Positions 1-64,000 of a stretch of DNA of 64,000 nt are shown here, in pieces. Position numbers and translations under genes: made by a program. Below the pieces are notes generated by a model, which saw nothing but the letters and a program-made list of their open reading frames with translations, made no database searches and was not told where the DNA came from. Position 1 is the stretch's first letter. Each line of letters opens with the position of its first letter. Source of the DNA: an uncultured Candidatus Saccharibacteria bacterium (GTDB lineage Bacteria > Patescibacteriota > WWE3 > UBA101185 > UBA10185). Location: contig CAZEBU010000002.1 of the NCBI GenBank assembly GCA_964510435.1, positions 5,458-69,457 of the forward strand, given 5' to 3'.

Positions 1-180
1 AAATGGTACACCAAGTAGATACCCATTCAACATACCTTTTCCTTCAGGACATCCGACATAGGTAATACCCACTTCCCTATCACGTAAAACCCTAGTTATA
101 TTAAGCACTATCTTATCCCCTCCACCCATACTCTTTTCATCCACTTGCGCATTAAAAATTACCACCATCTCCCTTTTCAT
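1..180 (-). CDS. Hypothetical protein, partial. The N-terminal ~60 aa (MKREMVVIFNAQVDEKSMGGGDKIVLNITRVLRDREVGITYVGCPEGKGMLNGYLLGVPF...) lie in the window and the rest runs off the window start.
   Basis: Own translation of the minus strand. The ATG at 180..178 overlaps the TGA stop (179..177) of the upstream methyltransferase as ATGA coupling. The frame stays open to position 1. It is missing from the ORF track because it is truncated. Confidence 0.4.
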   Translation of the reverse strand, partial: MKREMVVIFNAQVDEKSMGGGDKIVLNITRVLRDREVGITYVGCPEGKGMLNGYLLGVPF

Positions 181-860
181 TTCTTTACTGCCTTTATAAC
201 TATAGTGGAACCCAAGGTAGGAAAAACTTTCGCTAATAATTTACTGTTTATTTTTCCTTCTATATCAAAATTAACGACTGTAGATACTGAATTCACAGTC
301 TTGAAACCATGCTCCCCCAGTAAATTTTTCATAGTAGAAAAGGTAAAGTAACGAATATGCCCGGCATCCTCACTCCCTAAGGTTGTTTCTAGTAGAGGGC
401 CTTTACCCAATAACAACATCAATCTTCTCCCCAAGGTAGCCACGTTCGGAGTTGTAATGATTAGTACTCCACCTGGTATTAGAACATGGTTAATGTTTTC
501 AAGAAAAGAGTCTGTATCGTAAATATGTTCGATAATTTCTCCTGCCACAACTAAATCAAATTTTGTTTTGACATTTTCACCCCAATTTTCCTCAAGATTA
601 AGTTTTTTAACATTTAAACCCCTCTTCCTAGCCTCTTTTACTGCGTTGCTTGATACATCAATTCCCTGCGTTTTAAACCCTAGGTTTTCCATAAGACTCA
701 TGAGATACCCACCGCCGCACCCCACATCTAGAACCGTTCCTTCCTCAGGAAGTAGCGAAATTATCACCTGAAATCTTACCTTCGTGGCTTCGTTCATATC
801 TCCTAGGTCTTTATATTTTTCAGTATTAAATTTTTCTATTAATTCACTCTTATTTTGCAT
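177..860 (-). CDS. Class I SAM-dependent methyltransferase (Methyltransf_11/12-like)
   Basis: The Gly-rich SAM-binding motif I, VLDVGCGGGY, is followed by acidic D at the end of beta2 (GIDVS) and by motif post-I/II (DLVVAGEIIEH). Length is 227 aa. Confidence 0.8.
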   Translation of the reverse strand: MQNKSELIEKFNTEKYKDLGDMNEATKVRFQVIISLLPEEGTVLDVGCGGGYLMSLMENLGFKTQGIDVSSNAVKEARKRGLNVKKLNLEENWGENVKTKFDLVVAGEIIEHIYDTDSFLENINHVLIPGGVLIITTPNVATLGRRLMLLLGKGPLLETTLGSEDAGHIRYFTFSTMKNLLGEHGFKTVNSVSTVVNFDIEGKINSKLLAKVFPTLGSTIVIKAVKK

Positions 861-1824
861 AGCCTAATAAACCTTTAATGAAACCTGATATACCTTTTAA
901 TTGATTCGCATCTCTTGTTCTTATTGCATTATAGACCCAATAAAAATTTAAGAGCAGTGTGTTCAGAAATACACCTATCACCCCTTTAAAAGATTTCGGC
1001 CTTATGTGTTTTCGATAAAATATTCCTGTGTCTAAGCCAATTATATAAGCATTTCTTGATGATCCCATTCTCAAATGGTGGTGAGAAATAACTTTAGGAT
1101 TAAAAATTACTTTATAACCTACCTTTTTTATACGGATAAACAGATCGCCGTCAGCATGATTAAAATTAAATCTAGTATCAAAACCACCTACTTCCTCTAA
1201 GACACTTATTTTTATCACCATACTTGAAGTTGTGGCTAAATCAATTTCTTGTCGAGGAAAATCTTTAGCCTCAGGTAGTGCCGCTCCTAAACTATACGCG
1301 CCGCTTTCAAATAGATTACCGGGCGCTAAGACTTTGCCTTCCATTGCAAAATGCAAGTAAGGCCAAACCAGTATTCTGAAAAATATGTTTTTCTGTGAAA
1401 TCAAGTACAAACGATGCATTTCCCCAGTAGGGTAGGTTGTTGAAATAATTGGCCCGGTAACCACCCCAATACTATCATCGCTAGTTAGTTCCTTGTGCGC
1501 GTTTTCTAGCCAGTCAGGTTCTAGTTCAACATCGTCTGCTACATAGGCGAGTAGTTCTGTTTGTGCGTTTCGCCAACCAATCTCAAAAAGATGAGATAAC
1601 TTCTTCTTGGAATCATTGATCAATTTCAGACGACTCATGTCAAAGGAATGCTTTTTAAGTAAGGGGTTGAGTCTCGACAAGTCTTTATAATTTTCCACTA
1701 ACAATACCATGTGATCATCATAGGATTGGTTAAAAATGGATTTCAAAGTTCTTGGCAACTCTTTATCTCTAAGCTTGCTTGGATATGTGTTTACTATGAA
1801 AGTGTATTTTTCTTTTATTCCCAT
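850..1824 (-). CDS. Family 2 glycosyltransferase (GT-A fold)
   Basis: N-terminal FIVNTYPSKLRDKELPRTLKSI..QSYDDHMVLLVEN and a DXD-like VADDVELEPDW are typical of GT2. It overlaps the downstream MTase by 11 nt. Confidence 0.7.
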   Translation of the reverse strand: MGIKEKYTFIVNTYPSKLRDKELPRTLKSIFNQSYDDHMVLLVENYKDLSRLNPLLKKHSFDMSRLKLINDSKKKLSHLFEIGWRNAQTELLAYVADDVELEPDWLENAHKELTSDDSIGVVTGPIISTTYPTGEMHRLYLISQKNIFFRILVWPYLHFAMEGKVLAPGNLFESGAYSLGAALPEAKDFPRQEIDLATTSSMVIKISVLEEVGGFDTRFNFNHADGDLFIRIKKVGYKVIFNPKVISHHHLRMGSSRNAYIIGLDTGIFYRKHIRPKSFKGVIGVFLNTLLLNFYWVYNAIRTRDANQLKGISGFIKGLLGYAK

Positions 1825-1883
1825 AAATCAAATGGCGATATCGTAGTCATATTTTAACATTATGGATTTGTTACTTGTTATAA

Positions 1884-2771
1884 TTGCTAAATATCAGCAT
1901 GAAAAATATTTTATTTAATGTTTTTAAGAAAGTTGTTAAGCCTCTTGAAAATAAAGGCTTATGGAAACTACCTCTAGTACCTATCATCTATGAAAAGGTC
2001 TACTCGCTTATCACCAACAATTCTGTATCTATGATTGAATATGATAACCTAAATATTTATGGTTATCACAATGATTCCGGTATGTTTCGAATCATGCAAC
2101 TCAACACGCATAACAAGTTCAAAGAGTTGGAATTATTTAAAAAACTTGTTCAAGGTACAGATTTCGTGATCGATATAGGAGCAAATATTGGAGTTAACAC
2201 TTTACTTGCTGGTAAATATATGAATAAAAATGGGGTAGTCCTTTCCTTCGAACCGAATTAAAAAAATTTCCTTATATTGAAAAGAAATGTGAATGAAAAT
2301 AATTTTAGCAATATTAAAATTTATAACCTAGCAGTAGCGGAAAAAAACAAGCAAGCAGAACTTAATATTGACAAGTATAGTTCCGGAGATCATTCGTTTT
2401 CGAAGAAGAATGTTCCAAGATACGCAAAATCCACATATGTAGAATGTACGAGTCTTGATGATTTCTTTAGTAAAAGTTACAGAAATAAAATAATAGATTT
2501 GCTCAAAATTGACACGCAAGGAGCTGAGATTTTAATTATTCAGGGAGCAAAAAAACTATTTGAGGAAAAAAGAATTAGTAAAATTTATATGGAATACTGG
2601 CCAGAGGGAATAATAAACGTGTCAGGAGAGAATAATTTACTTGATATGCTAAAGGAATACGGATTTAACATTAGCATAATTGAGGACGAGACGTATGAAC
2701 CTAAGGAATTAGATCTTGTAGACATACTACCCAACAGATATTATGACTTACTTTGTGCACTAGATTCCTAA
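1884..2771 (+). pseudogene. FkbM-family SAM-dependent methyltransferase (Methyltransf_21). It is interrupted by a single in-frame TAA at 2259-2261. ORFs 1884..2261 and 2277..2771 are in the same frame.
   Basis: The two track ORFs share frame 0. Joining them gives ...VIDIGANIGVNTLLAG...VVLSFEPN*KNFLILKRNVNENNFSNIKIYNLAVAEKNKQAELNI...LKIDTQGAEILII. That matches the FkbM consensus (DiGAniG ... afEPnpenfelLkkNl ... avsdk.g.a.l ... lKiDvEGaE) straight across the stop. Confidence 0.7.
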
Positions 2772-2780
2772 TGACTTAAA

Positions 2781-4061
2781 CTACTCATTACCAACCTGCC
2801 CTGTACCTTCCCAAACACTCTCCTTTCTAGTTCCGGGGTTAAAAATAACCCCCCCGAAAAGTCTGCTAAGAATGGGAAACGAATCTATCAGTAAATAACC
2901 CAGCACCATAAGCCTGCACGTAAATTTTTCACATTTCTTTACACTTGTTTGCGTATAGTATTCCTCATATTTCTTGATAATTTTTTCCCAAGGCATAGCT
3001 CGGGCTTTCTCCAAACCGCGATTGCTAAGTTCAGACAAAACCACGGGGTCATCAAGAAGTTTTTCAATAGTTTCCGCCAGCAATTCCGGATCCCTTGGCT
3101 CAAGCATAACACCGGTTTCCCCCACAACTTCCGGATTGGAACCACAGTTGGTAGTAAGTATCGGCGTCCCACAAGCCATGGCTTCTAAATACACCCAGCC
3201 AAATCCTTCGTACAGCGTGGGGAGTACGAATAAGTCAGCCAGGACATAGTATTTAGGTAATATAGGATTTACGTTCGAAATTTCCCCAATAAATCTCACA
3301 TAATCTTTTAATTTGTACATGAAAGCCTTATCTTCCAAAAACTTCCTTTCGACCCCATCACCCACAATTAACAGTTTAATGTTTCTAATCCTCCTCACGT
3401 TGACTAAAATATGCATAGCTTCAATAAGTGTAATGAGATTTTTTCTGGGATCTAGTCTACAAACAGTTAGTAGCACTTTTGTATCTTCGTTCCGTTTGTA
3501 TTTTTCCGCTAATTCATCAACTTCCAGATGAGGATTAAATCTCTCCAAATCAATACCTTTAGAGATCACTCGTGCTGAATAACCATATTTTTTACTTTGC
3601 TCATTCATAAAGTGTGTTACATGCACTACCCCATCAGCTCTTTTCCCTTCTAGTAATTCCAAGGGCGTATCGCCAGCCAAACAAATAACATAAGGGATAC
3701 CAAAAAATAACTTTATAAACCTCGCCAACAAGGCCTCTAATGAAAAATGTATGGAAATTACGTCAAACCTCTCACCCTTAATGTAAATTTGCACAAACTT
3801 TACAAAACTTTTTAGTAAAAATAAGAAGGCATAAAAAATCCCAAAGAATCCGTACGAATAATACCCTTTTGGGGATTTAAGAAAATGAGTTTTTATTCCT
3901 CTAATACCCTGTAAAGCATTCCCTTGCGTGGTTATTACAGTAACACTGTGTCCCCTTTTGACCGTCCAGTGAATAAAATCCTTCATAAAAGTTTCGTTGC
4001 CGCCCTCGTTGTAGCCAAGCCACCTATTTATTAATAAGATGTTTAATTTCTTATTTTGCAT
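2781..4061 (-). CDS. GT4-family glycosyltransferase (GT-B fold, retaining)
   Basis: The C-terminal domain carries the canonical EX7E region PTLYEGFGWVYLEAMACGTPILTTNCGSNPEVV. Length is 426 aa with an unusual hydrophobic C-terminal tail. Confidence 0.85.
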   Translation of the reverse strand: MQNKKLNILLINRWLGYNEGGNETFMKDFIHWTVKRGHSVTVITTQGNALQGIRGIKTHFLKSPKGYYSYGFFGIFYAFLFLLKSFVKFVQIYIKGERFDVISIHFSLEALLARFIKLFFGIPYVICLAGDTPLELLEGKRADGVVHVTHFMNEQSKKYGYSARVISKGIDLERFNPHLEVDELAEKYKRNEDTKVLLTVCRLDPRKNLITLIEAMHILVNVRRIRNIKLLIVGDGVERKFLEDKAFMYKLKDYVRFIGEISNVNPILPKYYVLADLFVLPTLYEGFGWVYLEAMACGTPILTTNCGSNPEVVGETGVMLEPRDPELLAETIEKLLDDPVVLSELSNRGLEKARAMPWEKIIKKYEEYYTQTSVKKCEKFTCRLMVLGYLLIDSFPILSRLFGGVIFNPGTRKESVWEGTGQVGNE

Positions 4062-7000
4062 AGTTTTTTAAGCAAAGTAATTATATTGTAACTAATGAGA
4101 AGAGTATAAAGTAAGACAGAAAAATACAACCAAACTCTAGATAATTTAGCTGGAGAGAATTCAATGATAATTTCTTTTGCGCCCCCCAGTACATTCTCAT
4201 CCAAAATCCAGGAATTAGCATAACCGTTAGCCACAAAGTGTGGTGCAAAGATTTCTTGTCCTTCTTCATCGTATAGTTTCCACTCCGAATTGAACTGCTG
4301 GTTAAGGATGAGTACGTGATTTCCAAACAAGCTGCCAAGATTACCCACACGATATTTAGTAAGGGATTCTTCCTTAAAATCAGGCTGAACCTCTAAAGAT
4401 CTAATTTCCGGGATAATATTTTCATAATATATGGCCGGAAGCTGTTTTATACCAAAATTGAAGTCCTTCAGCTTGTAACCTTGGCTATCGGATATATTAA
4501 AGAGTAGAATGTAAAAACCCTTTGTGGCAACATCAGACTGCAATAGTCTCGTTACGGCAAACAATTTATCAGCTATCTCCTCGGGATTAGTCGGTACCAG
4601 AAAATAAGCTAGTCGCCTTCCCTTTTGGTAATTATCTCTTTTTGCACCAACCAGATACTCATCTTTAAGACTATCGTACTCTTCAATAATGGCTATGCCC
4701 ACACTCGGTTCCATTTTGTCGTATTTAAAGGAAAATTCATAGTTCAGAGAAGGAACTGTCTCTTCTACCTTAAAATAAGCTACATTATCCATTTCGTCTA
4801 CAAATGAGCTCTGCTCTGTAGTTTGCAAACTGAATCTGGTCAGCGCCACCAATGATTTCAATAACTGGTCATCGTTTACCTTTTCGGACGTAAATAATGT
4901 GGAACTAAGAAAGTCGCCATAATCAATAAGTGCTATATCTTCAGAATCAAAATCGTATATCTCAATTAACTTATCGCTGTCAAGTGATTCGGCACTCTTG
5001 ATAATTTCATAATCGGAAACATGAGACATGATAAGCTCACCCAAACCATCTTCATCAAAGTAGTAACAAATTCCCTGGCAAACTGTCGTATTACCTAAAA
5101 GCCACTCTTTAAAATCATCAAACAATAACCTCCCGCCCTCCTCCGTATAGCTAATGTCTTTATACATTTTGAAATTATGCTTTGCAAAAACGGTGTCGGC
5201 ATAGTTCACATGCGTAAATAGATCCTGAATAAGCAAAAAGTACTTTAAATCACGCTCCTCAAGAGGCACAGCAGAAAATACTTCCTGCATTTTTTGGTAA
5301 TTATCCACATATTCCTTGAAAGAAATCTCAGTGTCAGCTTCTTCGTGTAAAACAACTTCAGCTAATCTACGCGAATTATTATTGATAAGCAAACTATATG
5401 CCTCCCTATAACTACTGGCGTTCTCCACTCGTGATCTTTCTTTCTTCAGGTTAAGTTGGTACGAAAAAAGATTGCTGGGAGGCTGTACGTACCTGGGTAA
5501 TGAAAAACCTGCGGGCTTCATGTTGTTTAGATCAACGGAATAGTATCTTTTAGGAAAAACCAAGCGTGGGTATCCCTCCGAATTTGCTAAGTTTTCATCA
5601 AGCAAAACATCATACTCATCCATATAGCTTAGTAAAGTGTCATACGTGTAAACCCGCTTTTCGTTGGTGAATATAAAGTTATTGCTCAGTTTTATTTTTT
5701 GCGAAGGATCCACTACTTCGAATATGGCCACACGATCTGAAGTGTAACCTAGAGACTCCCTTGTAACCTCCCTAAACAAGTTTGACGCACTTACCTTATC
5801 AAAAAGATACCAGTAGTCAGGGCTCATCTTATCAAAATAAAAAACCAGATACTGCACATCCAGTTTTTTCATGATCGTCTCCACGGAATCGTCAAATTCC
5901 TCCATTAACTTGCGCACGAAGCCGGCATAGAAGGTATTGGAAACGTCGGTATCCTTTCCGGTAATTTTCACAAACCCCTGCGCAGGTGTTATATCGTAAA
6001 AGGACGATTGGAATCCTCTGTACTCACCATGAAACTCTTTCCTGCTAAAATCTTCTGAGCTTGAGGTAATGGGAACTTTTAAAACTTTGCTTTTAATGTC
6101 TTTTTTAAACAAGAAATTTTCTACATCTATATAGTCATGGGCATACTCAAAGGTACGCAGCTTAATATTTTCGATTTCTCCCTTGTCTTCGTATAATTTC
6201 CATAAAATGAAGGGGTTAGCGTTGAGAATTACTAACAATACGCTGAGATAGAAGATTTTACGGTTTTTCTTGTAAAAATAGTGTAAAAAGGCCGCCATAA
6301 AAATAGCACTAACCAAAGAAAGTAAAGCAATATTCCTCCCGGGATCTCTAATGATGTTGGTAAAGGGAAGCTTTGACAACCTGTACGAACCTAGCATTAA
6401 AAGTGTAAATGGGTACAAAGTTATAAAAAGCAAGCTAATTTTATGAATATTTCTTAATACTTTTACTTTGACGGCACTAAAAATGACAATTAAAACTCCG
6501 ACAAATGAGATGAGAGTCAAAAACTTCAAATACGAAGATTCGTAAGAATAATTAAAAATAGTTCCCCAACCACGCACAATATTTTGCAGTTGAAATCTAG
6601 TCCACATCCCCAAACTTACTGAACTAAGCACGTTATCCGAACCGAATACCTTGGGATCTTTAAAAGTAAATAGATTTATCAACCAGTAAAGATTAAGCGC
6701 TATTAAAAACACGTGCAGCAAAAAGGAATAAATAAGATATCTTCTTAGAAGCTTCTTCTCTCTAAGAAAACTAAGTCCCAATGCAAGTATAGTTATTGAG
6801 TACCAGACTATGGTCGTGGAGTTGGCTAAGGCTAGTGAATAAATAAGCAGACAGACTATCAGATACGCTACTTTATTTTCCCGCACAGACCTTAAAAATA
6901 GCAAGATAAACAAGGGCAGCACGGACATGGAAAAAAGCATGTAGTCCCAACCAATAACCGTAAAATTAAACATGAAAGGTGATGTTTGAAAAATAAAACC

Positions 7001-7390
7001 ACCAATAAACGAGGATGTCTTGTTTAAGCCAAAATATCTCAGAAGATGATACATACTTAAGCCAGCTGCAACGAAATAAGCCAGTAAAATTAGCTTTGAG
7101 ATAAAAGCTCCGCTTAAACCTAGCTTAAAGATCAGATTAATTAAAAAAATAAAAGGCAGAGACGACCGTACCGGCTCATAACCACCGATCAAGGAAAAAT
7201 TCCTCCAGGGGGAAAGGGCACTTTGTAACCACAAATCGCTTTGCAGCTTGGTATAAGGAAAAGACCAATCACCACCAACTATAATACCTTTGGATAAAAA
7301 TGCCGGTAATAAAAAAAATAGGCTGATAAATAGGAAGAGTAGAGCTGCAATTAACTTATCGTTTTTATAAATTTTTCTCTTTATATCCAT
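4043..7390 (-). CDS. Large (1115 aa) polytopic membrane protein. About 400 aa of N-terminal TM helices are followed by a ~650 aa extracytoplasmic domain and a C-terminal TM anchor. It is a putative GT-C-type glycosyltransferase with YfhO/AftD-like architecture.
   Basis: There are many hydrophobic segments in the first 400 aa (LIAALLFLFISLFFLLPAFL, LILLAYFVAAGLSMY, ...). A long hydrophilic domain follows, and the terminal helix is VWLYFSVLLYTLLISYNIITLL. The family assignment is inferred from architecture only. Confidence 0.6.
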   Translation of the reverse strand: MDIKRKIYKNDKLIAALLFLFISLFFLLPAFLSKGIIVGGDWSFPYTKLQSDLWLQSALSPWRNFSLIGGYEPVRSSLPFIFLINLIFKLGLSGAFISKLILLAYFVAAGLSMYHLLRYFGLNKTSSFIGGFIFQTSPFMFNFTVIGWDYMLFSMSVLPLFILLFLRSVRENKVAYLIVCLLIYSLALANSTTIVWYSITILALGLSFLREKKLLRRYLIYSFLLHVFLIALNLYWLINLFTFKDPKVFGSDNVLSSVSLGMWTRFQLQNIVRGWGTIFNYSYESSYLKFLTLISFVGVLIVIFSAVKVKVLRNIHKISLLFITLYPFTLLMLGSYRLSKLPFTNIIRDPGRNIALLSLVSAIFMAAFLHYFYKKNRKIFYLSVLLVILNANPFILWKLYEDKGEIENIKLRTFEYAHDYIDVENFLFKKDIKSKVLKVPITSSSEDFSRKEFHGEYRGFQSSFYDITPAQGFVKITGKDTDVSNTFYAGFVRKLMEEFDDSVETIMKKLDVQYLVFYFDKMSPDYWYLFDKVSASNLFREVTRESLGYTSDRVAIFEVVDPSQKIKLSNNFIFTNEKRVYTYDTLLSYMDEYDVLLDENLANSEGYPRLVFPKRYYSVDLNNMKPAGFSLPRYVQPPSNLFSYQLNLKKERSRVENASSYREAYSLLINNNSRRLAEVVLHEEADTEISFKEYVDNYQKMQEVFSAVPLEERDLKYFLLIQDLFTHVNYADTVFAKHNFKMYKDISYTEEGGRLLFDDFKEWLLGNTTVCQGICYYFDEDGLGELIMSHVSDYEIIKSAESLDSDKLIEIYDFDSEDIALIDYGDFLSSTLFTSEKVNDDQLLKSLVALTRFSLQTTEQSSFVDEMDNVAYFKVEETVPSLNYEFSFKYDKMEPSVGIAIIEEYDSLKDEYLVGAKRDNYQKGRRLAYFLVPTNPEEIADKLFAVTRLLQSDVATKGFYILLFNISDSQGYKLKDFNFGIKQLPAIYYENIIPEIRSLEVQPDFKEESLTKYRVGNLGSLFGNHVLILNQQFNSEWKLYDEEGQEIFAPHFVANGYANSWILDENVLGGAKEIIIEFSPAKLSRVWLYFSVLLYTLLISYNIITLLKKLCKIRN
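4081..4350 (-). other. Track ORF, probably spurious. It lies inside the 1115-aa gene in another frame.
   Basis: It overlaps the 3' part of 4043..7390 on the same strand in a different frame, and there is no recognisable domain. Confidence 0.1.
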
Positions 7391-7405
7391 GACCCAGGAG
7401 TATCG

Positions 7406-8560
7406 CTAAAGATAACTTTTTAAGACCCTGACCATATTTTTAGCTATCTTGTGATGATTAAATACATTATTAGCAGTTTTCAAGCCACCTTTGACAAGTT
7501 TTTCATAAATATCCGTATTTTCATATAGGTAATCCATTTTCTCAGCTAGATCCTTAGCATCATCGGGTTCATAATAAACAGCGTTTTTTTTATCTTCTAT
7601 CACTTTCTCAAAAGCAGCTAATTTAGGAACTAAGGTAGGTTTTTTATAGGCCCAATTCTCTAAAAGGCAGGTGGTGACCACAAAATTATTAGCCATATTA
7701 GAACTTCTCATAACAACACTGACCTGTACTTCTCTCATTAGCTTGGCTAGTTTTTCATGGTTATACCAACCGGTAAAAGTAACATTTCTTAGCTTGATCT
7801 TTTTGGCATAAGATTTTATGGCTTCTTCTTCCCCTCCTCCACCGGCTATAATTAACCCCACATCCTTATGCTTTTTTTTAAATATTTTAAAGGCGTCAAA
7901 CAAAGTCTCCAGACCTTTGCACTTTAGCAAAGATCCGTGAAACATAATTTTCTTTGTTCTCGGCACCGCAATATCCGAAAAATCGGTATTTTTTAAATTG
8001 ATACTTTCCTGCACATAGGTAATTTTTTTCTTATCAACTCCTTGTTCAATAATATATTTTTTAAAGGGCTCACTGATAGCTACTACACCGTCCAATTTCT
8101 TCCACATTATCACCTCAATTTTTAAAGCTATCTTAAAAAGCATGGGATATGTATCCGCCAGGGAATAACCCGTTTGCAAGTCTCCCAGTCGAATGACTAC
8201 TTTAGATCTAGGGCTGATCATCTTGGCAATGAATCCGTAGTACGGTACCGAATCATCACAGTAAACAAGGTTAAAATTATATTTTTTCTGTAAAGATCGC
8301 ACGTAAAACGGTGCGAGAACGATCCAAAGGTAGGTTTTCCTCACTTTGTCCGAATGGTCACTCCTGTCAAAGGTAAACGGAAGCCTAATATACTCCAGAC
8401 CTTCCATCTCCTTGGGATATTTTTCCTCTTCCTTATAAGTAAGATAGTAAACTTCATAGTCGTTTCTTATTAATTCACGAAGAAACTCCATAAATGACGC
8501 ATTTGTTCCAACTACCTGTCTAGGGGGGTATCTATGTAAAACCAGTATTCTCTTCTTCAT
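7406..8560 (-). CDS. GT4-family glycosyltransferase
   Basis: The GT-B C-terminal domain is present (IMFHGSLLKCKGLETLFDAFKIF...GLIIAGGGGEEE...). The likely true start is MKKRILVLH at 8560, giving a 4-nt ATGA overlap with the upstream epimerase. The track ORF start at 8611 is an N-terminal over-extension. Confidence 0.85.
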   Translation of the reverse strand: MKKRILVLHRYPPRQVVGTNASFMEFLRELIRNDYEVYYLTYKEEEKYPKEMEGLEYIRLPFTFDRSDHSDKVRKTYLWIVLAPFYVRSLQKKYNFNLVYCDDSVPYYGFIAKMISPRSKVVIRLGDLQTGYSLADTYPMLFKIALKIEVIMWKKLDGVVAISEPFKKYIIEQGVDKKKITYVQESINLKNTDFSDIAVPRTKKIMFHGSLLKCKGLETLFDAFKIFKKKHKDVGLIIAGGGGEEEAIKSYAKKIKLRNVTFTGWYNHEKLAKLMREVQVSVVMRSSNMANNFVVTTCLLENWAYKKPTLVPKLAAFEKVIEDKKNAVYYEPDDAKDLAEKMDYLYENTDIYEKLVKGGLKTANNVFNHHKIAKNMVRVLKSYL

Positions 8561-9594
8561 GCATGCTCTCCAAGGTGCTCTTGTATGAGATTGGTGTTGG
8601 TGATGATCCAATCAGCCATTTTCTCCACACCTTCCTGTGGTATCGTTTTGGGTTCCCAGTCAAGTTCATCCTTAATTTTTGAGACATCTGATATGTAGAC
8701 AGGTTGATCCCCGGGTCGCCATTCGTCAAACTTATAGTCTATTTTCTTTTCCAGAAGACCCTCCAGCATCTCCAATAACTCCAGCAACGATAGGGTGTTG
8801 TTTGGCCCTCCTCCCACGTTGTAAATTTCTCCCGAAACTTTATCGATGTTTTTTGTTGCTAAATCCCAAGCTTCAAATAAATCATCGGCGTATAAAACAT
8901 CTCTCACCTGCATTCCATCACCAAAAATGGTTATCGGCTTACCTAGTTGAGCAGCAATCGTAAACCAGGCAACCCAACCCTGGTCTTCGATACCAAACTG
9001 TCTTTTACCATAAATGCAAGACTGTCTCATAACTACTGATCTAAGATCATACATTCTGGAAAAATCGCGTACATACTGATCCGCTGCACCTTTGGAACAT
9101 CCATACGGGGAATGAAAATCCAACAATCTATCTTCAGAAATACCTTTAGGTAAATCTTTAAAAACGTAGCGATGACCCTCTTTAACAATTTCAATCTCAG
9201 ACATTCCTCCATAAACCTTATTAGTTGAGGAATAAATAATCAGGGGTTTTCTCTCCGACCTGCGAATAGCCTCCAAAACATTAATCGTACCTAGAGCATT
9301 GGTGTCAAAGTCATCTTTGGGGTATTCATAAGAAGTTGTAACAGCCACCTGCCCGGCCAAGTGATAAACAGCATCTACCTGTTCTATTAAATTTCGCATT
9401 TTGTCAAAATCCACTCTTATATCAGCATGCACAAATTTCACTTTAGGGTATTTTTCCTGGAGATAAATAAGATTGGCCACGGCTCCTTTTCGGGAAAGAT
9501 TATCCAGCAAGATAACTTCCTCACTGCGATCCAATAGTTTTTCAGCAAAATTCGTACCTGTAAATCCGCAACCGCCTGTTAGCAAATATTTCAT
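8557..9594 (-). CDS. NAD-dependent sugar-nucleotide epimerase/dehydratase (extended SDR; CDP-paratose-2-epimerase / UDP-glucose-4-epimerase-like)
   Basis: There is an N-terminal Rossmann motif LLTGGCGFTGTNFAEKLL and a catalytic region YSSTNKVYG plus Y..K. Length is 345 aa. Confidence 0.85.
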   Translation of the reverse strand: MKYLLTGGCGFTGTNFAEKLLDRSEEVILLDNLSRKGAVANLIYLQEKYPKVKFVHADIRVDFDKMRNLIEQVDAVYHLAGQVAVTTSYEYPKDDFDTNALGTINVLEAIRRSERKPLIIYSSTNKVYGGMSEIEIVKEGHRYVFKDLPKGISEDRLLDFHSPYGCSKGAADQYVRDFSRMYDLRSVVMRQSCIYGKRQFGIEDQGWVAWFTIAAQLGKPITIFGDGMQVRDVLYADDLFEAWDLATKNIDKVSGEIYNVGGGPNNTLSLLELLEMLEGLLEKKIDYKFDEWRPGDQPVYISDVSKIKDELDWEPKTIPQEGVEKMADWIITNTNLIQEHLGEHA

Positions 9595-9635
9595 AACTGA
9601 TAAACATCCTACCCGATTTTTTGGAAATGTTAAAA

Positions 9636-11761
9636 TGCAGCTAGTGTTAATGAATAAAATCCAACCAAAAATAATTTATTACGCCTCACTTCTACTATTT
9701 ATTTTTTCACTGATTATAACTTTGATTTCCATGCTAAACGGTGTTCTGCCCCACCACTTGTTTTTTAACTCCGATGCTTTGTACTTAGCCACTATTCATA
9801 AAAGCATCTTTGTCGAAGGTTTCTCATTTACCAGTTATAAATTTCCCGACGCACCTTTCTTCTTTCCTGATTTTCTGATATTTAGCATCATATTTGCCGT
9901 CACAAAGAATTATCTGCTCACTAATATTCTCACTGCCTGGTCAATTCTTAGTATGGTTTTCATTGTTTTATATAAAATTGTGCAGTATCTGCTACCAAAA
10001 AGGCACTATCTAAAAAAATCCTTGCTCCTCTCGGGTTTCGCCTTGCTCATTGCTCTCATGGCGCAAAATCAGCTATTTCTCCACATTTTCCTGCTAATTT
10101 CCCCGGTATTTCACGAAGGGGAACTGCTCATAGTCATGCTCAGTTTATTGATCATCTTCGAGCTAGTACGCAAAGAGAGGGTCTTCCTTTATCCTATCCT
10201 ATTTGTGCTCATTGCTTTGGTAACTTTTTCGGATAAATCGGTGGTAAAGGATTTTACCGCTCCTTTTGCCATAGTTGTAGCTGTTACCTATTTCCTCGAT
10301 AAAGATATTTTCAAAAGATTTTGGAAAGCGCTTGTGGTTATAGTGCTGGCCACATTTGTCGGTAGTGTTTTGTATTCGATCATCTTGCCTTTCCCCAAAT
10401 CTTTTCCCGGCATCGTGACTTATAGTGGAAGAAATTTCGAGAACATGCTTAACAGCTTTAGAGACATCGCTAGTGAGAGGGTTCTTTTTGCTAACATAGC
10501 TAATCATAGGTACGAGTTTTCCAACTACTTAGCCTTATTTACTATTTTTATTGTTTTTTCTCTAGCTACTGTTGTTTTCCTCTTGTTTAAATACCTAAAA
10601 AAAATATCCCGGAAGGTGCAGCTTGATTTGTATGAAAAAAGAATGCTTCTATTTGGGCTCTTCATTTTAGGGCAAAGTATTCTTAATTTTGCTGCCACCA
10701 TATTTTTTGGTTATTACCACAGCTTAGTGCACACCCGCTATTTCACTCCTATGATGATCTTCCCTTATACCTGGTTTCTCATCTTTACGGGGGTACAGCT
10801 AGCTAAACATTTGCAAGAGAACTATTTAAAATATCTAAATATAGCGGTAATATTTCTGGTGGTGTTTGTCTCCTCACTTTTTTTCACTAAGATCAATGAG
10901 GGAGGTTTAGCCAACTATAAAAATTACAAACCTCCCAATTCCGTGTGTATTGATAAAATAGCCAAAGAGCATAATTTAAAATACGGTTTATCCGAACTAT
11001 GGAACACCGTGCACACGTTATTTTCAGATGAGGACGTGATTTTACATCAAATTTCCTCTCAAGGAAGTTTTCTCGAACCCTCCCACTGGCTAACTTCCTA
11101 CGAATGGTACGTGCAAAAGGCTCCGGAAATCCCTGAGCCACCGGAATATTCATTTATCGTTACGGAAAAGTTCGATACTAGTAAATTTGATAAGGTTCTT
11201 GGGGAGCCGTTATACGTTTACGATTGTCCGGAAACGCAGGTTTATGTTTACGATCCCCAAGTTATAGCACCAGTGGTAAATGGTTTATTTAGCTCTTGGT
11301 ATTTCTTCGATAGGCTTGACAGCGTGGGTGACGTAGTGGAAATCCCGGGTGGGCAGTTTGAGGAAATGATCTTTAATGTTGATGAAAATATTTCCTTGGT
11401 GGAACGCAAAACAACCCCCGAAAATCACCTACAAAGTGCTGATCAAGAAGGTCTGATCTCTTCCGGACCGTATGTGACCCTTAAAAAAGGTCTTTATAAG
11501 ATATCCCTGTGGTATCGTACGGACACGGAGGATGCCGGCTCGGTTGATATTATAACCTCACCACCGCTACAACGAACTAACTTTAATTTAGAAAATACCA
11601 ACGATGAAACTAGATCTTTTTCCGGTGAGGTAGAGATCGGCAAGGATATAAAGAAAATTACCATTAATCCTTACAATGTGGGTGCCATCAGACTAATGAT
11701 CAACTATAGCGGCGGCGGCACCCTAACTATTGAAAAATTGGTTATAGAAAGAATCGACTAG
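9636..11761 (+). CDS. Polytopic membrane protein (about 470 aa of TM region) with a ~230 aa C-terminal extracytoplasmic beta-rich domain. Function unknown.
   Basis: The start is taken at ATG 9636 (MQLVLMNKIQPK...). The track ORF at 9473 runs antisense into the epimerase. There are 12 or more hydrophobic helices. The C-terminal tail is GQFEEMIFNV...LYKISLWYRTDTEDAGSVDI...TLTIEKLVIERID. Confidence 0.6.
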
Positions 11762-11801
11762 GTCTAACCAGGTTAGACCAGGGTGATCTAGGTTAGACCT
11801 T
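11762..11801. terminator. Inverted-repeat hairpin (GGTCTAACC / GGTTAGACC, with a second GGTTAGACC copy) between convergent genes. Probable bidirectional terminator.
   Basis: The sequence is ctaGGTCTAACCaGGTTAGACCagggtgatctaGGTTAGACCt. It sits in the 31-nt gap between the + membrane gene (stop 11761) and the - rSAM gene (stop 11793). Confidence 0.4.
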
Positions 11802-13454
11802 AATAGAGGCTTTCTCTTCTTCCTCCACTTCTATGCTTTTCTTTATAGAATCCCCGATGGTCTTGTCTTCCTTTTTTGGTTTAAAGTGTGTGAACAGTTT
11901 TTTGGAAACATTTTTCCAAAAGCCTGATGATAACCAATTTATTGCCGTCTGTTCCTTATCAAAATCCAATAAATGACCTAGCAGTTTCCAAGCAGAATAG
12001 GCTAGATATTTAACATCGGAAAAACTTCTTACGGATACCGCTCTTCTGAAAATATACTTAGGAGTGAAAAATGATGAGTAGAGCTCTTGAGTTAGCTCGT
12101 ATAGTTTTTCCTGTGGAAAAGGAGTTCTCATTACGGGACGCCTCATATCAAAGGCTTCGTAATCCTTTGCATCCACTAACAACCAATCATTATCCAGACA
12201 CTCCTGGTATAGAGGTGTTCCCGGATAAGGAATAACGATAGTGGCCTGAATAGTGTCAACATATCCTTCGTTAAATAATCTTTTTGATAAAGCTATAGTG
12301 TTTTTAGCCATTTCTTCCGTTTCCCAAGGATAACCCAACATGATAGTTAAATGGGGTTCTAGTCCTGCTTTTTTGGCCATGCGCGCACCTTCTTCTATCT
12401 TGTGTACCTTCATGCCCTTATCCAACCTATCCAAAGTTTCCTGATTGGCTGATTCCATGCCATATAAAATGAATCTAAAATTGGCTTGCTTCATTAAATC
12501 ATAATATTCCTGGCTCAGTGCGTCTAGCCTCATATTGCAGCCCAAAACAACCTTTTTGTTATAACCTGAATCAATCATCAATTGGCAGAATTCCTTAAGA
12601 GGAGGGCCGATAAATAGCGTGCCTGCGTCATCGAAGATCTCTTTCACACCATAGTTATCCACCACATGCTTCACCTCAGCGAACAATCTTTGTGGAGAAA
12701 ACCTTCTATACGTACCCAAAGGATTTAACGTATGATCCCAGACACAAAAGGTACAGCGGTTCCACCAACAGTCCTTTCCTGAATACATATAGGTAGCCGG
12801 TGTATACTTATAGTTCCCGTTAGCATAGGCGTACAATTCCCATCTGGTTAGATCTCTATCGACAAAAGGCAGGTCATCAAGATCATGCGTCTGTTTCAGT
12901 GGTCCGGAGACCCAAAAATCATCTTCAAATTTGGCTAAATTACTTAGTTTTACATCCTTATCCTCGGTTCTACCCCAAATACCGCCTACCAACTCCACCT
13001 TCTTTGTCAAAGAATCCGCTAGATCAGTAAGCATAAAGTCATAATCACCTCCGGTAATGATGTAGTCCACACGGCAATTTTGCATACTCTCCTTGGGATC
13101 ATAAGTCGCGTGATCACCAACTAAAACTATCTTCATCTTAGGGAACTTACTTTTTAGCTGGTCAATAATTTCCCAGTGCTTCCTTATTACCGGAGCTTTT
13201 GTTTCCATCATCAGTAGATCAGGTTTTTCTTGCTCTAACTTACCCAACCACTCTTTATAGGACCACTCCTCTGCAATACCATCCAGCCAAACCACCTTGT
13301 AGCCTCTTTCCTGAGCCACCGAGGCAGCATACGCCGGCACCATAGGATAAATGAAGGTTTTGGCATTAAAAAACTGAAATTGCCTGTTCTGCGAAAGCAG
13401 TGGAACTCCTTTATTAGTTACAATGGGAGGGTATCCAATAGCTATTTTATACAT
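11793..13454 (-). CDS. Cobalamin (B12)-binding radical SAM enzyme (class B rSAM) with a non-canonical CX4CX2C cluster motif
   Basis: The N-terminal B12-binding-like domain contains KIVLVGDHATYDP and DYIITGGDYD. The rSAM core carries GKDCWWNRCTFCVWD, read from DNA as tgt tgg tgg aac cgc tgt acc ttt tgt. Later TIM-barrel elements are IFDDAGTLF and ILYGMESANQETL. Length is 553 aa. Confidence 0.8.
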   Translation of the reverse strand: MYKIAIGYPPIVTNKGVPLLSQNRQFQFFNAKTFIYPMVPAYAASVAQERGYKVVWLDGIAEEWSYKEWLGKLEQEKPDLLMMETKAPVIRKHWEIIDQLKSKFPKMKIVLVGDHATYDPKESMQNCRVDYIITGGDYDFMLTDLADSLTKKVELVGGIWGRTEDKDVKLSNLAKFEDDFWVSGPLKQTHDLDDLPFVDRDLTRWELYAYANGNYKYTPATYMYSGKDCWWNRCTFCVWDHTLNPLGTYRRFSPQRLFAEVKHVVDNYGVKEIFDDAGTLFIGPPLKEFCQLMIDSGYNKKVVLGCNMRLDALSQEYYDLMKQANFRFILYGMESANQETLDRLDKGMKVHKIEEGARMAKKAGLEPHLTIMLGYPWETEEMAKNTIALSKRLFNEGYVDTIQATIVIPYPGTPLYQECLDNDWLLVDAKDYEAFDMRRPVMRTPFPQEKLYELTQELYSSFFTPKYIFRRAVSVRSFSDVKYLAYSAWKLLGHLLDFDKEQTAINWLSSGFWKNVSKKLFTHFKPKKEDKTIGDSIKKSIEVEEEEKASIKV

Positions 13455-13495
13455 ATTACATATAGACTATTATAAATATGTTCCCCGGTCAATTT

Positions 13496-13756
13496 TTACC
13501 TTTCCGGCCACAACTGATTGCCGTTAAGATCCTCTACTACTATAGCTTTAGTGGGACAAGATTTTGCTGCCAGCACTATCTCAACGGCCTCATTCCAATT
13601 GGTTTCTTTAACAAAGGCTATTCCTTCTTCGTCCAGGTCAAAGGTCTCGGGCGCTTTAATAACACAAGTAGCCGCGCTGATACATTTTTTAGTGATAATT
13701 TTTATGCGAACCTTGGAATTTTCGAGCCCTGTATACTCGTCCTGACCTTTCAGCAT
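13496..13756 (-). CDS. Small mono-cluster [4Fe-4S]/[3Fe-4S] ferredoxin (Pyrococcus-Fd-like, Fer4_13-type)
   Basis: The fold is CISAATCVIKAPETFDLDEEGIAFV...AAKSCPTKAIVVED, i.e. C-x2-A-x2-C ... CP. The likely start is MLKGQ at 13756, 2 nt after the upstream GT2 stop. The track ORF extends to 13807. Confidence 0.65.
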   Translation of the reverse strand: MLKGQDEYTGLENSKVRIKIITKKCISAATCVIKAPETFDLDEEGIAFVKETNWNEAVEIVLAAKSCPTKAIVVEDLNGNQLWPER

Positions 13757-13757
13757 C

Positions 13758-14777
13758 TCATCCTTCTTGGTAATTTCCCGTTTCCTCATCCACTTCTCTG
13801 AGGGCAAACTTAGGCTTGATCACAAATCCAATCATAAAGTTTAAACCGTAATGCAAATGAGCCCTAAAAATACCAAAAAATATATATTTAAAGGCACCAA
13901 AATTTCTTTCTTGCATGCTGGCTCTCTGCGCTTCCGTAAAAACCATGGTGAAATATAAAAACGTAGCCGGTAAGTAAATTGACCATAATTTTGGAATTAT
14001 AAATGAACCGACGAGGCCAAACACTAACCCCAAAACAAACAGCGAGGGAATAAAGTAGGCTAATTTAAAAGAATTTTTTGGAAAGGCTCTGGCAAACCAT
14101 CCCCTATGCCTACCATATCGGGATAATTGCTGCAAAAAAGGCTTAAAAAGCTTCCTTCTGTGATGGTAAACAACAGGACCAGGATCATAAAGAAACTTTC
14201 TCTCATACTTTTTTATTAGATCCAGGCATAACTTAGTATCTTCACCCGGCCAATAGTCAGGATTGAACCCGCCTACTTCATCAAAAGCTTCCTTCTTGAC
14301 AAATAGATTAACGGAAGGGTAGTCATCAATTTCTCTTCGTTTAACCTTTTTATGTCTAAAAGCAGTAAAACCGCTGGTTAAGTATGATTCTAAAACGTGC
14401 CCTGTCACTTCTTCTAAAAAATCCACGTTGGGAGGAGTTAAAGCAGGACCACCTAAAGCGTACAGCTCGGGATTATCTCTAAAAATATTGGCGGCACTTC
14501 TCAGCCATCCAGAATCAGGGTAAGCATCGTCGTCTAGAAACACCAAAACATCACCAAGTGCCTCCCTAGCTCCCACGTTTCTTTTCTTACCCGGGCTAAC
14601 AGGCCCGGATTCCACCACCCTAAAGCGGTTTTCCCTAGAGCCAAAATTCACCTTGACGTATTTATCTAAAACTATGATAACCTCAAAATCGTAATAGCGT
14701 ACTTTTTTCAGGTGCGAAACAGTTTCCTTAATATACTCATTTATTGTTCTTACCGGTATGATGACAGAAAACTTCAT
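13758..14777 (-). CDS. GT2 glycosyltransferase with C-terminal transmembrane segments
   Basis: The GT-A N-terminus is MKFSVIIPVRT..FEVIIVLD and the DXD motif is VFLDDDAYPD. Hydrophobic helices appear after aa ~250. Confidence 0.8.
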   Translation of the reverse strand: MKFSVIIPVRTINEYIKETVSHLKKVRYYDFEVIIVLDKYVKVNFGSRENRFRVVESGPVSPGKKRNVGAREALGDVLVFLDDDAYPDSGWLRSAANIFRDNPELYALGGPALTPPNVDFLEEVTGHVLESYLTSGFTAFRHKKVKRREIDDYPSVNLFVKKEAFDEVGGFNPDYWPGEDTKLCLDLIKKYERKFLYDPGPVVYHHRRKLFKPFLQQLSRYGRHRGWFARAFPKNSFKLAYFIPSLFVLGLVFGLVGSFIIPKLWSIYLPATFLYFTMVFTEAQRASMQERNFGAFKYIFFGIFRAHLHYGLNFMIGFVIKPKFALREVDEETGNYQEG

Positions 14778-15581
14778 TTAAAGACCTGTATTAATTCTCA
14801 TGTCTAATTCCTTATTATAAACCCATTTTCTCCTATTTCCATCATCATAATACCTTAATAATTTCAATCTATAAAACACGGCCAGCGTATCTTTGAGCAT
14901 CTTCCTGATGTTTGGATCTAAAAATAAAGGCAGCCAACGTTGCCATTTGGAGCCTGGCTGAAAATTTAAGGTCAGCTGTACCGGAGCCTCGTGAATATTG
15001 GAAAAACCCAAGTGATTTGCTACAGCTAATAGTTCTATATCAAAGGCAAATGTTTTAATGAGCAGTCTTGGCATGACTTTTTCCAATACATGTCTTTTAT
15101 ACACCTTTAGACCCGCTTGCGTGTCTCTTACCCTCAATCCAAAGAGAAACTTCACCAGCAAGTAATATCCCTCGCTATATACTTTTCGCATAAAAGTATA
15201 ATTTACCTTGGAAGCTGAGTGCCTTTTACTACCGACGATGATATCGGAATCGTACCAAAGCATGTGTTCCAGTATTAAAGAGATACCATTGGGGTCAATG
15301 TCCATGCCGGCATCAATAAAGGCAATTTTCTCCCCGACAGCTCTGGCTATACCGTATTTTATTGCATAGCCCTTGCCATAGTTTTTCTTGTAAGTATAGA
15401 CTTTAAGATTATCTTTTTTTACCTTTTTTGCCTCTGTATAAGTTTTATCCGGAGAACCATCAACCACAACAATTATTTCAAAATCCCAGCGCGTATTGGA
15501 CATTACCTTATGAATATCACGTATATCTTCTTTTATAGTCTTGGCTTGCTTGTACGCAGGCACAATTATGGAAACTAGCAT
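14778..15581 (-). CDS. GT2 glycosyltransferase, Dpm1/GtrB-like polyprenyl-phosphate hexosyltransferase type (soluble, 267 aa)
   Basis: MLVSIIVPAYKQAKTI...EIIVVVDGSPDKTYTEA and the DAGMD motif are present. Its stop is adjacent to the start of the next GT2. Confidence 0.75.
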   Translation of the reverse strand: MLVSIIVPAYKQAKTIKEDIRDIHKVMSNTRWDFEIIVVVDGSPDKTYTEAKKVKKDNLKVYTYKKNYGKGYAIKYGIARAVGEKIAFIDAGMDIDPNGISLILEHMLWYDSDIIVGSKRHSASKVNYTFMRKVYSEGYYLLVKFLFGLRVRDTQAGLKVYKRHVLEKVMPRLLIKTFAFDIELLAVANHLGFSNIHEAPVQLTLNFQPGSKWQRWLPLFLDPNIRKMLKDTLAVFYRLKLLRYYDDGNRRKWVYNKELDMRINTGL

Positions 15582-15593
15582 ATAAAATTATTT

Positions 15594-16859
15594 TTAGCGA
15601 GCAGCGTCTCTAGATAATTTATACAGATAAATACCTAGGGTGACAAGGATTAAGGTGGAAACCAGGATATTGATGCGCATTATTTCAAAGATGTCCGTAT
15701 GATATCGGCTTATTAATATGTATTGCAATATTACTGCCGGAATGACAATAAGGGTGATTCTCGTTTTATCTATGGCCAAGAAGTATCTGATCATAAAGTG
15801 GATCAGCACATAAATAGAAATAAAAATAGAAAACATAGGCAAGTACGCTGCTGAGGAAATTAACCTTTCTCCAAAAAAGAGACCGGTGATAAATTTAGGC
15901 AGAAAGTTGTAGACAACTAGAGACCCAAATATTATAGCCAGGGTCATCCCTAAAAATAATTTAAATTTATCGTGATAATTTTTACCTACAGCCTTCAACG
16001 CTGATATCTGTGGATACATGACGGTAGAAATAGGACTGGCACCAAAGAGGATGATTTTACCCATAAGAACAGTACCCGCGTAGTAACCAACCAGATCAGC
16101 ATCAAAATATTTTTTCACTAAAATAATGTCAATGTTGTTAAGTGACAGCATTCCAATGTACATAAAAAGGGTGGGAACGGCAAAACGGGCAATTTTCTTG
16201 TAATACAGCTTAATGTTGGGCTTATTGCCGTTAACAAAATTGTTTTTCAGCAAAATAACACCCAAAAGATAAATAAAAAGTAGAGATAAAGAAAATCCTA
16301 AGTAAACTCCACCCACTTCGAAACCCAGCATGACAAATACAAAGGTGATGATAAGTCTTAACAGGCCGTTGCTGGCAGAAAACAAAGCTATCGCTCTAAA
16401 CCTAAGTAGACCTTGCAAGTAAGATTGTGGTGCCACAATTAGCAAATTTGCTAATATATATAAACCTAAAAATAGAAAAAGTAGAGGTTCTTCAATTTGC
16501 ATATAGTCAGAGAGGGCATTCCTACTTAAATAAAGGGTTATGAGGATTAACAAACCTAAAGCGATAAGAAAAGTACTTAATTTCCAAAAAAGTGCGGTGA
16601 TCTTTTCCCACTGGCGCCCACTGGCCAGTTCGGAAACAATTTTTACTAAAGAGATACCCATGACCACAGAAACCACACCAACTATAGAAAACACAGCAAG
16701 TAAAGCGTTGAAGGTACCGAAATCAGCCGGGGATAAGTTTCGTCCTAAGAATAACTGCAGTAAATAGCTGAAAAAACTGTTGATCAAGGATCCCAAGGCA
16801 ACTACAGCCGTACCGGACAACAAATGCTTAACTTTGATCTCCGTGATGATCCTTCTCAT
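15594..16859 (-). CDS. Wzx-like oligosaccharide flippase (MOP/polysaccharide-biosynthesis family)
   Basis: The protein is 421 aa and fully hydrophobic with about 12 TMs. The N-terminus is LLSGTAVVALGSLINSFFSYLLQLFLGRNLSPADFGTF, as in Polysacc_synt proteins. Confidence 0.65.
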   Translation of the reverse strand: MRRIITEIKVKHLLSGTAVVALGSLINSFFSYLLQLFLGRNLSPADFGTFNALLAVFSIVGVVSVVMGISLVKIVSELASGRQWEKITALFWKLSTFLIALGLLILITLYLSRNALSDYMQIEEPLLFLFLGLYILANLLIVAPQSYLQGLLRFRAIALFSASNGLLRLIITFVFVMLGFEVGGVYLGFSLSLLFIYLLGVILLKNNFVNGNKPNIKLYYKKIARFAVPTLFMYIGMLSLNNIDIILVKKYFDADLVGYYAGTVLMGKIILFGASPISTVMYPQISALKAVGKNYHDKFKLFLGMTLAIIFGSLVVYNFLPKFITGLFFGERLISSAAYLPMFSIFISIYVLIHFMIRYFLAIDKTRITLIVIPAVILQYILISRYHTDIFEIMRINILVSTLILVTLGIYLYKLSRDAAR

Positions 16860-16862
16860 AAA

Positions 16863-18494
16863 CTACTTAACCCTTTGGTAGACGTTGTATAAGTCAACAT
16901 GACGCAATTTTATAGTGTCGAGGAATTCCAGTTCGAATCTGCCCTCGTTGGCTGAATCGTCTTCATAAACAGGGTAAACAAAATAATTAGTTCTTATGGC
17001 CATGGGTGTGAGATCTTTTATAGTAGCCCTTCCGCCAATTTCTTCAATGAAAGGCCAGATCTGTGTGTAGTACTTTTCCTGAAAGCCTATGGTAAGTTTG
17101 TTCTCGATCTCCGCAGTGTAAAGAACTTCATCTACGCTCTGTCCTTCCAAAAATGCCTCGTGATCATTTTCCATTTTGATTTTTTGGAAGTAACTGATAA
17201 TTTCTTGCTGGCCAAGCATCCATTTAGGTTCTATGACATAAATGCCTTTGCTAAGTCCCCCAAAAAGAGGGGAATAATAGGAAAAGTAATTGGGGTGCAA
17301 ATACAGGGCGGTGATAAGAAAGTACACTACTACCCCAACAGTGGCCAACCAACCTAAGTACTTAATTTTCCCGTTAAGGTAATCAAATAAATACCGGAAA
17401 TAAAAACTGGCTATAAGAATGAGGGCAAGTATTGCCGGTAATATATAACGGTCAAGTTTTTTAGATGGTATAGAAAGTTCTACTAAGTAAAATACTGAAA
17501 ATAATAAAGCGTAAATTATAAACAACTTCATTTCCCTGCTTTTAATAAATTTTCGAAAAGTAATTAAAAAGGCCAGTAAACCTATGAATAAAGGTAAAGA
17601 AATTCTGTAAAGAATAACCAGAGGGTAAAACAACCACCCCGGGTCTGCCACCCAATTCCCCATGAACAGCTGGAAATGACCCCTTTCTACTCCAATAGTA
17701 AAAATACCCCTATATAAAGTTCCTAGAGCTAGCCTGGCGTGAGTCCACATAGCCGGCCATATGAGAATAAAAAGTGCAGCTACCACACCCATCCATAAGA
17801 TAAAAGTTTTGCTTGCACCTACAGTAGCCGCTCTGAAATTTTTTTCCCTAACAAAGTTTTCGATGAAGATGATCAGTGCTGAAAAAGGTATTAAAAAGAC
17901 TGCAGACGTTTTAGTAAGAAAAGCAGTGGCAGCAAATAGAGCGGAGATTATCAGATGTTTTCTCCTACGAGTCCAAAAATAGTAATAAAGCCAAACAAAG
18001 CTGGCGATCATTAGGGTAGACATCAAACCCTCCAAATGAAACATCCTAGTTAAGGCTATATAAAAAGGTTCCAACATCATGAAAAAAATAGCCAGCAGGG
18101 CGTACTTTTTTCCAAAAATTTCCTTTAGGGGGTGGAAAATAAGCGCCAGCAGAGCACCGATCATTAAAATAACAAAAAACTTTTGCACAGAATGCAGTTG
18201 AAAAATAGCGGCAATATTATTATCCGGAGGTAAAACACCCAACAAAGATTCGTAGTAAAAATTAAAGGCTTTCACGCCGGCGGCACCCAGCCACATCAGG
18301 GTAACCCCGGGGTGGTATTTTTGTATGGTTTTCTCGAATTCCAAGTTAAATACCCCGGAACCAAAATCGTAAGTGCGTGCTTTCCACTTCCATGCGTCCG
18401 TGTTGAACATATCGTGGCCCAAGCTAGGCAGCCTAGAGAGAACAAAAAACAGAAATACTAAGATAAATAATTTGTTTTCCTTGATTATTCTCAT
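16863..18494 (-). CDS. GT-C-type membrane glycosyltransferase (PMT_2 / GT39-ArnT-like), paralog A
   Basis: The N-terminus has TMs and the first extracytoplasmic loop carries ..YHPGVTLMWL... Length is 543 aa with a C-terminal soluble part. It is a paralog of 19951..21519. Confidence 0.65.
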   Translation of the reverse strand: MRIIKENKLFILVFLFFVLSRLPSLGHDMFNTDAWKWKARTYDFGSGVFNLEFEKTIQKYHPGVTLMWLGAAGVKAFNFYYESLLGVLPPDNNIAAIFQLHSVQKFFVILMIGALLALIFHPLKEIFGKKYALLAIFFMMLEPFYIALTRMFHLEGLMSTLMIASFVWLYYYFWTRRRKHLIISALFAATAFLTKTSAVFLIPFSALIIFIENFVREKNFRAATVGASKTFILWMGVVAALFILIWPAMWTHARLALGTLYRGIFTIGVERGHFQLFMGNWVADPGWLFYPLVILYRISLPLFIGLLAFLITFRKFIKSREMKLFIIYALLFSVFYLVELSIPSKKLDRYILPAILALILIASFYFRYLFDYLNGKIKYLGWLATVGVVVYFLITALYLHPNYFSYYSPLFGGLSKGIYVIEPKWMLGQQEIISYFQKIKMENDHEAFLEGQSVDEVLYTAEIENKLTIGFQEKYYTQIWPFIEEIGGRATIKDLTPMAIRTNYFVYPVYEDDSANEGRFELEFLDTIKLRHVDLYNVYQRVK

Positions 18495-18497
18495 ATT

Positions 18498-19970
18498 TTA
18501 TTGATAGATATATATCTTAGGACCTTTTCTATACTCGTTATCAATACTCAAGAGCAATTTTCTATCAGCTTTGCCCGCATCTTCCGAGACAAGAACCGAT
18601 CTTGCCACCATATCATCCGCTTTTTTGATATGTACATTTTTTATCTCCACCCTCTCCAACACAGGTTTAAAATCAGCGTCTTCATAATACACAGTACTTA
18701 ACTCTCTCTTATTATCCTGAAGCCAATAATATAGCAGCTGGCGGGTGTCTTTTCGATAAAAAGTATAAGAACCTTGTAAAGTCAGCAAAACCGGTACTAA
18801 AAAAACCACCACCCAGATAAGTTCTTTATACTTGAACTTAAATTTAAACTTCTCCAAAGCTGAGATCAACAAACCAATGCCGCTGATAATAACAAATGGG
18901 TAGGCTACAAAATAATAGTGTGCCCGGTCATTCTCAAAACCTGTAATGTAGTATATGAAAAGCATACCCAGAACATTAAGATACAAAAGATCCCTTGTGT
19001 TAAAAAAACTTTTGTCTTTAATGATTTTCAGCAAGATATAAAACACAGAAACCAGAAACATAATTGCAAATGTATAACCAAAGTTCTCAAAAAGTTTTTC
19101 CGGAAAAATTAGAATAAATTCTCTAATATGCTCTCCTAAAGGCAAACTACCCACATTCTTAAATTGCCATAAAGCACCTTTCGGGCCATCCGTTCTTAAA
19201 AAAGTCTGGTAATCAAGAACGGCAAAGGGAGTTCCCGCCACAAAACCTATTAAAGAAGTAATTCCTGCAAAAACAAGGTTCTCTAAAGACTCCAAACTAA
19301 TTATTTTTTCGCTTCTTTCCCACCACAACCTAAAAAAATGCGCGAGTAAAATAGCAAAGATGATAATGGCTCCGTTATACTTTGTAGAAGCGGCCAAGCC
19401 CGCAAACAAGCCTGCTAATAAGTAATTAGAAACATTTTTCTTAAAGAGTATCCGTGTTGAAAAATAAAGCGACCAAGTAAGAAAAAAGGTCATAGGGACA
19501 TCCGCCAGCGAATAGTGAGAATGCCATACATGAAAGGGAACAACAGCAAAAGCCAGCGCCGAGAGTAAACCTGCTCTCCTGCCAAATAGATCCCTGCCAA
19601 TCAAAAATATAGGTAAAGCCGTTAAAGCACCTAAAACAGCTGAAAAAACTCTGGTTAACAAGTAGAAGATCAGTTTGTCATTCCAGATTATAGGTGCCAA
19701 GAAATAAGTATATTCCTTATAACCTAAGAGCTGGATCAAATCTCTTAATTTTGCAAAAACCATGTATAAGAAATAATTTAGGTATATATAGAGATGCGGC
19801 CAGTCAAAATGCCCGGGATTCTTAAAAAATCTAATACCTAGTGCTGAGCGAACGATGGTTGGCTCATCAGGGTGAAAAATAAATGGGAAAGAATGTGAAA
19901 TACCAATAAGCCTAATGGCTATGCCCACAGCTATAATTATTATAAGATATTTACTTGTCTTGTTTAACAT
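18498..19970 (-). CDS. GT-C-type membrane glycosyltransferase (GT39/ArnT/PMT_2-like)
   Basis: An HPDEP acidic motif sits in the first periplasmic loop after TM1 (IFHPDEPTIVRSALG). There are about 11 TMs and a short C-terminal soluble domain. Confidence 0.65.
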   Translation of the reverse strand: MLNKTSKYLIIIIAVGIAIRLIGISHSFPFIFHPDEPTIVRSALGIRFFKNPGHFDWPHLYIYLNYFLYMVFAKLRDLIQLLGYKEYTYFLAPIIWNDKLIFYLLTRVFSAVLGALTALPIFLIGRDLFGRRAGLLSALAFAVVPFHVWHSHYSLADVPMTFFLTWSLYFSTRILFKKNVSNYLLAGLFAGLAASTKYNGAIIIFAILLAHFFRLWWERSEKIISLESLENLVFAGITSLIGFVAGTPFAVLDYQTFLRTDGPKGALWQFKNVGSLPLGEHIREFILIFPEKLFENFGYTFAIMFLVSVFYILLKIIKDKSFFNTRDLLYLNVLGMLFIYYITGFENDRAHYYFVAYPFVIISGIGLLISALEKFKFKFKYKELIWVVVFLVPVLLTLQGSYTFYRKDTRQLLYYWLQDNKRELSTVYYEDADFKPVLERVEIKNVHIKKADDMVARSVLVSEDAGKADRKLLLSIDNEYRKGPKIYIYQ

Positions 19971-21519
19971 AAAAACGCCAATATTCCAATCCGTTTATAA
20001 AAATAGACGAATCCTGGATAAATTTTACCTCACTTTTAAGAACTTTTTCGGGAATCTCTTCATTTACAGCCAGAACAAGAATTTTATAATCTCCGGTACC
20101 GGAAATTCTAATATCTGAAACCAGGGAGTTGGGATAGATTGATCTTATGGGTTTTGTGTCTATGAATCCCACCTTTACTTGAGAACCATAATTCTCCTGT
20201 AGATGTTTCTTAACTTCAAAAATGCCTATACCAAAAGATTTCTGGGCTATTATCTTGTTGGCTTGCTGACTATTTCCGAATAAGGGACTGGTATAGGTAA
20301 ATTGGTAAGGGTGTAGCTTGATCACCGGCCAGATAACGTAGACCATAAATATTATTAAGAAAAGGAGTTTAAGGTTTTTATGAGAGTGATAAACTTTTAG
20401 CAGGCGGCAATATCCAAAAACAGCCATGATACCTAAGATGGGAAAGAGTACTATCATGTACCTATCGAGTTTCTTTGCGGGAAAAGTCATGACCAGAAAA
20501 TATCCCAGATAGAAAATGGCAAGATATATAAAAAGTCTTTTGGCTTTTTCTTTTAAATTCATCTTCGAAAAACTTCTTATAAAATTCAGGAGATAGAGCA
20601 ATACCCCACCTAGTAAGAAAGGCGATGTCTTCATTAATATCACTAGCGGATAAAAGAAAATACCCGGATCCTTGGTAAGCTCTCCAAAAAATATCTGACT
20701 ATGTCCTTTTCGAACACCTATTCTGCTACCTTCACTAAATATATCCTTTAGTACTTCCCACGGTTTATCCCACAAAGCAGGGAAAAATAAAAAAGTTGCC
20801 GCCAAAAAGGGTAGTGTGATTACTAAAACATACTTCAAAACTTTCCGAAAATCCCTCCGGGTATAATATAAGAAAGATCCTCCCACAATAATAGTGAATA
20901 GGTAGGCACCTACACCAATACTTCTGGTTAAAAAGGAGGCTGCTAAAAACAAGCCGCAAATTAAACCATAAGTTTTATCATCTGTCTTAATGTAAAGATA
21001 GGAAAGCAGTAACGAAGAAAAAATAAATAGCATAAAGATAAGGTCCATATGGTACAGTCTTGAATTACCAACAATAAAGGGCTCCATGCTCATAACAAAC
21101 ACCACCAGTAATGACTTTTTGAAGCCTATTACTTTTGTCAACCAGTAGATTATTAATATACTTAGCACTAGCTGTACCAAGACCAGGGAATATTTGGCAA
21201 TAAAGTGGAAAGCGTAAAAGCTAAATTGATCATAAAGGGTAATGTTGATGATCTGCTTAAAGATCTCTATAGGAATTCCCGTGAGCCACATTAAAGATAC
21301 GCCAGGATGATAGTGCTGATAAGTTTTGCTAAATATCTGGTGCTTAAGACCAACAACAAACTGTTCTGATCTGTAGTGCCAATTTACAGCATCCGGATTA
21401 ATTGTATCGAAACCCAGCTGAGGAAGTCTTGTGATAAGAAATAGGATCACAAAAACAAGTAGCCAAATGATGGTCTTTTTATTAAGCGTCTTTACCCAAT
21501 GCATAGATAACTCCTCCAA
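19951..21519 (-). CDS. GT-C-type membrane glycosyltransferase (PMT_2-like), paralog B
   Basis: QHYHPGVSLMWL aligns with KYHPGVTLMWL of 16863..18494, and the topology is the same. Length is 522 aa. Confidence 0.65.
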   Translation of the reverse strand: MEELSMHWVKTLNKKTIIWLLVFVILFLITRLPQLGFDTINPDAVNWHYRSEQFVVGLKHQIFSKTYQHYHPGVSLMWLTGIPIEIFKQIINITLYDQFSFYAFHFIAKYSLVLVQLVLSILIIYWLTKVIGFKKSLLVVFVMSMEPFIVGNSRLYHMDLIFMLFIFSSLLLSYLYIKTDDKTYGLICGLFLAASFLTRSIGVGAYLFTIIVGGSFLYYTRRDFRKVLKYVLVITLPFLAATFLFFPALWDKPWEVLKDIFSEGSRIGVRKGHSQIFFGELTKDPGIFFYPLVILMKTSPFLLGGVLLYLLNFIRSFSKMNLKEKAKRLFIYLAIFYLGYFLVMTFPAKKLDRYMIVLFPILGIMAVFGYCRLLKVYHSHKNLKLLFLIIFMVYVIWPVIKLHPYQFTYTSPLFGNSQQANKIIAQKSFGIGIFEVKKHLQENYGSQVKVGFIDTKPIRSIYPNSLVSDIRISGTGDYKILVLAVNEEIPEKVLKSEVKFIQDSSIFINGLEYWRFYVKQDK

Positions 21520-22366
21520 TTAAGCTAACTCCTAGTCTAAAAAGATGGTAGACCAAGGAGGCGCTTAAACTTAAACTTCCTAGAACTCCTACTACGGCAA
21601 ATAGTTTCATGTACAAGGCATCCTGCACACCAATACCGTTTAGTGAGGGGATAAAAAATCCTGCCAAAGTAATTACCGGAAATATAAAAAGCGCATACAC
21701 AATAGGGAGCTTTATTCCTAAAGCCAGAAAAACAAAATACTGCGTAGCTATGGCAAGAAACTGTACTATAAATGAGGTAATAAAAGCCCATAAAAGTATT
21801 TTGTTCTTGCCTCGATAGGCATTTAACGAATGGTAGAGTTTTCTTACCTTTTCGGATCTGGAACTTAGAAAACTTAATAAATAAAAACCTATGAGTATTC
21901 CTACTACAAAAACTATTAAAATTAGCGCTCCCCAAATCCCCAGCATTTTTACCAAACTAAAAACAGAAATTAAACCTAGAGCAACAACTCCGGTAAATCT
22001 CTCCATAAAGGTAGCCGAAAAAGCATCCACAGCATCACCAAGCTTTTTTCCCAGTTTGTAAACTTTATAGACGTCTCCACCAATGCTGGTGGGCATGAAG
22101 TTGTTAAAAAATGCACCGGTAAAATATAGGTAGGTCAGGTATTTCACAGATACCCTCTCGGAATTCTTATGGATCAATAATGTTTTCCATCTATAGGAGC
22201 TGACAAGATAGTTTGTGACCAAAAGAAGTATGATAAACGGCACATATCCATAATCCAAAAGCCTAAAATTATTAAGAAAGCTTTCTTTATCCACACCATA
22301 AAAAATAATGGCTATAAGACTCACGCTTATAGTGAGTTTAATAATAAAGTTCCTTTTTTCTTTCAT
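21482..22366 (-). CDS. UPF0104 / LPG-synthase-TM family membrane protein (flippase-like domain)
   Basis: The protein is 294 aa with about 8 TMs. The N-terminal pattern KLTISVSLIAIIFYGVDKESFLNNFRLL..YVPFIILLLV is typical of the MprF-like flippase domain that often accompanies GT2 enzymes. Confidence 0.55.
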   Translation of the reverse strand: MKEKRNFIIKLTISVSLIAIIFYGVDKESFLNNFRLLDYGYVPFIILLLVTNYLVSSYRWKTLLIHKNSERVSVKYLTYLYFTGAFFNNFMPTSIGGDVYKVYKLGKKLGDAVDAFSATFMERFTGVVALGLISVFSLVKMLGIWGALILIVFVVGILIGFYLLSFLSSRSEKVRKLYHSLNAYRGKNKILLWAFITSFIVQFLAIATQYFVFLALGIKLPIVYALFIFPVITLAGFFIPSLNGIGVQDALYMKLFAVVGVLGSLSLSASLVYHLFRLGVSLIGGVIYALGKDA

Positions 22367-23832
22367 CTCTTCGAACCTTTAATAAAACCGGTAACTTTTT
22401 GGACAAAAGAAAACAGCTCCTCTTTTCTGATAAACCCTGCTATGTGTACTGACCATAAATACAAACCTACAAATATAAAATATGCCGGAAACTTAACATA
22501 AATATTAGAAATACTCCCCATATGGCTGACAACCAACGCCTGTACCATCAACAAAACATGCGCATAAGAAATAAACCTGATCTGCAGCCTACTTTGCAAG
22601 AGGCGCACCATATAAGCAAATCCTAAAAATGAACCCAAAAGCATTGAATACGACATGGTATAAACGGGGTTGTAAAACTTTCGGGTAATAAAATAGAAAC
22701 CTACGGTAACAATAAACATTAATAAAAATCCTAAAATCATATCTTTCACCTTTTTCGCGGGGATAGCCAAACTTGATTTTAAAATATTTATCAGAGAGAC
22801 AAAAATGAAACTAAACACCATGGGTAGCAACAAGGGTATTGCCTCGTTATATTTACTACTGCCGATCAAAACCTGTATTAACTCTTTTGCCCAATAAATT
22901 GCCGACATGGCAAAAAAGACGATAGTAACAAAGACTCTATTAAAGTTTTCGGCAAAGATATCCCTAAATTCCTTAATATTATGCACAAATTTCTCGGAAA
23001 AAACAGGTAGATTAACATCAGTTATGGCATCTGATACATGCATAAGTTTTTTGGCATACAACAAAGCAAAGGAATAGATTCCCAACCATTCAATATTACC
23101 GATAAATCCCAATAAGTTAGTTCCCGATCTTTCCCAGTTGATAACCAATATTTTTACAATGTAAATTGACATTCCTAAAGAAAACAATTCTTTGAAAATT
23201 TGTGTGAATTCATTTTTGGTGGGAAATCTCAATTTTTTGTAATAGGGTTTTAGGGCTATAATACCGTAACTTACAGTCTTTAGAGTTTCATGTATGAGTC
23301 CGGCATAAAAAAAGCCCAAAATCTTGTATTGATAAACCAAAGGAACGTAGAGGAGCAGGCTAACTAAAGCAACCACTACTTGGAAGATAAATAATTCTTT
23401 AAACCTCTTTGTGCCCGAAATAACTGCGTTAAAGATTGCTTGACTACCCTGCAGAAAGATGATCACCGCAAAAATTCGTAAAGGTAATAGTATCTCCATA
23501 AACTCATAGGCTGCAGAAATTCGCGGTGCAAAAACAAACAAACCCACGGCTATGGGAGTGGTTACCAGATATCTCACTGAAACGGTGGTAATAAATATTT
23601 TAAAGACATCTTTTTTCTTTTGGGCAGCAGCAATTTCTCTATTGGAAGCGCTAGCTAAGCCAAGATGTTGGTAGATCCCCAGTGCCGAACCCACCGAAAC
23701 CACTAACTGCACTAAACCCCACTCGCCAACACTCAATATGCGCAAAATTAAAAAGCTCTGGACTATACCCAAGAGCATGGCAGACATTCGAGAGACAAAA
23801 CTGATGAATTGCCACTTTTCTAATGAACGCAT
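22363..23832 (-). CDS. Wzx-like polysaccharide-biosynthesis flippase (MOP superfamily)
   Basis: The protein is 489 aa with about 14 TMs. The Polysacc_synt-like N-terminus is LLGIVQSFLILRILSVGEWGLVQLVVSV. Confidence 0.7.
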   Translation of the reverse strand: MRSLEKWQFISFVSRMSAMLLGIVQSFLILRILSVGEWGLVQLVVSVGSALGIYQHLGLASASNREIAAAQKKKDVFKIFITTVSVRYLVTTPIAVGLFVFAPRISAAYEFMEILLPLRIFAVIIFLQGSQAIFNAVISGTKRFKELFIFQVVVALVSLLLYVPLVYQYKILGFFYAGLIHETLKTVSYGIIALKPYYKKLRFPTKNEFTQIFKELFSLGMSIYIVKILVINWERSGTNLLGFIGNIEWLGIYSFALLYAKKLMHVSDAITDVNLPVFSEKFVHNIKEFRDIFAENFNRVFVTIVFFAMSAIYWAKELIQVLIGSSKYNEAIPLLLPMVFSFIFVSLINILKSSLAIPAKKVKDMILGFLLMFIVTVGFYFITRKFYNPVYTMSYSMLLGSFLGFAYMVRLLQSRLQIRFISYAHVLLMVQALVVSHMGSISNIYVKFPAYFIFVGLYLWSVHIAGFIRKEELFSFVQKVTGFIKGSKR

Positions 23833-23841
23833 AACTAAGTC

Positions 23842-23878
23842 ATTATATCTTGCTACGCTCGATGCGTCACTTTGTGAC
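23842..23878 (-). promoter_or_regulatory. Promoter P2. On the minus strand it reads AAAGTGACG -35, 17-nt spacer, TATAAT, 9 nt, then the ATG of wzx. The -35 lies inside the dyad GTCACtttGTGAC.
   Basis: Plus strand attata is at 23842-23847 and cgtcac at 23865-23870. The same architecture and the 16-mer GTCACTTTRTGACTAA recur at 36405-36420. Confidence 0.45.
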
Positions 23879-23894
23879 TAATCTAGTTTTGGGA

Positions 23895-26018
23895 TTAATT
23901 TACTGTTACCGTGCCTAAATACATGCTTCGGGTTCTTATTTTATTTCCCATACCTACAAATAAAAGATACTCTCCCGAATCAAGGAATTCAGGGGCAACC
24001 ACCTCAACACTCTCAAAATAATATCTGTTTTTTTCCCACTCCTCAGGCCTTTTTAAGGAAAAAGAGGGTAGATTAGCTAATTGATAAACTTCACCTGTTT
24101 CGCGGTTAACAAATGAGGTAAACATGAGATAGTCCTCTAAAGAAGTGTCCTTTTTAGATCCACTACCCCATCGGTGATAAACAATGTCAATTTTCTTGCT
24201 AATTCCTTTCTCAAAAACTTTGGGAATTTCGTAATCAACCACATTTACTCCTTGGAAAAATTCATAATCAAACTTGCCATCATAACGAAATATTTCTTGT
24301 ATAGGTAAAAGGGTTTCTTTATCATGTGGCCCTACTTTTTCGAAAACAAAAAAGTTCCCACAGCCGATTTTCAGTTCGTAATCTTCGCTTTTGATAACTT
24401 TCTCCACCACGTCCCTGATAATTTCCACGTCTATGTCCAAAATTGTGGTTATTTTTCTAGCAAAGACATCTATAATAAGGTAATCTGCCTCGTTATAAAG
24501 TGCCGGGAAAATGGCATACGTTTCTCTTTTAGCTAGGTGAGCGCCAAATGAATCTGAGCCGGAAACCGAAGCCCCGTCCGGTATCATTTTAACAATTTTT
24601 AATGCACACTCGCGATCTTTATCCTCCAGCTCTGTTAAACGCACAACTTCTCCTGTTGTCAGGTCTTTTTTGATAATTCCCTTGTCTGTCTTGGCAAAAA
24701 CTCGGGAAACGATTCTCTTCTGAAATGCCTGAGAAAGCCACAAATAAACCGGATTGTTGTAATAATGCATGGTAGTCAGGCTGAAAACAAAAACAAGCAG
24801 CGAAAACACCACTACGGTGTGTTTCTTTTTGATGTACTTCCGGAAAATATTCGAAAAATAGCCAATGGTCAATATTGTCGCGATGAACAAAACGGGAATG
24901 ATCATGGATATTCTATGATTGGTTATCTCCGCAGTACCGATACCTCCAGCAGAGGTCATAAAATTAATAATTAGATCCGGAAAAGCCATCGCCAAGGCTA
25001 AGGGGTGAGCAAAAGGCAGAAAAGCCAACGGCTCAAAAGTTCTACGAAAATTCTCCACTTTATCCCCTCCAAAGAAGACGCTCACCGATCTATCGGGCAT
25101 CAAAACTATATTTTTGGCTATTTCCAAATATGAATCACCAAATTCCTCATACCTATTAAGAAAATAATTGGGTAGGGCCACATCCCTCACGGTTGATCCC
25201 TGAATTCCCAAAGATTCGGCAAACTTTAAATAACCTTCCACCCTATATGAAGAATAGGCTGGAATAATTACAAAAAATGAAAGGAAAAACCAAACGGCAC
25301 TTACTAAAATCATGCTTGATCCCAGCTTGCCTGTTTTTGAAGAAAGCATACTTTTTAGATCCGGGTTTTCTTCATTCCTTAACAAAATGATAAATACCCC
25401 AAACATAAAGATATACAAGGGTACCTGCTCTTTTCCCATCATGGTAATTATTAAAAACACCCAAAAAAGAATCAGCGAGTTCTTATTGAGTGTGTTTTTC
25501 CGGTAATTTTTTTCGAAAATATAAAAGGCCGCTAAGAAAAACGGGATGACCGCCGTAACCCCATGAAAACCAGACCAAGCTGTTATATAACCTATGGAAG
25601 GATTTACCAAATAGGCTGTAGCTAGTAAAAAGGCAGCAAATTTTGATTGCAAATGAAGCTTAGCTATCGCATAAACCAAAAATGACGAAAAAATGACCAA
25701 TATTAACTGCGAGACCACCAAAGTCATAGCGTGTGGAAACAATTTAAAAATAGGTACAAAGAGATATAAAACAGGATCAACATGACTCATAGCCCACCTC
25801 GGTAAATTAGTCCCAAAATAATCAGTTAAGTATAGTCCTCTTCCTTGGCCGGCATTCCAAACCATTTGTGTCATATTCCCTAGATCAAATTTGCCGTAGT
25901 CAAAATTGCTATATCTAAAGAAATTTATCTTCAATGTTGCCGCCAACATTACCATGGAAAATAAAAATAACAAAACCAAAAAACCATGCTTTTTCATAAA
26001 AATAAAAATCTTTTGCAT
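23895..26018 (-). CDS. DUF2079-family membrane protein (predicted GT-C-like) with a large C-terminal extracytoplasmic domain
   Basis: The N-terminus FFRYSNFDYGKFDLGNMTQMVWNAGQGRGLY...SHVDPVLYLFVP matches the DUF2079 signature. Length is 707 aa. Confidence 0.6.
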   Translation of the reverse strand: MQKIFIFMKKHGFLVLLFLFSMVMLAATLKINFFRYSNFDYGKFDLGNMTQMVWNAGQGRGLYLTDYFGTNLPRWAMSHVDPVLYLFVPIFKLFPHAMTLVVSQLILVIFSSFLVYAIAKLHLQSKFAAFLLATAYLVNPSIGYITAWSGFHGVTAVIPFFLAAFYIFEKNYRKNTLNKNSLILFWVFLIITMMGKEQVPLYIFMFGVFIILLRNEENPDLKSMLSSKTGKLGSSMILVSAVWFFLSFFVIIPAYSSYRVEGYLKFAESLGIQGSTVRDVALPNYFLNRYEEFGDSYLEIAKNIVLMPDRSVSVFFGGDKVENFRRTFEPLAFLPFAHPLALAMAFPDLIINFMTSAGGIGTAEITNHRISMIIPVLFIATILTIGYFSNIFRKYIKKKHTVVVFSLLVFVFSLTTMHYYNNPVYLWLSQAFQKRIVSRVFAKTDKGIIKKDLTTGEVVRLTELEDKDRECALKIVKMIPDGASVSGSDSFGAHLAKRETYAIFPALYNEADYLIIDVFARKITTILDIDVEIIRDVVEKVIKSEDYELKIGCGNFFVFEKVGPHDKETLLPIQEIFRYDGKFDYEFFQGVNVVDYEIPKVFEKGISKKIDIVYHRWGSGSKKDTSLEDYLMFTSFVNRETGEVYQLANLPSFSLKRPEEWEKNRYYFESVEVVAPEFLDSGEYLLFVGMGNKIRTRSMYLGTVTVN

Positions 26019-26019
26019 C

Positions 26020-26724
26020 TTAGTCTAAGAATCTATATCTCAGTAAAGTTAATAACGCTGACAAACCATCTTTCCAGGTAATCTTTTTACCTTCAGAATG
26101 AGTTCTCCCTTTATAAGAAATGGGTACTTCCTTTATTCTCATCTTTGCTTTAAGTATCTTTGCCGTAATTTCCGGCTCAAAATTAAACCCCTTAGACTTG
26201 ATGTTTATTTTCCTAATAAAATCCCCCGGCATTAATTTGTAACAAGTTTCCATGTCGGTCAGCAAGACACCAAATAAAATATTGGTCACTAGGGTAAGAA
26301 GTTTATTCCCCACATAATGCAGATTAGTCATATCCTCATAGTTACCGGAAAACCTTGAACCATAGATCACATCCACATCTTCTTCTTCTAAAACCCTCAG
26401 CAATTTAAGATAGTCGTTGGGTTCATACTCCAGGTCTGCATCCTGCACGATAACGTAATCTCCGGTGGTGTTTTTAAAACCTTCCTTTAGTGTGTCCCCT
26501 TTTCCGGAGTTTTCACTTTTGTAGTAGATCTTCAATTGAGGATCTTTTTTAAAAAGTTCTCTTAAAATATCCCGTGTGCCATCGTTGGAAAAGTCATCAA
26601 TAAGAATAATTTCCTTGGTAATTTTTCCTAGATCAACCTTTTTTACTTTAGCCAACAATTCTAAAACAGTTTTCTTCTCGTTAAAAACAGGTATAACAAT
26701 GGATAATTTTTTAACATGATGCAT
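26020..26724 (-). CDS. GT2 glycosyltransferase, Dpm1-like polyprenyl-phosphate sugar synthase (soluble, 234 aa)
   Basis: LSIVIPVFNEKKTV...ILIDDFSNDGTRDIL and VQDADLEYEP are present. Confidence 0.8.
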   Translation of the reverse strand: MHHVKKLSIVIPVFNEKKTVLELLAKVKKVDLGKITKEIILIDDFSNDGTRDILRELFKKDPQLKIYYKSENSGKGDTLKEGFKNTTGDYVIVQDADLEYEPNDYLKLLRVLEEEDVDVIYGSRFSGNYEDMTNLHYVGNKLLTLVTNILFGVLLTDMETCYKLMPGDFIRKINIKSKGFNFEPEITAKILKAKMRIKEVPISYKGRTHSEGKKITWKDGLSALLTLLRYRFLD

Positions 26725-26726
26725 GA

Positions 26727-28262
26727 TTAGTCCACAAATTTCAAAATTTTCGTAAAAAACTCGGTACCTCTGATAGTATATCTGAATTCTTTTACCTCTT
26801 CTAAATGATCAACTTTCCGGGCATCAAAATCCATGGTGGGATTGTGCTCATTAGTGATCATAACGTAATCCAGGTTTTTCTCTGATAAAACATCATAGGT
26901 CCTTCCCACCCTAGCATCCATATTAAGATAAATTCCGGTAAGGTCGTCACCAGTTTGCCGGCGGTTTAAATACCAGTCTGAGACACTGCTCACATCGTTA
27001 TAAGCTACCCTACCCTGTAAATTTTTTGTCACATAAAGATTGGCGTCTATAACAGCTTTAAATATGTCTTTGTGAAGTGAAATAGAAGCGTACGACCAAA
27101 TAATTAACGACAAAATTAAAGTAGCCATGAACCAGGTATACTTCTTGAAATAAATAAAACTGAAATTAGCTATCTGCAACAGTATAGCTGCGTACAACAA
27201 CTGCTTATCCAAGATCAAGAATTGCAATCTCAAAAAGTATTGTGATAACAAATAAACCATAAATAACAAGGGCAGAGATAGGGTAATTTTAAACGAAAGG
27301 ATCCTATCTTCATGAAAATATTGGTAAATTGACATGGCCAAAGGAATGATCATAAGAGGAATTATGGGAGTAAATAATCTAGGAATAGCGGCGGGCCAAA
27401 TTAAAGCTAAGGTTAATTCTAAGATTATAAAGATACCCAAAGCTAAGTTTGTTGACAATAATCGTTTTAGCTTCCCATGTTTGCCAAAAACAAAAAAGAA
27501 GGCTGAGGTAAAACCAAAAAGATACAGTAAGGAAGCAAGATAGATCACAACCATACGCACATCATAAGCCCTGCCGCTTGGCTCCTCTAAATAGCTCGAG
27601 GTAAGGGGATTCCTGTACAAAAACCAAGGCATCATCACCAGAAGAAAAGTGATAAAAAGAACCGCCGCCTGCTTGATCTTTTCAGGCTTAAAACCCTTAA
27701 GCAACATACCCAAACCTAGAGATGCGCCCAAAAGATACCCTTCAAACCTCATCAGTGAAGCTAAACCTACAACTAGACCCAGCAGAGCTATTTTCCGGTA
27801 ATTTAAGTTTCCTTGCCATTTCCGATAAAGATAAAAAAGTAAGATTACCAAAGCGGTAAAAGGCAGGTCTGCCATAATCCGTATTGACCAGTAGAGTAAA
27901 ACCGGATTAAAAGTAAATAATAGTAAAGCCAGATCCTTAGTGCCTTTTTCCAGACTATAAGTCTCCAGTAATTTTTTAAATAGTAAAAAGGCGGCCAGAC
28001 TGAAAACAAACATTTCCACCCTACCCCAAAGCGCCTGATCCACATTTTCAGGTCTAAGGGCTAAAAGTAATGAAAACAAGGGTTGCCTCTTCTCATCTTC
28101 GGGGTACTCTCCCTGCCTGATAAACTCTGAGGCTCTCAATATGCGGTAGCTATCCCCCCACTCAGCATAATTAATGTTAAAGAGCAGTAGGTGGGTAACA
28201 ACAAAGATCCAAAATAATTTATTGGAGGTAATTTTCTTTAACACGCTTGTATATTCCCTCAA
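26727..28262 (-). CDS. GT-C-type membrane glycosyltransferase (GT39/GT83-like)
   Basis: The N-terminal polytopic region has an acidic first-loop motif (YAEWGDSYRILRASEF..YPEDE). The C-terminal ~130 aa are soluble. Length is 511 aa. Confidence 0.6.
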   Translation of the reverse strand: MREYTSVLKKITSNKLFWIFVVTHLLLFNINYAEWGDSYRILRASEFIRQGEYPEDEKRQPLFSLLLALRPENVDQALWGRVEMFVFSLAAFLLFKKLLETYSLEKGTKDLALLLFTFNPVLLYWSIRIMADLPFTALVILLFYLYRKWQGNLNYRKIALLGLVVGLASLMRFEGYLLGASLGLGMLLKGFKPEKIKQAAVLFITFLLVMMPWFLYRNPLTSSYLEEPSGRAYDVRMVVIYLASLLYLFGFTSAFFFVFGKHGKLKRLLSTNLALGIFIILELTLALIWPAAIPRLFTPIIPLMIIPLAMSIYQYFHEDRILSFKITLSLPLLFMVYLLSQYFLRLQFLILDKQLLYAAILLQIANFSFIYFKKYTWFMATLILSLIIWSYASISLHKDIFKAVIDANLYVTKNLQGRVAYNDVSSVSDWYLNRRQTGDDLTGIYLNMDARVGRTYDVLSEKNLDYVMITNEHNPTMDFDARKVDHLEEVKEFRYTIRGTEFFTKILKFVD

Positions 28263-29415
28263 TTTGTTCCGCTTTCACATCCCAAGAGTAATTTTTCATA
28301 ATTTTATACCTATCAACTTGCCTGGGATTTTTTATCATCTCCGAAATTTTCTCGGCAATATGCATAGGTTCTAAATTTTCCAGGTATTCTAAACCCGTTA
28401 CTTCTTCCTCAAGCCTGAAACCAAAACCTAAAACGGGTGTTCCGCAGGCGAGAGATTCCATCACAACCTTGGGTTGCCCCTCAAAAGATGAAGGTAGGAC
28501 AAAAAGGTCAGCTGACTGGTAAGCTATGGGAATTTGAGGATAGGGTGTATAGCCTACTTTGATCACCCTATTTTTAATTTTTTTCTCCATGATCAAGGCA
28601 TCTAACTTTCCGGTATAGCTCTCGTCACCTTCACCTAAGAGGAATAATTTATAGTTTTTTGGTAAATAGGTTAACGACTCTATGATCAGATGGATATTTT
28701 TCCTTTCTACCAAAGCCCCAACATTAAGAATTATTTTGTCTTGTGGGTTTAACCTTAACTCGATCCTTGTTTTAGCTTTTTCTTCCGGATTTATGGGTTT
28801 AAAAAATTCTGGGTTAACTCCCGTTTCTACCACATAGCACCTGCTTGCTTGAGCTTTGTAGTATTGTATAGCTTCATTTCTTAATTTTTCCGAAACAAAA
28901 ATACAGGCTGAGGCAGTTTTAACCGCTAACCTATCAGATAATTCCGCTAAAGGCCAATCCAGTATCTTAGAAATTAACTTGATCTCCTTTTCGCTTTCTT
29001 CCAGTTTTACCCTCCTGCCTTTAACCGTATTGTGAAAATGCACGATAAGGGGCGTTTGCATTTCTTTGAGCCACGGAAAATATTTTCTTAGGATATTCCG
29101 ATAAAGGAAGATCCACAGTCCAAAATGCCCGTGGGCATGAATAATATCTACCTGGTTCCTACTTCGCCACTGTAAATAATTTAGAAACATGGCTAATGAA
29201 GAGGTAAAAGAAATTGTCCCCTGAAAAGGAGCACGCCATACTGTGTGCAATTTGACGTTTTGTAAAGTTTCCGGACCTCCTGCCTTAGGCCACAATCCAC
29301 AAAATATATCAATTTCATGCCCCAGTTTCACTTGTGATCTCGTCAACTCGTAAGGAGCAGGCGCTAACCCCATCCAAGGGGGAGGCCATTCGTAGACTAT
29401 ACGCGTAATTTTCAC
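28219..29415 (-). CDS. GT4-family glycosyltransferase
   Basis: PSSFEGQPKVVMESLACGTPVLGF marks the GT-B EX7E region. Length is 398 aa. Confidence 0.85.
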   Translation of the reverse strand: MKITRIVYEWPPPWMGLAPAPYELTRSQVKLGHEIDIFCGLWPKAGGPETLQNVKLHTVWRAPFQGTISFTSSLAMFLNYLQWRSRNQVDIIHAHGHFGLWIFLYRNILRKYFPWLKEMQTPLIVHFHNTVKGRRVKLEESEKEIKLISKILDWPLAELSDRLAVKTASACIFVSEKLRNEAIQYYKAQASRCYVVETGVNPEFFKPINPEEKAKTRIELRLNPQDKIILNVGALVERKNIHLIIESLTYLPKNYKLFLLGEGDESYTGKLDALIMEKKIKNRVIKVGYTPYPQIPIAYQSADLFVLPSSFEGQPKVVMESLACGTPVLGFGFRLEEEVTGLEYLENLEPMHIAEKISEMIKNPRQVDRYKIMKNYSWDVKAEQIEGIYKRVKENYLQ

Positions 29416-30638
29416 GCCAACACCTCCTTGATAATTTCCTCATAACTATCCAGCATTTTGGTAGTAGTAAACCTTTCCTTGGCAATTTTTAGAGAATTCT
29501 CACTAAATTCCTGGCTAACCTTTTTGTTATTAATTATATGTAACATTTTCTCTTTAAATAACTCTATATTACCTTTTTCTACCAAGTAACCGGTTTCTTC
29601 GTTTACCAATGCATCTTTTACTCCTCCCGCATCATAGGCTACTACAGGCAGTCCCGAAAACATGGCCTCAATAAGCACCATAGGTAAACCCTCAAACCTT
29701 TTTGTAGGCAGGATAAATAACCCGTATTCCTTATTCTTATAATATTTTTCGATCAATTTATTGTAGGATGCAATTTTACCCACTAAATTAACATGATCCC
29801 TTAGATTGGGGTGAAATAACACCTCTTCTCTTAATTTCTCCAGAAGGTCTCCTGAGCCCAGCAGATCTATTTGCACAGTAGAAAACTCTTTTTCCTTAAA
29901 TATAGTTAGGATGTCATTAACTCCCTTTGATGCAATTATCTGACCTACATATAAAACCTTACTTCCTCTTGGTAAATTATGCGGTTGAAAAAAAGCCTTC
30001 TCATCAACCCCATTATGAATTACCACTACTTTGTCTTCTAAAATGAAGGTTTCTTCAATAAGAGCGGTGCGCACATAATTTGAAACCGCTACCACCTTAT
30101 CTGATCCGTGCACAAAATCCCTTTGTCTTCTAAAAAAGTTTTTTAGAATAAAGCCGGTATTTTTCAAGAACAGAAAAAGGTCTTTTGGAAAGTGTGCGTT
30201 GGTAAGAAAAGTTTTATACTCGCCAATGATCGTACCGTGAGAAATAGAAATTACTCTAATTTCCAGATCCCTCTTTTTTTTAATGATGCCTAAACCTGCA
30301 GAGCTTTGTGCTAAAGCTATATGGAAAACTTCTTTTTGATGAAATTTGTTAAACTCCTGCACAGAGCGATTTATCCAATTATTTTTTTGCCAAGAGCCAA
30401 AAAAACCAAGTAGTGGACCCATGCGGTAAACACAATCTACAAAAACATACTTGACCCCATTTTCATGAGCTTCATCTAGCGTTAAGTTCCATTTTGGGGA
30501 AAAAACAATTAATTCATGCCCTCTGGAAGCTAAACCCTCACACAATACTTTGTTTTGAGTTTCCAGCCCACCGTAGTCTTTATGCAGAGTGGTTTTTTTC
30601 GCAAAGACTGCGATTTTCATAAGGAAATTATACCTCAC
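29412..30638 (-). CDS. GT4-family glycosyltransferase
   Basis: PTKRFEGLPMVLIEAMFSGLPVVAYDAGGVKDAL is present. Length is 408 aa. There is a 4-nt overlap with the neighbour. Confidence 0.85.
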   Translation of the reverse strand: MRYNFLMKIAVFAKKTTLHKDYGGLETQNKVLCEGLASRGHELIVFSPKWNLTLDEAHENGVKYVFVDCVYRMGPLLGFFGSWQKNNWINRSVQEFNKFHQKEVFHIALAQSSAGLGIIKKKRDLEIRVISISHGTIIGEYKTFLTNAHFPKDLFLFLKNTGFILKNFFRRQRDFVHGSDKVVAVSNYVRTALIEETFILEDKVVVIHNGVDEKAFFQPHNLPRGSKVLYVGQIIASKGVNDILTIFKEKEFSTVQIDLLGSGDLLEKLREEVLFHPNLRDHVNLVGKIASYNKLIEKYYKNKEYGLFILPTKRFEGLPMVLIEAMFSGLPVVAYDAGGVKDALVNEETGYLVEKGNIELFKEKMLHIINNKKVSQEFSENSLKIAKERFTTTKMLDSYEEIIKEVLA

Positions 30639-31858
30639 GGACTAAGCAAAAGTAGTGATTCCAGCTTTTTTACATTAGTTTCCTGATCAAACATTTCTTG
30701 GGCTTTCAAATATACCGCGTTTCCTAACCGCTGTTTTCTCTCTTGATCTAAAAGTAATCTTTCTATCTCAGTAGCCAGGATCTCAGAATTCCTCTGCGGC
30801 ACGATCACACCTGTAACATCATCAATGATTAGTTCGGTCACGCTACCTGCATCGGTGGTTATTATAGGGAGCTTAGCTAGAGCAGCTTCTATAATTGTGT
30901 TAGGAATACCATCTGCATCTCCATACTCACTCTTAACAATGGGTAGTACAAACAGATCTGCAATGAGATAGTATTGCGCTATCTCCGAAAAAGGAGCACC
31001 TTTACCTTGTCCCTTAATATAAAAGGTTTCCTCTAAAGCTAATTCGCTTATTTTCTGCTGTAACTTTTCGTACAAGGGTCCCGGTCCTACCAAATATACT
31101 TCGTGCTTAAAGCCCCTATCTTTTAATATCTTAGAAGCCTCGATCATATACTCGATGCCCTTCTTTTCCGTTAATCTGGTTCCTCCCATAAATATCATAG
31201 GGCCGCCGGGTTTAGTGATGTTGATCTCTTTCGGAAATATATGTGCAGAGTCAATTCCATGGTGAATGAGATGTACTTTGGATTCATCTGCTTCAGAAAT
31301 TCTCATTAATCGCCGGTAAGCATGTTGATTACACACAGAAATAAACTTAGCCTTCTTTGCTTTGGTCTTTGGTAAGTGAGGATACTCCAGCACATCTCTT
31401 GCGTGGGCAGTGATGCTAAATGGCCTATCCAAAATAATGGCTACAAACATTGCTAAAGAGGAAAAATCAGAATAAAAATGGGCATGTATTTCATCAGGTT
31501 GGTAGTTTTTCAGGATATTGGCATAACCCAAGGCTTTAACTAGTAAGTAAAATTTCCCCCAGGTGCTCTTCGTCAAATCTCCCCTGATAATTTTCTGCAA
31601 TTCCCATATTTTGTCGGATTTCGTAAAAAAGTACCTTAGAGAAAAGAGGAGGTCTATTACATTTAGTCTTGCCTTGTGAGCATGGGGTTTTAGTATCTCA
31701 GGAATTTCACCTTTACCCTTTTTTAGATAAACAATAGTTATCTCTAAATTTCCTAACTGCACCAGTTTTTCTAGATCCCTAGCAATAAATGTCTCAGTCA
31801 AAACGGGAAATTCGGGTATGAAAACCAATATTTTTTTGTTGTTATTTATTTTTATCAT
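30635..31858 (-). CDS. GT4-family glycosyltransferase
   Basis: DADGIPNTIIEAALAKLPIITTDAGSVTELI is present. Length is 407 aa. Confidence 0.85.
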   Translation of the reverse strand: MIKINNNKKILVFIPEFPVLTETFIARDLEKLVQLGNLEITIVYLKKGKGEIPEILKPHAHKARLNVIDLLFSLRYFFTKSDKIWELQKIIRGDLTKSTWGKFYLLVKALGYANILKNYQPDEIHAHFYSDFSSLAMFVAIILDRPFSITAHARDVLEYPHLPKTKAKKAKFISVCNQHAYRRLMRISEADESKVHLIHHGIDSAHIFPKEINITKPGGPMIFMGGTRLTEKKGIEYMIEASKILKDRGFKHEVYLVGPGPLYEKLQQKISELALEETFYIKGQGKGAPFSEIAQYYLIADLFVLPIVKSEYGDADGIPNTIIEAALAKLPIITTDAGSVTELIIDDVTGVIVPQRNSEILATEIERLLLDQERKQRLGNAVYLKAQEMFDQETNVKKLESLLLLSP

Positions 31859-33209
31859 CTCTTAAAATAGCGTAGATCGGCCGATCTTCCTGTTCAGTCA
31901 ACCCGTTGGTCTTTTTGCCGATAGCAAAATAGGTAATACCCAGACTTTCCACCTCATCTTTTTGCAGAAGATTCCTACCATCAAAAATAACCGGCGCTTT
32001 CATCAATCTTTTAACTTTTTTCAAGTCAAGATTAGCAAATTCCATCCATTCAGTTAAAATACACAGGGCGTCGGCACCCTTAACAGCCTCATAAGCCGAA
32101 CTGCAGTAAGTAATGTTAGGTTTTCCGAGTTCTTTCCTGGCATTTTCCATGGCTTCCGGATCATAAACTTTAAGATTTGCACCCAAACCACGCAACATTT
32201 TTACAAGTCTAATGGAAACGGAATCGCGGGTGTCATCAGTGTTATTTTTGAAGGCTAAACCTAAACAGGCTAGAGATTTATTTGAAAGGTTACTACCAAG
32301 ATGAGAAACTATCTTTTTTAGAAAATAATCCTTTTGCAAATCATTTACCTCCATAACGCCGCGTAACAGCTTAAAATCGTACGCTTGGTCTGTAGAAGTT
32401 TTATACAAAGCAACCACATCCTTAGGGAAACAACTTCCGCCGTAACCTAATCCCGCATTTAAAAAATAAGCGCCGATCCTTTTATCCAGACCCATTCCTT
32501 TTGCTACAGTTTGTACATCAGCACCAGCTCGCTCACATAGTTGGCCTATTTCGTTGATAAAAGAGATCTTGGTAGCTAAAAAGGCATTAGAAGCGTATTT
32601 TATGAGCTCTGATGACCTTAGATCACACTCCACAAGAGGAGACTTTAGATGCTTGTATAACCTCCTCATGACCTTTAAAGCTTTTTGGGAATCAAAACCA
32701 ATAACCGTTCGGTCGGTGTTTTGCATATCCTCAATAGAGGAACCTTCTCTTAAAAATTCGGGGTTGGAAACAACATCAAAACTTACCTTTTGCTTTAAAT
32801 TTTCCTTAATGATTTCCTTGACTCTTTCGTTAGTACCAACCGGCACAGTACTCTTAACAACAATGACTTTGTAGGAGGTAAGACTCTGACCAATTTCCTT
32901 GGCTACAGCCCACACCGCACTTAGATCGGCAGCGCCATCATCACCTTGCGGAGTACCCACGCAGATAAAAACTACTTCCGCATCTTTAATACCCTTAGGA
33001 AGTGAGGTAGTAAATTTCAATCTTCCGTCTTCAATGTTTTTTAAAACGAGTTCGGATAAACCAGGCTCGTAAATAGGCATTTCCCCGGAGGTGATCTTCT
33101 TGATCTTTTTCCGGTCAATGTCTATGCCCACTACTTCCTTACCCCACTCAGCAAATACAGCCGCCCCTACTAATCCTATGTAGCCAGTGCCAATTATTGC
33201 TAGTTTCAT
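31842..33209 (-). CDS. ugd: UDP-glucose 6-dehydrogenase (UDP-glucose/GDP-mannose dehydrogenase family)
   Basis: The NAD-binding N-terminus is MKLAIIGTGYIGLVGAAVFA. The catalytic Cys region is GYGGSCFPKDV, and a C-terminal UDP-binding domain is present. Confidence 0.9.
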   Translation of the reverse strand: MKLAIIGTGYIGLVGAAVFAEWGKEVVGIDIDRKKIKKITSGEMPIYEPGLSELVLKNIEDGRLKFTTSLPKGIKDAEVVFICVGTPQGDDGAADLSAVWAVAKEIGQSLTSYKVIVVKSTVPVGTNERVKEIIKENLKQKVSFDVVSNPEFLREGSSIEDMQNTDRTVIGFDSQKALKVMRRLYKHLKSPLVECDLRSSELIKYASNAFLATKISFINEIGQLCERAGADVQTVAKGMGLDKRIGAYFLNAGLGYGGSCFPKDVVALYKTSTDQAYDFKLLRGVMEVNDLQKDYFLKKIVSHLGSNLSNKSLACLGLAFKNNTDDTRDSVSIRLVKMLRGLGANLKVYDPEAMENARKELGKPNITYCSSAYEAVKGADALCILTEWMEFANLDLKKVKRLMKAPVIFDGRNLLQKDEVESLGITYFAIGKKTNGLTEQEDRPIYAILRDDKNK

Positions 33210-33224
33210 AATAACTCCTCAAGT

Positions 33225-33980
33225 TTAAACTTTGTAAAACCCCCTCAAGTCATTAATTTTAACTTTCAGGACATCAAAGGACATTCTAAACGAATCCTTT
33301 AAGGGGTTCAATCTGGTCGTTTTAACATATGTCCAAGTTACCGGTATTTCTTTTATCTTATAGCCTAGTTTCCTTGCCAAATATAGTGCTTCTACATCAA
33401 ATGCCCCCATATATCCTGTGTTCTCCTCCTTAGCGTCTTCGCCATATGTGCGCATTCTAGGAAAAATATCTTTTGCTGCTTTACTTTTGAATAATTTAAA
33501 GCCGCACTGAGAATCTTTAATCCCGGGTAAAGCCATAAACTGTACATAATAGTTAAAAATTCTTCCCATGAGATGCCGGTAATAAGGTTCATTCACCCGA
33601 TTTGCCCCTACTCCTTCCCGAGAAGCAATTACAATATCAAAATCGTGTTCTTCTATCCAATTAAATAATTTCTTCAGTTCTTCTATAGGGGTTGAAAGGT
33701 CAGCATCTGCCATGTAAATGAAATTACCTCTTGCGGCCATGATCCCCGTCCAAACAGATGGTCCTTTTCCCTTATGAGAGTTCTCTATTAGCCTTAGTTC
33801 GCGGCACTCTTTGGCGTAATTTCCCACTAGCTCAGTAGTATTATCCTCGCTTCCGTCATCTACCACGATTATTTCAAACGATTCACAAAAGTTTCTCATA
33901 AAGGAAATTACTTGCGTCAGGGAGGGAACTATTTTATCTGCTTCGTTATACGCAGGTATAACTATCGAAAACTTTGGCAT
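33225..33980 (-). CDS. GT2 glycosyltransferase, Dpm1-like polyprenyl-phosphate sugar synthase (soluble, 251 aa)
   Basis: FSIVIPAYNEADKI...EIIVVDDGSEDNT and ADADLSTP are present. Confidence 0.8.
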   Translation of the reverse strand: MPKFSIVIPAYNEADKIVPSLTQVISFMRNFCESFEIIVVDDGSEDNTTELVGNYAKECRELRLIENSHKGKGPSVWTGIMAARGNFIYMADADLSTPIEELKKLFNWIEEHDFDIVIASREGVGANRVNEPYYRHLMGRIFNYYVQFMALPGIKDSQCGFKLFKSKAAKDIFPRMRTYGEDAKEENTGYMGAFDVEALYLARKLGYKIKEIPVTWTYVKTTRLNPLKDSFRMSFDVLKVKINDLRGFYKV

Positions 33981-34009
33981 AGTTTATGCTTACATATTTT
34001 ACAAATAAT

Positions 34010-35128
34010 TTAATCCTTTTTCCAAATAACCCGGCTATAGACCGTATAATTCCAAATTAATCCTACTAAAATACCAATAAAAAACGCTGCATAAGCTACT
34101 GGTGTAGTATCGCCAAAGTTGCCAATAGAAAATTTAATGAGCCAAGTCCTAAATATTATTGGAATATATGAGGAAATAAAATAGAGCGCAAAACTTGTTA
34201 CTCTCTTTTTCGTGCCGGTTATTTTTCTCTTTCGAAAAGACCACAGATCGTTAAGGGTATAAGTGGTAAGCATGCCGGCAAATCCTGAGACGGCACTAGC
34301 AGTGGTTGAACCTAAAGGGGTCAGCCTTAAGAGAGTGAAAAGTCCGCTATCAATAAAAAGGCCGGCAAATCCTACAAAAATAAATTTTATAAAGCTTTTG
34401 CTATCCTGATACCTCAAAAGTATGATTACCCTCAGAGAATCAAGCATATTTTCCCTCTCCATTTTTGAATTTCCCCTATCTCTTAAACCAAATTTTATGG
34501 GTACCTCAACGATCTTGGCCCCAAGACGGTGCATTTTAAATAAAAGATCCATTTTGTAAGCGAATCCACTGGAATTAACTTCATCAAGGTTAATGCGGTC
34601 TACAAACCCTTTTACCCTGGAAATTTTATAACCCGTTGTGAAATCGTTGACACTAAATATACCCAAAACCACCTTAGTAAAAATATTCCCGGCTAAACTT
34701 ATAAACTTTCTATAAAACGCCCATTCCTTTGGTATACTTCCACCTTTAATATAACGTGAACCAATAACATAATCTGCACCTTTATCTAAGGCGGCCACTA
34801 ATTTTGATAGATCCTTGGGATCGTGCTGAAAATCTGCATCCATCTCTACTAAAGCTTCCGGGTGAAGATCATGCAAAGCGTATTTGAATCCATACACATA
34901 GGCGTCCCCTAATCCCACCTTTTCTTTTTTCGAAAGTAAATGTACGCTGGCATGCTTCTCTGACAACCTTCTAACTACGTTCCCTGTTCCATCCGGAGAA
35001 CTGTCATCTACTACCAATATCTCAAACTGATGTTGCGGGATCTTATTGAACTCATTCAAAAGCATACCAATCAGACGCCTGATATTATCCGCTTCATTAT
35101 ATGTAGGAATGATCACTACTATCTTCAT
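34010..35128 (-). CDS. Polyprenyl-phosphate mannosyl/glycosyl-transferase: a GT2 catalytic domain fused to a C-terminal GtrA-like 4-TM domain
   Basis: IVVIIPTYNEADNI...ILVVDDSSPDGTG and EMDADFQHDP are present. The C-terminal ~120 aa are hydrophobic (FIFVGFAGLFIDSGLFTLL...), as in Ppm1/GtrB-type enzymes. Confidence 0.8.
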   Translation of the reverse strand: MKIVVIIPTYNEADNIRRLIGMLLNEFNKIPQHQFEILVVDDSSPDGTGNVVRRLSEKHASVHLLSKKEKVGLGDAYVYGFKYALHDLHPEALVEMDADFQHDPKDLSKLVAALDKGADYVIGSRYIKGGSIPKEWAFYRKFISLAGNIFTKVVLGIFSVNDFTTGYKISRVKGFVDRINLDEVNSSGFAYKMDLLFKMHRLGAKIVEVPIKFGLRDRGNSKMERENMLDSLRVIILLRYQDSKSFIKFIFVGFAGLFIDSGLFTLLRLTPLGSTTASAVSGFAGMLTTYTLNDLWSFRKRKITGTKKRVTSFALYFISSYIPIIFRTWLIKFSIGNFGDTTPVAYAAFFIGILVGLIWNYTVYSRVIWKKD

Positions 35129-35140
35129 AGCTTGTAAATC

Positions 35141-35398
35141 TTAGATACTAAGTGCAGTTAAAACAAGGAGAAAAACAAAAAAACCTATGAGAATATATTC
35201 TAAAGCTATTTGAAAGTCAAATCTACCTTCGAGTATGTGATGGATTATTCCCCAAAGTACATAAAATACAGCTGCCAAGGCCGTAATAATTATCCTCAGC
35301 TGTTTATCATTACCCACATAAAAAAACAATGCCACAAAGGTAGTGATTCCCAGCAAAATAACAGTGTATTCAACTAGCTTATAACTTTTAAACCTCAT
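35141..35398 (-). CDS. Small 2-3-TM membrane protein (85 aa), unknown function
   Basis: The sequence is entirely hydrophobic. Its start overlaps the stop of the CAP gene as ATGA, consistent with translational coupling in the operon. Confidence 0.45.
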   Translation of the reverse strand: MRFKSYKLVEYTVILLGITTFVALFFYVGNDKQLRIIITALAAVFYVLWGIIHHILEGRFDFQIALEYILIGFFVFLLVLTALSI

Positions 35399-36375
35399 AA
35401 AATGACTCCCGGAAAGACAGAAAGCATCACGCTAACAATGACCACAAGTAGAAATACCAAATGCGCCAAGGTATGGCCGGTTACTTTTAAAATACCGTGT
35501 CTTTTTGAATACCAAATATCTATACCTAGTAAAGTGGTGATAAATCCTCCAAAGGTGATAGTGATCGATCTGGTAACATTGCGAACGTCTATGGCCGGTT
35601 TCGTTTCTACGACTTCTTTGGATACTAGCAAGGCTAATTGCTTGTCTTCAATGATTTCCTTAACGGTCTCTCCTTCTACACTGGTAACGGCCTCAGGCAC
35701 AGTCGGGGGTACAACCTCAAAGACAGCTTCTTCTCCAGTGTCCACTAGCCGATTGGCAGCGGCAACTTGCGTAGGTACTCTAGAACGACCAAACATTTGC
35801 ACTACCAATGTTGTTTCATATCCCTCCAAAACTCCATTTACAATGGCAAAGCCAATGTCATCGTAATTTGCACTAAGTAAATTTTCTCTGTGCGTGGGGG
35901 ATTCGTACCAGGCCTCTACAACTTCCTTAGAGTTATAAAAATTTTTAGCCAAATTTTCTCCTGCATAAGTGTAATCGTACCCCTCTGAGAGAATAAAATC
36001 CCATGGCTTAGTGCCCAAAGGAGAGACGTGAGCCCAATATTCATACGCGTACATATCCTGAGCTTTTCTTTCGGCAGCCTTGCTTAATGCGTGGTTTAGT
36101 TGTAACGGTTTTAGACCCAATTTTGATCTTCTTTCGTTGGTGTATCTCAAAAGATCATCCGTGCTAATGTTAGAGGCATATCCTAATATCCCCGGCGCCA
36201 AAATAGGTAATATGCGCAGCATGATAACCAAAAGAACTAAGATCAAACTGTAGGTGACAAAGGCTCCCTGAGTTAATAATTTTGCTCTTGTACGATTTGT
36301 TTCGTGGGGAACGAAATGATAAATAAAACGATATTTCTGTATTGAATCCGAGTCTTTTGGCAGACGTGCTTTCAT
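35395..36375 (-). CDS. Membrane-anchored CAP/SCP/PR-1-like domain protein (YkwD-like)
   Basis: The CAP domain region is YAYEYWAHVSPLGTKPW...YAGENLAKNF..AWYESPTHRENLLSANYDDIGFAIVNG. It has an N-terminal signal-anchor helix. Confidence 0.75.
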   Translation of the reverse strand: MKARLPKDSDSIQKYRFIYHFVPHETNRTRAKLLTQGAFVTYSLILVLLVIMLRILPILAPGILGYASNISTDDLLRYTNERRSKLGLKPLQLNHALSKAAERKAQDMYAYEYWAHVSPLGTKPWDFILSEGYDYTYAGENLAKNFYNSKEVVEAWYESPTHRENLLSANYDDIGFAIVNGVLEGYETTLVVQMFGRSRVPTQVAAANRLVDTGEEAVFEVVPPTVPEAVTSVEGETVKEIIEDKQLALLVSKEVVETKPAIDVRNVTRSITITFGGFITTLLGIDIWYSKRHGILKVTGHTLAHLVFLLVVIVSVMLSVFPGVIL

Positions 36376-36384
36376 AACAAGAAA

Positions 36385-36425
36385 ATTATATCTCGTTTCA
36401 TTTGGTATGTCACTTTATGACTAAA
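36385..36425 (-). promoter_or_regulatory. Promoter P1. On the minus strand it reads AAAGTGACA -35, 17-nt spacer, TATAAT, 9 nt, then the ATG of the CAP gene. It heads a ~24 kb glycosylation super-operon.
   Basis: Plus strand attata is at 36385-36390 and tgtcac at 36408-36413. The shared 16-mer GTCACTTTATGACTAA matches P2. Confidence 0.45.
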
Positions 36426-36428
36426 ACA

Positions 36429-37046
36429 TTATTTCATTGCGGCTATGACGCGATCAAGGACCTCTTTAGGTGTACCTTCGGCATTAATTTCTACAAGTAA
36501 GCCATTTTTTTTAAAGTAAGAAATAACCTCTAAAGTATTTTCTCGATAAGCTTTAAATCTGGTATTTAGTACTTCTTCTGTATCGTCTTCCCTTTTGATC
36601 AGTTTACTTTTGTCGATGTCGCAAATACCCTCCACCTGTGGTTTTTTTGAAAGCAGATTATAAACGTGTCCTTCTTTTTCACATACTCTCCTTGCCAGGG
36701 TTCTTCTTTGAGAGATTTTCTTAGATATGTTTAAAAATATTACTTTATCAATTTGGGGGTCAAAATGCTCTAGATCATCTATGTGCCTCACCCACCCATC
36801 CAAAATATATCCTCTCTCATAACGGGAGTGGGTTGTTACTTCTTCCAATAAACCTCCTACAATATAGTTTGGTGCTAGCAAACCCTTATCCATGTATTCG
36901 TGAACTTTTTGATACCAAATGGTTTCTTCAGGAATGTCGCGTAATAAATCGCCGGTTTTCACTAAGGGGATGTTCAACTGTTCGGACAACATTTTACCTA
37001 TGGTGCCCTTGCCGCTCGCAGGTGGTCCTATCAACAAAATTTTCAT
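36429..37046 (-). CDS. adk: Adenylate kinase
   Basis: P-loop ILLIGPPASGKGT is followed by the LID region. It is located after secY as in canonical spc-operon tails. Confidence 0.9.
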   Translation of the reverse strand: MKILLIGPPASGKGTIGKMLSEQLNIPLVKTGDLLRDIPEETIWYQKVHEYMDKGLLAPNYIVGGLLEEVTTHSRYERGYILDGWVRHIDDLEHFDPQIDKVIFLNISKKISQRRTLARRVCEKEGHVYNLLSKKPQVEGICDIDKSKLIKREDDTEEVLNTRFKAYRENTLEVISYFKKNGLLVEINAEGTPKEVLDRVIAAMK

Positions 37047-37055
37047 GACCATAAA

Positions 37056-37331
37056 CTAGAAACCGGAAAGAATATCCTTTAATTCATCTACATTAACGCT
37101 GCTTCTTAATTGCTTCTCCACCTTTTTATCTGCGGCTTTCATGGCTTTATTTATCAAATCTTTTAGTTCCTTTTGTTCTTCGCTATCAATAATAATTGTC
37201 TCGATTTTTTTATCACCCCTAACAACTACCTTAATGCCTCTTTTTTCTTCGGCAGCGTATATTTGCTCCAATTGCTTTTGCATCTGGGACTTAGCTCTTT
37301 GTGCCTTGTATAAACCTTTTGGATTTATCAT
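37056..37331 (-). CDS. YbaB/EbfC-family nucleoid-associated protein (tentative)
   Basis: Length is 91 aa. The pattern KSQMQKQLEQ ... IKVVVRGDKKIETIIIDSEE...LKDLINKAMKAADKKVEK fits the YbaB profile (KQAQQMQ...v.G..kv.si.idp......LeDLi.aA.NdA). Confidence 0.45.
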   Translation of the reverse strand: MINPKGLYKAQRAKSQMQKQLEQIYAAEEKRGIKVVVRGDKKIETIIIDSEEQKELKDLINKAMKAADKKVEKQLRSSVNVDELKDILSGF

Positions 37332-37335
37332 ATTC

Positions 37336-38592
37336 TTACTGCAAGAAACTTTGATAATTTCTAGTCACCATCATTGACTCCACTTGCCTAATTGTATCAA
37401 GAACAACAGAAACCACAATTAACATGCTGGTTCCTCCTATCGCTAAACTAGTAAAACCTGTAGAAGCTTGAATAAAATAAGGTAATATTGCAATTAATCC
37501 CAAAAAAATGGCTCCCGACAAAGTTAGCCTCAAAGTAATACCCTTGAGAAACTCAGCAGTTGACTTACCCGGCCTGATGCCGGGAATAAACCCACCTCTC
37601 TTTTTAATGTCGTCAGCTATTTTTGCCGGATCAAATTGCATGAAGGTATAAAAGAAAGTGAAACCAAAAACCAATAAAAAGTATAAAAGATTATACAAGG
37701 CTGAGGTTTGCGCAAAATTAACCGCTAAAAACCCACCTATTTTATTTAGTACCGGCGAAGCGGTCGCTAACAACGGTCCGCTTATTAGAGAGGGTACCAG
37801 CACCAACGAAACAGCGAAAATAATAGGGATGACACCTGCTTGGTTTATTTTGATCGGCAAAAAATTAGTTACTCTCTGCGATCTTACACCACGTCTTCCG
37901 TATTCTATGGGAATATTTCTCGTTCCCTCATTCACCAGCACAATGGCCACAATGACTACTACAGCTAAAGCCAGAAAAACAATAATAGTAATAAGACCGT
38001 AACTATCAAGTAAAGAGATAAAACTTAGGACACCGCTAGGTAGCCGGCTAATAATACCTACAAAAATTAACATAGAAATTCCCTGTCCTATACCATATTC
38101 GGTAACCAAATCACCAAGCCAGATCATGATCATAGAACCACTCACAAATGAGAAAAGTAAAACACTCAATTCAAGAGACCCCAGTGTACTGATAACTGTT
38201 TGCCGGCTGAGTAAAAAGTACACGCCATACCCTTGAACCATTGCCAAAGGTATAGTTAAAAGTTTTGTATACAAGTTAATCTTTTCCCTACCGGCTTCTC
38301 CCTCACGTGATAACTCATCGAGTGCAGGAATCATTTTTGTAAATAATTGTATAATGATCGAGGCGTTTATATATGGGCCTAAACCTAAAGTAACAATAGA
38401 AAAATTTTGGAAGCCGCCTCCGCTAAATAGATCAAACATACCAAACAAGGCATTGCTTCCTAAAAAAGATCTTACTGCTGCCAGATCAACTCCGGGAACA
38501 GGTATATGTGCTAGGACACGGAAAATTATAATTACTAATAATGAAAAAAATATCTTTTTTCTTAATTCTTCGTTCTTTAATATCTTGATCAT
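37336..38592 (-). CDS. secY: Preprotein translocase subunit SecY
   Basis: Length is 418 aa with 10 TMs. It is located between rplO and adk. Confidence 0.95.
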   Translation of the reverse strand: MIKILKNEELRKKIFFSLLVIIIFRVLAHIPVPGVDLAAVRSFLGSNALFGMFDLFSGGGFQNFSIVTLGLGPYINASIIIQLFTKMIPALDELSREGEAGREKINLYTKLLTIPLAMVQGYGVYFLLSRQTVISTLGSLELSVLLFSFVSGSMIMIWLGDLVTEYGIGQGISMLIFVGIISRLPSGVLSFISLLDSYGLITIIVFLALAVVVIVAIVLVNEGTRNIPIEYGRRGVRSQRVTNFLPIKINQAGVIPIIFAVSLVLVPSLISGPLLATASPVLNKIGGFLAVNFAQTSALYNLLYFLLVFGFTFFYTFMQFDPAKIADDIKKRGGFIPGIRPGKSTAEFLKGITLRLTLSGAIFLGLIAILPYFIQASTGFTSLAIGGTSMLIVVSVVLDTIRQVESMMVTRNYQSFLQ

Positions 38593-38593
38593 T

Positions 38594-39043
38594 TTATTTC
38601 TCGATTATTTTAGAACCGCTTTTTTCGATTTTATCCTTCGCTCCTTTACTCACCATCACATCTTCGATCTCCAGCTTCTTATGAAGTTCACCATTAGAAA
38701 TAATTTTAACACCATGTTTCGGTGTACTGCTAATAATACCTTTCTGCAGCAATGTCTCCGGATTGACTTTGTCTCCATCCTGGAAAGAATTGAGTCTTAC
38801 TAGGGATACCACCGCAATATCTTTTCTACGATGATTCTTAAAACCGGATTTTTTAGGGATTTTTTTGTATAGGGGTACTTGTCCGCCCTCGAATCCCAGG
38901 GGGATCTTTCCGCTACCCCGGGATTTCTGACCTTTTGTCCCTAGACCAATTGTATGACCACCCTTACCGCTACCATATCCCCTTCCAACTCTCTTTTTCT
39001 TATTCCTATTAGTTTTTCTTTTCCTTAAATTATGAAGTTCCAT
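38594..39043 (-). CDS. rplO: 50S ribosomal protein L15
   Basis: The Gly-rich N-terminus is KRVGRGYGSGKGGHTIGLGTKGQKSRGSG. Confidence 0.95.
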   Translation of the reverse strand: MELHNLRKRKTNRNKKKRVGRGYGSGKGGHTIGLGTKGQKSRGSGKIPLGFEGGQVPLYKKIPKKSGFKNHRRKDIAVVSLVRLNSFQDGDKVNPETLLQKGIISSTPKHGVKIISNGELHKKLEIEDVMVSKGAKDKIEKSGSKIIEK

Positions 39044-39044
39044 C

Positions 39045-39506
39045 TTAAACTTTCCTCAGTTTCTTTAGGGCTAAAATCGTACATCTAACGTTAGCCAGCT
39101 TATTACTGGATCCCAGCATTTTAGCCGAAACATTCTTAGCTCCTGCAAGCTCTAAAACTGCTCTTACCGGACCGCCGGCAATGATACCCGACCCTTCAGG
39201 AGCCGGTTTTAACAGTACCCTTGCTGCTGCATACTTATGAAGTACTTCATGAGGAATAGTGGAATTCTGAAGATTTACCTCAACCACATTATCTTTTGCT
39301 TTACTTACAGCCTTTTGAATAGCCCTGGAAACGTCTTTTGCTCTACCTAAAGCTGATCCTACCTTTCCCTTCTTATTCCCTACAATTACCAAAGCCGTAA
39401 ATCCAATAGCGTTACCTCCAGTGACTTTCTTAGATACCCTTTTTATATGATATACCCTCTCTTCTAACTCCTGTCCTTTTACAAAACCTCTGTTGCCCGG
39501 AATCAT
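39045..39506 (-). CDS. rpsE: 30S ribosomal protein S5. It is immediately followed by rplO, so no L30 gene is present.
   Basis: VTGGNAIGFTALVIVGN is present. There is a 1-nt gap to rplO. Confidence 0.95.
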   Translation of the reverse strand: MIPGNRGFVKGQELEERVYHIKRVSKKVTGGNAIGFTALVIVGNKKGKVGSALGRAKDVSRAIQKAVSKAKDNVVEVNLQNSTIPHEVLHKYAAARVLLKPAPEGSGIIAGGPVRAVLELAGAKNVSAKMLGSSNKLANVRCTILALKKLRKV

Positions 39507-39865
39507 AATTTAAGACCTCCTTCCCCAGCGCCCTCAGCAATTTGTTTAACTCTGCCATGATATTTATAGCCATTTCTATCAAAAACCACACTTATAATGT
39601 TTTTCTCCAGCGCTTTTTTCGCCAACAGCTTACCGATCTCAAAAGAGGCTTCAGTTTTGTTAACCTTCTTATGCATCTTCTTAACTTCTTTAAATGAAAG
39701 ACCTAGTAAAGTTTTCCCCCTGCTGTCATCAATGATCTGGCCATAGCAATAACTGTTAGACCTAAAAACAGATAATCTAGGTCTCTTCTCCGTACCAAAT
39801 ACCTTTTTTCTAACTCTTAATTTTCGTCTATCACTTTTACTTTTTCTTAAAATCACTTTACCCAT
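39503..39865 (-). CDS. rplR: 50S ribosomal protein L18
   Basis: RPRLSVFRSNSYCYGQIIDD is present. Confidence 0.9.
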   Translation of the reverse strand: MGKVILRKSKSDRRKLRVRKKVFGTEKRPRLSVFRSNSYCYGQIIDDSRGKTLLGLSFKEVKKMHKKVNKTEASFEIGKLLAKKALEKNIISVVFDRNGYKYHGRVKQIAEGAGEGGLKL

Positions 39866-40407
39866 TATTGAACCTTTCCTGCCTTACCTGGCTTAGTTTT
39901 TACCACCTCTCCCGAATATCTTATACCCTTGCCTTTATATGGCTCCGGTTTTCTTAGGGACCTTATCTTTGCCGCCGTCAGTCCAACTAGCTGCTTATCA
40001 ATTCCCTTAACGGTAATATTCTTGTTGTCCTCTACGATAAGTTCGATACCATCAGGTTTTTTAAATTCCACCGGATGTGAATAACCTAAAGTCAATACCA
40101 TTCCATCGGAGACGCTTTTAGCACGGTAACCAACTCCCACTAATTCTAATTTCTTTTCGTAACCTGCTGTAACACCCTTGATCATATTATTTATTAAAGC
40201 TCTGGTTAATCCCCAATAAGCACCAGCTTTTTTACTTTCAAGCTTAACAGTAACAACCAACTCACCATCTTGGTTAACAACGTCAATTTCCGGCCTTTTA
40301 GTTATGCTCAACTCATTATTGGCATGCTTCACAGTAACTAAATCACCCTCTATTGTTACCTCAACGTTTTCCGGAATTTTAATTGGTGATCTACCTATAC
40401 GTGACAT
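39865..40407 (-). CDS. rplF: 50S ribosomal protein L6
   Basis: The N-terminus is MSRIGRSPIKIPENVEV. Confidence 0.95.
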   Translation of the reverse strand: MSRIGRSPIKIPENVEVTIEGDLVTVKHANNELSITKRPEIDVVNQDGELVVTVKLESKKAGAYWGLTRALINNMIKGVTAGYEKKLELVGVGYRAKSVSDGMVLTLGYSHPVEFKKPDGIELIVEDNKNITVKGIDKQLVGLTAAKIRSLRKPEPYKGKGIRYSGEVVKTKPGKAGKVQ

Positions 40408-40409
40408 AA

Positions 40410-40808
40410 TTAATAAACCCTACAAATTACCTCTCCCCCCAGATTTTTCTTCTTAGCTTCATACCCGCTCATTATTCCTCGGGAGGTAGTTACCACCAAC
40501 ACTCCCGAACCTCCTACTACAGGTTTAATTTCCGTACTACTTGTATATAATCTTCTGCCCGGTTTGGAGATCCTTTTGATCTCCGTTAACCTAAAACCTT
40601 CACCTTCTCTGGTTAGATCTATTCTCAATCGTTTATAACTTTTTCCTTTTTCTTTGAAAACCCTCACATCGTCTAAGTAGCCGGCCTTCTTAAGGACCTT
40701 AGCAATATCCTCACATTCTTTCGAATAAAAAGTCTCAATGCTCGAATTGCCCGCCATAGCAGCGTTTTTTACTGAACTTAGCATGTTTGATATTCTGTCT
40801 AAACTCAT
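40410..40808 (-). CDS. rpsH: 30S ribosomal protein S8
   Basis: Length is 132 aa, ending ...GGEVICRVY. Confidence 0.95.
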   Translation of the reverse strand: MSLDRISNMLSSVKNAAMAGNSSIETFYSKECEDIAKVLKKAGYLDDVRVFKEKGKSYKRLRIDLTREGEGFRLTEIKRISKPGRRLYTSSTEIKPVVGGSGVLVVTTSRGIMSGYEAKKKNLGGEVICRVY

Positions 40809-40810
40809 AT

Positions 40811-40999
40811 CTACCAGCTTGCTTTCTGCACTCCGGGAAGCTCACCCCTATGCGCCAGTTCTCTAAAACACTTTCTGCAAATTTCAAATCTTCTCATAAA
40901 GCCTCTGGGATTAGCACAAATCCTACAGCGATTGTATTTTCTAACTTCAAATCTAAATTTACCTTTGCTATGCTTTTGTTTTAATGCTTCTTTAGCCAT
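40811..40999 (-). CDS. rpsN: 30S ribosomal protein S14, zinc-ribbon type Z (62 aa)
   Basis: CRICANPRGFMRRFEICRKCFREL contains the CxxC...CxxC zinc ribbon. Confidence 0.95.
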   Translation of the reverse strand: MAKEALKQKHSKGKFRFEVRKYNRCRICANPRGFMRRFEICRKCFRELAHRGELPGVQKASW

Positions 41000-41036
41000 A
41001 CTAGCTTGTTAATATATCACTTTCATGAATAATTTT

Positions 41037-41606
41037 CTATTTGTTTTCATCTATTTCTTCTTTAAACGGCATGCCGATTTTTTTAAGTAACGAACGGTTC
41101 AACTCTTTATCGGAACTAGAACTCACAATGGTCACCTGCATATGTCGTATTCCTTTTGTGGTATTAGGATCCACCTCCGGGAAAATAATATGCTCAGTAA
41201 TTCCTAGAGAATAATTACCTGCATCATCAAACGAATCCTCATTCAAACCTCTAAAGTCGCGAATTCTTGGTATGGATACATTTATTAATTTATCCAAGAA
41301 TGCCCACATATGATCTCCTCTTAAAGTAGCTGCATATCCTACTACGTCGCCTTTTCTAATTTTAAAGCCGGACTCAGATAACCTTGCTTTTCTGGGATAG
41401 GGCTTTTGGCCCAATAAAAGAGTAAGATCATGCTCGAAGCTTTCCACCGCATCCCTACTCTCTCTAAAAGAACCTATACCGGCGTTAACCACAATTTTAA
41501 TTAATCTTGGCACCTGCATAACATTTTTTAAACCAAATTCCTTTTTCATGGCGGGTACTATTTTTTTAAGATAGTTTTCTTTTAACCTGGTCATTTTATT
41601 TATCAA
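41037..41606 (-). CDS. rplE: 50S ribosomal protein L5
   Basis: Position and sequence agree (..VMQVPRLIKIVVNAGIG..). Confidence 0.95.
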   Translation of the reverse strand: MINKMTRLKENYLKKIVPAMKKEFGLKNVMQVPRLIKIVVNAGIGSFRESRDAVESFEHDLTLLLGQKPYPRKARLSESGFKIRKGDVVGYAATLRGDHMWAFLDKLINVSIPRIRDFRGLNEDSFDDAGNYSLGITEHIIFPEVDPNTTKGIRHMQVTIVSSSSDKELNRSLLKKIGMPFKEEIDENK

Positions 41607-41919
41607 TTACCTCATTGGTAACTTTATTAACTCGGTATTTTTTTCCGTCAACTACCTTAATACCAAGCCTTATAGGCCGGCCAAGTTGATCATCAAAGTA
41701 CATCACATTTGAAACGCTGATCGGTGCTTCCTTTTTTATAATACCGCCCTCCTTAGATACCGCTCCCGGCTTAACGTGTCGCTTTACTATGTTAACCCCT
41801 TCCACAACCACCCTACTTGTCTGCAAATTAACCCTAAGCACACTACCAATCTTCCCTAAATCTTTCCCGGAGATCACTTTTACCTTGTCACCCTTTTTGA
41901 TCTTCATAATTTTTACCAA
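41596..41919 (-). CDS. rplX: 50S ribosomal protein L24
   Basis: KIKKGDKVKVISGKDLGK shows the KOW motif. Confidence 0.95.
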   Translation of the reverse strand: MVKIMKIKKGDKVKVISGKDLGKIGSVLRVNLQTSRVVVEGVNIVKRHVKPGAVSKEGGIIKKEAPISVSNVMYFDDQLGRPIRLGIKVVDGKKYRVNKVTNEVIDK

Positions 41920-42281
41920 ACCTCCTTAGCTAAAGAGGCAATTTTTAAGAAACCCTCATCTCTTATTTCCCTAGCAATAGGACCAAACACACGAGTTCCA
42001 ACCATGTTCTTATCCTTACTTATCACCACAGCCGCATTATCATCAAACCTTATGTAACTGCCGTCTTTCCTTCTAACTTCTTTTCTTGTCCTGACGATCA
42101 AGGCACGAATAATTGTATGGTCTTTTAGCGCTCCCGCCGCGGTTGCACCGCTTACCACCGCGCTAACCGTGTCACCTACGGTAGCAAATCTCCTACCTGA
42201 ACTCCCGGGAATACCAATCAGTTTTAGTTTTTTGGCTCCCGAATTATCCGCTACATTTAGTACTGTACCTACTTGCACCAT
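41913..42281 (-). CDS. rplN: 50S ribosomal protein L14
   Basis: The N-terminus is MVQVGTVLNVADNSGAKK. Confidence 0.95.
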   Translation of the reverse strand: MVQVGTVLNVADNSGAKKLKLIGIPGSSGRRFATVGDTVSAVVSGATAAGALKDHTIIRALIVRTRKEVRRKDGSYIRFDDNAAVVISKDKNMVGTRVFGPIAREIRDEGFLKIASLAKEVW

Positions 42282-42283
42282 AA

Positions 42284-42529
42284 TTACCCCTTATCCTTTG
42301 ATAAATCCTTTATAACTTTCCAGGTTACGGATTTACTATAAGGGGGCACTTCCTCAATGAGCACCGTATCACCCGTTTTAACTCCTAATTCATCCCTGGC
42401 CATAAATTTCTTTGTTCCTCTAACTAATTTCTTATATACAGGATGTCTTTTTTGTACCTTAACTGATACAACAACCGTTTTTTCCATTCTGTCTGAAATA
42501 ACTGTTCCTTCTAACTTTTTTTTAGGCAT
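42284..42529 (-). CDS. rpsQ: 30S ribosomal protein S17
   Basis: KLEGTVISDRMEKTVVVSV is present. Confidence 0.95.
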   Translation of the reverse strand: MPKKKLEGTVISDRMEKTVVVSVKVQKRHPVYKKLVRGTKKFMARDELGVKTGDTVLIEEVPPYSKSVTWKVIKDLSKDKG

Positions 42530-42734
42530 TTTTTGTATCCTCCAAAAATCTCTTCTCCGAAATAATTGTTTTTAGACGAGCAATATCTTTACGAAAATAC
42601 TTCATTTTCGAAACATTCTTATCTTTGCCTTTAAAAAGATCGCTCATCTGCTTTTGTAAATTTACTACTTGCTTAGAAAGTATTTCGTTTAATTCATTTA
42701 TGTTTTTGGTTCTTAAATCTCTTGCTTTTAACAT
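42522..42734 (-). CDS. rpmC: 50S ribosomal protein L29
   Basis: Length is 70 aa. The N-terminus is MLKARDLRTKNINELNE. Confidence 0.9.
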   Translation of the reverse strand: MLKARDLRTKNINELNEILSKQVVNLQKQMSDLFKGKDKNVSKMKYFRKDIARLKTIISEKRFLEDTKNA

Positions 42735-42741
42735 AATTATT

Positions 42742-43149
42742 TTATTCCCTCATCACAAACCTTGTTTTAAGTGGCAATTTATCAGCAGCTCTTCTAAAAG
42801 CTGCCCTGGCAATGTCCTCAGTTACGCCTGATATTTCAAAAATTATCTTTCCCGGTTTTACCACGGCTGCAAAGTGATCCGGAGGTGATTTCCCACTACC
42901 CATTCTTGTTTCCTGAGGTTTTTTAGAAACTGACTTATGCGGGAATACTCTAATCCATAACTTACCACCTCTTTTTGTCTTATGACTTATCGCTTTTCTT
43001 GCTGCCTCGATCTGTCTTGAAGTAAGCAAACCCCTATCTTCCGACTTTAATGCGTATTCACCAAATGAGACTGTGCTACCTCTAATTGCTACACCCTTAT
43101 TAGTACCTCTTTGATGTTTTCTATATTTCACTTTCTTCGGCATTAACAT
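42742..43149 (-). CDS. rplP: 50S ribosomal protein L16
   Basis: The N-terminus is [15 protein letters not shown]. Confidence 0.95.
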
Positions 43150-43182
43150 ATATGTACACTCCTAGGCTTTTAAAAAAACCTC

Positions 43183-43815
43183 TTACAATTCTATTTCTCC
43201 TTTGTAGATCCAAACTTTTACCCCCACTGTTCCGTACAACAAATTACAATTCACTTGAGCATAATCGATATCTGCTCTTAAAGTCTGCAAAGGAACTGGG
43301 CCGTTTTTATACTTTTCGGTACGGGCAATTGTGTTGCTGCCACTTAGCAACCCTTTAACTTGGATCTTAATTCCCTTCACACCCTTATCCATGGCAGTAT
43401 TTATAGCATTGTTAGCTATCCTTCTAGCTGGTATCCGCCTTTTTAGCTGCCTACAGATGTATTGGGCTACTAACTCGGCTTCTATCTCAGGTGTCTTAAT
43501 TTCCTCTACGCTAATTTTTATTTTGGAATCAGTCATTTTTTTTAACTCTTTCTCTGTGGCCTCTATTCCAGATCCTGCTCTTCCAATAACTATACCCGGC
43601 TTTGATACCTTAACTTGAATTCTTAATTCATTGACTGCCCTTTCTATCTCTACACTCTTAAGACCTGCCATATCAAGCCTTTTTTTAAGTAATTCACGAA
43701 TTTTATAATCTTCGTAAACATTCTTGGCATAACCTTTCTTATCCGAAAACCATCTGGATTTCCAATCTTTGGTTATTCCTAATCTAAATCCATAAGGATG
43801 TATCTTTTGACCCAT
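43183..43815 (-). CDS. rpsC: 30S ribosomal protein S3
   Basis: MGQKIHPYGFRLGITKDW shows the KH domain. Confidence 0.95.
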   Translation of the reverse strand: MGQKIHPYGFRLGITKDWKSRWFSDKKGYAKNVYEDYKIRELLKKRLDMAGLKSVEIERAVNELRIQVKVSKPGIVIGRAGSGIEATEKELKKMTDSKIKISVEEIKTPEIEAELVAQYICRQLKRRIPARRIANNAINTAMDKGVKGIKIQVKGLLSGSNTIARTEKYKNGPVPLQTLRADIDYAQVNCNLLYGTVGVKVWIYKGEIEL

Positions 43816-43816
43816 G

Positions 43817-44212
43817 CTACTTTTTCTTGGTTACCTTTCTAATCCGTCCTTTGCTTTCTACGGGCTCTACCTTAGTGGACGACAAACCAATTACTATATG
43901 ACTATTCCTCTTAAGAATAGGGTCAAATCTTCCCTTTGACCCCATACGACCGAATTTGTATGTTCTTGCTTGATTTGCATATACTTCGGAGAGATAGAGC
44001 TTTTCCGGATCCAAATTATAGTTATTTTTTGCATTAGATTCCGCTGACTTTAAGACTTTTAAGACCATTTTTGCGGCCTTTGTATGATCAAAAGTGAGAA
44101 GAAGCTTAGCATCGTGCAGAGACCTGTCTTTAATCATATCTATAACAATACCCACCTTTTTAGGTGATATTCTGGCCATTTTGTGTTTTGCATAAACTTC
44201 CGCTTTACCCAT
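43817..44212 (-). CDS. rplV: 50S ribosomal protein L22
   Basis: MARISPKKVGIVIDMI is present. The likely start is MGKAEVYAK at 44212. The track ORF extends to 44272 into rpsS. Confidence 0.9.
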   Translation of the reverse strand: MGKAEVYAKHKMARISPKKVGIVIDMIKDRSLHDAKLLLTFDHTKAAKMVLKVLKSAESNAKNNYNLDPEKLYLSEVYANQARTYKFGRMGSKGRFDPILKRNSHIVIGLSSTKVEPVESKGRIRKVTKKK

Positions 44213-44228
44213 AAGATCCCAATAACAA

Positions 44229-44492
44229 TTACTTTTTTGAGGAGTGACCCCTAAACACTCTGGTAGGTGCAAATTCCCCTAGCTTGTGACCCACCATTGA
44301 TTCAGTTATATACACGGCAACATGTTTTCTTCCGTCATGCACTTCAAACGTCAACCCAACCATCTCAGGAGTGATAGTTGATCTTCTCGACCAAGTCTTT
44401 ATGGGAGTTTTCTTTCCTGACTCCAGGACTCTATTAATTTTTTTCTGTAGCTTTTCGTCTACATAAATACCTTTTTTCAGTGATCTACCCAT
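44229..44492 (-). CDS. rpsS: 30S ribosomal protein S19
   Basis: The N-terminus is [15 protein letters not shown]. Confidence 0.95.
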
Positions 44493-44497
44493 ATTAT

Positions 44498-45322
44498 TTA
44501 CCTCCTTTTAGTCTTTCTTTTTACAATATACTTATTTGTACTTTTTCTTCTTCGAGTTTTTTTACCTCTAGTTTTTTTACCCCAAGGAGTCTTTGGAGAA
44601 GGCATACCAATACCAGTATCCGAATAAGAACCTCCGTGAGGATGGGCATCAGTCCCCATAGCTACTCCACGTACCGCAGGTCTCCAGCCCAAGTGCCTTT
44701 TCTTTCCTGCCTTACCCACTCTGATATGTCTATGGTCAGCATTACTCAATCCACCAATTGTGGCATAACAAGCATCAATGATCATCTTTACCTCGCCGCT
44801 GGGCAGTTTGACGCTTGCATATTTTCCCTCTTTAGCCATAATTACTGCTGAATTACCCGCTCCCCGCGCAATTTGTCCTCCTCTACCGGGATTAATTTCG
44901 ACGTTGTGTATTTTAGTACTAAGTGGGATTTCACTCAAGGGAAGTGCATTCCCCACCTCCAAGGGAGCTTTCTTACCGGCCGTGATCTCCATACCTACTC
45001 TTAATCCCTCCGGTGATAATATATATCTTTTTTCTCCGTCGGCATAATTAATAAGAGCGATATTACAACCCCTGTTTGGATCGTGTTCGATAGTTGCCAC
45101 CTTGCCGGGAATATTCCTTTTATTTCTCTTAAAATCTATCACCCTATACTGTTTTTTTGCTCCTCTCTGTCTGTGCCTGGTAGATATTCTTCCCTTGTTT
45201 CTTCCCACCGGCCCTTTAAGTGATTTGGTGAGCTTTTTATTAGACTTAACCTTATCCACCTCTCTCACCAAAGTCTTCCTAAACCTTATTCCCGGACTTG
45301 TGGGTTTGAACGTCTTGATCAT
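44498..45322 (-). CDS. rplB: 50S ribosomal protein L2
   Basis: Length is 274 aa with a C-terminal GGGEGK-like basic tail. Confidence 0.95.
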
Positions 45323-45324
45323 TT

Positions 45325-45612
45325 TTATTTACCTACAAGATCAATTTTCTGACCTTCTTTCAACTTAACAACCACTTTTTTCCATCCCCTCGTCTTAATA
45401 AAATTTCTGGTGCCAACTATCCTTCTCTTTTTTCCCGGCATTATCATGGTGTTTACTTTAACTACATCGACATCATAAAGTCTTTTCACTTCCAAAGCTA
45501 TAGCCCCCTTGGATGCTTTTTTGTTTGCCCTAAAGACATATTTTGACTCCGGCTCTAAAGCCAGGGTTTTTTCAGTCACTATTGGTTTTATAACTGTTTC
45601 ACTTAATCTCAT
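45325..45612 (-). CDS. rplW: 50S ribosomal protein L23
   Basis: Length is 95 aa and VIKPIVTEKT is present. Confidence 0.9.
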   Translation of the reverse strand: MRLSETVIKPIVTEKTLALEPESKYVFRANKKASKGAIALEVKRLYDVDVVKVNTMIMPGKKRRIVGTRNFIKTRGWKKVVVKLKEGQKIDLVGK

Positions 45613-46229
45613 TTGATCCTTTCCTGCAAACTAATCAGTGATTCCTCAGCAAATAGTACATTCTCACTGGAAATTAGATCAAAAGCATTGATGTTTTGAG
45701 CTAACGAACACTCCAGCTGTTTGACATTGGCGGTACTTTTTAAAACGTTCGCGTCACTCTTCTCTAAAACCACCAATGTCTTACCTGTTAAATTAAGGTT
45801 TTCTATCAGCTCTTTCATTTTTTTGGTGCTTGGTTTATTGAGTTTTACATGATCAACAACAAATATTTTTTTCCCCACATACTTCTCTGATAAAGCACTG
45901 ATCATAGTGGCTTTTTTCATTTTCTTGGGCATGGATAATTGCCAAGATTTAGGTTTTGGTCCGTGTGCGATACCTCCATGAACCCATAAAGGGCTTCTCC
46001 TCGAGCCGTGTCTGGCTCTGCCAGTACCTTTTTGCTTCCAAGGCTTCTTGCCTCCCCCAGACACCTCAGCCCTTGTCTTTGTAGCGGAAGTTCCTTGCCT
46101 TTTATTCGAACGGTAGACATGTATATATTGAGTTAACAGGTCACGGTTTACTTTTTGACCAAACACTTTTTTATCAAGTGTCACTTCTGAAACTTTTTTT
46201 CCTGTTTTATCAACTACGTCAACTTTCAT
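45609..46229 (-). CDS. rplD: 50S ribosomal protein L4
   Basis: Length is 206 aa. It is located between rplC and rplW. Confidence 0.9.
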   Translation of the reverse strand: MKVDVVDKTGKKVSEVTLDKKVFGQKVNRDLLTQYIHVYRSNKRQGTSATKTRAEVSGGGKKPWKQKGTGRARHGSRRSPLWVHGGIAHGPKPKSWQLSMPKKMKKATMISALSEKYVGKKIFVVDHVKLNKPSTKKMKELIENLNLTGKTLVVLEKSDANVLKSTANVKQLECSLAQNINAFDLISSENVLFAEESLISLQERIK

Positions 46230-46231
46230 AC

Positions 46232-46660
46232 CTAGTCCACAAGTAAAACTTTAACTTTAGAGTTTACTGCTCCTGGTATAGGGCCGGAAACCATAAACTC
46301 ACTGCCGTCTTTTGATACGTTAACAATTTTTAAACCCTTAATGGTCACATTCTTATTTCCGTGTCTGCCCGCCATTTTTTTACCTTTAAAAACACGACCG
46401 GGCGTCTGAGATCCTATAGACCCTGCTGCTCTTGGTTTATTAGATTGCCCATGCGTTGCTCGACCCCCTTTAAAACCCCACTTTTTCATTACTCCAGTGA
46501 AGCCTTTTCCTTTTGATCTTCCCGTAACGGCAACCTCTTTATCTAAATAATCACTTTCTATCCCGTCATCCGTTTTAATGATGGTCACAGGAACAACCTT
46601 ACCGTTCCCCAAAAATATCTGACTCATCTTTACTTTTTTTCCTTTTATAACTTTATTCAT
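46232..46660 (-). CDS. rplC: 50S ribosomal protein L3, reduced form (142 aa, versus about 210 aa typically)
   Basis: The N-terminus is KGKKVKMSQIFLGNGKVVPVTII. The core GKGFTGVMKKWGFKGGRATHGQS...GRVFKGKKMAGRHGN is conserved. About 65 aa of the usual N-terminal-domain insertion are absent. Confidence 0.9.
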   Translation of the reverse strand: MNKVIKGKKVKMSQIFLGNGKVVPVTIIKTDDGIESDYLDKEVAVTGRSKGKGFTGVMKKWGFKGGRATHGQSNKPRAAGSIGSQTPGRVFKGKKMAGRHGNKNVTIKGLKIVNVSKDGSEFMVSGPIPGAVNSKVKVLLVD

Positions 46661-46691
46661 CTTATTACCGCGTTATTCGTTTATACTCCAC

Positions 46692-46716
46692 AAAAAAAGC
46701 GCCCTTGGGGCGCCCC
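46692..46716 (-). terminator. GC-rich hairpin plus U7 (intrinsic terminator / attenuator) about 30 nt upstream of the rplC start codon
   Basis: The minus strand reads GGGGCGCCCCAAGGGCGC followed by TTTTTTT, with stem GCGCCC/GGGCGC. This stretch is unusually GC-rich for this genome. Confidence 0.55.
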
Positions 46717-46776
46717 ATATCGCAAGCTTTTTCCCAAGACATTAATAATCATGTACCTTTTTCAGTCACAATCTGC

Positions 46777-46808
46777 ATTATATCTTACTTTGCTCGATAA
46801 ATCACTTC
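46777..46808 (-). promoter_or_regulatory. Promoter-like P3 inside the rpsJ-rplC spacer. On the minus strand it reads GAAGTGATT -35, 17-nt spacer, TATAAT, then about 65 nt to the terminator hairpin.
   Basis: Plus strand attata is at 46777-46782 and aatcac at 46800-46805. It shares the TCA-N3-AGTGAY upstream element with P1 and P2. Confidence 0.4.
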
Positions 46809-46858
46809 TTGATAAATCTGGCTTCGTTCGATGTATTACTTCGTAATAGAACAAAATA

Positions 46859-47179
46859 CTACATCTTTATTGAAATACCTACACCTGCAGGCAAGTTCAA
46901 TCTAGATAGGCTATCTACTGTTGAGCTAGTTGGATTAATGACATCTATCACTCTCTTGTGTGTCCTTAACTCAAACTGCTCTCTTGATCTCTTATCAATA
47001 TGGGGACCTCTAATAACAGTGAACCTTTCTTTTCTTGTAGGCAGCGGTATGGGACCAACAACCTTTGCTCCTGTTCTAATCACCGTATCCACTATTTTGG
47101 AGCAACTTAGATCCATGACCCTACTGTCATACGAATTTAGCTTTATTCTAATTTTTATATCCTTCTGTTCTTTAGCCAT
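46859..47179 (-). CDS. rpsJ: 30S ribosomal protein S10
   Basis: Length is 106 aa with N-terminus [14 protein letters not shown]. It is separated from rplC by a 198-nt untranslated spacer. Confidence 0.95.
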
Positions 47180-47193
47180 CGCCGTTCATAGAG

Positions 47194-47216
47194 AGGGCGC
47201 TGCATAGCAGCGCCCT
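47194..47216. other. Perfect 10-bp GC-rich hairpin (AGGGCGCTGC-ATA-GCAGCGCCCT) between the tuf stop and the rpsJ start
   Basis: It sits 19 nt after the tuf TAA and 14 nt before the rpsJ ATG. On the plus strand it is followed by TTCCTTTT. On the transcribed minus strand it is followed by CUCUAU. Confidence 0.5.
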
Positions 47217-47235
47217 TTCCTTTTAAAAAACCAGG

Positions 47236-48414
47236 TTATGAAATTACTTTTGTAATAACTCCAGCCCCAACAGTATGTCCGCCTTCTCTGACAGCAAACT
47301 TTAGACCCTCTTCTAGGGCAACGGGAGTGATCAACTTTACCGTCATGTTAACATCGTCACCCGGCATTACCATTTCTACTCCCTCAGGAAGTGTAATACT
47401 TCCCGTAACATCAGTGGTCCTCAGGTAAAACTGGGGTCTGTAACCACTGAAGAACTGTTTATGCCTCCCACCCTCTTCTTTTGAGAGAACATAGACTTGG
47501 GCTTCAAACTCCATATGTGGTGTAATGCTCCCGGGTTTTGCTAAAACTTGCCCTCTTTCTATGTCTTCCCTATCGATCCCTCTTAGCAAAATACCCACAT
47601 TGTCACCCGCTTGACCTTCTTTAAGTTGCTTTCTAAACATTTCCACGCCCGTAACCACTGTCTTCTGGGTATCTCTAATGCCTACAATTTCCACTTCCTC
47701 ATTTAAGGCAACTTTTCCTCTTTCTATTCTTCCAGTGGCTACAGTTCCTCTGCCCTTAATGGAAAAGACATCTTCCACAGGCATTAAAAATGGTTTATCA
47801 AGTTCCCTATCAGGAGTAGGGATATATTCGTCAACAGCATCCATAAGCTCGATGATTGATTTTTTTGCCTCTTCGTCTCCTTCAAGCGCTTTAAGAGCAC
47901 TTCCCTTGATAATAGGGATCTCATCACCCGGGAAACCATATTTGGTCAACAATTCCCTAACTTCCAGTTCCACAAGATCCAGAATTTCATCATCCTGCAC
48001 CATGTCTACTTTGTTCATATAAACTACCATGGCTGGCACATTGACTTGTTTAGCCAACAAGATATGCTCTCTGGTCTGAGGCATGGGTCCATCCGGAGCG
48101 GAAACTACCAAAACAGCACCATCTACTTGCGCGGCGCCGGTGATCATGTTTTTAATGTAGTCAGCATGACCCGGACAGTCAATGTGCGCATAGTGCCGTT
48201 TTTCGGTTTCGTACTCTACGTGGGTAATATTGATAGTGATGCCTCTTTCTTTTTCCTCAGGCGCTTTATCAATATCCTCAAATTTATAAAATTCTGCTAG
48301 CCCTTTTTCTGATAATACTTTTGTAATAGCTGCAGTTAAGGTTGTTTTACCATGGTCAACATGTCCGATGGTCCCTATGTTGATATGCGGCTTTGTTCTT
48401 TGAAATTCAGCCAT
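47236..48414 (-). CDS. tuf: Elongation factor Tu
   Basis: GHVDHGKTT and DCPGHADY are present. Length is 392 aa. Confidence 0.98.
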
Positions 48415-48498
48415 TTTTTTCCTTTCAAATTAATTAACTAATTATTTATTCCTATTAAAATTTTAGCAGAGGTAGTTAACCAAGAAAAGCGATTAAAA

Positions 48499-50586
48499 TC
48501 AAGACCTTCCTTTGACGATCTCCTCTGTTATCTGAGCTGGTACTTCCTCGTAGTGACTTGGTTCCATTGTAAAAGAGGCTCTGCCTTGCGTAAGACCCCT
48601 TATTTCCGTGGCATAGCCAAACATTTCACCCAATGGAACTTTCACTTGAATGATAGTTGCCTGACCTTCAGATTTTGTTTGCTCTATTTTTCCCCTTTTC
48701 CCGGAAATATTTCCTATGATATCACCCATAAATTCTTCAGGTGCCACAACCTCTAAATTCATAATAGGTTCGATCAAATAAGTATCTGCCTTTTTCTGTG
48801 CCTCCCTAAAAGCTCCAATAGCAGCTAACTTGAAAGCCAGTTCAGAAGAATCCACCTCATGGAATGAGCCATCATACAAAGAAACTTTTATGTCCGTCAC
48901 GGGATAACCCGCAACACTACCACTTTCAGCAGCTTCTTTAATACCCTTTTCTACGCCGGGAATAAATTCTTTGGGAATAGCTCCGCGCACAATTTTATTA
49001 GCAAACTCCAAACCTTTTCCTCTCGGTAAAGGTTCCATAGTAATAAGAACGTGACCGTACTGCCCACGTCCACCCGACTGTCTGATATACTTGTTTTCTG
49101 CATTAACCTTCTGACGTACGGTTTCTCTATAAGCAACCTGTGGTTTTCCAGTGTTGATCTCTACATCAAATTCCCTTTTCATGCGATCAACAATTATCTC
49201 CAGATGAAGTTCTCCCATACCATACAAGAGAGTTTCTCCAGTCTCCTGATTTGTTTTCATTTTTAAAGTGGGATCTTCCTCTAAAAATTTCTTGATAACT
49301 TCTCCCATTTTATCTCTATCACCTTTTGTTTTTGGTTCGACTACAACTCCGATAACAGGCTCGGCAAAAGTAATTGATTCCAGTAAAATCCGGTTGCTTT
49401 CGTCACAAAGCGTATCTCCGGTAGTGGTGTCACTCAAACCTATAATTGCACCTATTTCACCCGCTTTTATTTTCTTGATTTCCTCCCGGTGATTGGCATG
49501 CATGAGTAGTATCCTTCCCACTCTTTCTTTTTTGTTTTTCGTAGTATTCATTACGTATGACCCTGCATCTAAAATGCCGGCGTAAACCCTGATATATGTG
49601 AGCCTCCCCACATACGGGTCGGTCTGGATCTTAAAAGCCAAAGCAGCAAGAGGCTCCTCCACAGTCTCATCTAAAACGTACTTTTCTCCGTCAGAAATCC
49701 TTGTTCCCACCACGTTAGCCACATCCAAGGGAGCGGGTAAATAATTAATCACTGAATCTAAAACATACTGAGCAGGTACGCCACGACCATCACCTCCGAT
49801 AACAGGGAAGAAGTTTGCCGACAAGGTAGCTTTTCTAAGGCACATGGCAATCTCTTCCTCAGTGAGTTTTTCGTCGTTTAAGAACTTTTCCATCATGGCT
49901 TCATCGTACTCCACGACAGCCTCGATCAGTTTTTGTCGTAATTCTTGTGCCTTCTCAAGCAAATCCTCCGGAACCTCTTCTTCAACCAACTCATCCTGTT
50001 TAATTTCCGTGTATACATAGGCTTTCATTTTTATTAGATCTACATTCCCTCTCAGATCCTTTTCGAAACCGATAGGTAAAAATATAGGGTGGGCATTTGG
50101 CGATAGCTTTTGCCTAATGGACTCAATACTTTTTTCAAGATCCCCACCTACTTGATTGATCTTGTTCACAAAACAGATTCTTGGGACTCCATACTTGTTT
50201 GCTTGCCTCCAAACTGTCTCGGATTGTGGTTCAACTCCCATTTTCCCGTCGAAAACAACAACAGCACCATCCAAAACGCGTAAGGACCTTTCAACTTCAG
50301 CTGTAAAGTCTACATGTCCGGGAGTATCAATAATATTAATGCGGTAATTATTCCAATAACAAGTAGTTGCTGCGCTGGTTATAGTAATACCTCTCTCTCG
50401 TTCTTGTTCCATCCAATCCATTTGGGTATCTCCTGTGTGTACTTCCCCTATTTTATGAGTTTTTCCGGTGTAGTAGAGAATACTCTCCGTAGTTGTGGTC
50501 TTGCCGGCATCGATATGGGCAATAATACCAATATTGCGTATTTTATCCATAGAATATTCTTCCTGTGTGGTGCTGCTTTCAGTCAT
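48499..50586 (-). CDS. fusA: Elongation factor G
   Basis: AHIDAGKTT and DTPGHVDF are present. Length is 695 aa. Confidence 0.98.
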
Positions 50587-50589
50587 ACG

Positions 50590-51057
50590 TTAAAACCGTG
50601 CAAAATGTGCAAATGCCCTATTTGCCTCGGCAACCTTGTGTATTTCGCTTCGTTTTCTCACTGCGTCTCCCAACCCCTCACTTGCATCCTTAAGTTCTTT
50701 GTGCAGTCTTACTACCATATCAGTACCTTGTTTGCTTCTAGCAGCTCGAACAAGCCACCTTACAGCCAAAGCCTCCGCACGATCATATTTAAGCGGGTAT
50801 GGTACTTGATAGGTTGCGCCTCCAACTCTTCGTGACCTCACCTCCTGAGAAGGCATAACATTTTTTACTGCCTGTTCGAAGGCCTTCAGAGAGTCCTTTC
50901 TGTCATCAGCCAACTTTTCCATAGCACCGTAAACTATATTTCTAGCCGTGCTTTTCTTACCACCAAGCATAACTACATTAATCATTCGCGTAACTATTTT
51001 GGATTTATAAATGGGATCCGGTACTATTGGTCTTTTTTTTGCTCTCTTGGATCTCAT
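50590..51057 (-). CDS. rpsG: 30S ribosomal protein S7
   Basis: Length is 155 aa. There is an ATGA overlap with rpsL. Confidence 0.95.
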
Positions 51058-51464
51058 GTCTCTCTCTTGGCGCCATATATTGAGCGTGAACTTTTTCTAC
51101 CTTCTACACCTGTTAGATCATATACTCCTCTCACAATAGTATATTTGATTCCGGGAAGATCATTAACTTTACCGCCTCTGACCAAAACCACTGAGTGCTC
51201 TTGAAGGCCGTGACCTTCCCCCGGTATATATGCTGTAACCTCCTGTCTATTGGATAATCTTACCCGAGCCACTTTTCTCAAAGCAGAGTTAGGTTTCTTA
51301 GGAGTTTGTGTCATCACCTGCAAACATACCCCTCTTTTATACGGTGATCTAACATTCTCATACTTCCTTTTCTTGGAATTATAAATCTCCCCCATAGCCG
51401 GAGTTTTTACCTTTTTTGTTTTTCGTTTTCTGCCTTTTCTTATTAATTGGTTTACTGTTGGCAT
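51054..51464 (-). CDS. rpsL: 30S ribosomal protein S12
   Basis: The N-terminus is [13 protein letters not shown]. Confidence 0.95.
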
Positions 51465-51468
51465 AATT

Positions 51469-54400
51469 TTACTCTAATCTTGCATTTTCACCGGTTGGAA
51501 TTAGCCTTCCAATAATAACATTTTCCTTAAGCCCAAGTAACGAGTCGACTTTACCAGACGAGGCCGCATCGGTCAACACATTACTGGTCATAATAAACGA
51601 AGCTGCAGCTAAAAAGCTATCGCTTATGAGAGAGGATTTAGTAATTCCTAATAAATGCATTTCTGCTACCGCTGGTTCTCCACCTTCCGCTAAAATTTTC
51701 TCATTACCCTCCAAAAAACTGTCCTTAGACACTTTTTCGTCAATTAAAAATTCTGTGTCTCCGCTTTCTGCTATACGTACGTTCTTAAACATCTGCTTGA
51801 CTATGACCTCAATATGTTTGTCATTCAAACTAACTCCTTGCGAAGCATAAACTTTTTGAATTTCGTCAATAATATACTTCTGCGTATCCCAAGCACCAAC
51901 AACAGTTAGTAGATCTCTTAGATCCAAATGCCCCGAAGTAAGCTTGTCACCCTTTTTAACCTTATCTTCATCTTCAACTAAGATTTCCGATAATGGGTCC
52001 ACCAGGTATTCGACGACGGTTTCCTTTTCCTCGCTATCTACCCCTGCCACTAAAATTCTTCTTTCGTCGCCTGAAACGTGTAGTTTTACTTTACCGTCAA
52101 GCTCGCACATAGTAGCTAAAAATTTTGGTGTTCTTGCCTCTACTAGCTCTTCTACTCTTGGTAGACCTTGTGTTATATCTTTTCCGGCTAAACCACCCGT
52201 ATGGAATGTCCTCATAGTAAGCTGTGTTCCCGGCTCTCCGATGGACTGCGCAGCAGCAACACCAACGGCTGTACCTATTTTAACTTCCTTCCCACTCATC
52301 AAGTCCATACCATAACATTTTGGGCAAATACCTCTGCTCGTTTCACATCCTAACGGAGACCTGATCATTATTTCCTCCACACCTAGTTTTTCTATTTCAG
52401 CAATATCTTCATCTTCCAGCAAGGTACCGGCTTTAATAACAATTTTTTTCTTAGCTTTAACAGCCTCCGATAAATACCTTCCTCTGACTCTGCTAGCAAA
52501 ATCCTGTAACATAGTGCCTTCCCCAACCTTCATCTTTCTGCCGTTTTCCGTTTTACAATCTTCCTCTCTGACAATTACCTCCTGAGCTACATCAACAAGT
52601 CTCCTAGTCAAATAGCCTGCATCAGCAGTTTTTAGTCCTTTGTCAACCAATCCTTTTCTAGCACCACGAGCTCCAACAAAATACTCTAACCCCGATAATC
52701 CTAACTTGTAGTTACCCAACAGAGGCAATAAAACAGTCTTGCCGGTAGGATCGGCAACAAGACCCTTAATACCTGCAATTTGGTTAACTTGGCTACGAGA
52801 TGCTCTTGTAGATCCTGATTTAACAAGCACCTTCACCGGATTATCTTCCTCCAAGTTGTCCCACACTCTTTCGCTTATATCATCTACAACTTTGTACCAG
52901 GCATCCTCAGTTAATCGTGTAGCTTCTTGGGAGGTGATCAAACCTCTCTTAAAGTTCCTATCAACATCACGAACGGCCGTTCTTCCCCGTTCAATTATCT
53001 CCTCTGTTCCCTTAGGGATCTGTATATCCGATAAAGCTACTGATTGTCCTGATATGGTGCCGTATTTAAATCCTAAATCCTTTAAGTCATCGATCAGTCC
53101 CACAACTACCTCAGTTGATTCTGTAGCAAATGCTCTGGAAAGAAGAACGGTGACATTTTTCTTATCCATGTCCTCATTCATAAAACCATACGATTCAGGT
53201 ATCACCTTATTGAACATAACTCTACCTGGAGTTGTCTCTATGATCTCACCATCTATATTTACTTTGGCTTTTTGTTTTAATCCAACCAATCTGTTTACAT
53301 TCATAGCAAATAACAATTCATTTTCATCCGAAAAGACTCCTTCGTACGTTTTTAGATCACTATCGATGGTAGTCATAAAGTAAATTCCATAAAGCATTAT
53401 TTTCGTTGGAATGGACATAGGAGATCCGTTGGAAGGGTTCAATAAATTATTGGTGGAAATAACCACAGTTTTTGCTTCCTCAATGGCTTCTTTAGACAAA
53501 GGAACGTGCACTGCCATCTGATCGCCGTCGAAATCAGCATTAAATCCGGAACAAACACATAAATGCAATCTGATGGAGTTTCCTTCAATTAACTTGGGGT
53601 AAAATGCCTGGATACCCAATCTCCACAAAGTAGGGGCTCTGTTAAGTAAAACGGGGTGTCCCTCCACAACATTCTCTAGAATATCCCAAACTTCCGGACT
53701 TCGTTGCTCTAAATAATATTTAGCACTTTTAACGTTGGGTGCGTAGCCTTTAGCTAATATGTCCCTAAGTATATACGGTTTAAATAATTCCAAAGCCATT
53801 TCCTTGGGAATTCCACAAGTATCTAATTTTAGAGTAGGACCATTAATAATGACCGCACGTCCGGAGTAATCAACTCTTTTACCTAGTAAATTGAGTCTAA
53901 AGGTGCCCTGCTTACCCTTGATCATGTCCGCCAACGATCTCAATTCTTTTTTCCCCCTAGACACTCTGGCTCTTTGTCTTTGTTTAGAAGAATCAAACAA
54001 TGCATCAACCGCCTCTTGCAACATTCTTTTCTCATTTCTAACAATAATTTCCGGCGCACCTAAGTCCAGTAGCCTTTTTAATCTACTATTTCTATTGATC
54101 ACTCTTCTGTAAAGATCATTAAGGTCAGCGGTGGCAAATCTTCCCCCCTCTAATTGCACCATAGGTCTCAGATCGGGAGGGATAACAGGAATAACATCGA
54201 TGATCATATTACTGGGCGGTATAGACGCTCTTCTAAATTGTTCTACAACTTTTAGTCTTTTAGCAATTTTTATAGCTTTCTGGCCTTTAGATTCATCGAG
54301 TTGATCACGTAATTCTAGTGATAGTTTATTAAGATCCATCTCCTCGAGAATTCCTTTTAGCGCCTGGGCACCGATTTCCAATCTACAAAACTTATCTAAA

Positions 54401-55143
54401 TACCCATGTAGGCTAAGATATTCATTTTCATAGAGAACCGTAAATAATTCGATGCTCTCAATTTTTTTTAGTATCAATTTAAAAGTGGCATCCTGCTCAA
54501 TCATTTTCTCTTCATAAACACTCCTAACTGCTTGTACACTCTGTTTCTGCTTGAACTCTTTTTCCTGGTCTTTTAGATCATCACCACCTTTGCCTCCTTT
54601 TTTAAATTCCTTTTCCACCTCTTTTATTTTTTCTTCCATTTCTTTTTCTAAAATGAGTCTTGATTTTTCATGATCTTTTTCGACCGTGCTGATCGCCTCG
54701 GCTTTTTTGGAACCGTCAATTTCCGTAACGATAAATGCCGAAAAATATATTACAGACTCAACGTTTCTAGGTGTTACGTTTAACATCAAGGCCATTTTTG
54801 AGGGAATTCCCCTAAATAACCACACATGAGCTACCGGCGACGCAAGTTTAATATGCCCCATTCTATCCCTTCTGACCCTAGAAGTAGTTACTTGTACTCC
54901 ACATTTATCACAAATAACATCTTTGTACCTTATTCCCTTGTATTTTCCACAATAACATTCATAATTTTTCTGAGGCCCAAAAATTCTCTCATCAAACAAA
55001 CCATCTCTTTCCGCTTTGAAAGTCCTGTAGTTAATTGTCTCCGGTTTGGTAATTTCACCATACGACCAAGACAAGATCTCTTTACTATCAGCGAGGTAGA
55101 TCTTAATGGCGTCGAATTTTTTCAGACTGGCTAAATCTTTCAT
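51469..55143 (-). CDS. rpoC: DNA-directed RNA polymerase subunit beta'
   Basis: Length is 1224 aa. The [14 protein letters not shown] catalytic loop and a Zn-binding N-terminus are present. Confidence 0.98.
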
Positions 55144-55144
55144 A

Positions 55145-58100
55145 TTATTTCTCTAGCTCCTGCAAATTTTCGTCAATTTTCTCTCCAGTTTCCTCTTTTT
55201 CTTCTGTTTTCTCTGCTACTCCTTTAGTTTCAGTCAAAAAAATAGGTTTGATGCCTATTCCCAGACCATTAAGCTGCCTTACCAGCAATTTGAAGGTTTC
55301 GGGTATTGTAGGTTCGGGTATTTCCGTACCTTGAATAATGGAACTATACGCCTTAGTTCTGCCTATTAGATCATCGGACTTTATGGTTATCATTTCATTT
55401 AATATATGCGCTGCCCCATAAGACTCTAGTGCCCAAACCTCCATTTCCCCAAACCTCTGTCCACCAAATTGCGCCTTACCACCCAGCGGCTGCTGGGTAA
55501 TCAACGAGTACGGCCCAGTGGACCGTGCGTGCATTTTTTCTTCGCTCATATGGACTAGTTTTAAAATATAGGTATTCCCAACAATAATTTCGTCATGAAA
55601 ATATTCCCCTGTCCTACCATCCACAAGTTTCATTTTTCCGCTTTTAGGTAATCCCGCTGCCGTTAATTCTTTTTGGATATCCTCCTCCGGAATGGATTGC
55701 AGTAAAGGTACCTCATACTTCTTATTCAGAATTTTTCCTGCCATACCCAGCGGAGCTTCAATGATCTGACCCACATTCATTCTCTTAAGAACTGCTTCTG
55801 AGGAAAAAATAATATCTACTGTTGATCCATCAGGCAACATGGGCATATCAACTTCCGAGACGATGGCTGAGATAACACCTTTATTCCCATGTCTGCCGGC
55901 TAATTTATCTCCGATTTCTATCTTTTTCATCTGGGCAACGTAGACGCTTATTTCTTCCATTGTTCCTGCAGGAAGATCCTTATTTTCTTCCTTGGTTACT
56001 CTTTTAACCCCAATAACCACACCGTGCTGCCCATGGGGCATATACAAAGAATTATCTCTGACATCTTTGGCTTTTTCACCGAAGATGGCTCTTAAAAGTC
56101 TTTCTTCTGCTGATAGCTCAGCTTCTCCTTTAGGGGCAACTTTTCCTACTAAAATATCACCGGAATTCACTTTCGAGCCTACTGCTACCACACCCTCTTC
56201 ATCAAGATTCCTCAAACTATCTTCAGCGACGTTAGGGATATCTCTAGTGATTTCTTCAGGTCCCAATTTAGTTTCCAAAACAGGTAGAGAATGATCAGAG
56301 ATGTGTATGGAGGTAAAAACATCATCTTTAACCAGGCGGTCCGATATAACAATGCCATCCTCAAATTCGTATCCCTCCCAAATCATATAAGCTACCCTGA
56401 CGTTCGCGCCAATAGCAATATCACCATCTTCGGAAGAGGGACCTTCAATCAAAATGTCGCCCTTTTTAAACTTATCCCCGGATTTTACTCTCACATATTG
56501 ATTAAAACAGGTTTTAGTATTTGATTGCTGGAATTTAGTAGCCATATAGGTAGCTTTGCCTTCTTTTTTATATGTAACCTCAACTTTACCGGCATCCGCA
56601 TAAGTCACCTCACCGTTATCTTGGGCGGCAGTCACCGCATGGGAATTAAAGGCAATGTCCCTTTCTATTCCGGTACCCACAATGGGGGACTCGGGCTTAA
56701 CCAAAGGAACTGACTGGGACATTTGCTGGGTGCCCATTAGAGCTCTAGCTACATCATTATTTTGCAGGAAGGGAATCAATCCGGCACTAATACCAACAAT
56801 CTGTCTGGGCAACACTTCTATGTAATCAGCTAGTAAGACATCGCCTAAAACAAAGTCTCCAGCCCTTCGCAAAGGTATCTGGCTTTCCGTAATGTAATCC
56901 TTGTCATCTGTTTTCACCGAAGCGTCAGTGATATAAAAATTTTCCTCGTCATAGGCCGCCAAATAGACCACCTCATCGGTAATTCTAACTTTTCCGACTT
57001 TGCTTTTATCTAGTTTTAGATAAGGCGTCTCCACAAACCCGTAATTATTAACACGAGCATACATAGCTAAATAATTGATCAAACCGATATTAGGTCCCTC
57101 GGGTGTTCTTACCGGACATATTCGTCCAAAGGAAGAATAATGAACATCCCTCACAGCCATACTAGCGCGCTCTTTAGTTAAACCACCAGGACCCATCACC
57201 GAAAGCCTTCTTAAATGAGCTAAAGACGTCAACGGGTTTTGCTGGTCCTGAAACTGTGAAAGTTGCCCGGTGGCAAAAAAGCTATGAATGCTTGCAGCCA
57301 CCGCTCTGGGAGAAATTAATATCCCCGGCATAGGGAGTTCCTCTCTTGCCTGCATGGTCATCCTTTCCTTAATGTTCTTTTCCATTCTCAAAAACCCGAT
57401 CCTCATCTGCCATTGAAGTAATTCACCTACACGCTTAACCCTTCTATTAGCTAGGTTATCTACGTCACTTACTTCGCCAACACCATTATTCAGTTCAATA
57501 ATTCTCTTTACTATGGAGATCAAATCTTCTAACTGCAGTAATCTATGTTTTGGCTCATTGGGAAAATTATGTCCCAATTCTTGATTTAGCTTAAATCTTC
57601 CAACCTCCCCCAAACTATACCTACGGGTATTAAAAAACAACGCGTCTACATAGGCTTTGGCGTTTTCCAAAACTAAGGGCTCTCCCGGTCTCTGCTTTCT
57701 ATAAACCTCTAAACAAGCTTCGTCAAAGCTACTAGATGGGTCTTTTGAGAGCGTGCTTTCAATATAATTAATCTCCGGGTCAGTCTCTACATTCTCAAAT
57801 ACGTCTCTAATCTCATCATCAGTTTCCAATCCAAAAATTCTTAATAAGGTAGTGATACTCATTTTCCTTTTTCTGTCTATCTTTACATTAATAACTCCAC
57901 TTCTGGACGTTTCAATTTCCAGCCAAGCACCGTTTTTTGGTAGAACTTTAGCCCCTCCGAGGAACTGTCCCGTAACGGGAGATATGTCCCCAGTAAACAA
58001 CACACCTTCCGATCTAATAAGCTGATTGATTATTACCCTTTCAATACCGTTAATAATGAAAGTACCCCGGTCTGTCATCAGGGGTATATCACCCATATAT

Positions 58101-58399
58101 ATTTTTTGTTCCTTTTTTTTCCTGCTGAGAGTATCTTTAAGAGTGGTCTTTATATACCAAGAGGCATCATAAGTCCTACCTGAATGGATAGCATCTTCTA
58201 CAGATATGTTTTCTTTTTCGATTTCCGGATCTGATAAGACTAGGACCCACCCTCTACCGGAGTAATCCTCGATCACTCCAAGCTCATCAAGTATTTCCTT
58301 TATACCTTGCTTTAAGAACCAATCATACGACTCCAACTGCACATCCATCAGATTGGGTAAAGCAAGCTTCCTTTTTAGCTTCGAAAAAGAATGACGCAT
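55145..58399 (-). CDS. rpoB: DNA-directed RNA polymerase subunit beta (compact, 1084 aa)
   Basis: Conserved beta-subunit blocks are present. There is a 1-nt gap to rpoC. Confidence 0.98.
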   Translation of the reverse strand: MRHSFSKLKRKLALPNLMDVQLESYDWFLKQGIKEILDELGVIEDYSGRGWVLVLSDPEIEKENISVEDAIHSGRTYDASWYIKTTLKDTLSRKKKEQKIYMGDIPLMTDRGTFIINGIERVIINQLIRSEGVLFTGDISPVTGQFLGGAKVLPKNGAWLEIETSRSGVINVKIDRKRKMSITTLLRIFGLETDDEIRDVFENVETDPEINYIESTLSKDPSSSFDEACLEVYRKQRPGEPLVLENAKAYVDALFFNTRRYSLGEVGRFKLNQELGHNFPNEPKHRLLQLEDLISIVKRIIELNNGVGEVSDVDNLANRRVKRVGELLQWQMRIGFLRMEKNIKERMTMQAREELPMPGILISPRAVAASIHSFFATGQLSQFQDQQNPLTSLAHLRRLSVMGPGGLTKERASMAVRDVHYSSFGRICPVRTPEGPNIGLINYLAMYARVNNYGFVETPYLKLDKSKVGKVRITDEVVYLAAYDEENFYITDASVKTDDKDYITESQIPLRRAGDFVLGDVLLADYIEVLPRQIVGISAGLIPFLQNNDVARALMGTQQMSQSVPLVKPESPIVGTGIERDIAFNSHAVTAAQDNGEVTYADAGKVEVTYKKEGKATYMATKFQQSNTKTCFNQYVRVKSGDKFKKGDILIEGPSSEDGDIAIGANVRVAYMIWEGYEFEDGIVISDRLVKDDVFTSIHISDHSLPVLETKLGPEEITRDIPNVAEDSLRNLDEEGVVAVGSKVNSGDILVGKVAPKGEAELSAEERLLRAIFGEKAKDVRDNSLYMPHGQHGVVIGVKRVTKEENKDLPAGTMEEISVYVAQMKKIEIGDKLAGRHGNKGVISAIVSEVDMPMLPDGSTVDIIFSSEAVLKRMNVGQIIEAPLGMAGKILNKKYEVPLLQSIPEEDIQKELTAAGLPKSGKMKLVDGRTGEYFHDEIIVGNTYILKLVHMSEEKMHARSTGPYSLITQQPLGGKAQFGGQRFGEMEVWALESYGAAHILNEMITIKSDDLIGRTKAYSSIIQGTEIPEPTIPETFKLLVRQLNGLGIGIKPIFLTETKGVAEKTEEKEETGEKIDENLQELEK

Positions 58400-58423
58400 T
58401 TATAAAAAAGATAATAACTAGCC

Positions 58424-58494
58424 CCGTTTTTTGCCCTTTTATAAGAAAAAAGGGCAACGAAGCGTAAATTACCACGACAAATACACTATGTCAA
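58424..58494 (-). promoter_or_regulatory. rpoB promoter plus leader hairpin. The promoter reads TTGACA, 17-nt spacer, tgGTAATTT (extended -10). The hairpin reads GCCCTTTT-TTCTTAT-AAAAGGGC.
   Basis: Plus strand tgtcaa is at 58489-58494 and aaatta at 58466-58471, with cca immediately 3' on the plus strand (i.e. TGn upstream of the -10 on the minus strand). The hairpin is at 58424-58446. Confidence 0.45.
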
Positions 58495-58569
58495 CAACTT
58501 GTTCTACTCACTTTCCCGCTATGCGGGAAGAGAAGAAACCTAGGTTTCCAAACCGATAATTCTTCTTTT

Positions 58570-59112
58570 TTAGTTTATATAACCAACCTGAGAAGGGGGC
58601 CAAAATCTAAAAACTACCCTACCCACTATGCGTTCTACGTCAATAAGACCAAAAACCCTCGAATCTGCTGATCTACCACGATTATCCCCCAGAACCATAT
58701 ACTCGTTTTCTTCAATTTTTAGCGATCTACCCTCTTTTATACGTCCTCCGGCTGTAGTACAAGTATCTTCTTGTAAATATGGTTCGTCCAGCTTATATTT
58801 TTTCCCACCCCTATTTATATAAACCTCACAATTATATATTTTAACGATATCTCCGGGAACTGCAATAATTCTTTTAATAAAATCGACATTATCGTTTTGC
58901 GGAGGGTTTAAAACAACCACTTCCCCAATTTCATAGTCCTTGAAATATTTAGTGATCTTCTCCACTAATATCCTTTCGCCACCGTAAAAATTGGGTTCCA
59001 TGCTTGCGCCCTGTACTTGTTCGGGCATAGCAATGGTAGTATAAATAATTAATATTACAATAGCGCTGGTAATAGCGGTTTCGATTAGTTCTAGGATTGT
59101 GTTCTTGTTCAT
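58570..59112 (-). CDS. lepB: Signal peptidase I (S26 family)
   Basis: The catalytic Ser box is GASMEPNF. Box D/E is VLGDNRGRSADSR. The N-terminal signal anchor is also present. Confidence 0.9.
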   Translation of the reverse strand: MNKNTILELIETAITSAIVILIIYTTIAMPEQVQGASMEPNFYGGERILVEKITKYFKDYEIGEVVVLNPPQNDNVDFIKRIIAVPGDIVKIYNCEVYINRGGKKYKLDEPYLQEDTCTTAGGRIKEGRSLKIEENEYMVLGDNRGRSADSRVFGLIDVERIVGRVVFRFWPPSQVGYIN

Positions 59113-59138
59113 TGCTGTATCATAATATCATTAGAAAA

Positions 59139-60719
59139 ATGAAACAAGTAGAATTAAAAATAGCTTCATTTAAAGATTTAAAAAGGGTGCTTGTCTCTAA
59201 TATTCCGCTTTTTTTAATCGTGGCTGTACTTGCCATTATTACTTTTATTAATGGCGTAAACGGAGAGTTCGTCTCAGATGACATTCCCGGAATTGTTAAT
59301 CATCCGGACGTGATTAATTTAGGGAACGCATTTAAATCCGGTAATTTACAGGTTATGCTGCAGGGAACGATTTACTCTGTCTTTGGGGCAAATGAAGTTC
59401 CTTTCCATCTTTTTTCTTTGTTCTTGCATATTGTAAATTTGGTTCTTTTCTTTTTCATCATCTATAACATTTTCAGCAAGAAAATCGCAGCCATTGCCAT
59501 GGTTTTGTATGCTGTGCACCCTTTAATATCAGAATCACTCTTATGGATCTCCGCAGTCAACTACCTGCTATCTACCTTCTTTCTCTATGTCTGCACGTTA
59601 CTGTACCTTATGTATAAAAAGAATCAAGATAGAAGGTATCTTATTACCGTTTTCTTATTGTTTGCCTTTTTAGGTGTATTTTTCCCCAATTTCTGGGTTC
59701 TCATTATTCCGCTTCTTATCGCAGGTATAGACTTCTTTTTGCTTAAAACAAAAATCAGTCTTAAACCTCTTTTAAAACTTTCACCACTCTTCATAATTTC
59801 TATCGTGGTATTTCTATACATAGGATTTTTCCAAAGTGAGATCTCAGTATCAGAGAGGATAGAATCTTTGGACACACCGGAAGCCACGCCGTTCTTAAAC
59901 AGGCTTCCTTATTCCATTTACATGGTGGGTGAATTGCTTATTTACCCTAAAAATCTTACTCTTTACCACGAAGGGGAGATGATCTCTACTTTCAAATATC
60001 AAGCTATGACCGTAATAGCAATCTTAGTCATACTGGGGTTAATTTATCTTTGGAAGAAACCTAAATACAGAATTGTCGCTGGTTTGATAACACTAATATT
60101 TATCTCTGTTCTACCGGTATTTAGCCCCCTACAGGTTGCTTGGTTTGCCGCGGAAAGATATCTCTACGTGGCTGCCGGGTTTTTTACAACACTTCTGGCA
60201 ATGCTTTTCTTAAAGCTAGATCGAAAATGGAAAGGCAAAAATCTAGCCATTATTCTTACCGTTTTGTTAACCGTAGTCTATTCAGGAAGAAGTATTGCTC
60301 GAACATTTGACTGGAAAACCAGAAAATCGGTCTGGCTCTCAACCGCTAAAGTCTCACCGTACAGTGCGCGTGTTCATAACAACCTAGGAGATGTCTATGG
60401 CATAGAAAACGACTGGCAAAGATCAATACAACACTTTGAAACAGCCATTCAACTTAAACCTGACTACAGTGAAGCAATGCATAACTTAGGAAACACCTAT
60501 ATGCGCATGGGGCAGCTTGAAACGGCAAGGGAATTACTATTAGCCTCCTTAAAAATTAATCCTGCGCTTTTCCAATCACTTCACAAGCTTGGTTTGGTTG
60601 AATACAACCTAGGAAATCCGGAAACTGCAGAAAAATATTTTGTGAAAAGTATAGAAGTCAATCCAAATTATCTACCGGCTGTTCAAGCTTTACAAACTTT
60701 GCGGCAAAGAACCCAGTAA
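59139..60719 (+). CDS. TMTC-like protein: a DUF1736/PMT_2-type GT-C membrane domain followed by C-terminal TPR repeats
   Basis: GEFVSDDIPGIVNHPDV, FHLFSLFLHIVNLVLFF and YAVHPLISESLLWISAVNYLLSTFF parallel the conserved blocks of eukaryotic TMTC O-mannosyltransferases. About 11 TMs are followed by four or more TPRs (..ARVHNNLGDVYGIENDWQRSIQHFETAIQLKPDYSEAMHNLGNTYMRMGQLE..). The start is chosen at MKQVELK (59139). The track ORF at 59097 overlaps the lepB start. Confidence 0.7.
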   Translation: MKQVELKIASFKDLKRVLVSNIPLFLIVAVLAIITFINGVNGEFVSDDIPGIVNHPDVINLGNAFKSGNLQVMLQGTIYSVFGANEVPFHLFSLFLHIVNLVLFFFIIYNIFSKKIAAIAMVLYAVHPLISESLLWISAVNYLLSTFFLYVCTLLYLMYKKNQDRRYLITVFLLFAFLGVFFPNFWVLIIPLLIAGIDFFLLKTKISLKPLLKLSPLFIISIVVFLYIGFFQSEISVSERIESLDTPEATPFLNRLPYSIYMVGELLIYPKNLTLYHEGEMISTFKYQAMTVIAILVILGLIYLWKKPKYRIVAGLITLIFISVLPVFSPLQVAWFAAERYLYVAAGFFTTLLAMLFLKLDRKWKGKNLAIILTVLLTVVYSGRSIARTFDWKTRKSVWLSTAKVSPYSARVHNNLGDVYGIENDWQRSIQHFETAIQLKPDYSEAMHNLGNTYMRMGQLETARELLLASLKINPALFQSLHKLGLVEYNLGNPETAEKYFVKSIEVNPNYLPAVQALQTLRQRTQ

Positions 60720-61542
60720 AAAAACCATTAGGAAAGACTTTTTTAACTTCGAGAAGGCTTATTTTTTTGAATTTTTCCAAAATCCAAGTGACAACCTTTT
60801 CATTTTCTTCCTTGCTATAAGTGCAGGTTGAGTAGACCAAAGTTCCTCCGGGTTTAAGCATATTGATTGCTGACGCAGCTAGTTTTTTTTGTAATTTTGA
60901 AAGCTTCTTTGGTAATCTTGGATACCAATACTTTAGTGGATCAGGATCAGCTAAACAGATGAGACCTTCATTAGAGCAAGGGGCGTCCAACAAAACTTTA
61001 TCAAAGTAGTTATTAAAAAGTTTATACTTTCTTTCTAAACCAACCCCGTTATTATTAATAACCTCCACGTTAGAAAACTTTTGTCTCTTAAGATTATCTT
61101 CCATTTTGAAGATCCTTTTTTTGTTATTGTCTACTGCCACTATCTGGGCACGGCCTTTAGTAACATGCGCTATCTGAGAAGTCTTACTACCAGGAGCAGC
61201 ACACATATCCAATATCCTTTCACCTTCCTGAGGATCAAGCATAATCACCGGCAGCATGCTGGATAACCCCTGGATATATATTTTTCCCTGATCTACAAGC
61301 TCTGTCTCCGATAATTTAAGGTTGTCAGGACCTTCTTTAACAATGTAACTACTATAAAAAGGCCCAGGTTTTACTCCGAAACCCTGACTTCTTAGTTCTC
61401 GGAGAGCGTCATTTGTACTTATCCGGTTAGTATTTACACGAAAGGTTACCGGCGGCTTTGTATACAAGTGCTGCATTATTCTCACATGCTTAGGGCCAAA
61501 TATATTTTGCACCTTCTGAATGAAAATATCCTTTTTTTCCAT
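60658..61542 (-). CDS. NOL1/NOP2/Sun-family RNA (m5C) methyltransferase (RsmB/RsmF-like catalytic core only)
   Basis: The SAM-binding motif is DMCAAPGSKTSQIA. The catalytic Cys motifs are DKVLLDAPCSNEGL and TLVYSTCTYSKEENE. Confidence 0.85.
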   Translation of the reverse strand: MEKKDIFIQKVQNIFGPKHVRIMQHLYTKPPVTFRVNTNRISTNDALRELRSQGFGVKPGPFYSSYIVKEGPDNLKLSETELVDQGKIYIQGLSSMLPVIMLDPQEGERILDMCAAPGSKTSQIAHVTKGRAQIVAVDNNKKRIFKMEDNLKRQKFSNVEVINNNGVGLERKYKLFNNYFDKVLLDAPCSNEGLICLADPDPLKYWYPRLPKKLSKLQKKLAASAINMLKPGGTLVYSTCTYSKEENEKVVTWILEKFKKISLLEVKKVFPNGFFTGFFAAKFVKLEQPVDNLD

Positions 61543-61587
61543 CTTGTAAATAATTCTAGCAAATTACTTACTGAAAATTCTTTCCTA

Positions 61588-61643
61588 TTTACATAGATTG
61601 CACCAAAGTATATTCTTAAATTATCCCAACCATATAAGGAGGG
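61588..61643 (+). promoter_or_regulatory. Promoter (TTTACA, 16-nt spacer, TATTCT) and a strong Shine-Dalgarno AAGGAGGG placed 3 nt before the ATG of the 93-aa ORF
   Basis: tttaca is at 61588-61593, tattct at 61610-61615 and aaggaggg at 61636-61643. Confidence 0.45.
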
Positions 61644-61646
61644 ATC

Positions 61647-61928
61647 ATGGATCTGTCTGACATGCCGTGGTCGGACATTTATAACCTGCTCCGTAGTAAC
61701 GGGAATGGTTTAAAGTGCCTGGTTAATGGTAAGGATGGCTATTTGATTGTTGAAAGGAGCAAGGTACGAGGTCTAGAAACATGGATTTTCATTTTGGAAT
61801 CCGAATTCCATAATGGAACTGTTTCTGAATCGGATCGTGAAAAAATTGTTGAGGTATCCTGCGACTTCTGCCAAAACATGAAACCCGTCACGAATGGTGT
61901 TTCGATCACCAAAGCCGAAGTACACTAA
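61647..61928 (+). CDS. Small hypothetical protein (93 aa). Monocistronic, with its own promoter, strong RBS and terminator.
   Basis: The ORF has a strong SD and is followed by a perfect intrinsic terminator. There is no recognisable domain. It contains a CDFC pair. Confidence 0.55.
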   Translation: MDLSDMPWSDIYNLLRSNGNGLKCLVNGKDGYLIVERSKVRGLETWIFILESEFHNGTVSESDREKIVEVSCDFCQNMKPVTNGVSITKAEVH

Positions 61929-61962
61929 GTGCTTCTTACTGTACTTCGGTTTGTTTTTTCTT
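61915..61962 (+). terminator. Rho-independent terminator of the small ORF: a 10-bp stem CCGAAGTACA / TGTACTTCGG with a 15-nt loop that contains the TAA stop, followed by TTTGTTTTTTCTT
   Basis: Read directly: the stem is at 61915-61924 and 61940-61949, and the U-tract at 61950-61962. Confidence 0.8.
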
Positions 61963-61984
61963 AGCAGCTAGTTAGAACAATAAA

Positions 61985-63115
61985 ATGAACGCGGAAAACA
62001 ATTTTACCTTATGGACAAAGAAATACGGAAACGAAACCAGCGGCCATATATCAGCACACACTTCACAAATTTTACAGTCGCAGAATAGTCCGCACCGTAT
62101 TACGTCTAGCAGTAATCCCATAATCCTAAAAAAATCCTCTTATATAAAAACGGGTAAGTACCCTAAACATTTAAATTTTGGAAGGAACAAATTATTTGCC
62201 TCATATATCGAAGGGTGTGGTATCGATATGTTTGAATTTGTAGATAATAAACTGATAAAAATAACAAGCAATAAACTACCTGCAAGCTGCATTCATTCAA
62301 TCATATATCGTAATTTAATCTACGTTTCTGTATCAACTTTATGTAGTAAAAAATCAAAAAAGGATTTACTTGCTGTACTAAATGCGGACAATCTAGAAAA
62401 ATTAGAGCTCGTGAGTACTCGAGGTAAGTGGTCAAAGTTCATAAAAATACATCCAACCCAACCATTACTTTTCGTATCAAATTGGTTTTCAAACGATCTA
62501 AGCGTATTCGACATTCACAACCCTGAAAAACCTGTTTTCCTAAGAAAAATAAAATGTGGAATTTCTCCAAGAGGGATAGATTTCACCCCAGATGGCAAAA
62601 TTGGGTTAGTAGCATGCTACTACTCAAGAAATATCGTTGAAATAAAAGTAAGTGGAGAATCGAATGTAAAGGTTACCTACATAGGTAAACCATACGATTA
62701 TCCAAATTACTCAGGGAATATGCGGGATATTAAAATTATAAATAATAAAAGTGCAATTGTTTCAAATATGGGGCGTAATTTAATTCACCTATACAGCATT
62801 AAAAAAAGGAAAATAGTAAAATCAACAATTGTTGGAAAACATCCAAACAGTATTACTATTTACAAAAATTCCCATGTTCTTGTAAGTTGTTTCCTGTCAA
62901 ACAGATTATATCTACTAAATGTGCCTGGTTTGAAAATTCTTGGTGTGTCAAGAGCCACAGGAAAAAACACAGTTGGTTTGGCAACATTTGGTGAAACTGT
63001 ATTTTCATCAGCTTTCGGCAGTGGTTTGATAGAAGTGTGGAAACCAGCTAAACAAATAAATAAAACAAACCCGCGGATAGGAGGGAGGCGAACGCCTGCA
63101 CCAACCAAAACCTAA
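61985..63115 (+). CDS. YVTN-family beta-propeller repeat protein (lactonase/7-bladed propeller-like)
   Basis: Propeller-blade repeats such as GISPRGIDFTPDGKIGLVACYYSRNIVEI and HPNSITIYKNSHVLVSC are present. The last ~20 codons overlap the mraY 3' end in antisense. The basic tail RIGGRRTPAPTKT may be read-through artefact. Confidence 0.6.
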   Translation: MNAENNFTLWTKKYGNETSGHISAHTSQILQSQNSPHRITSSSNPIILKKSSYIKTGKYPKHLNFGRNKLFASYIEGCGIDMFEFVDNKLIKITSNKLPASCIHSIIYRNLIYVSVSTLCSKKSKKDLLAVLNADNLEKLELVSTRGKWSKFIKIHPTQPLLFVSNWFSNDLSVFDIHNPEKPVFLRKIKCGISPRGIDFTPDGKIGLVACYYSRNIVEIKVSGESNVKVTYIGKPYDYPNYSGNMRDIKIINNKSAIVSNMGRNLIHLYSIKKRKIVKSTIVGKHPNSITIYKNSHVLVSCFLSNRLYLLNVPGLKILGVSRATGKNTVGLATFGETVFSSAFGSGLIEVWKPAKQINKTNPRIGGRRTPAPTKT

Positions 63116-63986
63116 AAACTACTTTAGTACCATTCCAACCAATAGCTTCAAAATGATGATGTAACGGAGCAATTTTAAATACGGTTTTGCCTCTAAAATA
63201 CAAGGAAAACCACTGAATCAAAGATGTCGATGCATCAACAATATAAACAAATCCAAAAACCGGTAACAAATAAAAAGTCCCTGTGGTTAAAGTAAGCACA
63301 CCGATAATTGAACCTAATGCAAGGGCACCCGTATCACCCATAAATAACCTGGCGGGGTTGATATTAAAGTATAAATAAGCCAACACGGCTCCAAACACTA
63401 CAAAAACGAATGTTAGATCTGCTAGGTCCCCGGTTGTATTTGAGACGAAAAATCCCAAAGTAAGTAAGGTGATCAATAAAGATCCGGAAGACAACCCGTC
63501 AATACCGTCAATTATATTGAAGGCATTACTCAGAAAGATTATGGTTAAAACAGAAATAGCAAAGAGTAGCCAAAATGATGTGACCTCAAAATTAAAAAAG
63601 GGGATATTTACGCGGAATAAATTATTTGTAACCCCCCAGTAACTAATTAAGGATCCTGCAGAGAGCTGAATTAATAATTTATGGCGTACTCTAAGGGCTA
63701 ATCCCCTAAATCTAAAAACCTTCTTAAAATCATCATAAAATCCCATCAAACCAAAGATAATTAAACTAAAAGTGAAAAGAAGATACTTCTCTCTGCTAAT
63801 TTCGTAGGCACTTCCGTAGTACAGAAAAGTATAAATAAACAAGACAACCAGAACTATTAGTATTCCACCTCCGGTAGGCGTTCCTGACTTATGCGCTTTA
63901 ATTTTGTCGAAAACATCCATGACCTGCCCAAACCTATCTTTTCTGTGTTTTTTTCTAAAAGGATCCTGCAATTTGAATCTATACAA
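63048..63986 (-). CDS. mraY: Phospho-N-acetylmuramoyl-pentapeptide transferase MraY (N-terminus possibly clipped by the window end)
   Basis: The Mg-binding region is GTPTGGGILIV and NAFNIIDGIDGL. The His-rich loop is KIAPLHHHFEAIGW. The protein is polytopic. Confidence 0.85.
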   Translation of the reverse strand: MYRFKLQDPFRKKHRKDRFGQVMDVFDKIKAHKSGTPTGGGILIVLVVLFIYTFLYYGSAYEISREKYLLFTFSLIIFGLMGFYDDFKKVFRFRGLALRVRHKLLIQLSAGSLISYWGVTNNLFRVNIPFFNFEVTSFWLLFAISVLTIIFLSNAFNIIDGIDGLSSGSLLITLLTLGFFVSNTTGDLADLTFVFVVFGAVLAYLYFNINPARLFMGDTGALALGSIIGVLTLTTGTFYLLPVFGFVYIVDASTSLIQWFSLYFRGKTVFKIAPLHHHFEAIGWNGTKVVFRFWLVQAFASLLSAGLFYLFV

Positions 63987-64000
63987 AAGGCTAATAAAAG

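Follow-up and report, generated by a model that had tools for sequence, protein, structure and literature searches.

The 198-nt spacer between rpsJ and rplC on the minus strand of the window (the whole 64-kb stretch of DNA that was analysed) is read here as the 5' control region of an rplC-led ribosomal-protein operon of WWE3-like Patescibacteria, in which protein feedback acts on a leader with two alternative folds; we give this reading a probability of about 0.55. Judged from sequence comparison, the large ribosomal-protein operon is probably controlled by this leader, as a switch that has not been described before. A preliminary description of the window had seen a regulated attenuator in the succession of promoter, leader and intrinsic terminator ahead of rplC, and the comparative structure of the leader in relatives supports that view well. 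An r-leader is characterised by conserved, covarying RNA structure in the 5' UTR of genes for ribosomal proteins (PMC7247131), and the leader shows these traits.

The ORF list placed rplC at 46232-46660 and rpsJ at 46859-47179, both on the minus strand, with rpsJ (S10, 106 aa, from ORF list and translation) as the final gene of the tuf-rpsJ unit upstream. These gene calls bore out the 198 untranslated nt claimed between the two genes (46661-46858). The fold of the whole spacer was modestly better than that of shuffled sequences (z = -2.3). S10 showed 73-92% identity to the S10 proteins of relatives, and the nearest named relatives of L3 were 'candidate division WWE3' and 'Patescibacteria group' bacteria (60-72% identity). 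With 142 aa, the L3 of the window is shorter than the 209-aa E. coli protein: the stretch from the N-terminal VPVT strand to the GxSKGKGF motif lacks about 55-65 residues, and L3 was also short (129-176 aa) in most of the best 120 homologues listed.

Relatives were collected by a scan of genome contigs with an L3 alignment, which picked universal L3 motifs and returned mostly unrelated phyla, and by a metagenome scan combined with eight exact-protein look-ups. The former yielded four loci with a WWE3-type short L3 (L001-L004, two of them titled WWE3) and 76 background S10 loci, and the latter about 40 more WWE3-like loci; contigs encoding the 97%-identical protein P0001 were not found by exact-protein look-up. 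One locus, L083 (contig VAPB010071820.1), encodes an L3 with 100% identity to that of the window. The rpsJ-rplC spacer measured 67-391 nt in all ~40 WWE3-like loci, and the 391-nt spacer (L162:1014-1404) carries promoter and leader at its 3' end. The statement in the preliminary description that rpsJ and rplC are normally adjacent held in part: the minimal spacer of the non-WWE3 background had a median of 33 nt, but it reached at least 60 nt in 32 of 98 loci. Long rpsJ-rplC spacers are not unique to the WWE3-like clade. In L062 (Paceibacterota), the S10 and L3 matches lie ~1.2-1.6 kb apart. In L020 (Candidatus Levyibacteriota, another candidate-phyla-radiation lineage), the spacer has 208 nt (L020:2790-3000), and ~55 nt ahead of rplC it contains GGUAGCC-UAAU-GGCUAUC and a U7 run, a hairpin of terminator-like form; the family model described below does not match this spacer.

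The spacer between tuf and rpsJ is 56 nt long and nearly filled by one strong hairpin, a 10-bp GC stem at 47221-47191 on the minus strand (AGGGCGCUGC-UAUG-GCAGCGCCCU). Because this spacer is too full for a promoter, rpsJ is most simply regarded as co-transcribed with tuf, which supports the earlier grouping of rpsJ with the genes upstream. The same hairpin corrects the earlier remark that the terminator before rplC was the only strongly GC-rich hairpin in the area. In all WWE3-like loci the tuf-rpsJ spacers (~50 nt) hold a GC hairpin of 8-12 bp located 12-20 nt before the rpsJ ATG, with a weak or absent U-tract; the stems differ wholly from relative to relative, and the structure is therefore kept by covariation and not by sequence. 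It may fix the tuf:rpsJ ratio, whether by leaky termination, by stabilising the mRNA or as a site of processing. The fusA-tuf spacer (84 nt) contains an extended -10-like TGCTAAAAT at 48460-48468 (minus strand), and tuf-rpsJ may have a promoter of its own besides read-through from rpoC-rpsL-rpsG-fusA. Over the rpsJ stop codon, an AU-rich hairpin lacking a U-run (GAUGUAGUAUUUUGU...GUAAUACAUC) is predicted at 46830-46865 (minus strand). The equivalent position of L081 has a GC hairpin followed by UUUU, possibly the terminator of the tuf-rpsJ unit, 5' of the rplC promoter.

Inside the rpsJ-rplC spacer, the -10 element AGATATAATGC (46775-46785, minus strand) contains a perfect TATAAT at 46782-46777 and is combined with a poor -35. 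This promoter did not rise above chance in the window by itself, TGNTAWAATGC with at most one mismatch giving 13 matches against 12 expected, and a consensus promoter scan did not list the element at 46782-46777. The extended -10 reads TGATATAATGC in the closest relatives and TGTTATAATGC, TGGTACAATGC, TG(A/C)TACAATGC or TGATAAAAT in others; TGnTAyAATGC is kept in the window, L081, L082, L084, L085, L158, L160-L164 and L112. The distance from the end of the -10 to the 5' arm of the terminator is constant, at 54-63 nt in at least 13 leaders. Of the promoter-like element proposed earlier, what stands is thus a -10 kept at a fixed distance in relatives, and what does not is any signal above chance level in the window itself; the predicted promoter becomes convincing only via its conservation. 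Downstream of the -10, relatives read TATAATGCnnn(T/A)TGTG(T/A)..., with (U/A)UGUG(U/A) conserved, and the corresponding leader start in the window is UUGUGAC (46765-46771, minus strand). From the -10 spacing, transcription would start at about 46771-46769 and give a leader of ~80 nt. Since the -10 is kept even in a subclade without the terminator, the promoter is the most widely conserved feature, and rplC appears to have its own transcription start across the clade.

The terminator hairpin GGGGCGCCC-CAA-GGGCGCUUU (46696-46716, minus strand) comprises nine pairs, six G-C and three G-U, and runs into a U7 tract (46692-46698, minus strand) 31 nt before the rplC ATG. Intrinsic terminators are recognised by a G+C-rich stem (5 bp or more), a loop of 3-8 nt and a U-run directly 3', all of which this hairpin shows, and the 46716-46696 hairpin ranked first among terminator-like sites in a 16-kb scan. 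The pattern GCGCC-N3-9-GGCGC occurs once in the 64 kb, against 0.02 copies expected. A GC hairpin with a U-run was present in 24 of 30 annotated leaders, ending 2-58 nt before the rplC ATG; this gap is too short for a promoter, and rplC and the genes downstream must therefore be transcribed through the hairpin. Most of these hairpins share the GCGCC/GGCGC core, and the variant stems include GAGCGCUC/GAGCGCUU, GGCGUCC/GGACGCC, AUGAGCU/GGCUCAU, CCCUC/GAGGG and GUGCC/GGCAC. In a model-derived alignment of relatives, pairing of the terminator stem reached 92.9%; the GCG core did not vary, and three pairs were compensated.

An anti-terminator pairing, which the preliminary description had only envisaged, was present, conserved and covarying. 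In the window it forms a hairpin at 46703-46739 (minus strand) with an outer helix of 6-7 bp, an internal loop, an inner helix of 4 bp and an 8-nt loop. The outer helix pairs UCUUGGG (46733-46739, minus strand) with CCCAAGG at 46709-46703 and is supported by covariation, and the inner helix pairs GCUU (46724-46727, minus strand) with GGGC at 46715-46712, the base of the terminator 5' arm. In relatives the upstream element spans 5-8 nt and lies 9-21 nt 5' of the terminator hairpin; its complement consists of the final 2-3 nt of the 5' arm together with the loop, frequently extended by the first nt of the 3' arm. The outer helix and the apex change together, with at least ten distinct compensatory types: CUUGGG:CCCAAG (window, L082, L163), CUUUGG:CCAAAG (L081), CUUGGA:UCCAAG (L084), CAAGGG:CCCUUG (L002, L092), CAAGA:UCUUG (L090), UCAGGGC:GCCCUGA (L091), ACGGG:CCCGU (L097), AAAGAGG:CCUCUUU (L001, L165), ACGAAGGC:GCCUUUGU (L159) and UCUAGGG:CCCUGG (L164). 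The inner helix appears as GCUU:GGGC, GCUC:GAGC and similar pairs.

The pairing was assessed by a permutation test that uses no alignment and is free of structure-fitting bias, in which the best helix was scored between each apex and each upstream window while the windows were swapped among sequences. Apices paired with their own upstream windows reached a mean helix score of 13.6, compared with 10.5 ± 0.42 after permutation, and none of 20000 permutations reached 13.6. Shuffle tests of each sequence, with G-U pairs allowed, were individually weak for the apex pairing, and its significance comes from the comparison across sequences. MAFFT alignments of the leaders set the upstream element out of register and were replaced by a 4-sequence seed and covariance models, the first of which (R1) was seeded on these four sequences with the nested structure. 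In the resulting alignment of 18 sequences the antiterminator was 91.1% paired, compared with 75.5% after shuffling, the covariation score was 0.424 versus 0.190 for shuffled alignments (0/500) and at most 0.174 for slid controls, and six of six outer pairs had changed on both sides (26 cells); another model-derived alignment gave similar values. Since such alignments are built to fit the structure and their members share ancestry, these values support the structure, and the shuffle counts are not to be read as probabilities. RNAalifold returned the terminator from the full-length alignment, as expected of the more stable fold.

The family models recognised the leader specifically. Their sole significant match in the window lay at 46690-46740 on the minus strand (R1: 38.6 bits, E = 1e-8; second round, R2: 47.9 bits, E = 1.6e-11), and all matches with E ≤ 0.01 in relatives were 5' of rplC. 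The second-round model recovered L106, L091 and L164, none of which had been used in building it. The first model also recovered most relatives; among 100 unrelated S10 loci it gave five weak matches (E 0.024-0.93), and the one inspected (L027) lay outside the rpsJ-rplC spacer. A weak match at 32461-32486 of the window (E = 0.13) was discarded as merely a GGCGCUUAUUUUUU string.

Predicted energies bear on how the two folds could alternate. When the nascent leader was cut just past the loop, the two-tier hairpin was the minimum-free-energy fold in ~24 members, essentially all of the main clade; in the window, the antiterminator was the minimum-free-energy fold before the 3' arm appeared (-10.5 kcal/mol). 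Taken as isolated hairpins, the antiterminator of the window had -10.4 and the terminator -13.5 kcal/mol, and the means over members were -10.2 and -12.2 kcal/mol, respectively; the full-length minimum-free-energy fold keeps the antiterminator in several relatives. As in an attenuator, the antiterminator excludes the terminator by engaging the 5' arm of the latter, and because it forms before the 3' arm exists, the layout corresponds to a classical expression platform.

On this basis, we propose that the extended -10 promoter would initiate the ~80-nt leader, in which UCUUGGG would pair with the top of the 5' arm and the loop while GCUU pairs with the arm base, completing the antiterminator (46739-46703) before the 3' arm is transcribed. 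As the 3' arm GGGCGC and the U7 tract emerge, the slightly more stable terminator (46716-46696) could displace the antiterminator, and RNA polymerase would then stop 31 nt before rplC; a persisting antiterminator would permit read-through. Every transcript of the rplC operon, including read-through from tuf-rpsJ, would have to pass the U7 site. A trans-acting factor would tip the balance between the folds, in all likelihood one of the ribosomal proteins encoded downstream, with L4 (45609-46229) as the candidate by precedent: binding of the leader by L4 in excess over rRNA may shift it towards the terminator and so close a negative feedback loop. S10 (NusE), encoded by rpsJ, would lie outside this loop and be expressed with tuf.

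A constitutive, factor-independent attenuator is a serious alternative to such a switch, even if we hold it unlikely. The two folds would then merely fix read-through and keep a constant ratio of tuf/rpsJ to the downstream genes, perhaps modulated by general factors such as NusA or NusG and with no specific sensor. The folds are near-isoenergetic, so the partition could be kinetic, and the terminator is on average ~2 kcal/mol more stable, which suits a partition of this kind; the conserved hairpin after tuf suggests structural 'dimmers' along the cluster. One subclade, moreover, does without the attenuator. This AT-rich WWE3 subclade (L089, L093, L095-L103, L107-L109 and L122; spacers of 73-98 nt) keeps the promoter (TGGTAAAAT; TGGTAAAATTGC) and a short hairpin leader without the GC hairpin or the U-run, which were either lost or absent from the outset; some lineages can therefore dispense with the attenuator. 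The L3 N-terminus in this subclade reads MLKI[NE]ALK. Against a constitutive device, a weak terminator alone could fix a ratio, whereas an antiterminator that covaries in many lineages, joined to a dedicated promoter, is the mark of switchable leaders. If the attenuator were constitutive after all, it would be an ordinary expression-tuning device.

Members that depart from the common pattern were seen as well. L104, L110, L121 and L004 have the terminator (A)nGUGCC-UCC-GGCAC(U)n without a nearby apex pairing, and L003 likewise lacks such a pairing. Farther upstream, at 60-80 nt, both L121 and L004 carry GGAGGUGAAG, a complement of the CCUCC or CUUCC at the apex of the hairpin, and L121 also has AGGCAC, which is able to pair with the 5' arm.

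Covariation proves that the upstream element and the loop pair, not that this pairing and the terminator are mutually exclusive, and the two could instead form a static pseudoknot or kissing fold that serves as a protein-binding site or translational operator by rplC, with the U-run incidental. Larger loops (L097 CGUAAAAA, L091 CUGAA) leave 1-5 loop nt free, as in an H-type pseudoknot, and in many relatives the hairpin lies 6-20 nt from the start codon. Most members, by contrast, use the whole 3-4 nt loop together with the closing pairs and leave 0-1 nt to cross a 6-bp helix, a geometry that is expected to be sterically unfavourable. The inner helix occupies the base of the 5' arm and makes sense only as part of an alternative fold, and the hairpin stands at varying distances from the ATG (2-58 nt). 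We therefore regard a static fold as improbable.

The classical expression-platform layout and the conserved purine-rich internal loop GGRAAUAGCU speak for a leader of riboswitch type, with an ion or small molecule as its ligand. Such a sensor is more improbable still: the core is a tiny hairpin of 35-40 nt with a variable apical loop and few invariant unpaired nt, it has no Rfam match, and the neighbouring genes all encode ribosomal proteins, a context usually governed by protein feedback (PMC7247131). Rfam 15 gave no match at the gathering threshold in the window and 20 loci; at E ≤ 10 the spacer region returned chance-level matches only and no ribosomal-leader family, the sucC match having 15.7 bits and E = 2.8. 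The sucC, STnc320 and Atu_C8 matches (E > 2) reflect the hairpin alone and were rejected. Rfam was silent even on L025, the sole enterobacterial S10 locus scanned, and its silence therefore says little about L4 leaders. Least probable of all is an independent ~80-nt small RNA gene located between rpsJ and rplC by chance, for although a conserved promoter followed by an intrinsic terminator would suit it, the element always stands directly 5' of rplC on the same strand, 2-58 nt from the ATG, no promoter follows it, so that rplC is transcribed through it, and the covariance models found no second copy elsewhere in the window or the loci.

Attenuation by a leader peptide was considered and rejected: the window has ORFs over the hairpin (e.g. 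ATG GGG CGC ..., 17 codons), and by eye neither their frame nor their presence is conserved in L081, L082 and L084. Mimicry of 23S rRNA was likewise rejected for two segments of the window, GCGAUAUGGGG (compared with E. coli 23S GCGAUACAGGG) and GCGAUAUGGGGCGCCCC (compared with GCGAUACAGGGUGACAGCCCC), as neither resemblance is kept in relatives.

Candidate-phyla-radiation bacteria have not been cultured, their genomes are tiny and encode few regulators that can be recognised, and to our knowledge almost nothing is known of their gene regulation. A terminator/antiterminator switch supported by covariation, ahead of the largest ribosomal-protein operon, provides a concrete, testable regulatory RNA for this radiation, and a literature search found no report of ribosomal leaders in Patescibacteria. 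The operon map is redrawn, with tuf-rpsJ as one unit and rplC onward as another, and in the tuf-rpsJ unit S10 goes together with an elongation-factor gene, much as in archaea and cyanobacteria. [quoted passage not shown]

The junction of rpsJ and rplC holds a different conserved element in other bacteria. In 16 background loci (L047:2619-2675, L049, L051, L053-L056, L058, L061, L068, L069, L016, L040, L044, L060 and L073), the rpsJ-rplC spacer (80-150 nt) contains a near-invariant block of ~55 nt, UGUGUAACGCUCUGAAAUGGGCGGCCAUAGCGGGUGAAAGCCCCGUACAC; the hosts are Pseudomonadaceae, Cellvibrionales, Porticoccaceae and one unclassified 'Proteobacteria bacterium'. The block aligns with nt ~286-342 in domain I of E. 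coli 23S rRNA, a segment that Stelzl et al. (2003) reportedly identified as the L4 site proper. BLAST returned 23S genes only (82.5% identity over 40 nt, nt 302-342), the block had no Rfam match, and we found no paper describing it. According to the title of a work listed as ref. 202 in PMC10931766, 23S domain I competes for L4. Judged from its sequence, the block is probably an rRNA-mimic operator between rpsJ and rplC, perhaps for L4. It resembles the WWE3 leader in being a conserved structured element at the same rpsJ-rplC position; unlike that leader it has no terminator or antiterminator, and the WWE3 leader shows no such similarity to E. coli 23S. The two together suggest that sites downstream of rpsJ came to control the operon more than once and that the uncoupling of S10/NusE from L4-type feedback is recurrent, and the block hints independently that the rpsJ-rplC junction can be a place of L4-type control.

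Among known systems, leaders with conditional terminators are established for ribosomal-protein operons (PMC7247131, PMC1865079, PMC3616713). The L4-controlled leader of the E. coli S10 type belongs to Gammaproteobacteria (PMC3616713, PMC10931766); in E. coli it lies upstream of rpsJ, with hairpins HA-HE, of which the HD-HE pair is needed for L4-stimulated termination, and with HG overlapping the rpsJ start (PMC3616713), and acts by L4/NusA-stabilised pausing and by translational repression (PMC3616713, PMC10931766). Both it and the window element are 5' leaders of an S10-type cluster with a terminator hairpin followed by U's, where transcription may be attenuated, and like the E. coli leader the window element would control rplC, rplD and the genes onward. 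In contrast to the E. coli leader, for which no antiterminator is known, the window element has two states and lies downstream of rpsJ; no sequence similarity was found between the two, and their architectures differ by eye (PMC3616713). The preliminary description had called the element S10-leader-like and supposed that the leader had moved one gene downstream. Taken to mean an E. coli-type L4 leader, the first label is not supported, given the two-state architecture, the lack by eye of an HA-HE/HG series and the absence of detectable homology. The supposed move is not supported either, since the element lies between rpsJ and rplC, not upstream of rpsJ with an HG overlap; an independent origin is more likely than relocation of an E. 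coli-type leader. Closest in mechanism is the leader of B. subtilis infC-rpmI-rplT, which responds to L20 and also has mutually exclusive terminator and antiterminator folds (PMC1865079); it differs in operon and phylum, in its length of ~200 nt and in its rRNA-mimic L20 site, and has no homology to the window element. Closest in position is the L4 r-leader candidate of Archaeoglobi (PMC7247131, Table 1), which likewise stands directly 5' of rplC-rplD-rplW-rplB with S10 outside, whereas it is archaeal, has a different motif and is described without terminator logic (PMC7247131).

What the first reader, a model, noticed from the sequence alone, without database searches (positions are those of the whole stretch)
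59139..60719. Bacterial TMTC-like protein (GT-C membrane domain plus TPR array)
The membrane domain shows blocks matching eukaryotic TMTC1-4 O-mannosyltransferases (FV.DD..IVNHPDV; HL..L.LH; HP...E....I..R...L..LF). It is followed by four or more TPR repeats. In TMTCs the TPRs select protein substrates, so this architecture argues for protein-directed O-glycosylation. The required polyprenyl-P-sugar donors would be supplied by the Dpm1-like synthases in the large cluster. It is encoded apart from the main glycosylation locus and on the opposite strand. Its 3' end overlaps the Sun-family methyltransferase gene by 62 nt.
Basis: partly seen in the sequence, partly recalled or inferred. Interest (0 to 1): 0.55.

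Follow-up and report, generated by a model that had tools for sequence, protein, structure and literature searches.

The report
Bacterial TMTC-like membrane glycosyltransferase with TPRs
This gene encodes a membrane sugar-transferring enzyme with a short outward-facing TPR tail, a true but divergent bacterial relative of the animal TMTC protein O-mannosyltransferases; relatives like it are very common in bacteria and none appears to have been studied, so it is a sound but fairly ordinary find.

Summary
Window 59139-60719 (+) encodes a 526-aa protein with an 11-helix GT-C membrane domain (residues 1-~392). Three TPR repeats and a capping helix (~395-525) follow, predicted to lie outside the cell.

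Its membrane domain is homologous to animal TMTC3/4 over its whole length (hhalign probability 100%, E 6.7e-40). The window's four other GT-C proteins match neither profile.

It is a divergent member. The Pfam DUF1736 model does not hit. Of the seven published TMTC ligand-site motifs, the loop-1 DD and ERxxY are kept, one of the two PxxP prolines is kept, and four are missing: SHKSYRP, RxD, KE(T/Q)xxT and DW. The donor sugar therefore cannot be assumed to be mannose.

The gene is not a chimera. The same architecture and the same rpoC-rpoB-lepB / gene / rsmF neighbourhood recur in independent WWE3/Patescibacteria assemblies, and three of them repeat the convergent overlap.

A profile of the membrane domain finds 121,147 protein clusters. 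Full-length prokaryotic TMTC homologues were already noted in 2021.

The protein acceptor and the link to the DPMS-like donor synthases are inference only.

Verdict: new member of a known kind, with modest interest.

The parts
59139..60719 (+). Complete gene for the 526-aa TMTC-like GT-C glycosyltransferase with a C-terminal TPR domain
   Evidence: ORF. The N-terminus and C-terminus are conserved in 26 homologues. An identical protein is present in public assemblies (P0001). The AF2 model has pLDDT 90.4 and pTM 0.89.
59139..60314 (+). Membrane domain (residues 1-392): 11 transmembrane helices, GT-C fold, N-terminus inside the cell
   Evidence: AF2 helices. Foldseek PDB hits to STT3, PglB, AglB, Pmt4, ALG9 and ArnT with TMq about 0.45-0.54. 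hhalign to the TMTC N-domains gives probability 100% and E 6.7e-40. K+R count is 22 in inside loops against 6 in outside loops.
59268..59312 (+). Outside loop 1 block FVSDDIPGIVNHPDV (residues 44-58) with the putative catalytic pair D47-D48 (TMTC motif M1)
   Evidence: D47 is conserved in 95% and D48 in 98% of 181 family representatives, and both in 100% of ungapped TMTC sequences. The block aligns to TMTC FVFDD.
59517..59564 (+). Outside loop 2 block HPLISESLLWISAVNY (residues 127-142). H127, P128 and E132 are shared with TMTC. The TMTC RxD/E motif (M3) is replaced by V140 and Y142.
   Evidence: Column frequencies: family Y142 in 169 of 181; TMTC has R at the first position and E/D at the second. 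Alignment.
59688..59696 (+). Outside loop 3, N184-F185-W186, at the position of TMTC motif M4 KE(T/Q) (lysine and glutamate absent)
   Evidence: hhalign and hmmalign columns. Distant family members P0035, P0036 and P0039 still carry SK(E/P/G) at this position.
59946..59978 (+). Outside loop 4 block PKNLTLYHEGE (residues 270-280). P270 and L273 are invariant and shared with TMTC. The TMTC DW (M5, core of DUF1736) is replaced by Y276-H277.
   Evidence: No PF08409 hit in any member.
60150..60167 (+). Outside loop 5 block AERYLY (residues 338-343), equivalent to TMTC motif M7 ERxxY (predicted phosphate contact)
   Evidence: E339 is conserved in 88%, R340 in 99% and Y343 in 99% of the family, and in 97-99% of TMTC sequences.
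60288..60335 (+). Junction between the membrane domain and the TPR domain, RSIARTFDWKTRKSVW (residues 384-399), conserved with TMTC KTxxRNxDWxSExTLF
   Evidence: R388, D391 and W392 are conserved in both groups and the junction aligns. This argues for one ancestral fusion and against a chimera.
60366..60716 (+). Three TPR repeats (residues 410-443, 444-477, 478-511) and a capping helix (512-525), predicted to lie outside the cell
   Evidence: Pfam TPR_1 E 3.7e-21 with 3 stretches. Consensus-TPR and OGT TPR structures match. AF2 helix pairs. Odd number of transmembrane helices with N-terminus inside.
58570..59112 (-). Signal peptidase I gene (lepB), head-to-head neighbour 26 nt from the start codon; conserved neighbour in relatives
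   Evidence: TIGR02227 scores 133.5 bits against a cut-off of 47. Peptidase_S26 lies next to the homologue in L001, L003, L005 and L006, and one gene away in L002.
60658..61542 (-). NOL1/NOP2/Sun-family (RsmB/F-like) RNA m5C methyltransferase gene, convergent, overlapping the 3' end by 62 nt
   Evidence: Pfam Methyltr_RsmB-F E 4e-44 and NCBIfam. The same convergent overlap (41 nt) occurs in L001, L003 and L005.
34010..35128 (-). DPMS-type polyprenyl-phosphate glycosyltransferase (GT2 catalytic domain plus GtrA/DPMS transmembrane domain); a possible but unproven donor synthase
   Evidence: 5mlz Pyrococcus DPMS E 7.4e-46, query residues 1-333 of 372. Pfam Glycos_transf_2 and GtrA_DPMS_TM.

Best explanation
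The gene encodes an integral-membrane glycosyltransferase of the GT-C fold. It belongs to the TMTC (CAZy GT105-like) superfamily and is a divergent, Patescibacteria-type member.

Proposed mechanism:
- Eleven helices place the large first and fourth loops and the C-terminal 3-TPR domain on the outer face of the cytoplasmic membrane.
- The enzyme takes a sugar from a polyprenyl-phosphate-linked donor that has been made on the cytoplasmic face and flipped across.
- It transfers that sugar to an acceptor held near the loop-1 D47-D48 pair. E132, R340 and Y343 contribute to donor and phosphate binding.
- The acceptor is most likely a Ser/Thr hydroxyl of an exported or envelope protein docked by the TPR domain. 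This follows the example of animal TMTCs and of the Pseudomonas pilin glycosyltransferase TfpW, which has the same architecture.

What is shown: the fold, the homology to TMTC, the topology, the conservation of the DD and ERxxY motifs, and the conserved gene context.

What is inferred: catalytic activity, the lipid-phosphate donor, the protein acceptor, and the role of the TPRs.

The sugar is unknown. It need not be mannose, because the TMTC motifs modelled as mannose and metal contacts are absent.
For: - Fold: AF2 models with pLDDT 90.4 and 88.6. Foldseek of the membrane domain returns GT-C enzymes as the top 21 hits: STT3, PglB, AglB, Pmt4, ALG9 and ArnT.
- Homology: hhalign of the family profile against an alignment of real TMTC3/4 N-domains gives probability 100%, E 6.7e-40 and 361 aligned columns. 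The family HMM hits 117 TMTC proteins, up to 175 bits. The TMTC HMM hits all 181 family proteins, and the query at 56.6 bits.
- Specificity: the window's other GT-C proteins are not hit by either HMM, and hhalign probability is 16% or less.
- Shared near-invariant residues include F44, D47, D48, H97, H127, P128, E132, P270, L273, P326, A338, E339, R340, Y343, R388 and W392.
- Topology: K+R count of 22 inside against 6 outside, with 11 helices.
- Architecture is conserved in 39 homologues from independent assemblies.
- Possible donor synthases and flippases are present in the same window.
- A distant homologue (P0031) sits head-to-head with a GT2/GT4/methyltransferase/B12-radical-SAM cluster. 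That cluster resembles the 5' end of this window's glycosylation locus.
- The published analogue TfpW has 11 transmembrane helices, a DDx motif in loop 1 and periplasmic TPRs, and is required for pilin O-glycosylation.
Against: - Pfam DUF1736 does not hit, and PMT_2 is only at threshold.
- TMTC motifs M2 (SHKSYRP), M3 (RxD), M4 (KE) and M5 (DW) are absent. M4 and M5 are the modelled metal and phosphate ligands. This leaves open that the chemistry differs or that activity is lost.
- There are only 3 TPRs, against many more in TMTCs.
- The window holds no candidate acceptor: no prepilin-type gene and no Ser/Thr-rich protein.
- The lepB adjacency travels with a whole syntenic block (rpoC-rpoB-lepB) and is lost in the distant homologue. 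It is therefore weak evidence for a functional link.
- No bacterial member of this family was found to be characterised.
- Homology to TfpW was not tested.
Confidence: 0.6

Rival explanations
1. It is an active GT-C enzyme, but the acceptor is not a protein. It decorates a lipid-linked or wall-attached glycan or a glycolipid, as ArnT, Emb/Aft and the GT-C components of three-component glycan-modification systems do. In this reading the TPR domain acts as a scaffold that docks partner enzymes or the polymer.
For: - ArnT and other glycan- or lipid-directed GT-Cs are among the structural neighbours. ArnT was reported as the closest solved homologue of TMTCs (PMC7801869).
- The conserved neighbourhood includes cell-envelope genes: mraY at 63048-63986, Glycos_transf_4 genes in L001, L005 and L006, and a Mur ligase in L003.
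- A distant homologue is linked to a polysaccharide-type GT2/GT4 cluster.
- No acceptor protein is evident nearby.
Against: - The only characterised proteins with this exact architecture, TMTCs and TfpW, act on proteins.
- Sequence relationship to TMTC is strong, whereas the window's PMT_2/ArnT-type proteins are not detectably similar.
Confidence: 0.25
2. It is a catalytically dead or repurposed GT-C scaffold (a pseudo-enzyme). It would use the TPR domain and membrane domain for assembly or chaperoning of exported proteins next to signal peptidase, without transferring sugar.
For: - The modelled TMTC metal and phosphate ligands (M4 lysine and glutamate, M5 aspartate) and the mannose contacts (M2, M3) are lost.
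- The gene has a conserved head-to-head position with lepB.
Against: - The loop-1 DD pair is kept in 95-98% of 181 subfamily representatives. E132 is kept in 98%, R340 in 99%, Y343 in 99%, H97 in 98% and H127 in 97%. This pattern is expected only if the active site is under selection.
- The replaced positions are themselves conserved (Y142 93%, Y276 90%, W136 99%). This suggests a remodelled site rather than a decayed one.
Confidence: 0.08
3. It is an oligosaccharyltransferase that transfers a pre-assembled glycan en bloc from a polyprenyl-diphosphate carrier, as PglB/STT3 or PglL do. In this reading it does not transfer a single sugar.
For: - The best Foldseek matches of the membrane domain are STT3, PglB and AglB.
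- The window has Wzx-type flippases and many GT2/GT4 enzymes able to build a lipid-linked oligosaccharide.
Against: - Foldseek E-values are weak (about 5e-4) and identities are 12-14%. This reflects the shared GT-C core only.
- There is no sequence-level match to any solved OST.
- The clear sequence relatives, the TMTCs, are considered monosaccharide transferases using Dol-P-Man.
Confidence: 0.07

Closest known systems
Animal TMTC1-4 protein O-mannosyltransferases (CAZy GT105; Pfam DUF1736 plus TPR)
   Same: - Eleven-helix GT-C membrane domain followed by a TPR domain on the non-cytoplasmic side.
- End-to-end profile homology (hhalign E 6.7e-40).
- Shared DD (M1), HP..E, P..L in loop 4 and ERxxY (M7) motifs, and a shared R..DW junction into the TPRs.
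   Different: - No DUF1736 Pfam hit.
- Motifs M2, M3, M4 and M5 are absent or replaced (Y142, N184-F185-W186, Y276-H277).
- Only 3 TPRs.
- The protein sits in the bacterial cytoplasmic membrane, not the ER.
- The donor would be a bacterial polyprenyl phosphate sugar of unknown identity, not Dol-P-Man.
- About 20% identity.
Uncharacterised prokaryotic full-length TMTC homologues (annotated 'tetratricopeptide repeat protein' or 'protein O-mannosyl-transferase')
   Same: - This is the group the protein belongs to. A profile of the membrane domain finds 121,147 cluster representatives at E<=1e-3.
- Such prokaryotic homologues with a transferase domain plus TPRs were noted by Eisenhaber et al. 2021.
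- Named relatives come from candidate division WWE3, Patescibacteria and Omnitrophota.
   Different: - The query belongs to a subfamily whose loop motifs differ from the more canonical bacterial members. P0035, P0036 and P0039 keep YRP/YHP-type, R.D-type and SK-type motifs.
- No member has a demonstrated function in the literature searched.
Pseudomonas aeruginosa TfpW (pilin D-arabinofuranosyl transferase, GT-C)
   Same: [quoted passage not shown] It glycosylates a protein.
   Different: - Sequence homology to TfpW was not tested here because no sequence was available.
- tfpW lies directly downstream of the pilin gene, whereas no prepilin gene is present in this window.
- TfpW is 646 aa.
PMT/ArnT-type GT-C enzymes (Pfam PMT_2/PMT; GT39, GT83), including the streptococcal Pgf system
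   Same: - GT-C fold.
- Loop-1 acidic pair.
- Polyprenyl-phosphate monosaccharide donors made by DPMS/GtrB/PgfS-like GT2 enzymes. The window's small GT2 proteins hit PgfS, AglJ, PpgS and ArnC models.
   Different: - Only a threshold-level PMT_2 hit.
- The three PMT_2 proteins in the same window are not detectably related to the target by HMMER or hhalign.
- PMT has a MIR domain and no TPRs. ArnT acts on lipid A.

Membership tests
TMTC superfamily (CAZy GT105-like) | Membrane domain homologous over its full length to the TMTC N-terminal domains | tested here: met
   hhalign probability 100%, E 6.7e-40, query columns 28-392 against TMTC 16-440. There are reciprocal HMMER hits, and the query scores 56.6 bits with the TMTC HMM. 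Four other GT-C proteins from the window score nothing.
TMTC superfamily (CAZy GT105-like) | GT-C fold with 11 transmembrane helices, N-terminus cytoplasmic and C-terminus on the other side | tested here: met
   AF2 model helices, Foldseek hits to GT-C enzymes, and a positive-inside count of 22 against 6. The topology is predicted, not measured.
TMTC superfamily (CAZy GT105-like) | M1: strictly conserved DD in loop 1 | tested here: met
   D47-D48 align to the TMTC DD and are 95-98% conserved in 181 relatives.
TMTC superfamily (CAZy GT105-like) | M2: SHKSYRP in loop 1 (modelled mannose contact) | tested here: not met
   The segment is deleted in the query clade: the alignment shows a gap opposite SHKSYRP. 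Distant members keep YRP/YHP/WHP.
TMTC superfamily (CAZy GT105-like) | M3: RxD/E in loop 2 | tested here: not met
   V140 and Y142 occupy these positions. The family has Y in 169 of 181, whereas TMTC has R and E/D.
TMTC superfamily (CAZy GT105-like) | M4: KE(T/Q)xxT in loop 3 (modelled phosphate and metal contacts) | tested here: not met
   N184-F185-W186 aligns to K-E-Q.
TMTC superfamily (CAZy GT105-like) | M5: DW in loop 4, and a match to Pfam DUF1736 (PF08409) | tested here: not met
   Y276-H277 aligns to D-W. No PF08409 hit at E<=1 in the query or in any of the 21 members scanned. P270 and L273 of the same loop are conserved.
TMTC superfamily (CAZy GT105-like) | M6: PxxP in transmembrane helix 9 | tested here: inconclusive
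   P326 aligns to a TMTC proline (96%). The second family proline, P330, aligns to a TMTC leucine, so the spacing is PxxxP.
TMTC superfamily (CAZy GT105-like) | M7: ERxxY in loop 5 | tested here: met
   E339, R340 and Y343 are 88-99% conserved in the family and 97-99% in TMTC.
TMTC superfamily (CAZy GT105-like) | C-terminal TPR array directly following the last transmembrane helix | tested here: met
   There are three TPRs plus a cap. The junction motif R388/D391/W392 is shared with TMTC. The array is much shorter than in animal TMTCs.
TMTC superfamily (CAZy GT105-like) | Lipid-phosphate-mannose-dependent O-mannosylation of protein Ser/Thr | not testable with these tools
   This needs biochemistry or glycoproteomics. 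Loss of M2 and M3 argues against assuming mannose.
Pfam PMT_2 (PF13231; ArnT/PMT-like GT-C) | Score at or above the gathering threshold of 26.1 bits | tested here: inconclusive
   The full-length protein scores 25.6 bits, below the threshold. The membrane domain alone scores 26.4 bits, just above it. Eleven of 21 relatives hit, with a best E-value of 8.4e-9.
TfpW-type pilin glycosyltransferases | Sequence homology to TfpW, and a gene adjacent to the pilin gene | not tested
   No TfpW sequence was available. The architecture matches the published description. No prepilin-type gene occurs in the window.

The most novel reading that the evidence does not exclude
The Y142 / N-x-W / Y276-H277 variant defines a Patescibacteria-type branch of the TMTC superfamily. 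In this reading its donor pocket has been rebuilt for a sugar other than mannose. It is kept as a single-copy core gene head-to-head with signal peptidase I. It acts as a general O-glycosyltransferase for proteins as they emerge from the Sec translocon, for example pilins or surface adhesins used in episymbiosis. That would make it the first handle on protein glycosylation in ultra-small bacteria, and a prokaryotic model for how TMTC-type enzymes choose substrates.
Probability: 0.2. Interest if true: 0.6.

Novelty: new member of a known kind. Interest (0 to 1): 0.3.

Why it matters
TMTC enzymes matter in human development and disease, yet their activity has never been reconstituted and no structure was found in the PDB searches here. 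Bacterial relatives with the same architecture are extremely numerous (121,147 clusters), and no functional study of one turned up in the literature searched.

This gene adds a well-supported, compact example of 526 aa with 3 TPRs. It comes from a reduced CPR genome, where it is a conserved core gene. It also documents a subfamily in which only part of the TMTC ligand-site motif set survives.

That comparison shows which residues are universally required: the DD pair, HP..E, P..L, ERxxY and the R..DW junction. It also shows which ones are lineage-specific.

The gene does not reveal a new kind of system, and the organism is not tractable, so its immediate value is modest.

Tried and rejected
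- Sequence searches of the membrane domain against all PDB chains, as a single sequence and as a profile, found nothing.
- Foldseek with the full-length model returned only TPR proteins. A second model of the membrane domain alone was needed.
With the single protein it returned only spurious 27-residue matches in Streptococcus. The source organism was not identified beyond WWE3/Patescibacteria relatives.
- The cluster look-up gave no name for the identical protein.
- Promoter and terminator scans around the gene were no better than shuffled sequence.
- The upstream TTG start at 59097 was rejected because homologues begin at the ATG.
- The assembly-chimera idea was rejected. The architecture, junction and neighbourhood recur in independent assemblies.
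- The window has no prepilin-type motif and no Ser/Thr-rich real ORF, so no acceptor candidate emerged.
All conclusions rest on the real database TMTC proteins it retrieved.
Full report
**What is at the coordinates.** The + strand ORF ending at 60719 can start at TTG 59097 or ATG 59139. An identical protein exists in public assemblies on a 152-kb contig (P0001). The window has 35-42% G+C. The nearest named relatives come from candidate division WWE3, 'Patescibacteria group' and Omnitrophota metagenome-assembled genomes.

**Domain content.**
- Pfam finds three TPR repeats at residues 410-443, 444-477 and 478-511 (TPR_1 E 3.7e-21, three stretches).
- These repeats match consensus-TPR designs and the OGT TPR domain in the PDB.
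- The membrane part gives only a threshold-level PMT_2 hit. The full-length protein scores 25.6 bits and the membrane domain alone 26.4 bits, against a cut-off of 26.1. Eleven of 21 relatives hit.
- By that narrow test the TMTC idea would look weak, so I tested the relationship directly.

**Structure.**
- AlphaFold2 with the family alignment gives a confident model (pLDDT 90.4, pTM 0.89).
- It has eleven long hydrophobic helices, large first and fourth loops with short amphipathic helices, and then three helix pairs plus a capping helix.
- A separate model of residues 1-400 (pLDDT 88.6) was searched against the PDB with Foldseek. The top 21 hits are all GT-C enzymes: STT3 of OST complexes, PglB, AglB, Pmt4, ALG9 and ArnT. 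Query-normalised TM-scores (TMq) are about 0.45-0.54 and identities 12-14%.
- Sequence searches against the PDB found nothing.
- Lysine plus arginine counts are 22 in the short loops predicted to be cytoplasmic and 6 in the long loops predicted to be outside.
- The N-terminus is therefore inside, and loop 1 and the TPR domain are outside. This is the TMTC topology.

**Is it TMTC-like or just another GT-C?**
- I retrieved real TMTC3/4 proteins from the protein database. A remembered human TMTC3 N-domain served only as bait. The hits are named TMTC3/TMTC4 by NCBI and UniRef, and nearly all carry PF08409.
- A profile of the query family's membrane domains aligns to a profile of twelve animal TMTC membrane domains. 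The hhalign probability is 100% and the E-value 6.7e-40. The alignment spans 361 columns, from just before the DD motif to the last residues before the TPRs.
- With HMMER, the family model hits 117 TMTC proteins at up to 175 bits.
- The TMTC model hits all 181 family proteins, including the query at 56.6 bits in three colinear segments.
- Composition does not explain this. The window's three PMT_2-type GT-Cs, its DUF2079 protein and three other large ORFs with no Pfam match are not hit by either HMM. Their hhalign probabilities are 16% or less.
- The junction into the TPR domain is also shared. The query has R-S-I-A-R-T-F-D-W-K-T-R-K-S-V-W, and TMTC has K-T-x-x-R-N-x-D-W-x-S-E-x-T-L-F. This argues that the fusion of transferase and TPRs is ancestral.
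- It also argues against an assembly artefact. The same architecture occurs in all 39 homologues, which come from independent assemblies.

**How far the resemblance goes.** Eisenhaber et al. (PMC7801869) defined seven TMTC motifs around the modelled dolichyl-phosphate-mannose and metal sites.

| Motif | TMTC | Query | Status |
|---|---|---|---|
| M1 | DD in loop 1 | D47-D48 | kept |
| M2 | SHKSYRP | deleted | missing |
| M3 | RxD/E | V140 .. Y142 | missing |
| M4 | KE(T/Q) | N184-F185-W186 | missing |
| M5 | DW, core of DUF1736 | Y276-H277 | missing |
| M6 | PxxP | one of two prolines | partly kept |
| M7 | ERxxY | E339-R340-Y343 | kept |

- The HP..E block and P270/L273 of loop 4 are also kept.
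- The replacements are themselves conserved across 181 relatives: Y142 93%, W136 99%, Y276 90% and Y341 99%. D47/D48 are conserved in 95-98% and R340 in 99%.
- More distant bacterial members (P0035, P0036, P0039) still carry YRP-like, R.D-like and SK-like motifs.
- The query therefore belongs to a distinct subfamily with a remodelled site. The site does not look decayed.
- Because M2 and M3 are the modelled mannose contacts, calling it a mannosyltransferase is not justified.

**Size and prior knowledge of the family.**
- The membrane-domain profile finds 121,147 cluster representatives at E<=1e-3 and 37,980 at E<=1e-30, among 1.84 billion proteins.
- Sources name relatives 'tetratricopeptide repeat protein' or 'protein O-mannosyl-transferase'.
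- Eisenhaber et al. already stated that essentially full-length homologues, transferase plus TPRs, occur in many poorly characterised prokaryotes.
- I found no paper characterising a bacterial member.
- The closest characterised bacterial analogue by architecture is Pseudomonas TfpW. It has 11 predicted transmembrane helices, DDx in loop 1 and periplasmic TPRs, and it is required for pilin O-arabinosylation. I could not test homology to it.

**Genomic context.**
- The gene lies head-to-head with signal peptidase I. lepB occupies 58570-59112 and scores above the TIGR02227 cut-off. The start codons are 26 nt apart. rpoB and rpoC lie beyond lepB.
- Its 3' end overlaps a convergent NOL1/NOP2/Sun-family methyltransferase gene by 62 nt. 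mraY follows further on.
- The block rpoC-rpoB-lepB / TMTC-like gene recurs in contigs carrying homologues of 39-52% identity (L001, L003, L005, L006). In L001, L003 and L005 a convergent rsmF overlaps the gene by 41 nt; in L006 no rsmF gene follows it.
- L005 carries two tandem paralogues. L002 has an extra GT-C-like gene inserted.
- A homologue of 29% identity instead lies head-to-head with a GT2/GT4/methyltransferase/B12-radical-SAM cluster. That cluster resembles genes at the 5' end of this window.
- The lepB adjacency is therefore lineage-level synteny and is weak evidence for functional coupling. The link to glycan-building genes in a distant relative is mildly supportive of a glycosylation role.

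**The donor claim.**
- The window's first 35 kb is a large glycosylation locus. It holds GT2 and GT4 enzymes, two Wzx-type flippases, three tandem PMT_2 GT-Cs, a DUF2079 protein, a UDP-sugar dehydrogenase and an epimerase/dehydratase.
- ORF 34010-35128 is a DPMS-type enzyme with the four-helix GtrA/DPMS domain. It matches Pyrococcus DPMS 5mlz at E 7.4e-46.
- Two smaller GT2 proteins also have DPMS, ArnC and GtrB as their best matches, and PgfS, AglJ and PpgS among NCBIfam models.
- So lipid-phosphate sugar donors are plausibly made. However, the locus has its own GT-C consumers, and nothing ties any donor specifically to the target gene.

**Verdict.**
It is a genuine, divergent bacterial member of the TMTC superfamily with an outward-facing TPR domain.
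- Protein O-glycosylation is the most likely activity, but it rests on analogy. The sugar is unknown.
- It is a new member of a known, very large and uncharacterised bacterial group, and is of modest interest.

Noticed in passing
window 16863-21519 (-), 23895-26018 (-): There are three tandem PMT_2-type GT-C genes (543, 490 and 522 aa). A LPG_synthase_TM gene, a Wzx-type flippase and a DUF2079 membrane protein follow. Together they look like several extracytoplasmic lipid-phosphate-sugar transferases in one locus. None is detectably related to the TMTC-like gene.
   Followed up: partly
window 4043-7390 (-), 9473-11761 (+), 26727-28262 (-): Three large ORFs (1115, 762 and 511 aa) inside the glycosylation locus have no Pfam match at E<=1e-3. 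The 762-aa ORF, as listed from its TTG start, overlaps the 5' end of the divergent epimerase gene (8557-9594) by about 120 nt, so its true start is probably later.
   Followed up: no
homologues P0021, P0027, P0029, P0030, P0031, P0033 (alignment A1, columns 9-70): Several relatives carry an extra cytoplasmic N-terminal segment of about 50 residues (MKLSKAQKKFIKNNYK..LTPKEIAEKLGVSE...). It gives weak helix-turn-helix-type hits to IF2_N, HTH_24 and Sigma70_r4. The query lacks it. A DNA-binding-like domain on a GT-C enzyme is unexplained.
   Followed up: no
L005 4380-5951 and 6001-7548 (+): One relative's contig carries two tandem TMTC-like paralogues (523 and 515 aa) between lepB and rsmF. Both are strongly hit by the family HMM.
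   Followed up: partly
L002 4482-5933 (-): In a 1.1-Mb Patescibacteria contig, a 483-aa multi-pass membrane protein with no Pfam hit sits between lepB and the TMTC-like gene. Its sequence looks GT-C-like (acidic residues in a first loop, many helices), but it is not hit by the family or TMTC HMMs.
   Followed up: partly
L004 1-5908 (-) compared with window 177-4061 and 11793-13454: A distant homologue's neighbours are GT2, GT4, a class I methyltransferase, a B12-binding radical SAM protein and a radical SAM/SPASM protein. They mirror a gene set at the 5' end of this window (Methyltransf_23, GT2, GT4, B12-radical SAM). This suggests a recurrent module for a modified, possibly methylated, glycan.
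   Followed up: no
window 35395-36375 (-): A CAP/SCP-domain (cysteine-rich secretory protein family) protein of 326 aa is encoded between the glycosylation locus and the adk-secY-ribosomal protein cluster.
   Followed up: no
window 59113-59138: Only 26 nt separate the divergent start codons of lepB and the TMTC-like gene (9-26 nt in relatives L001, L003 and L006). Any promoters must therefore lie inside the neighbouring coding sequences. Consensus promoter scans were no better than shuffled sequence.
   Followed up: partly
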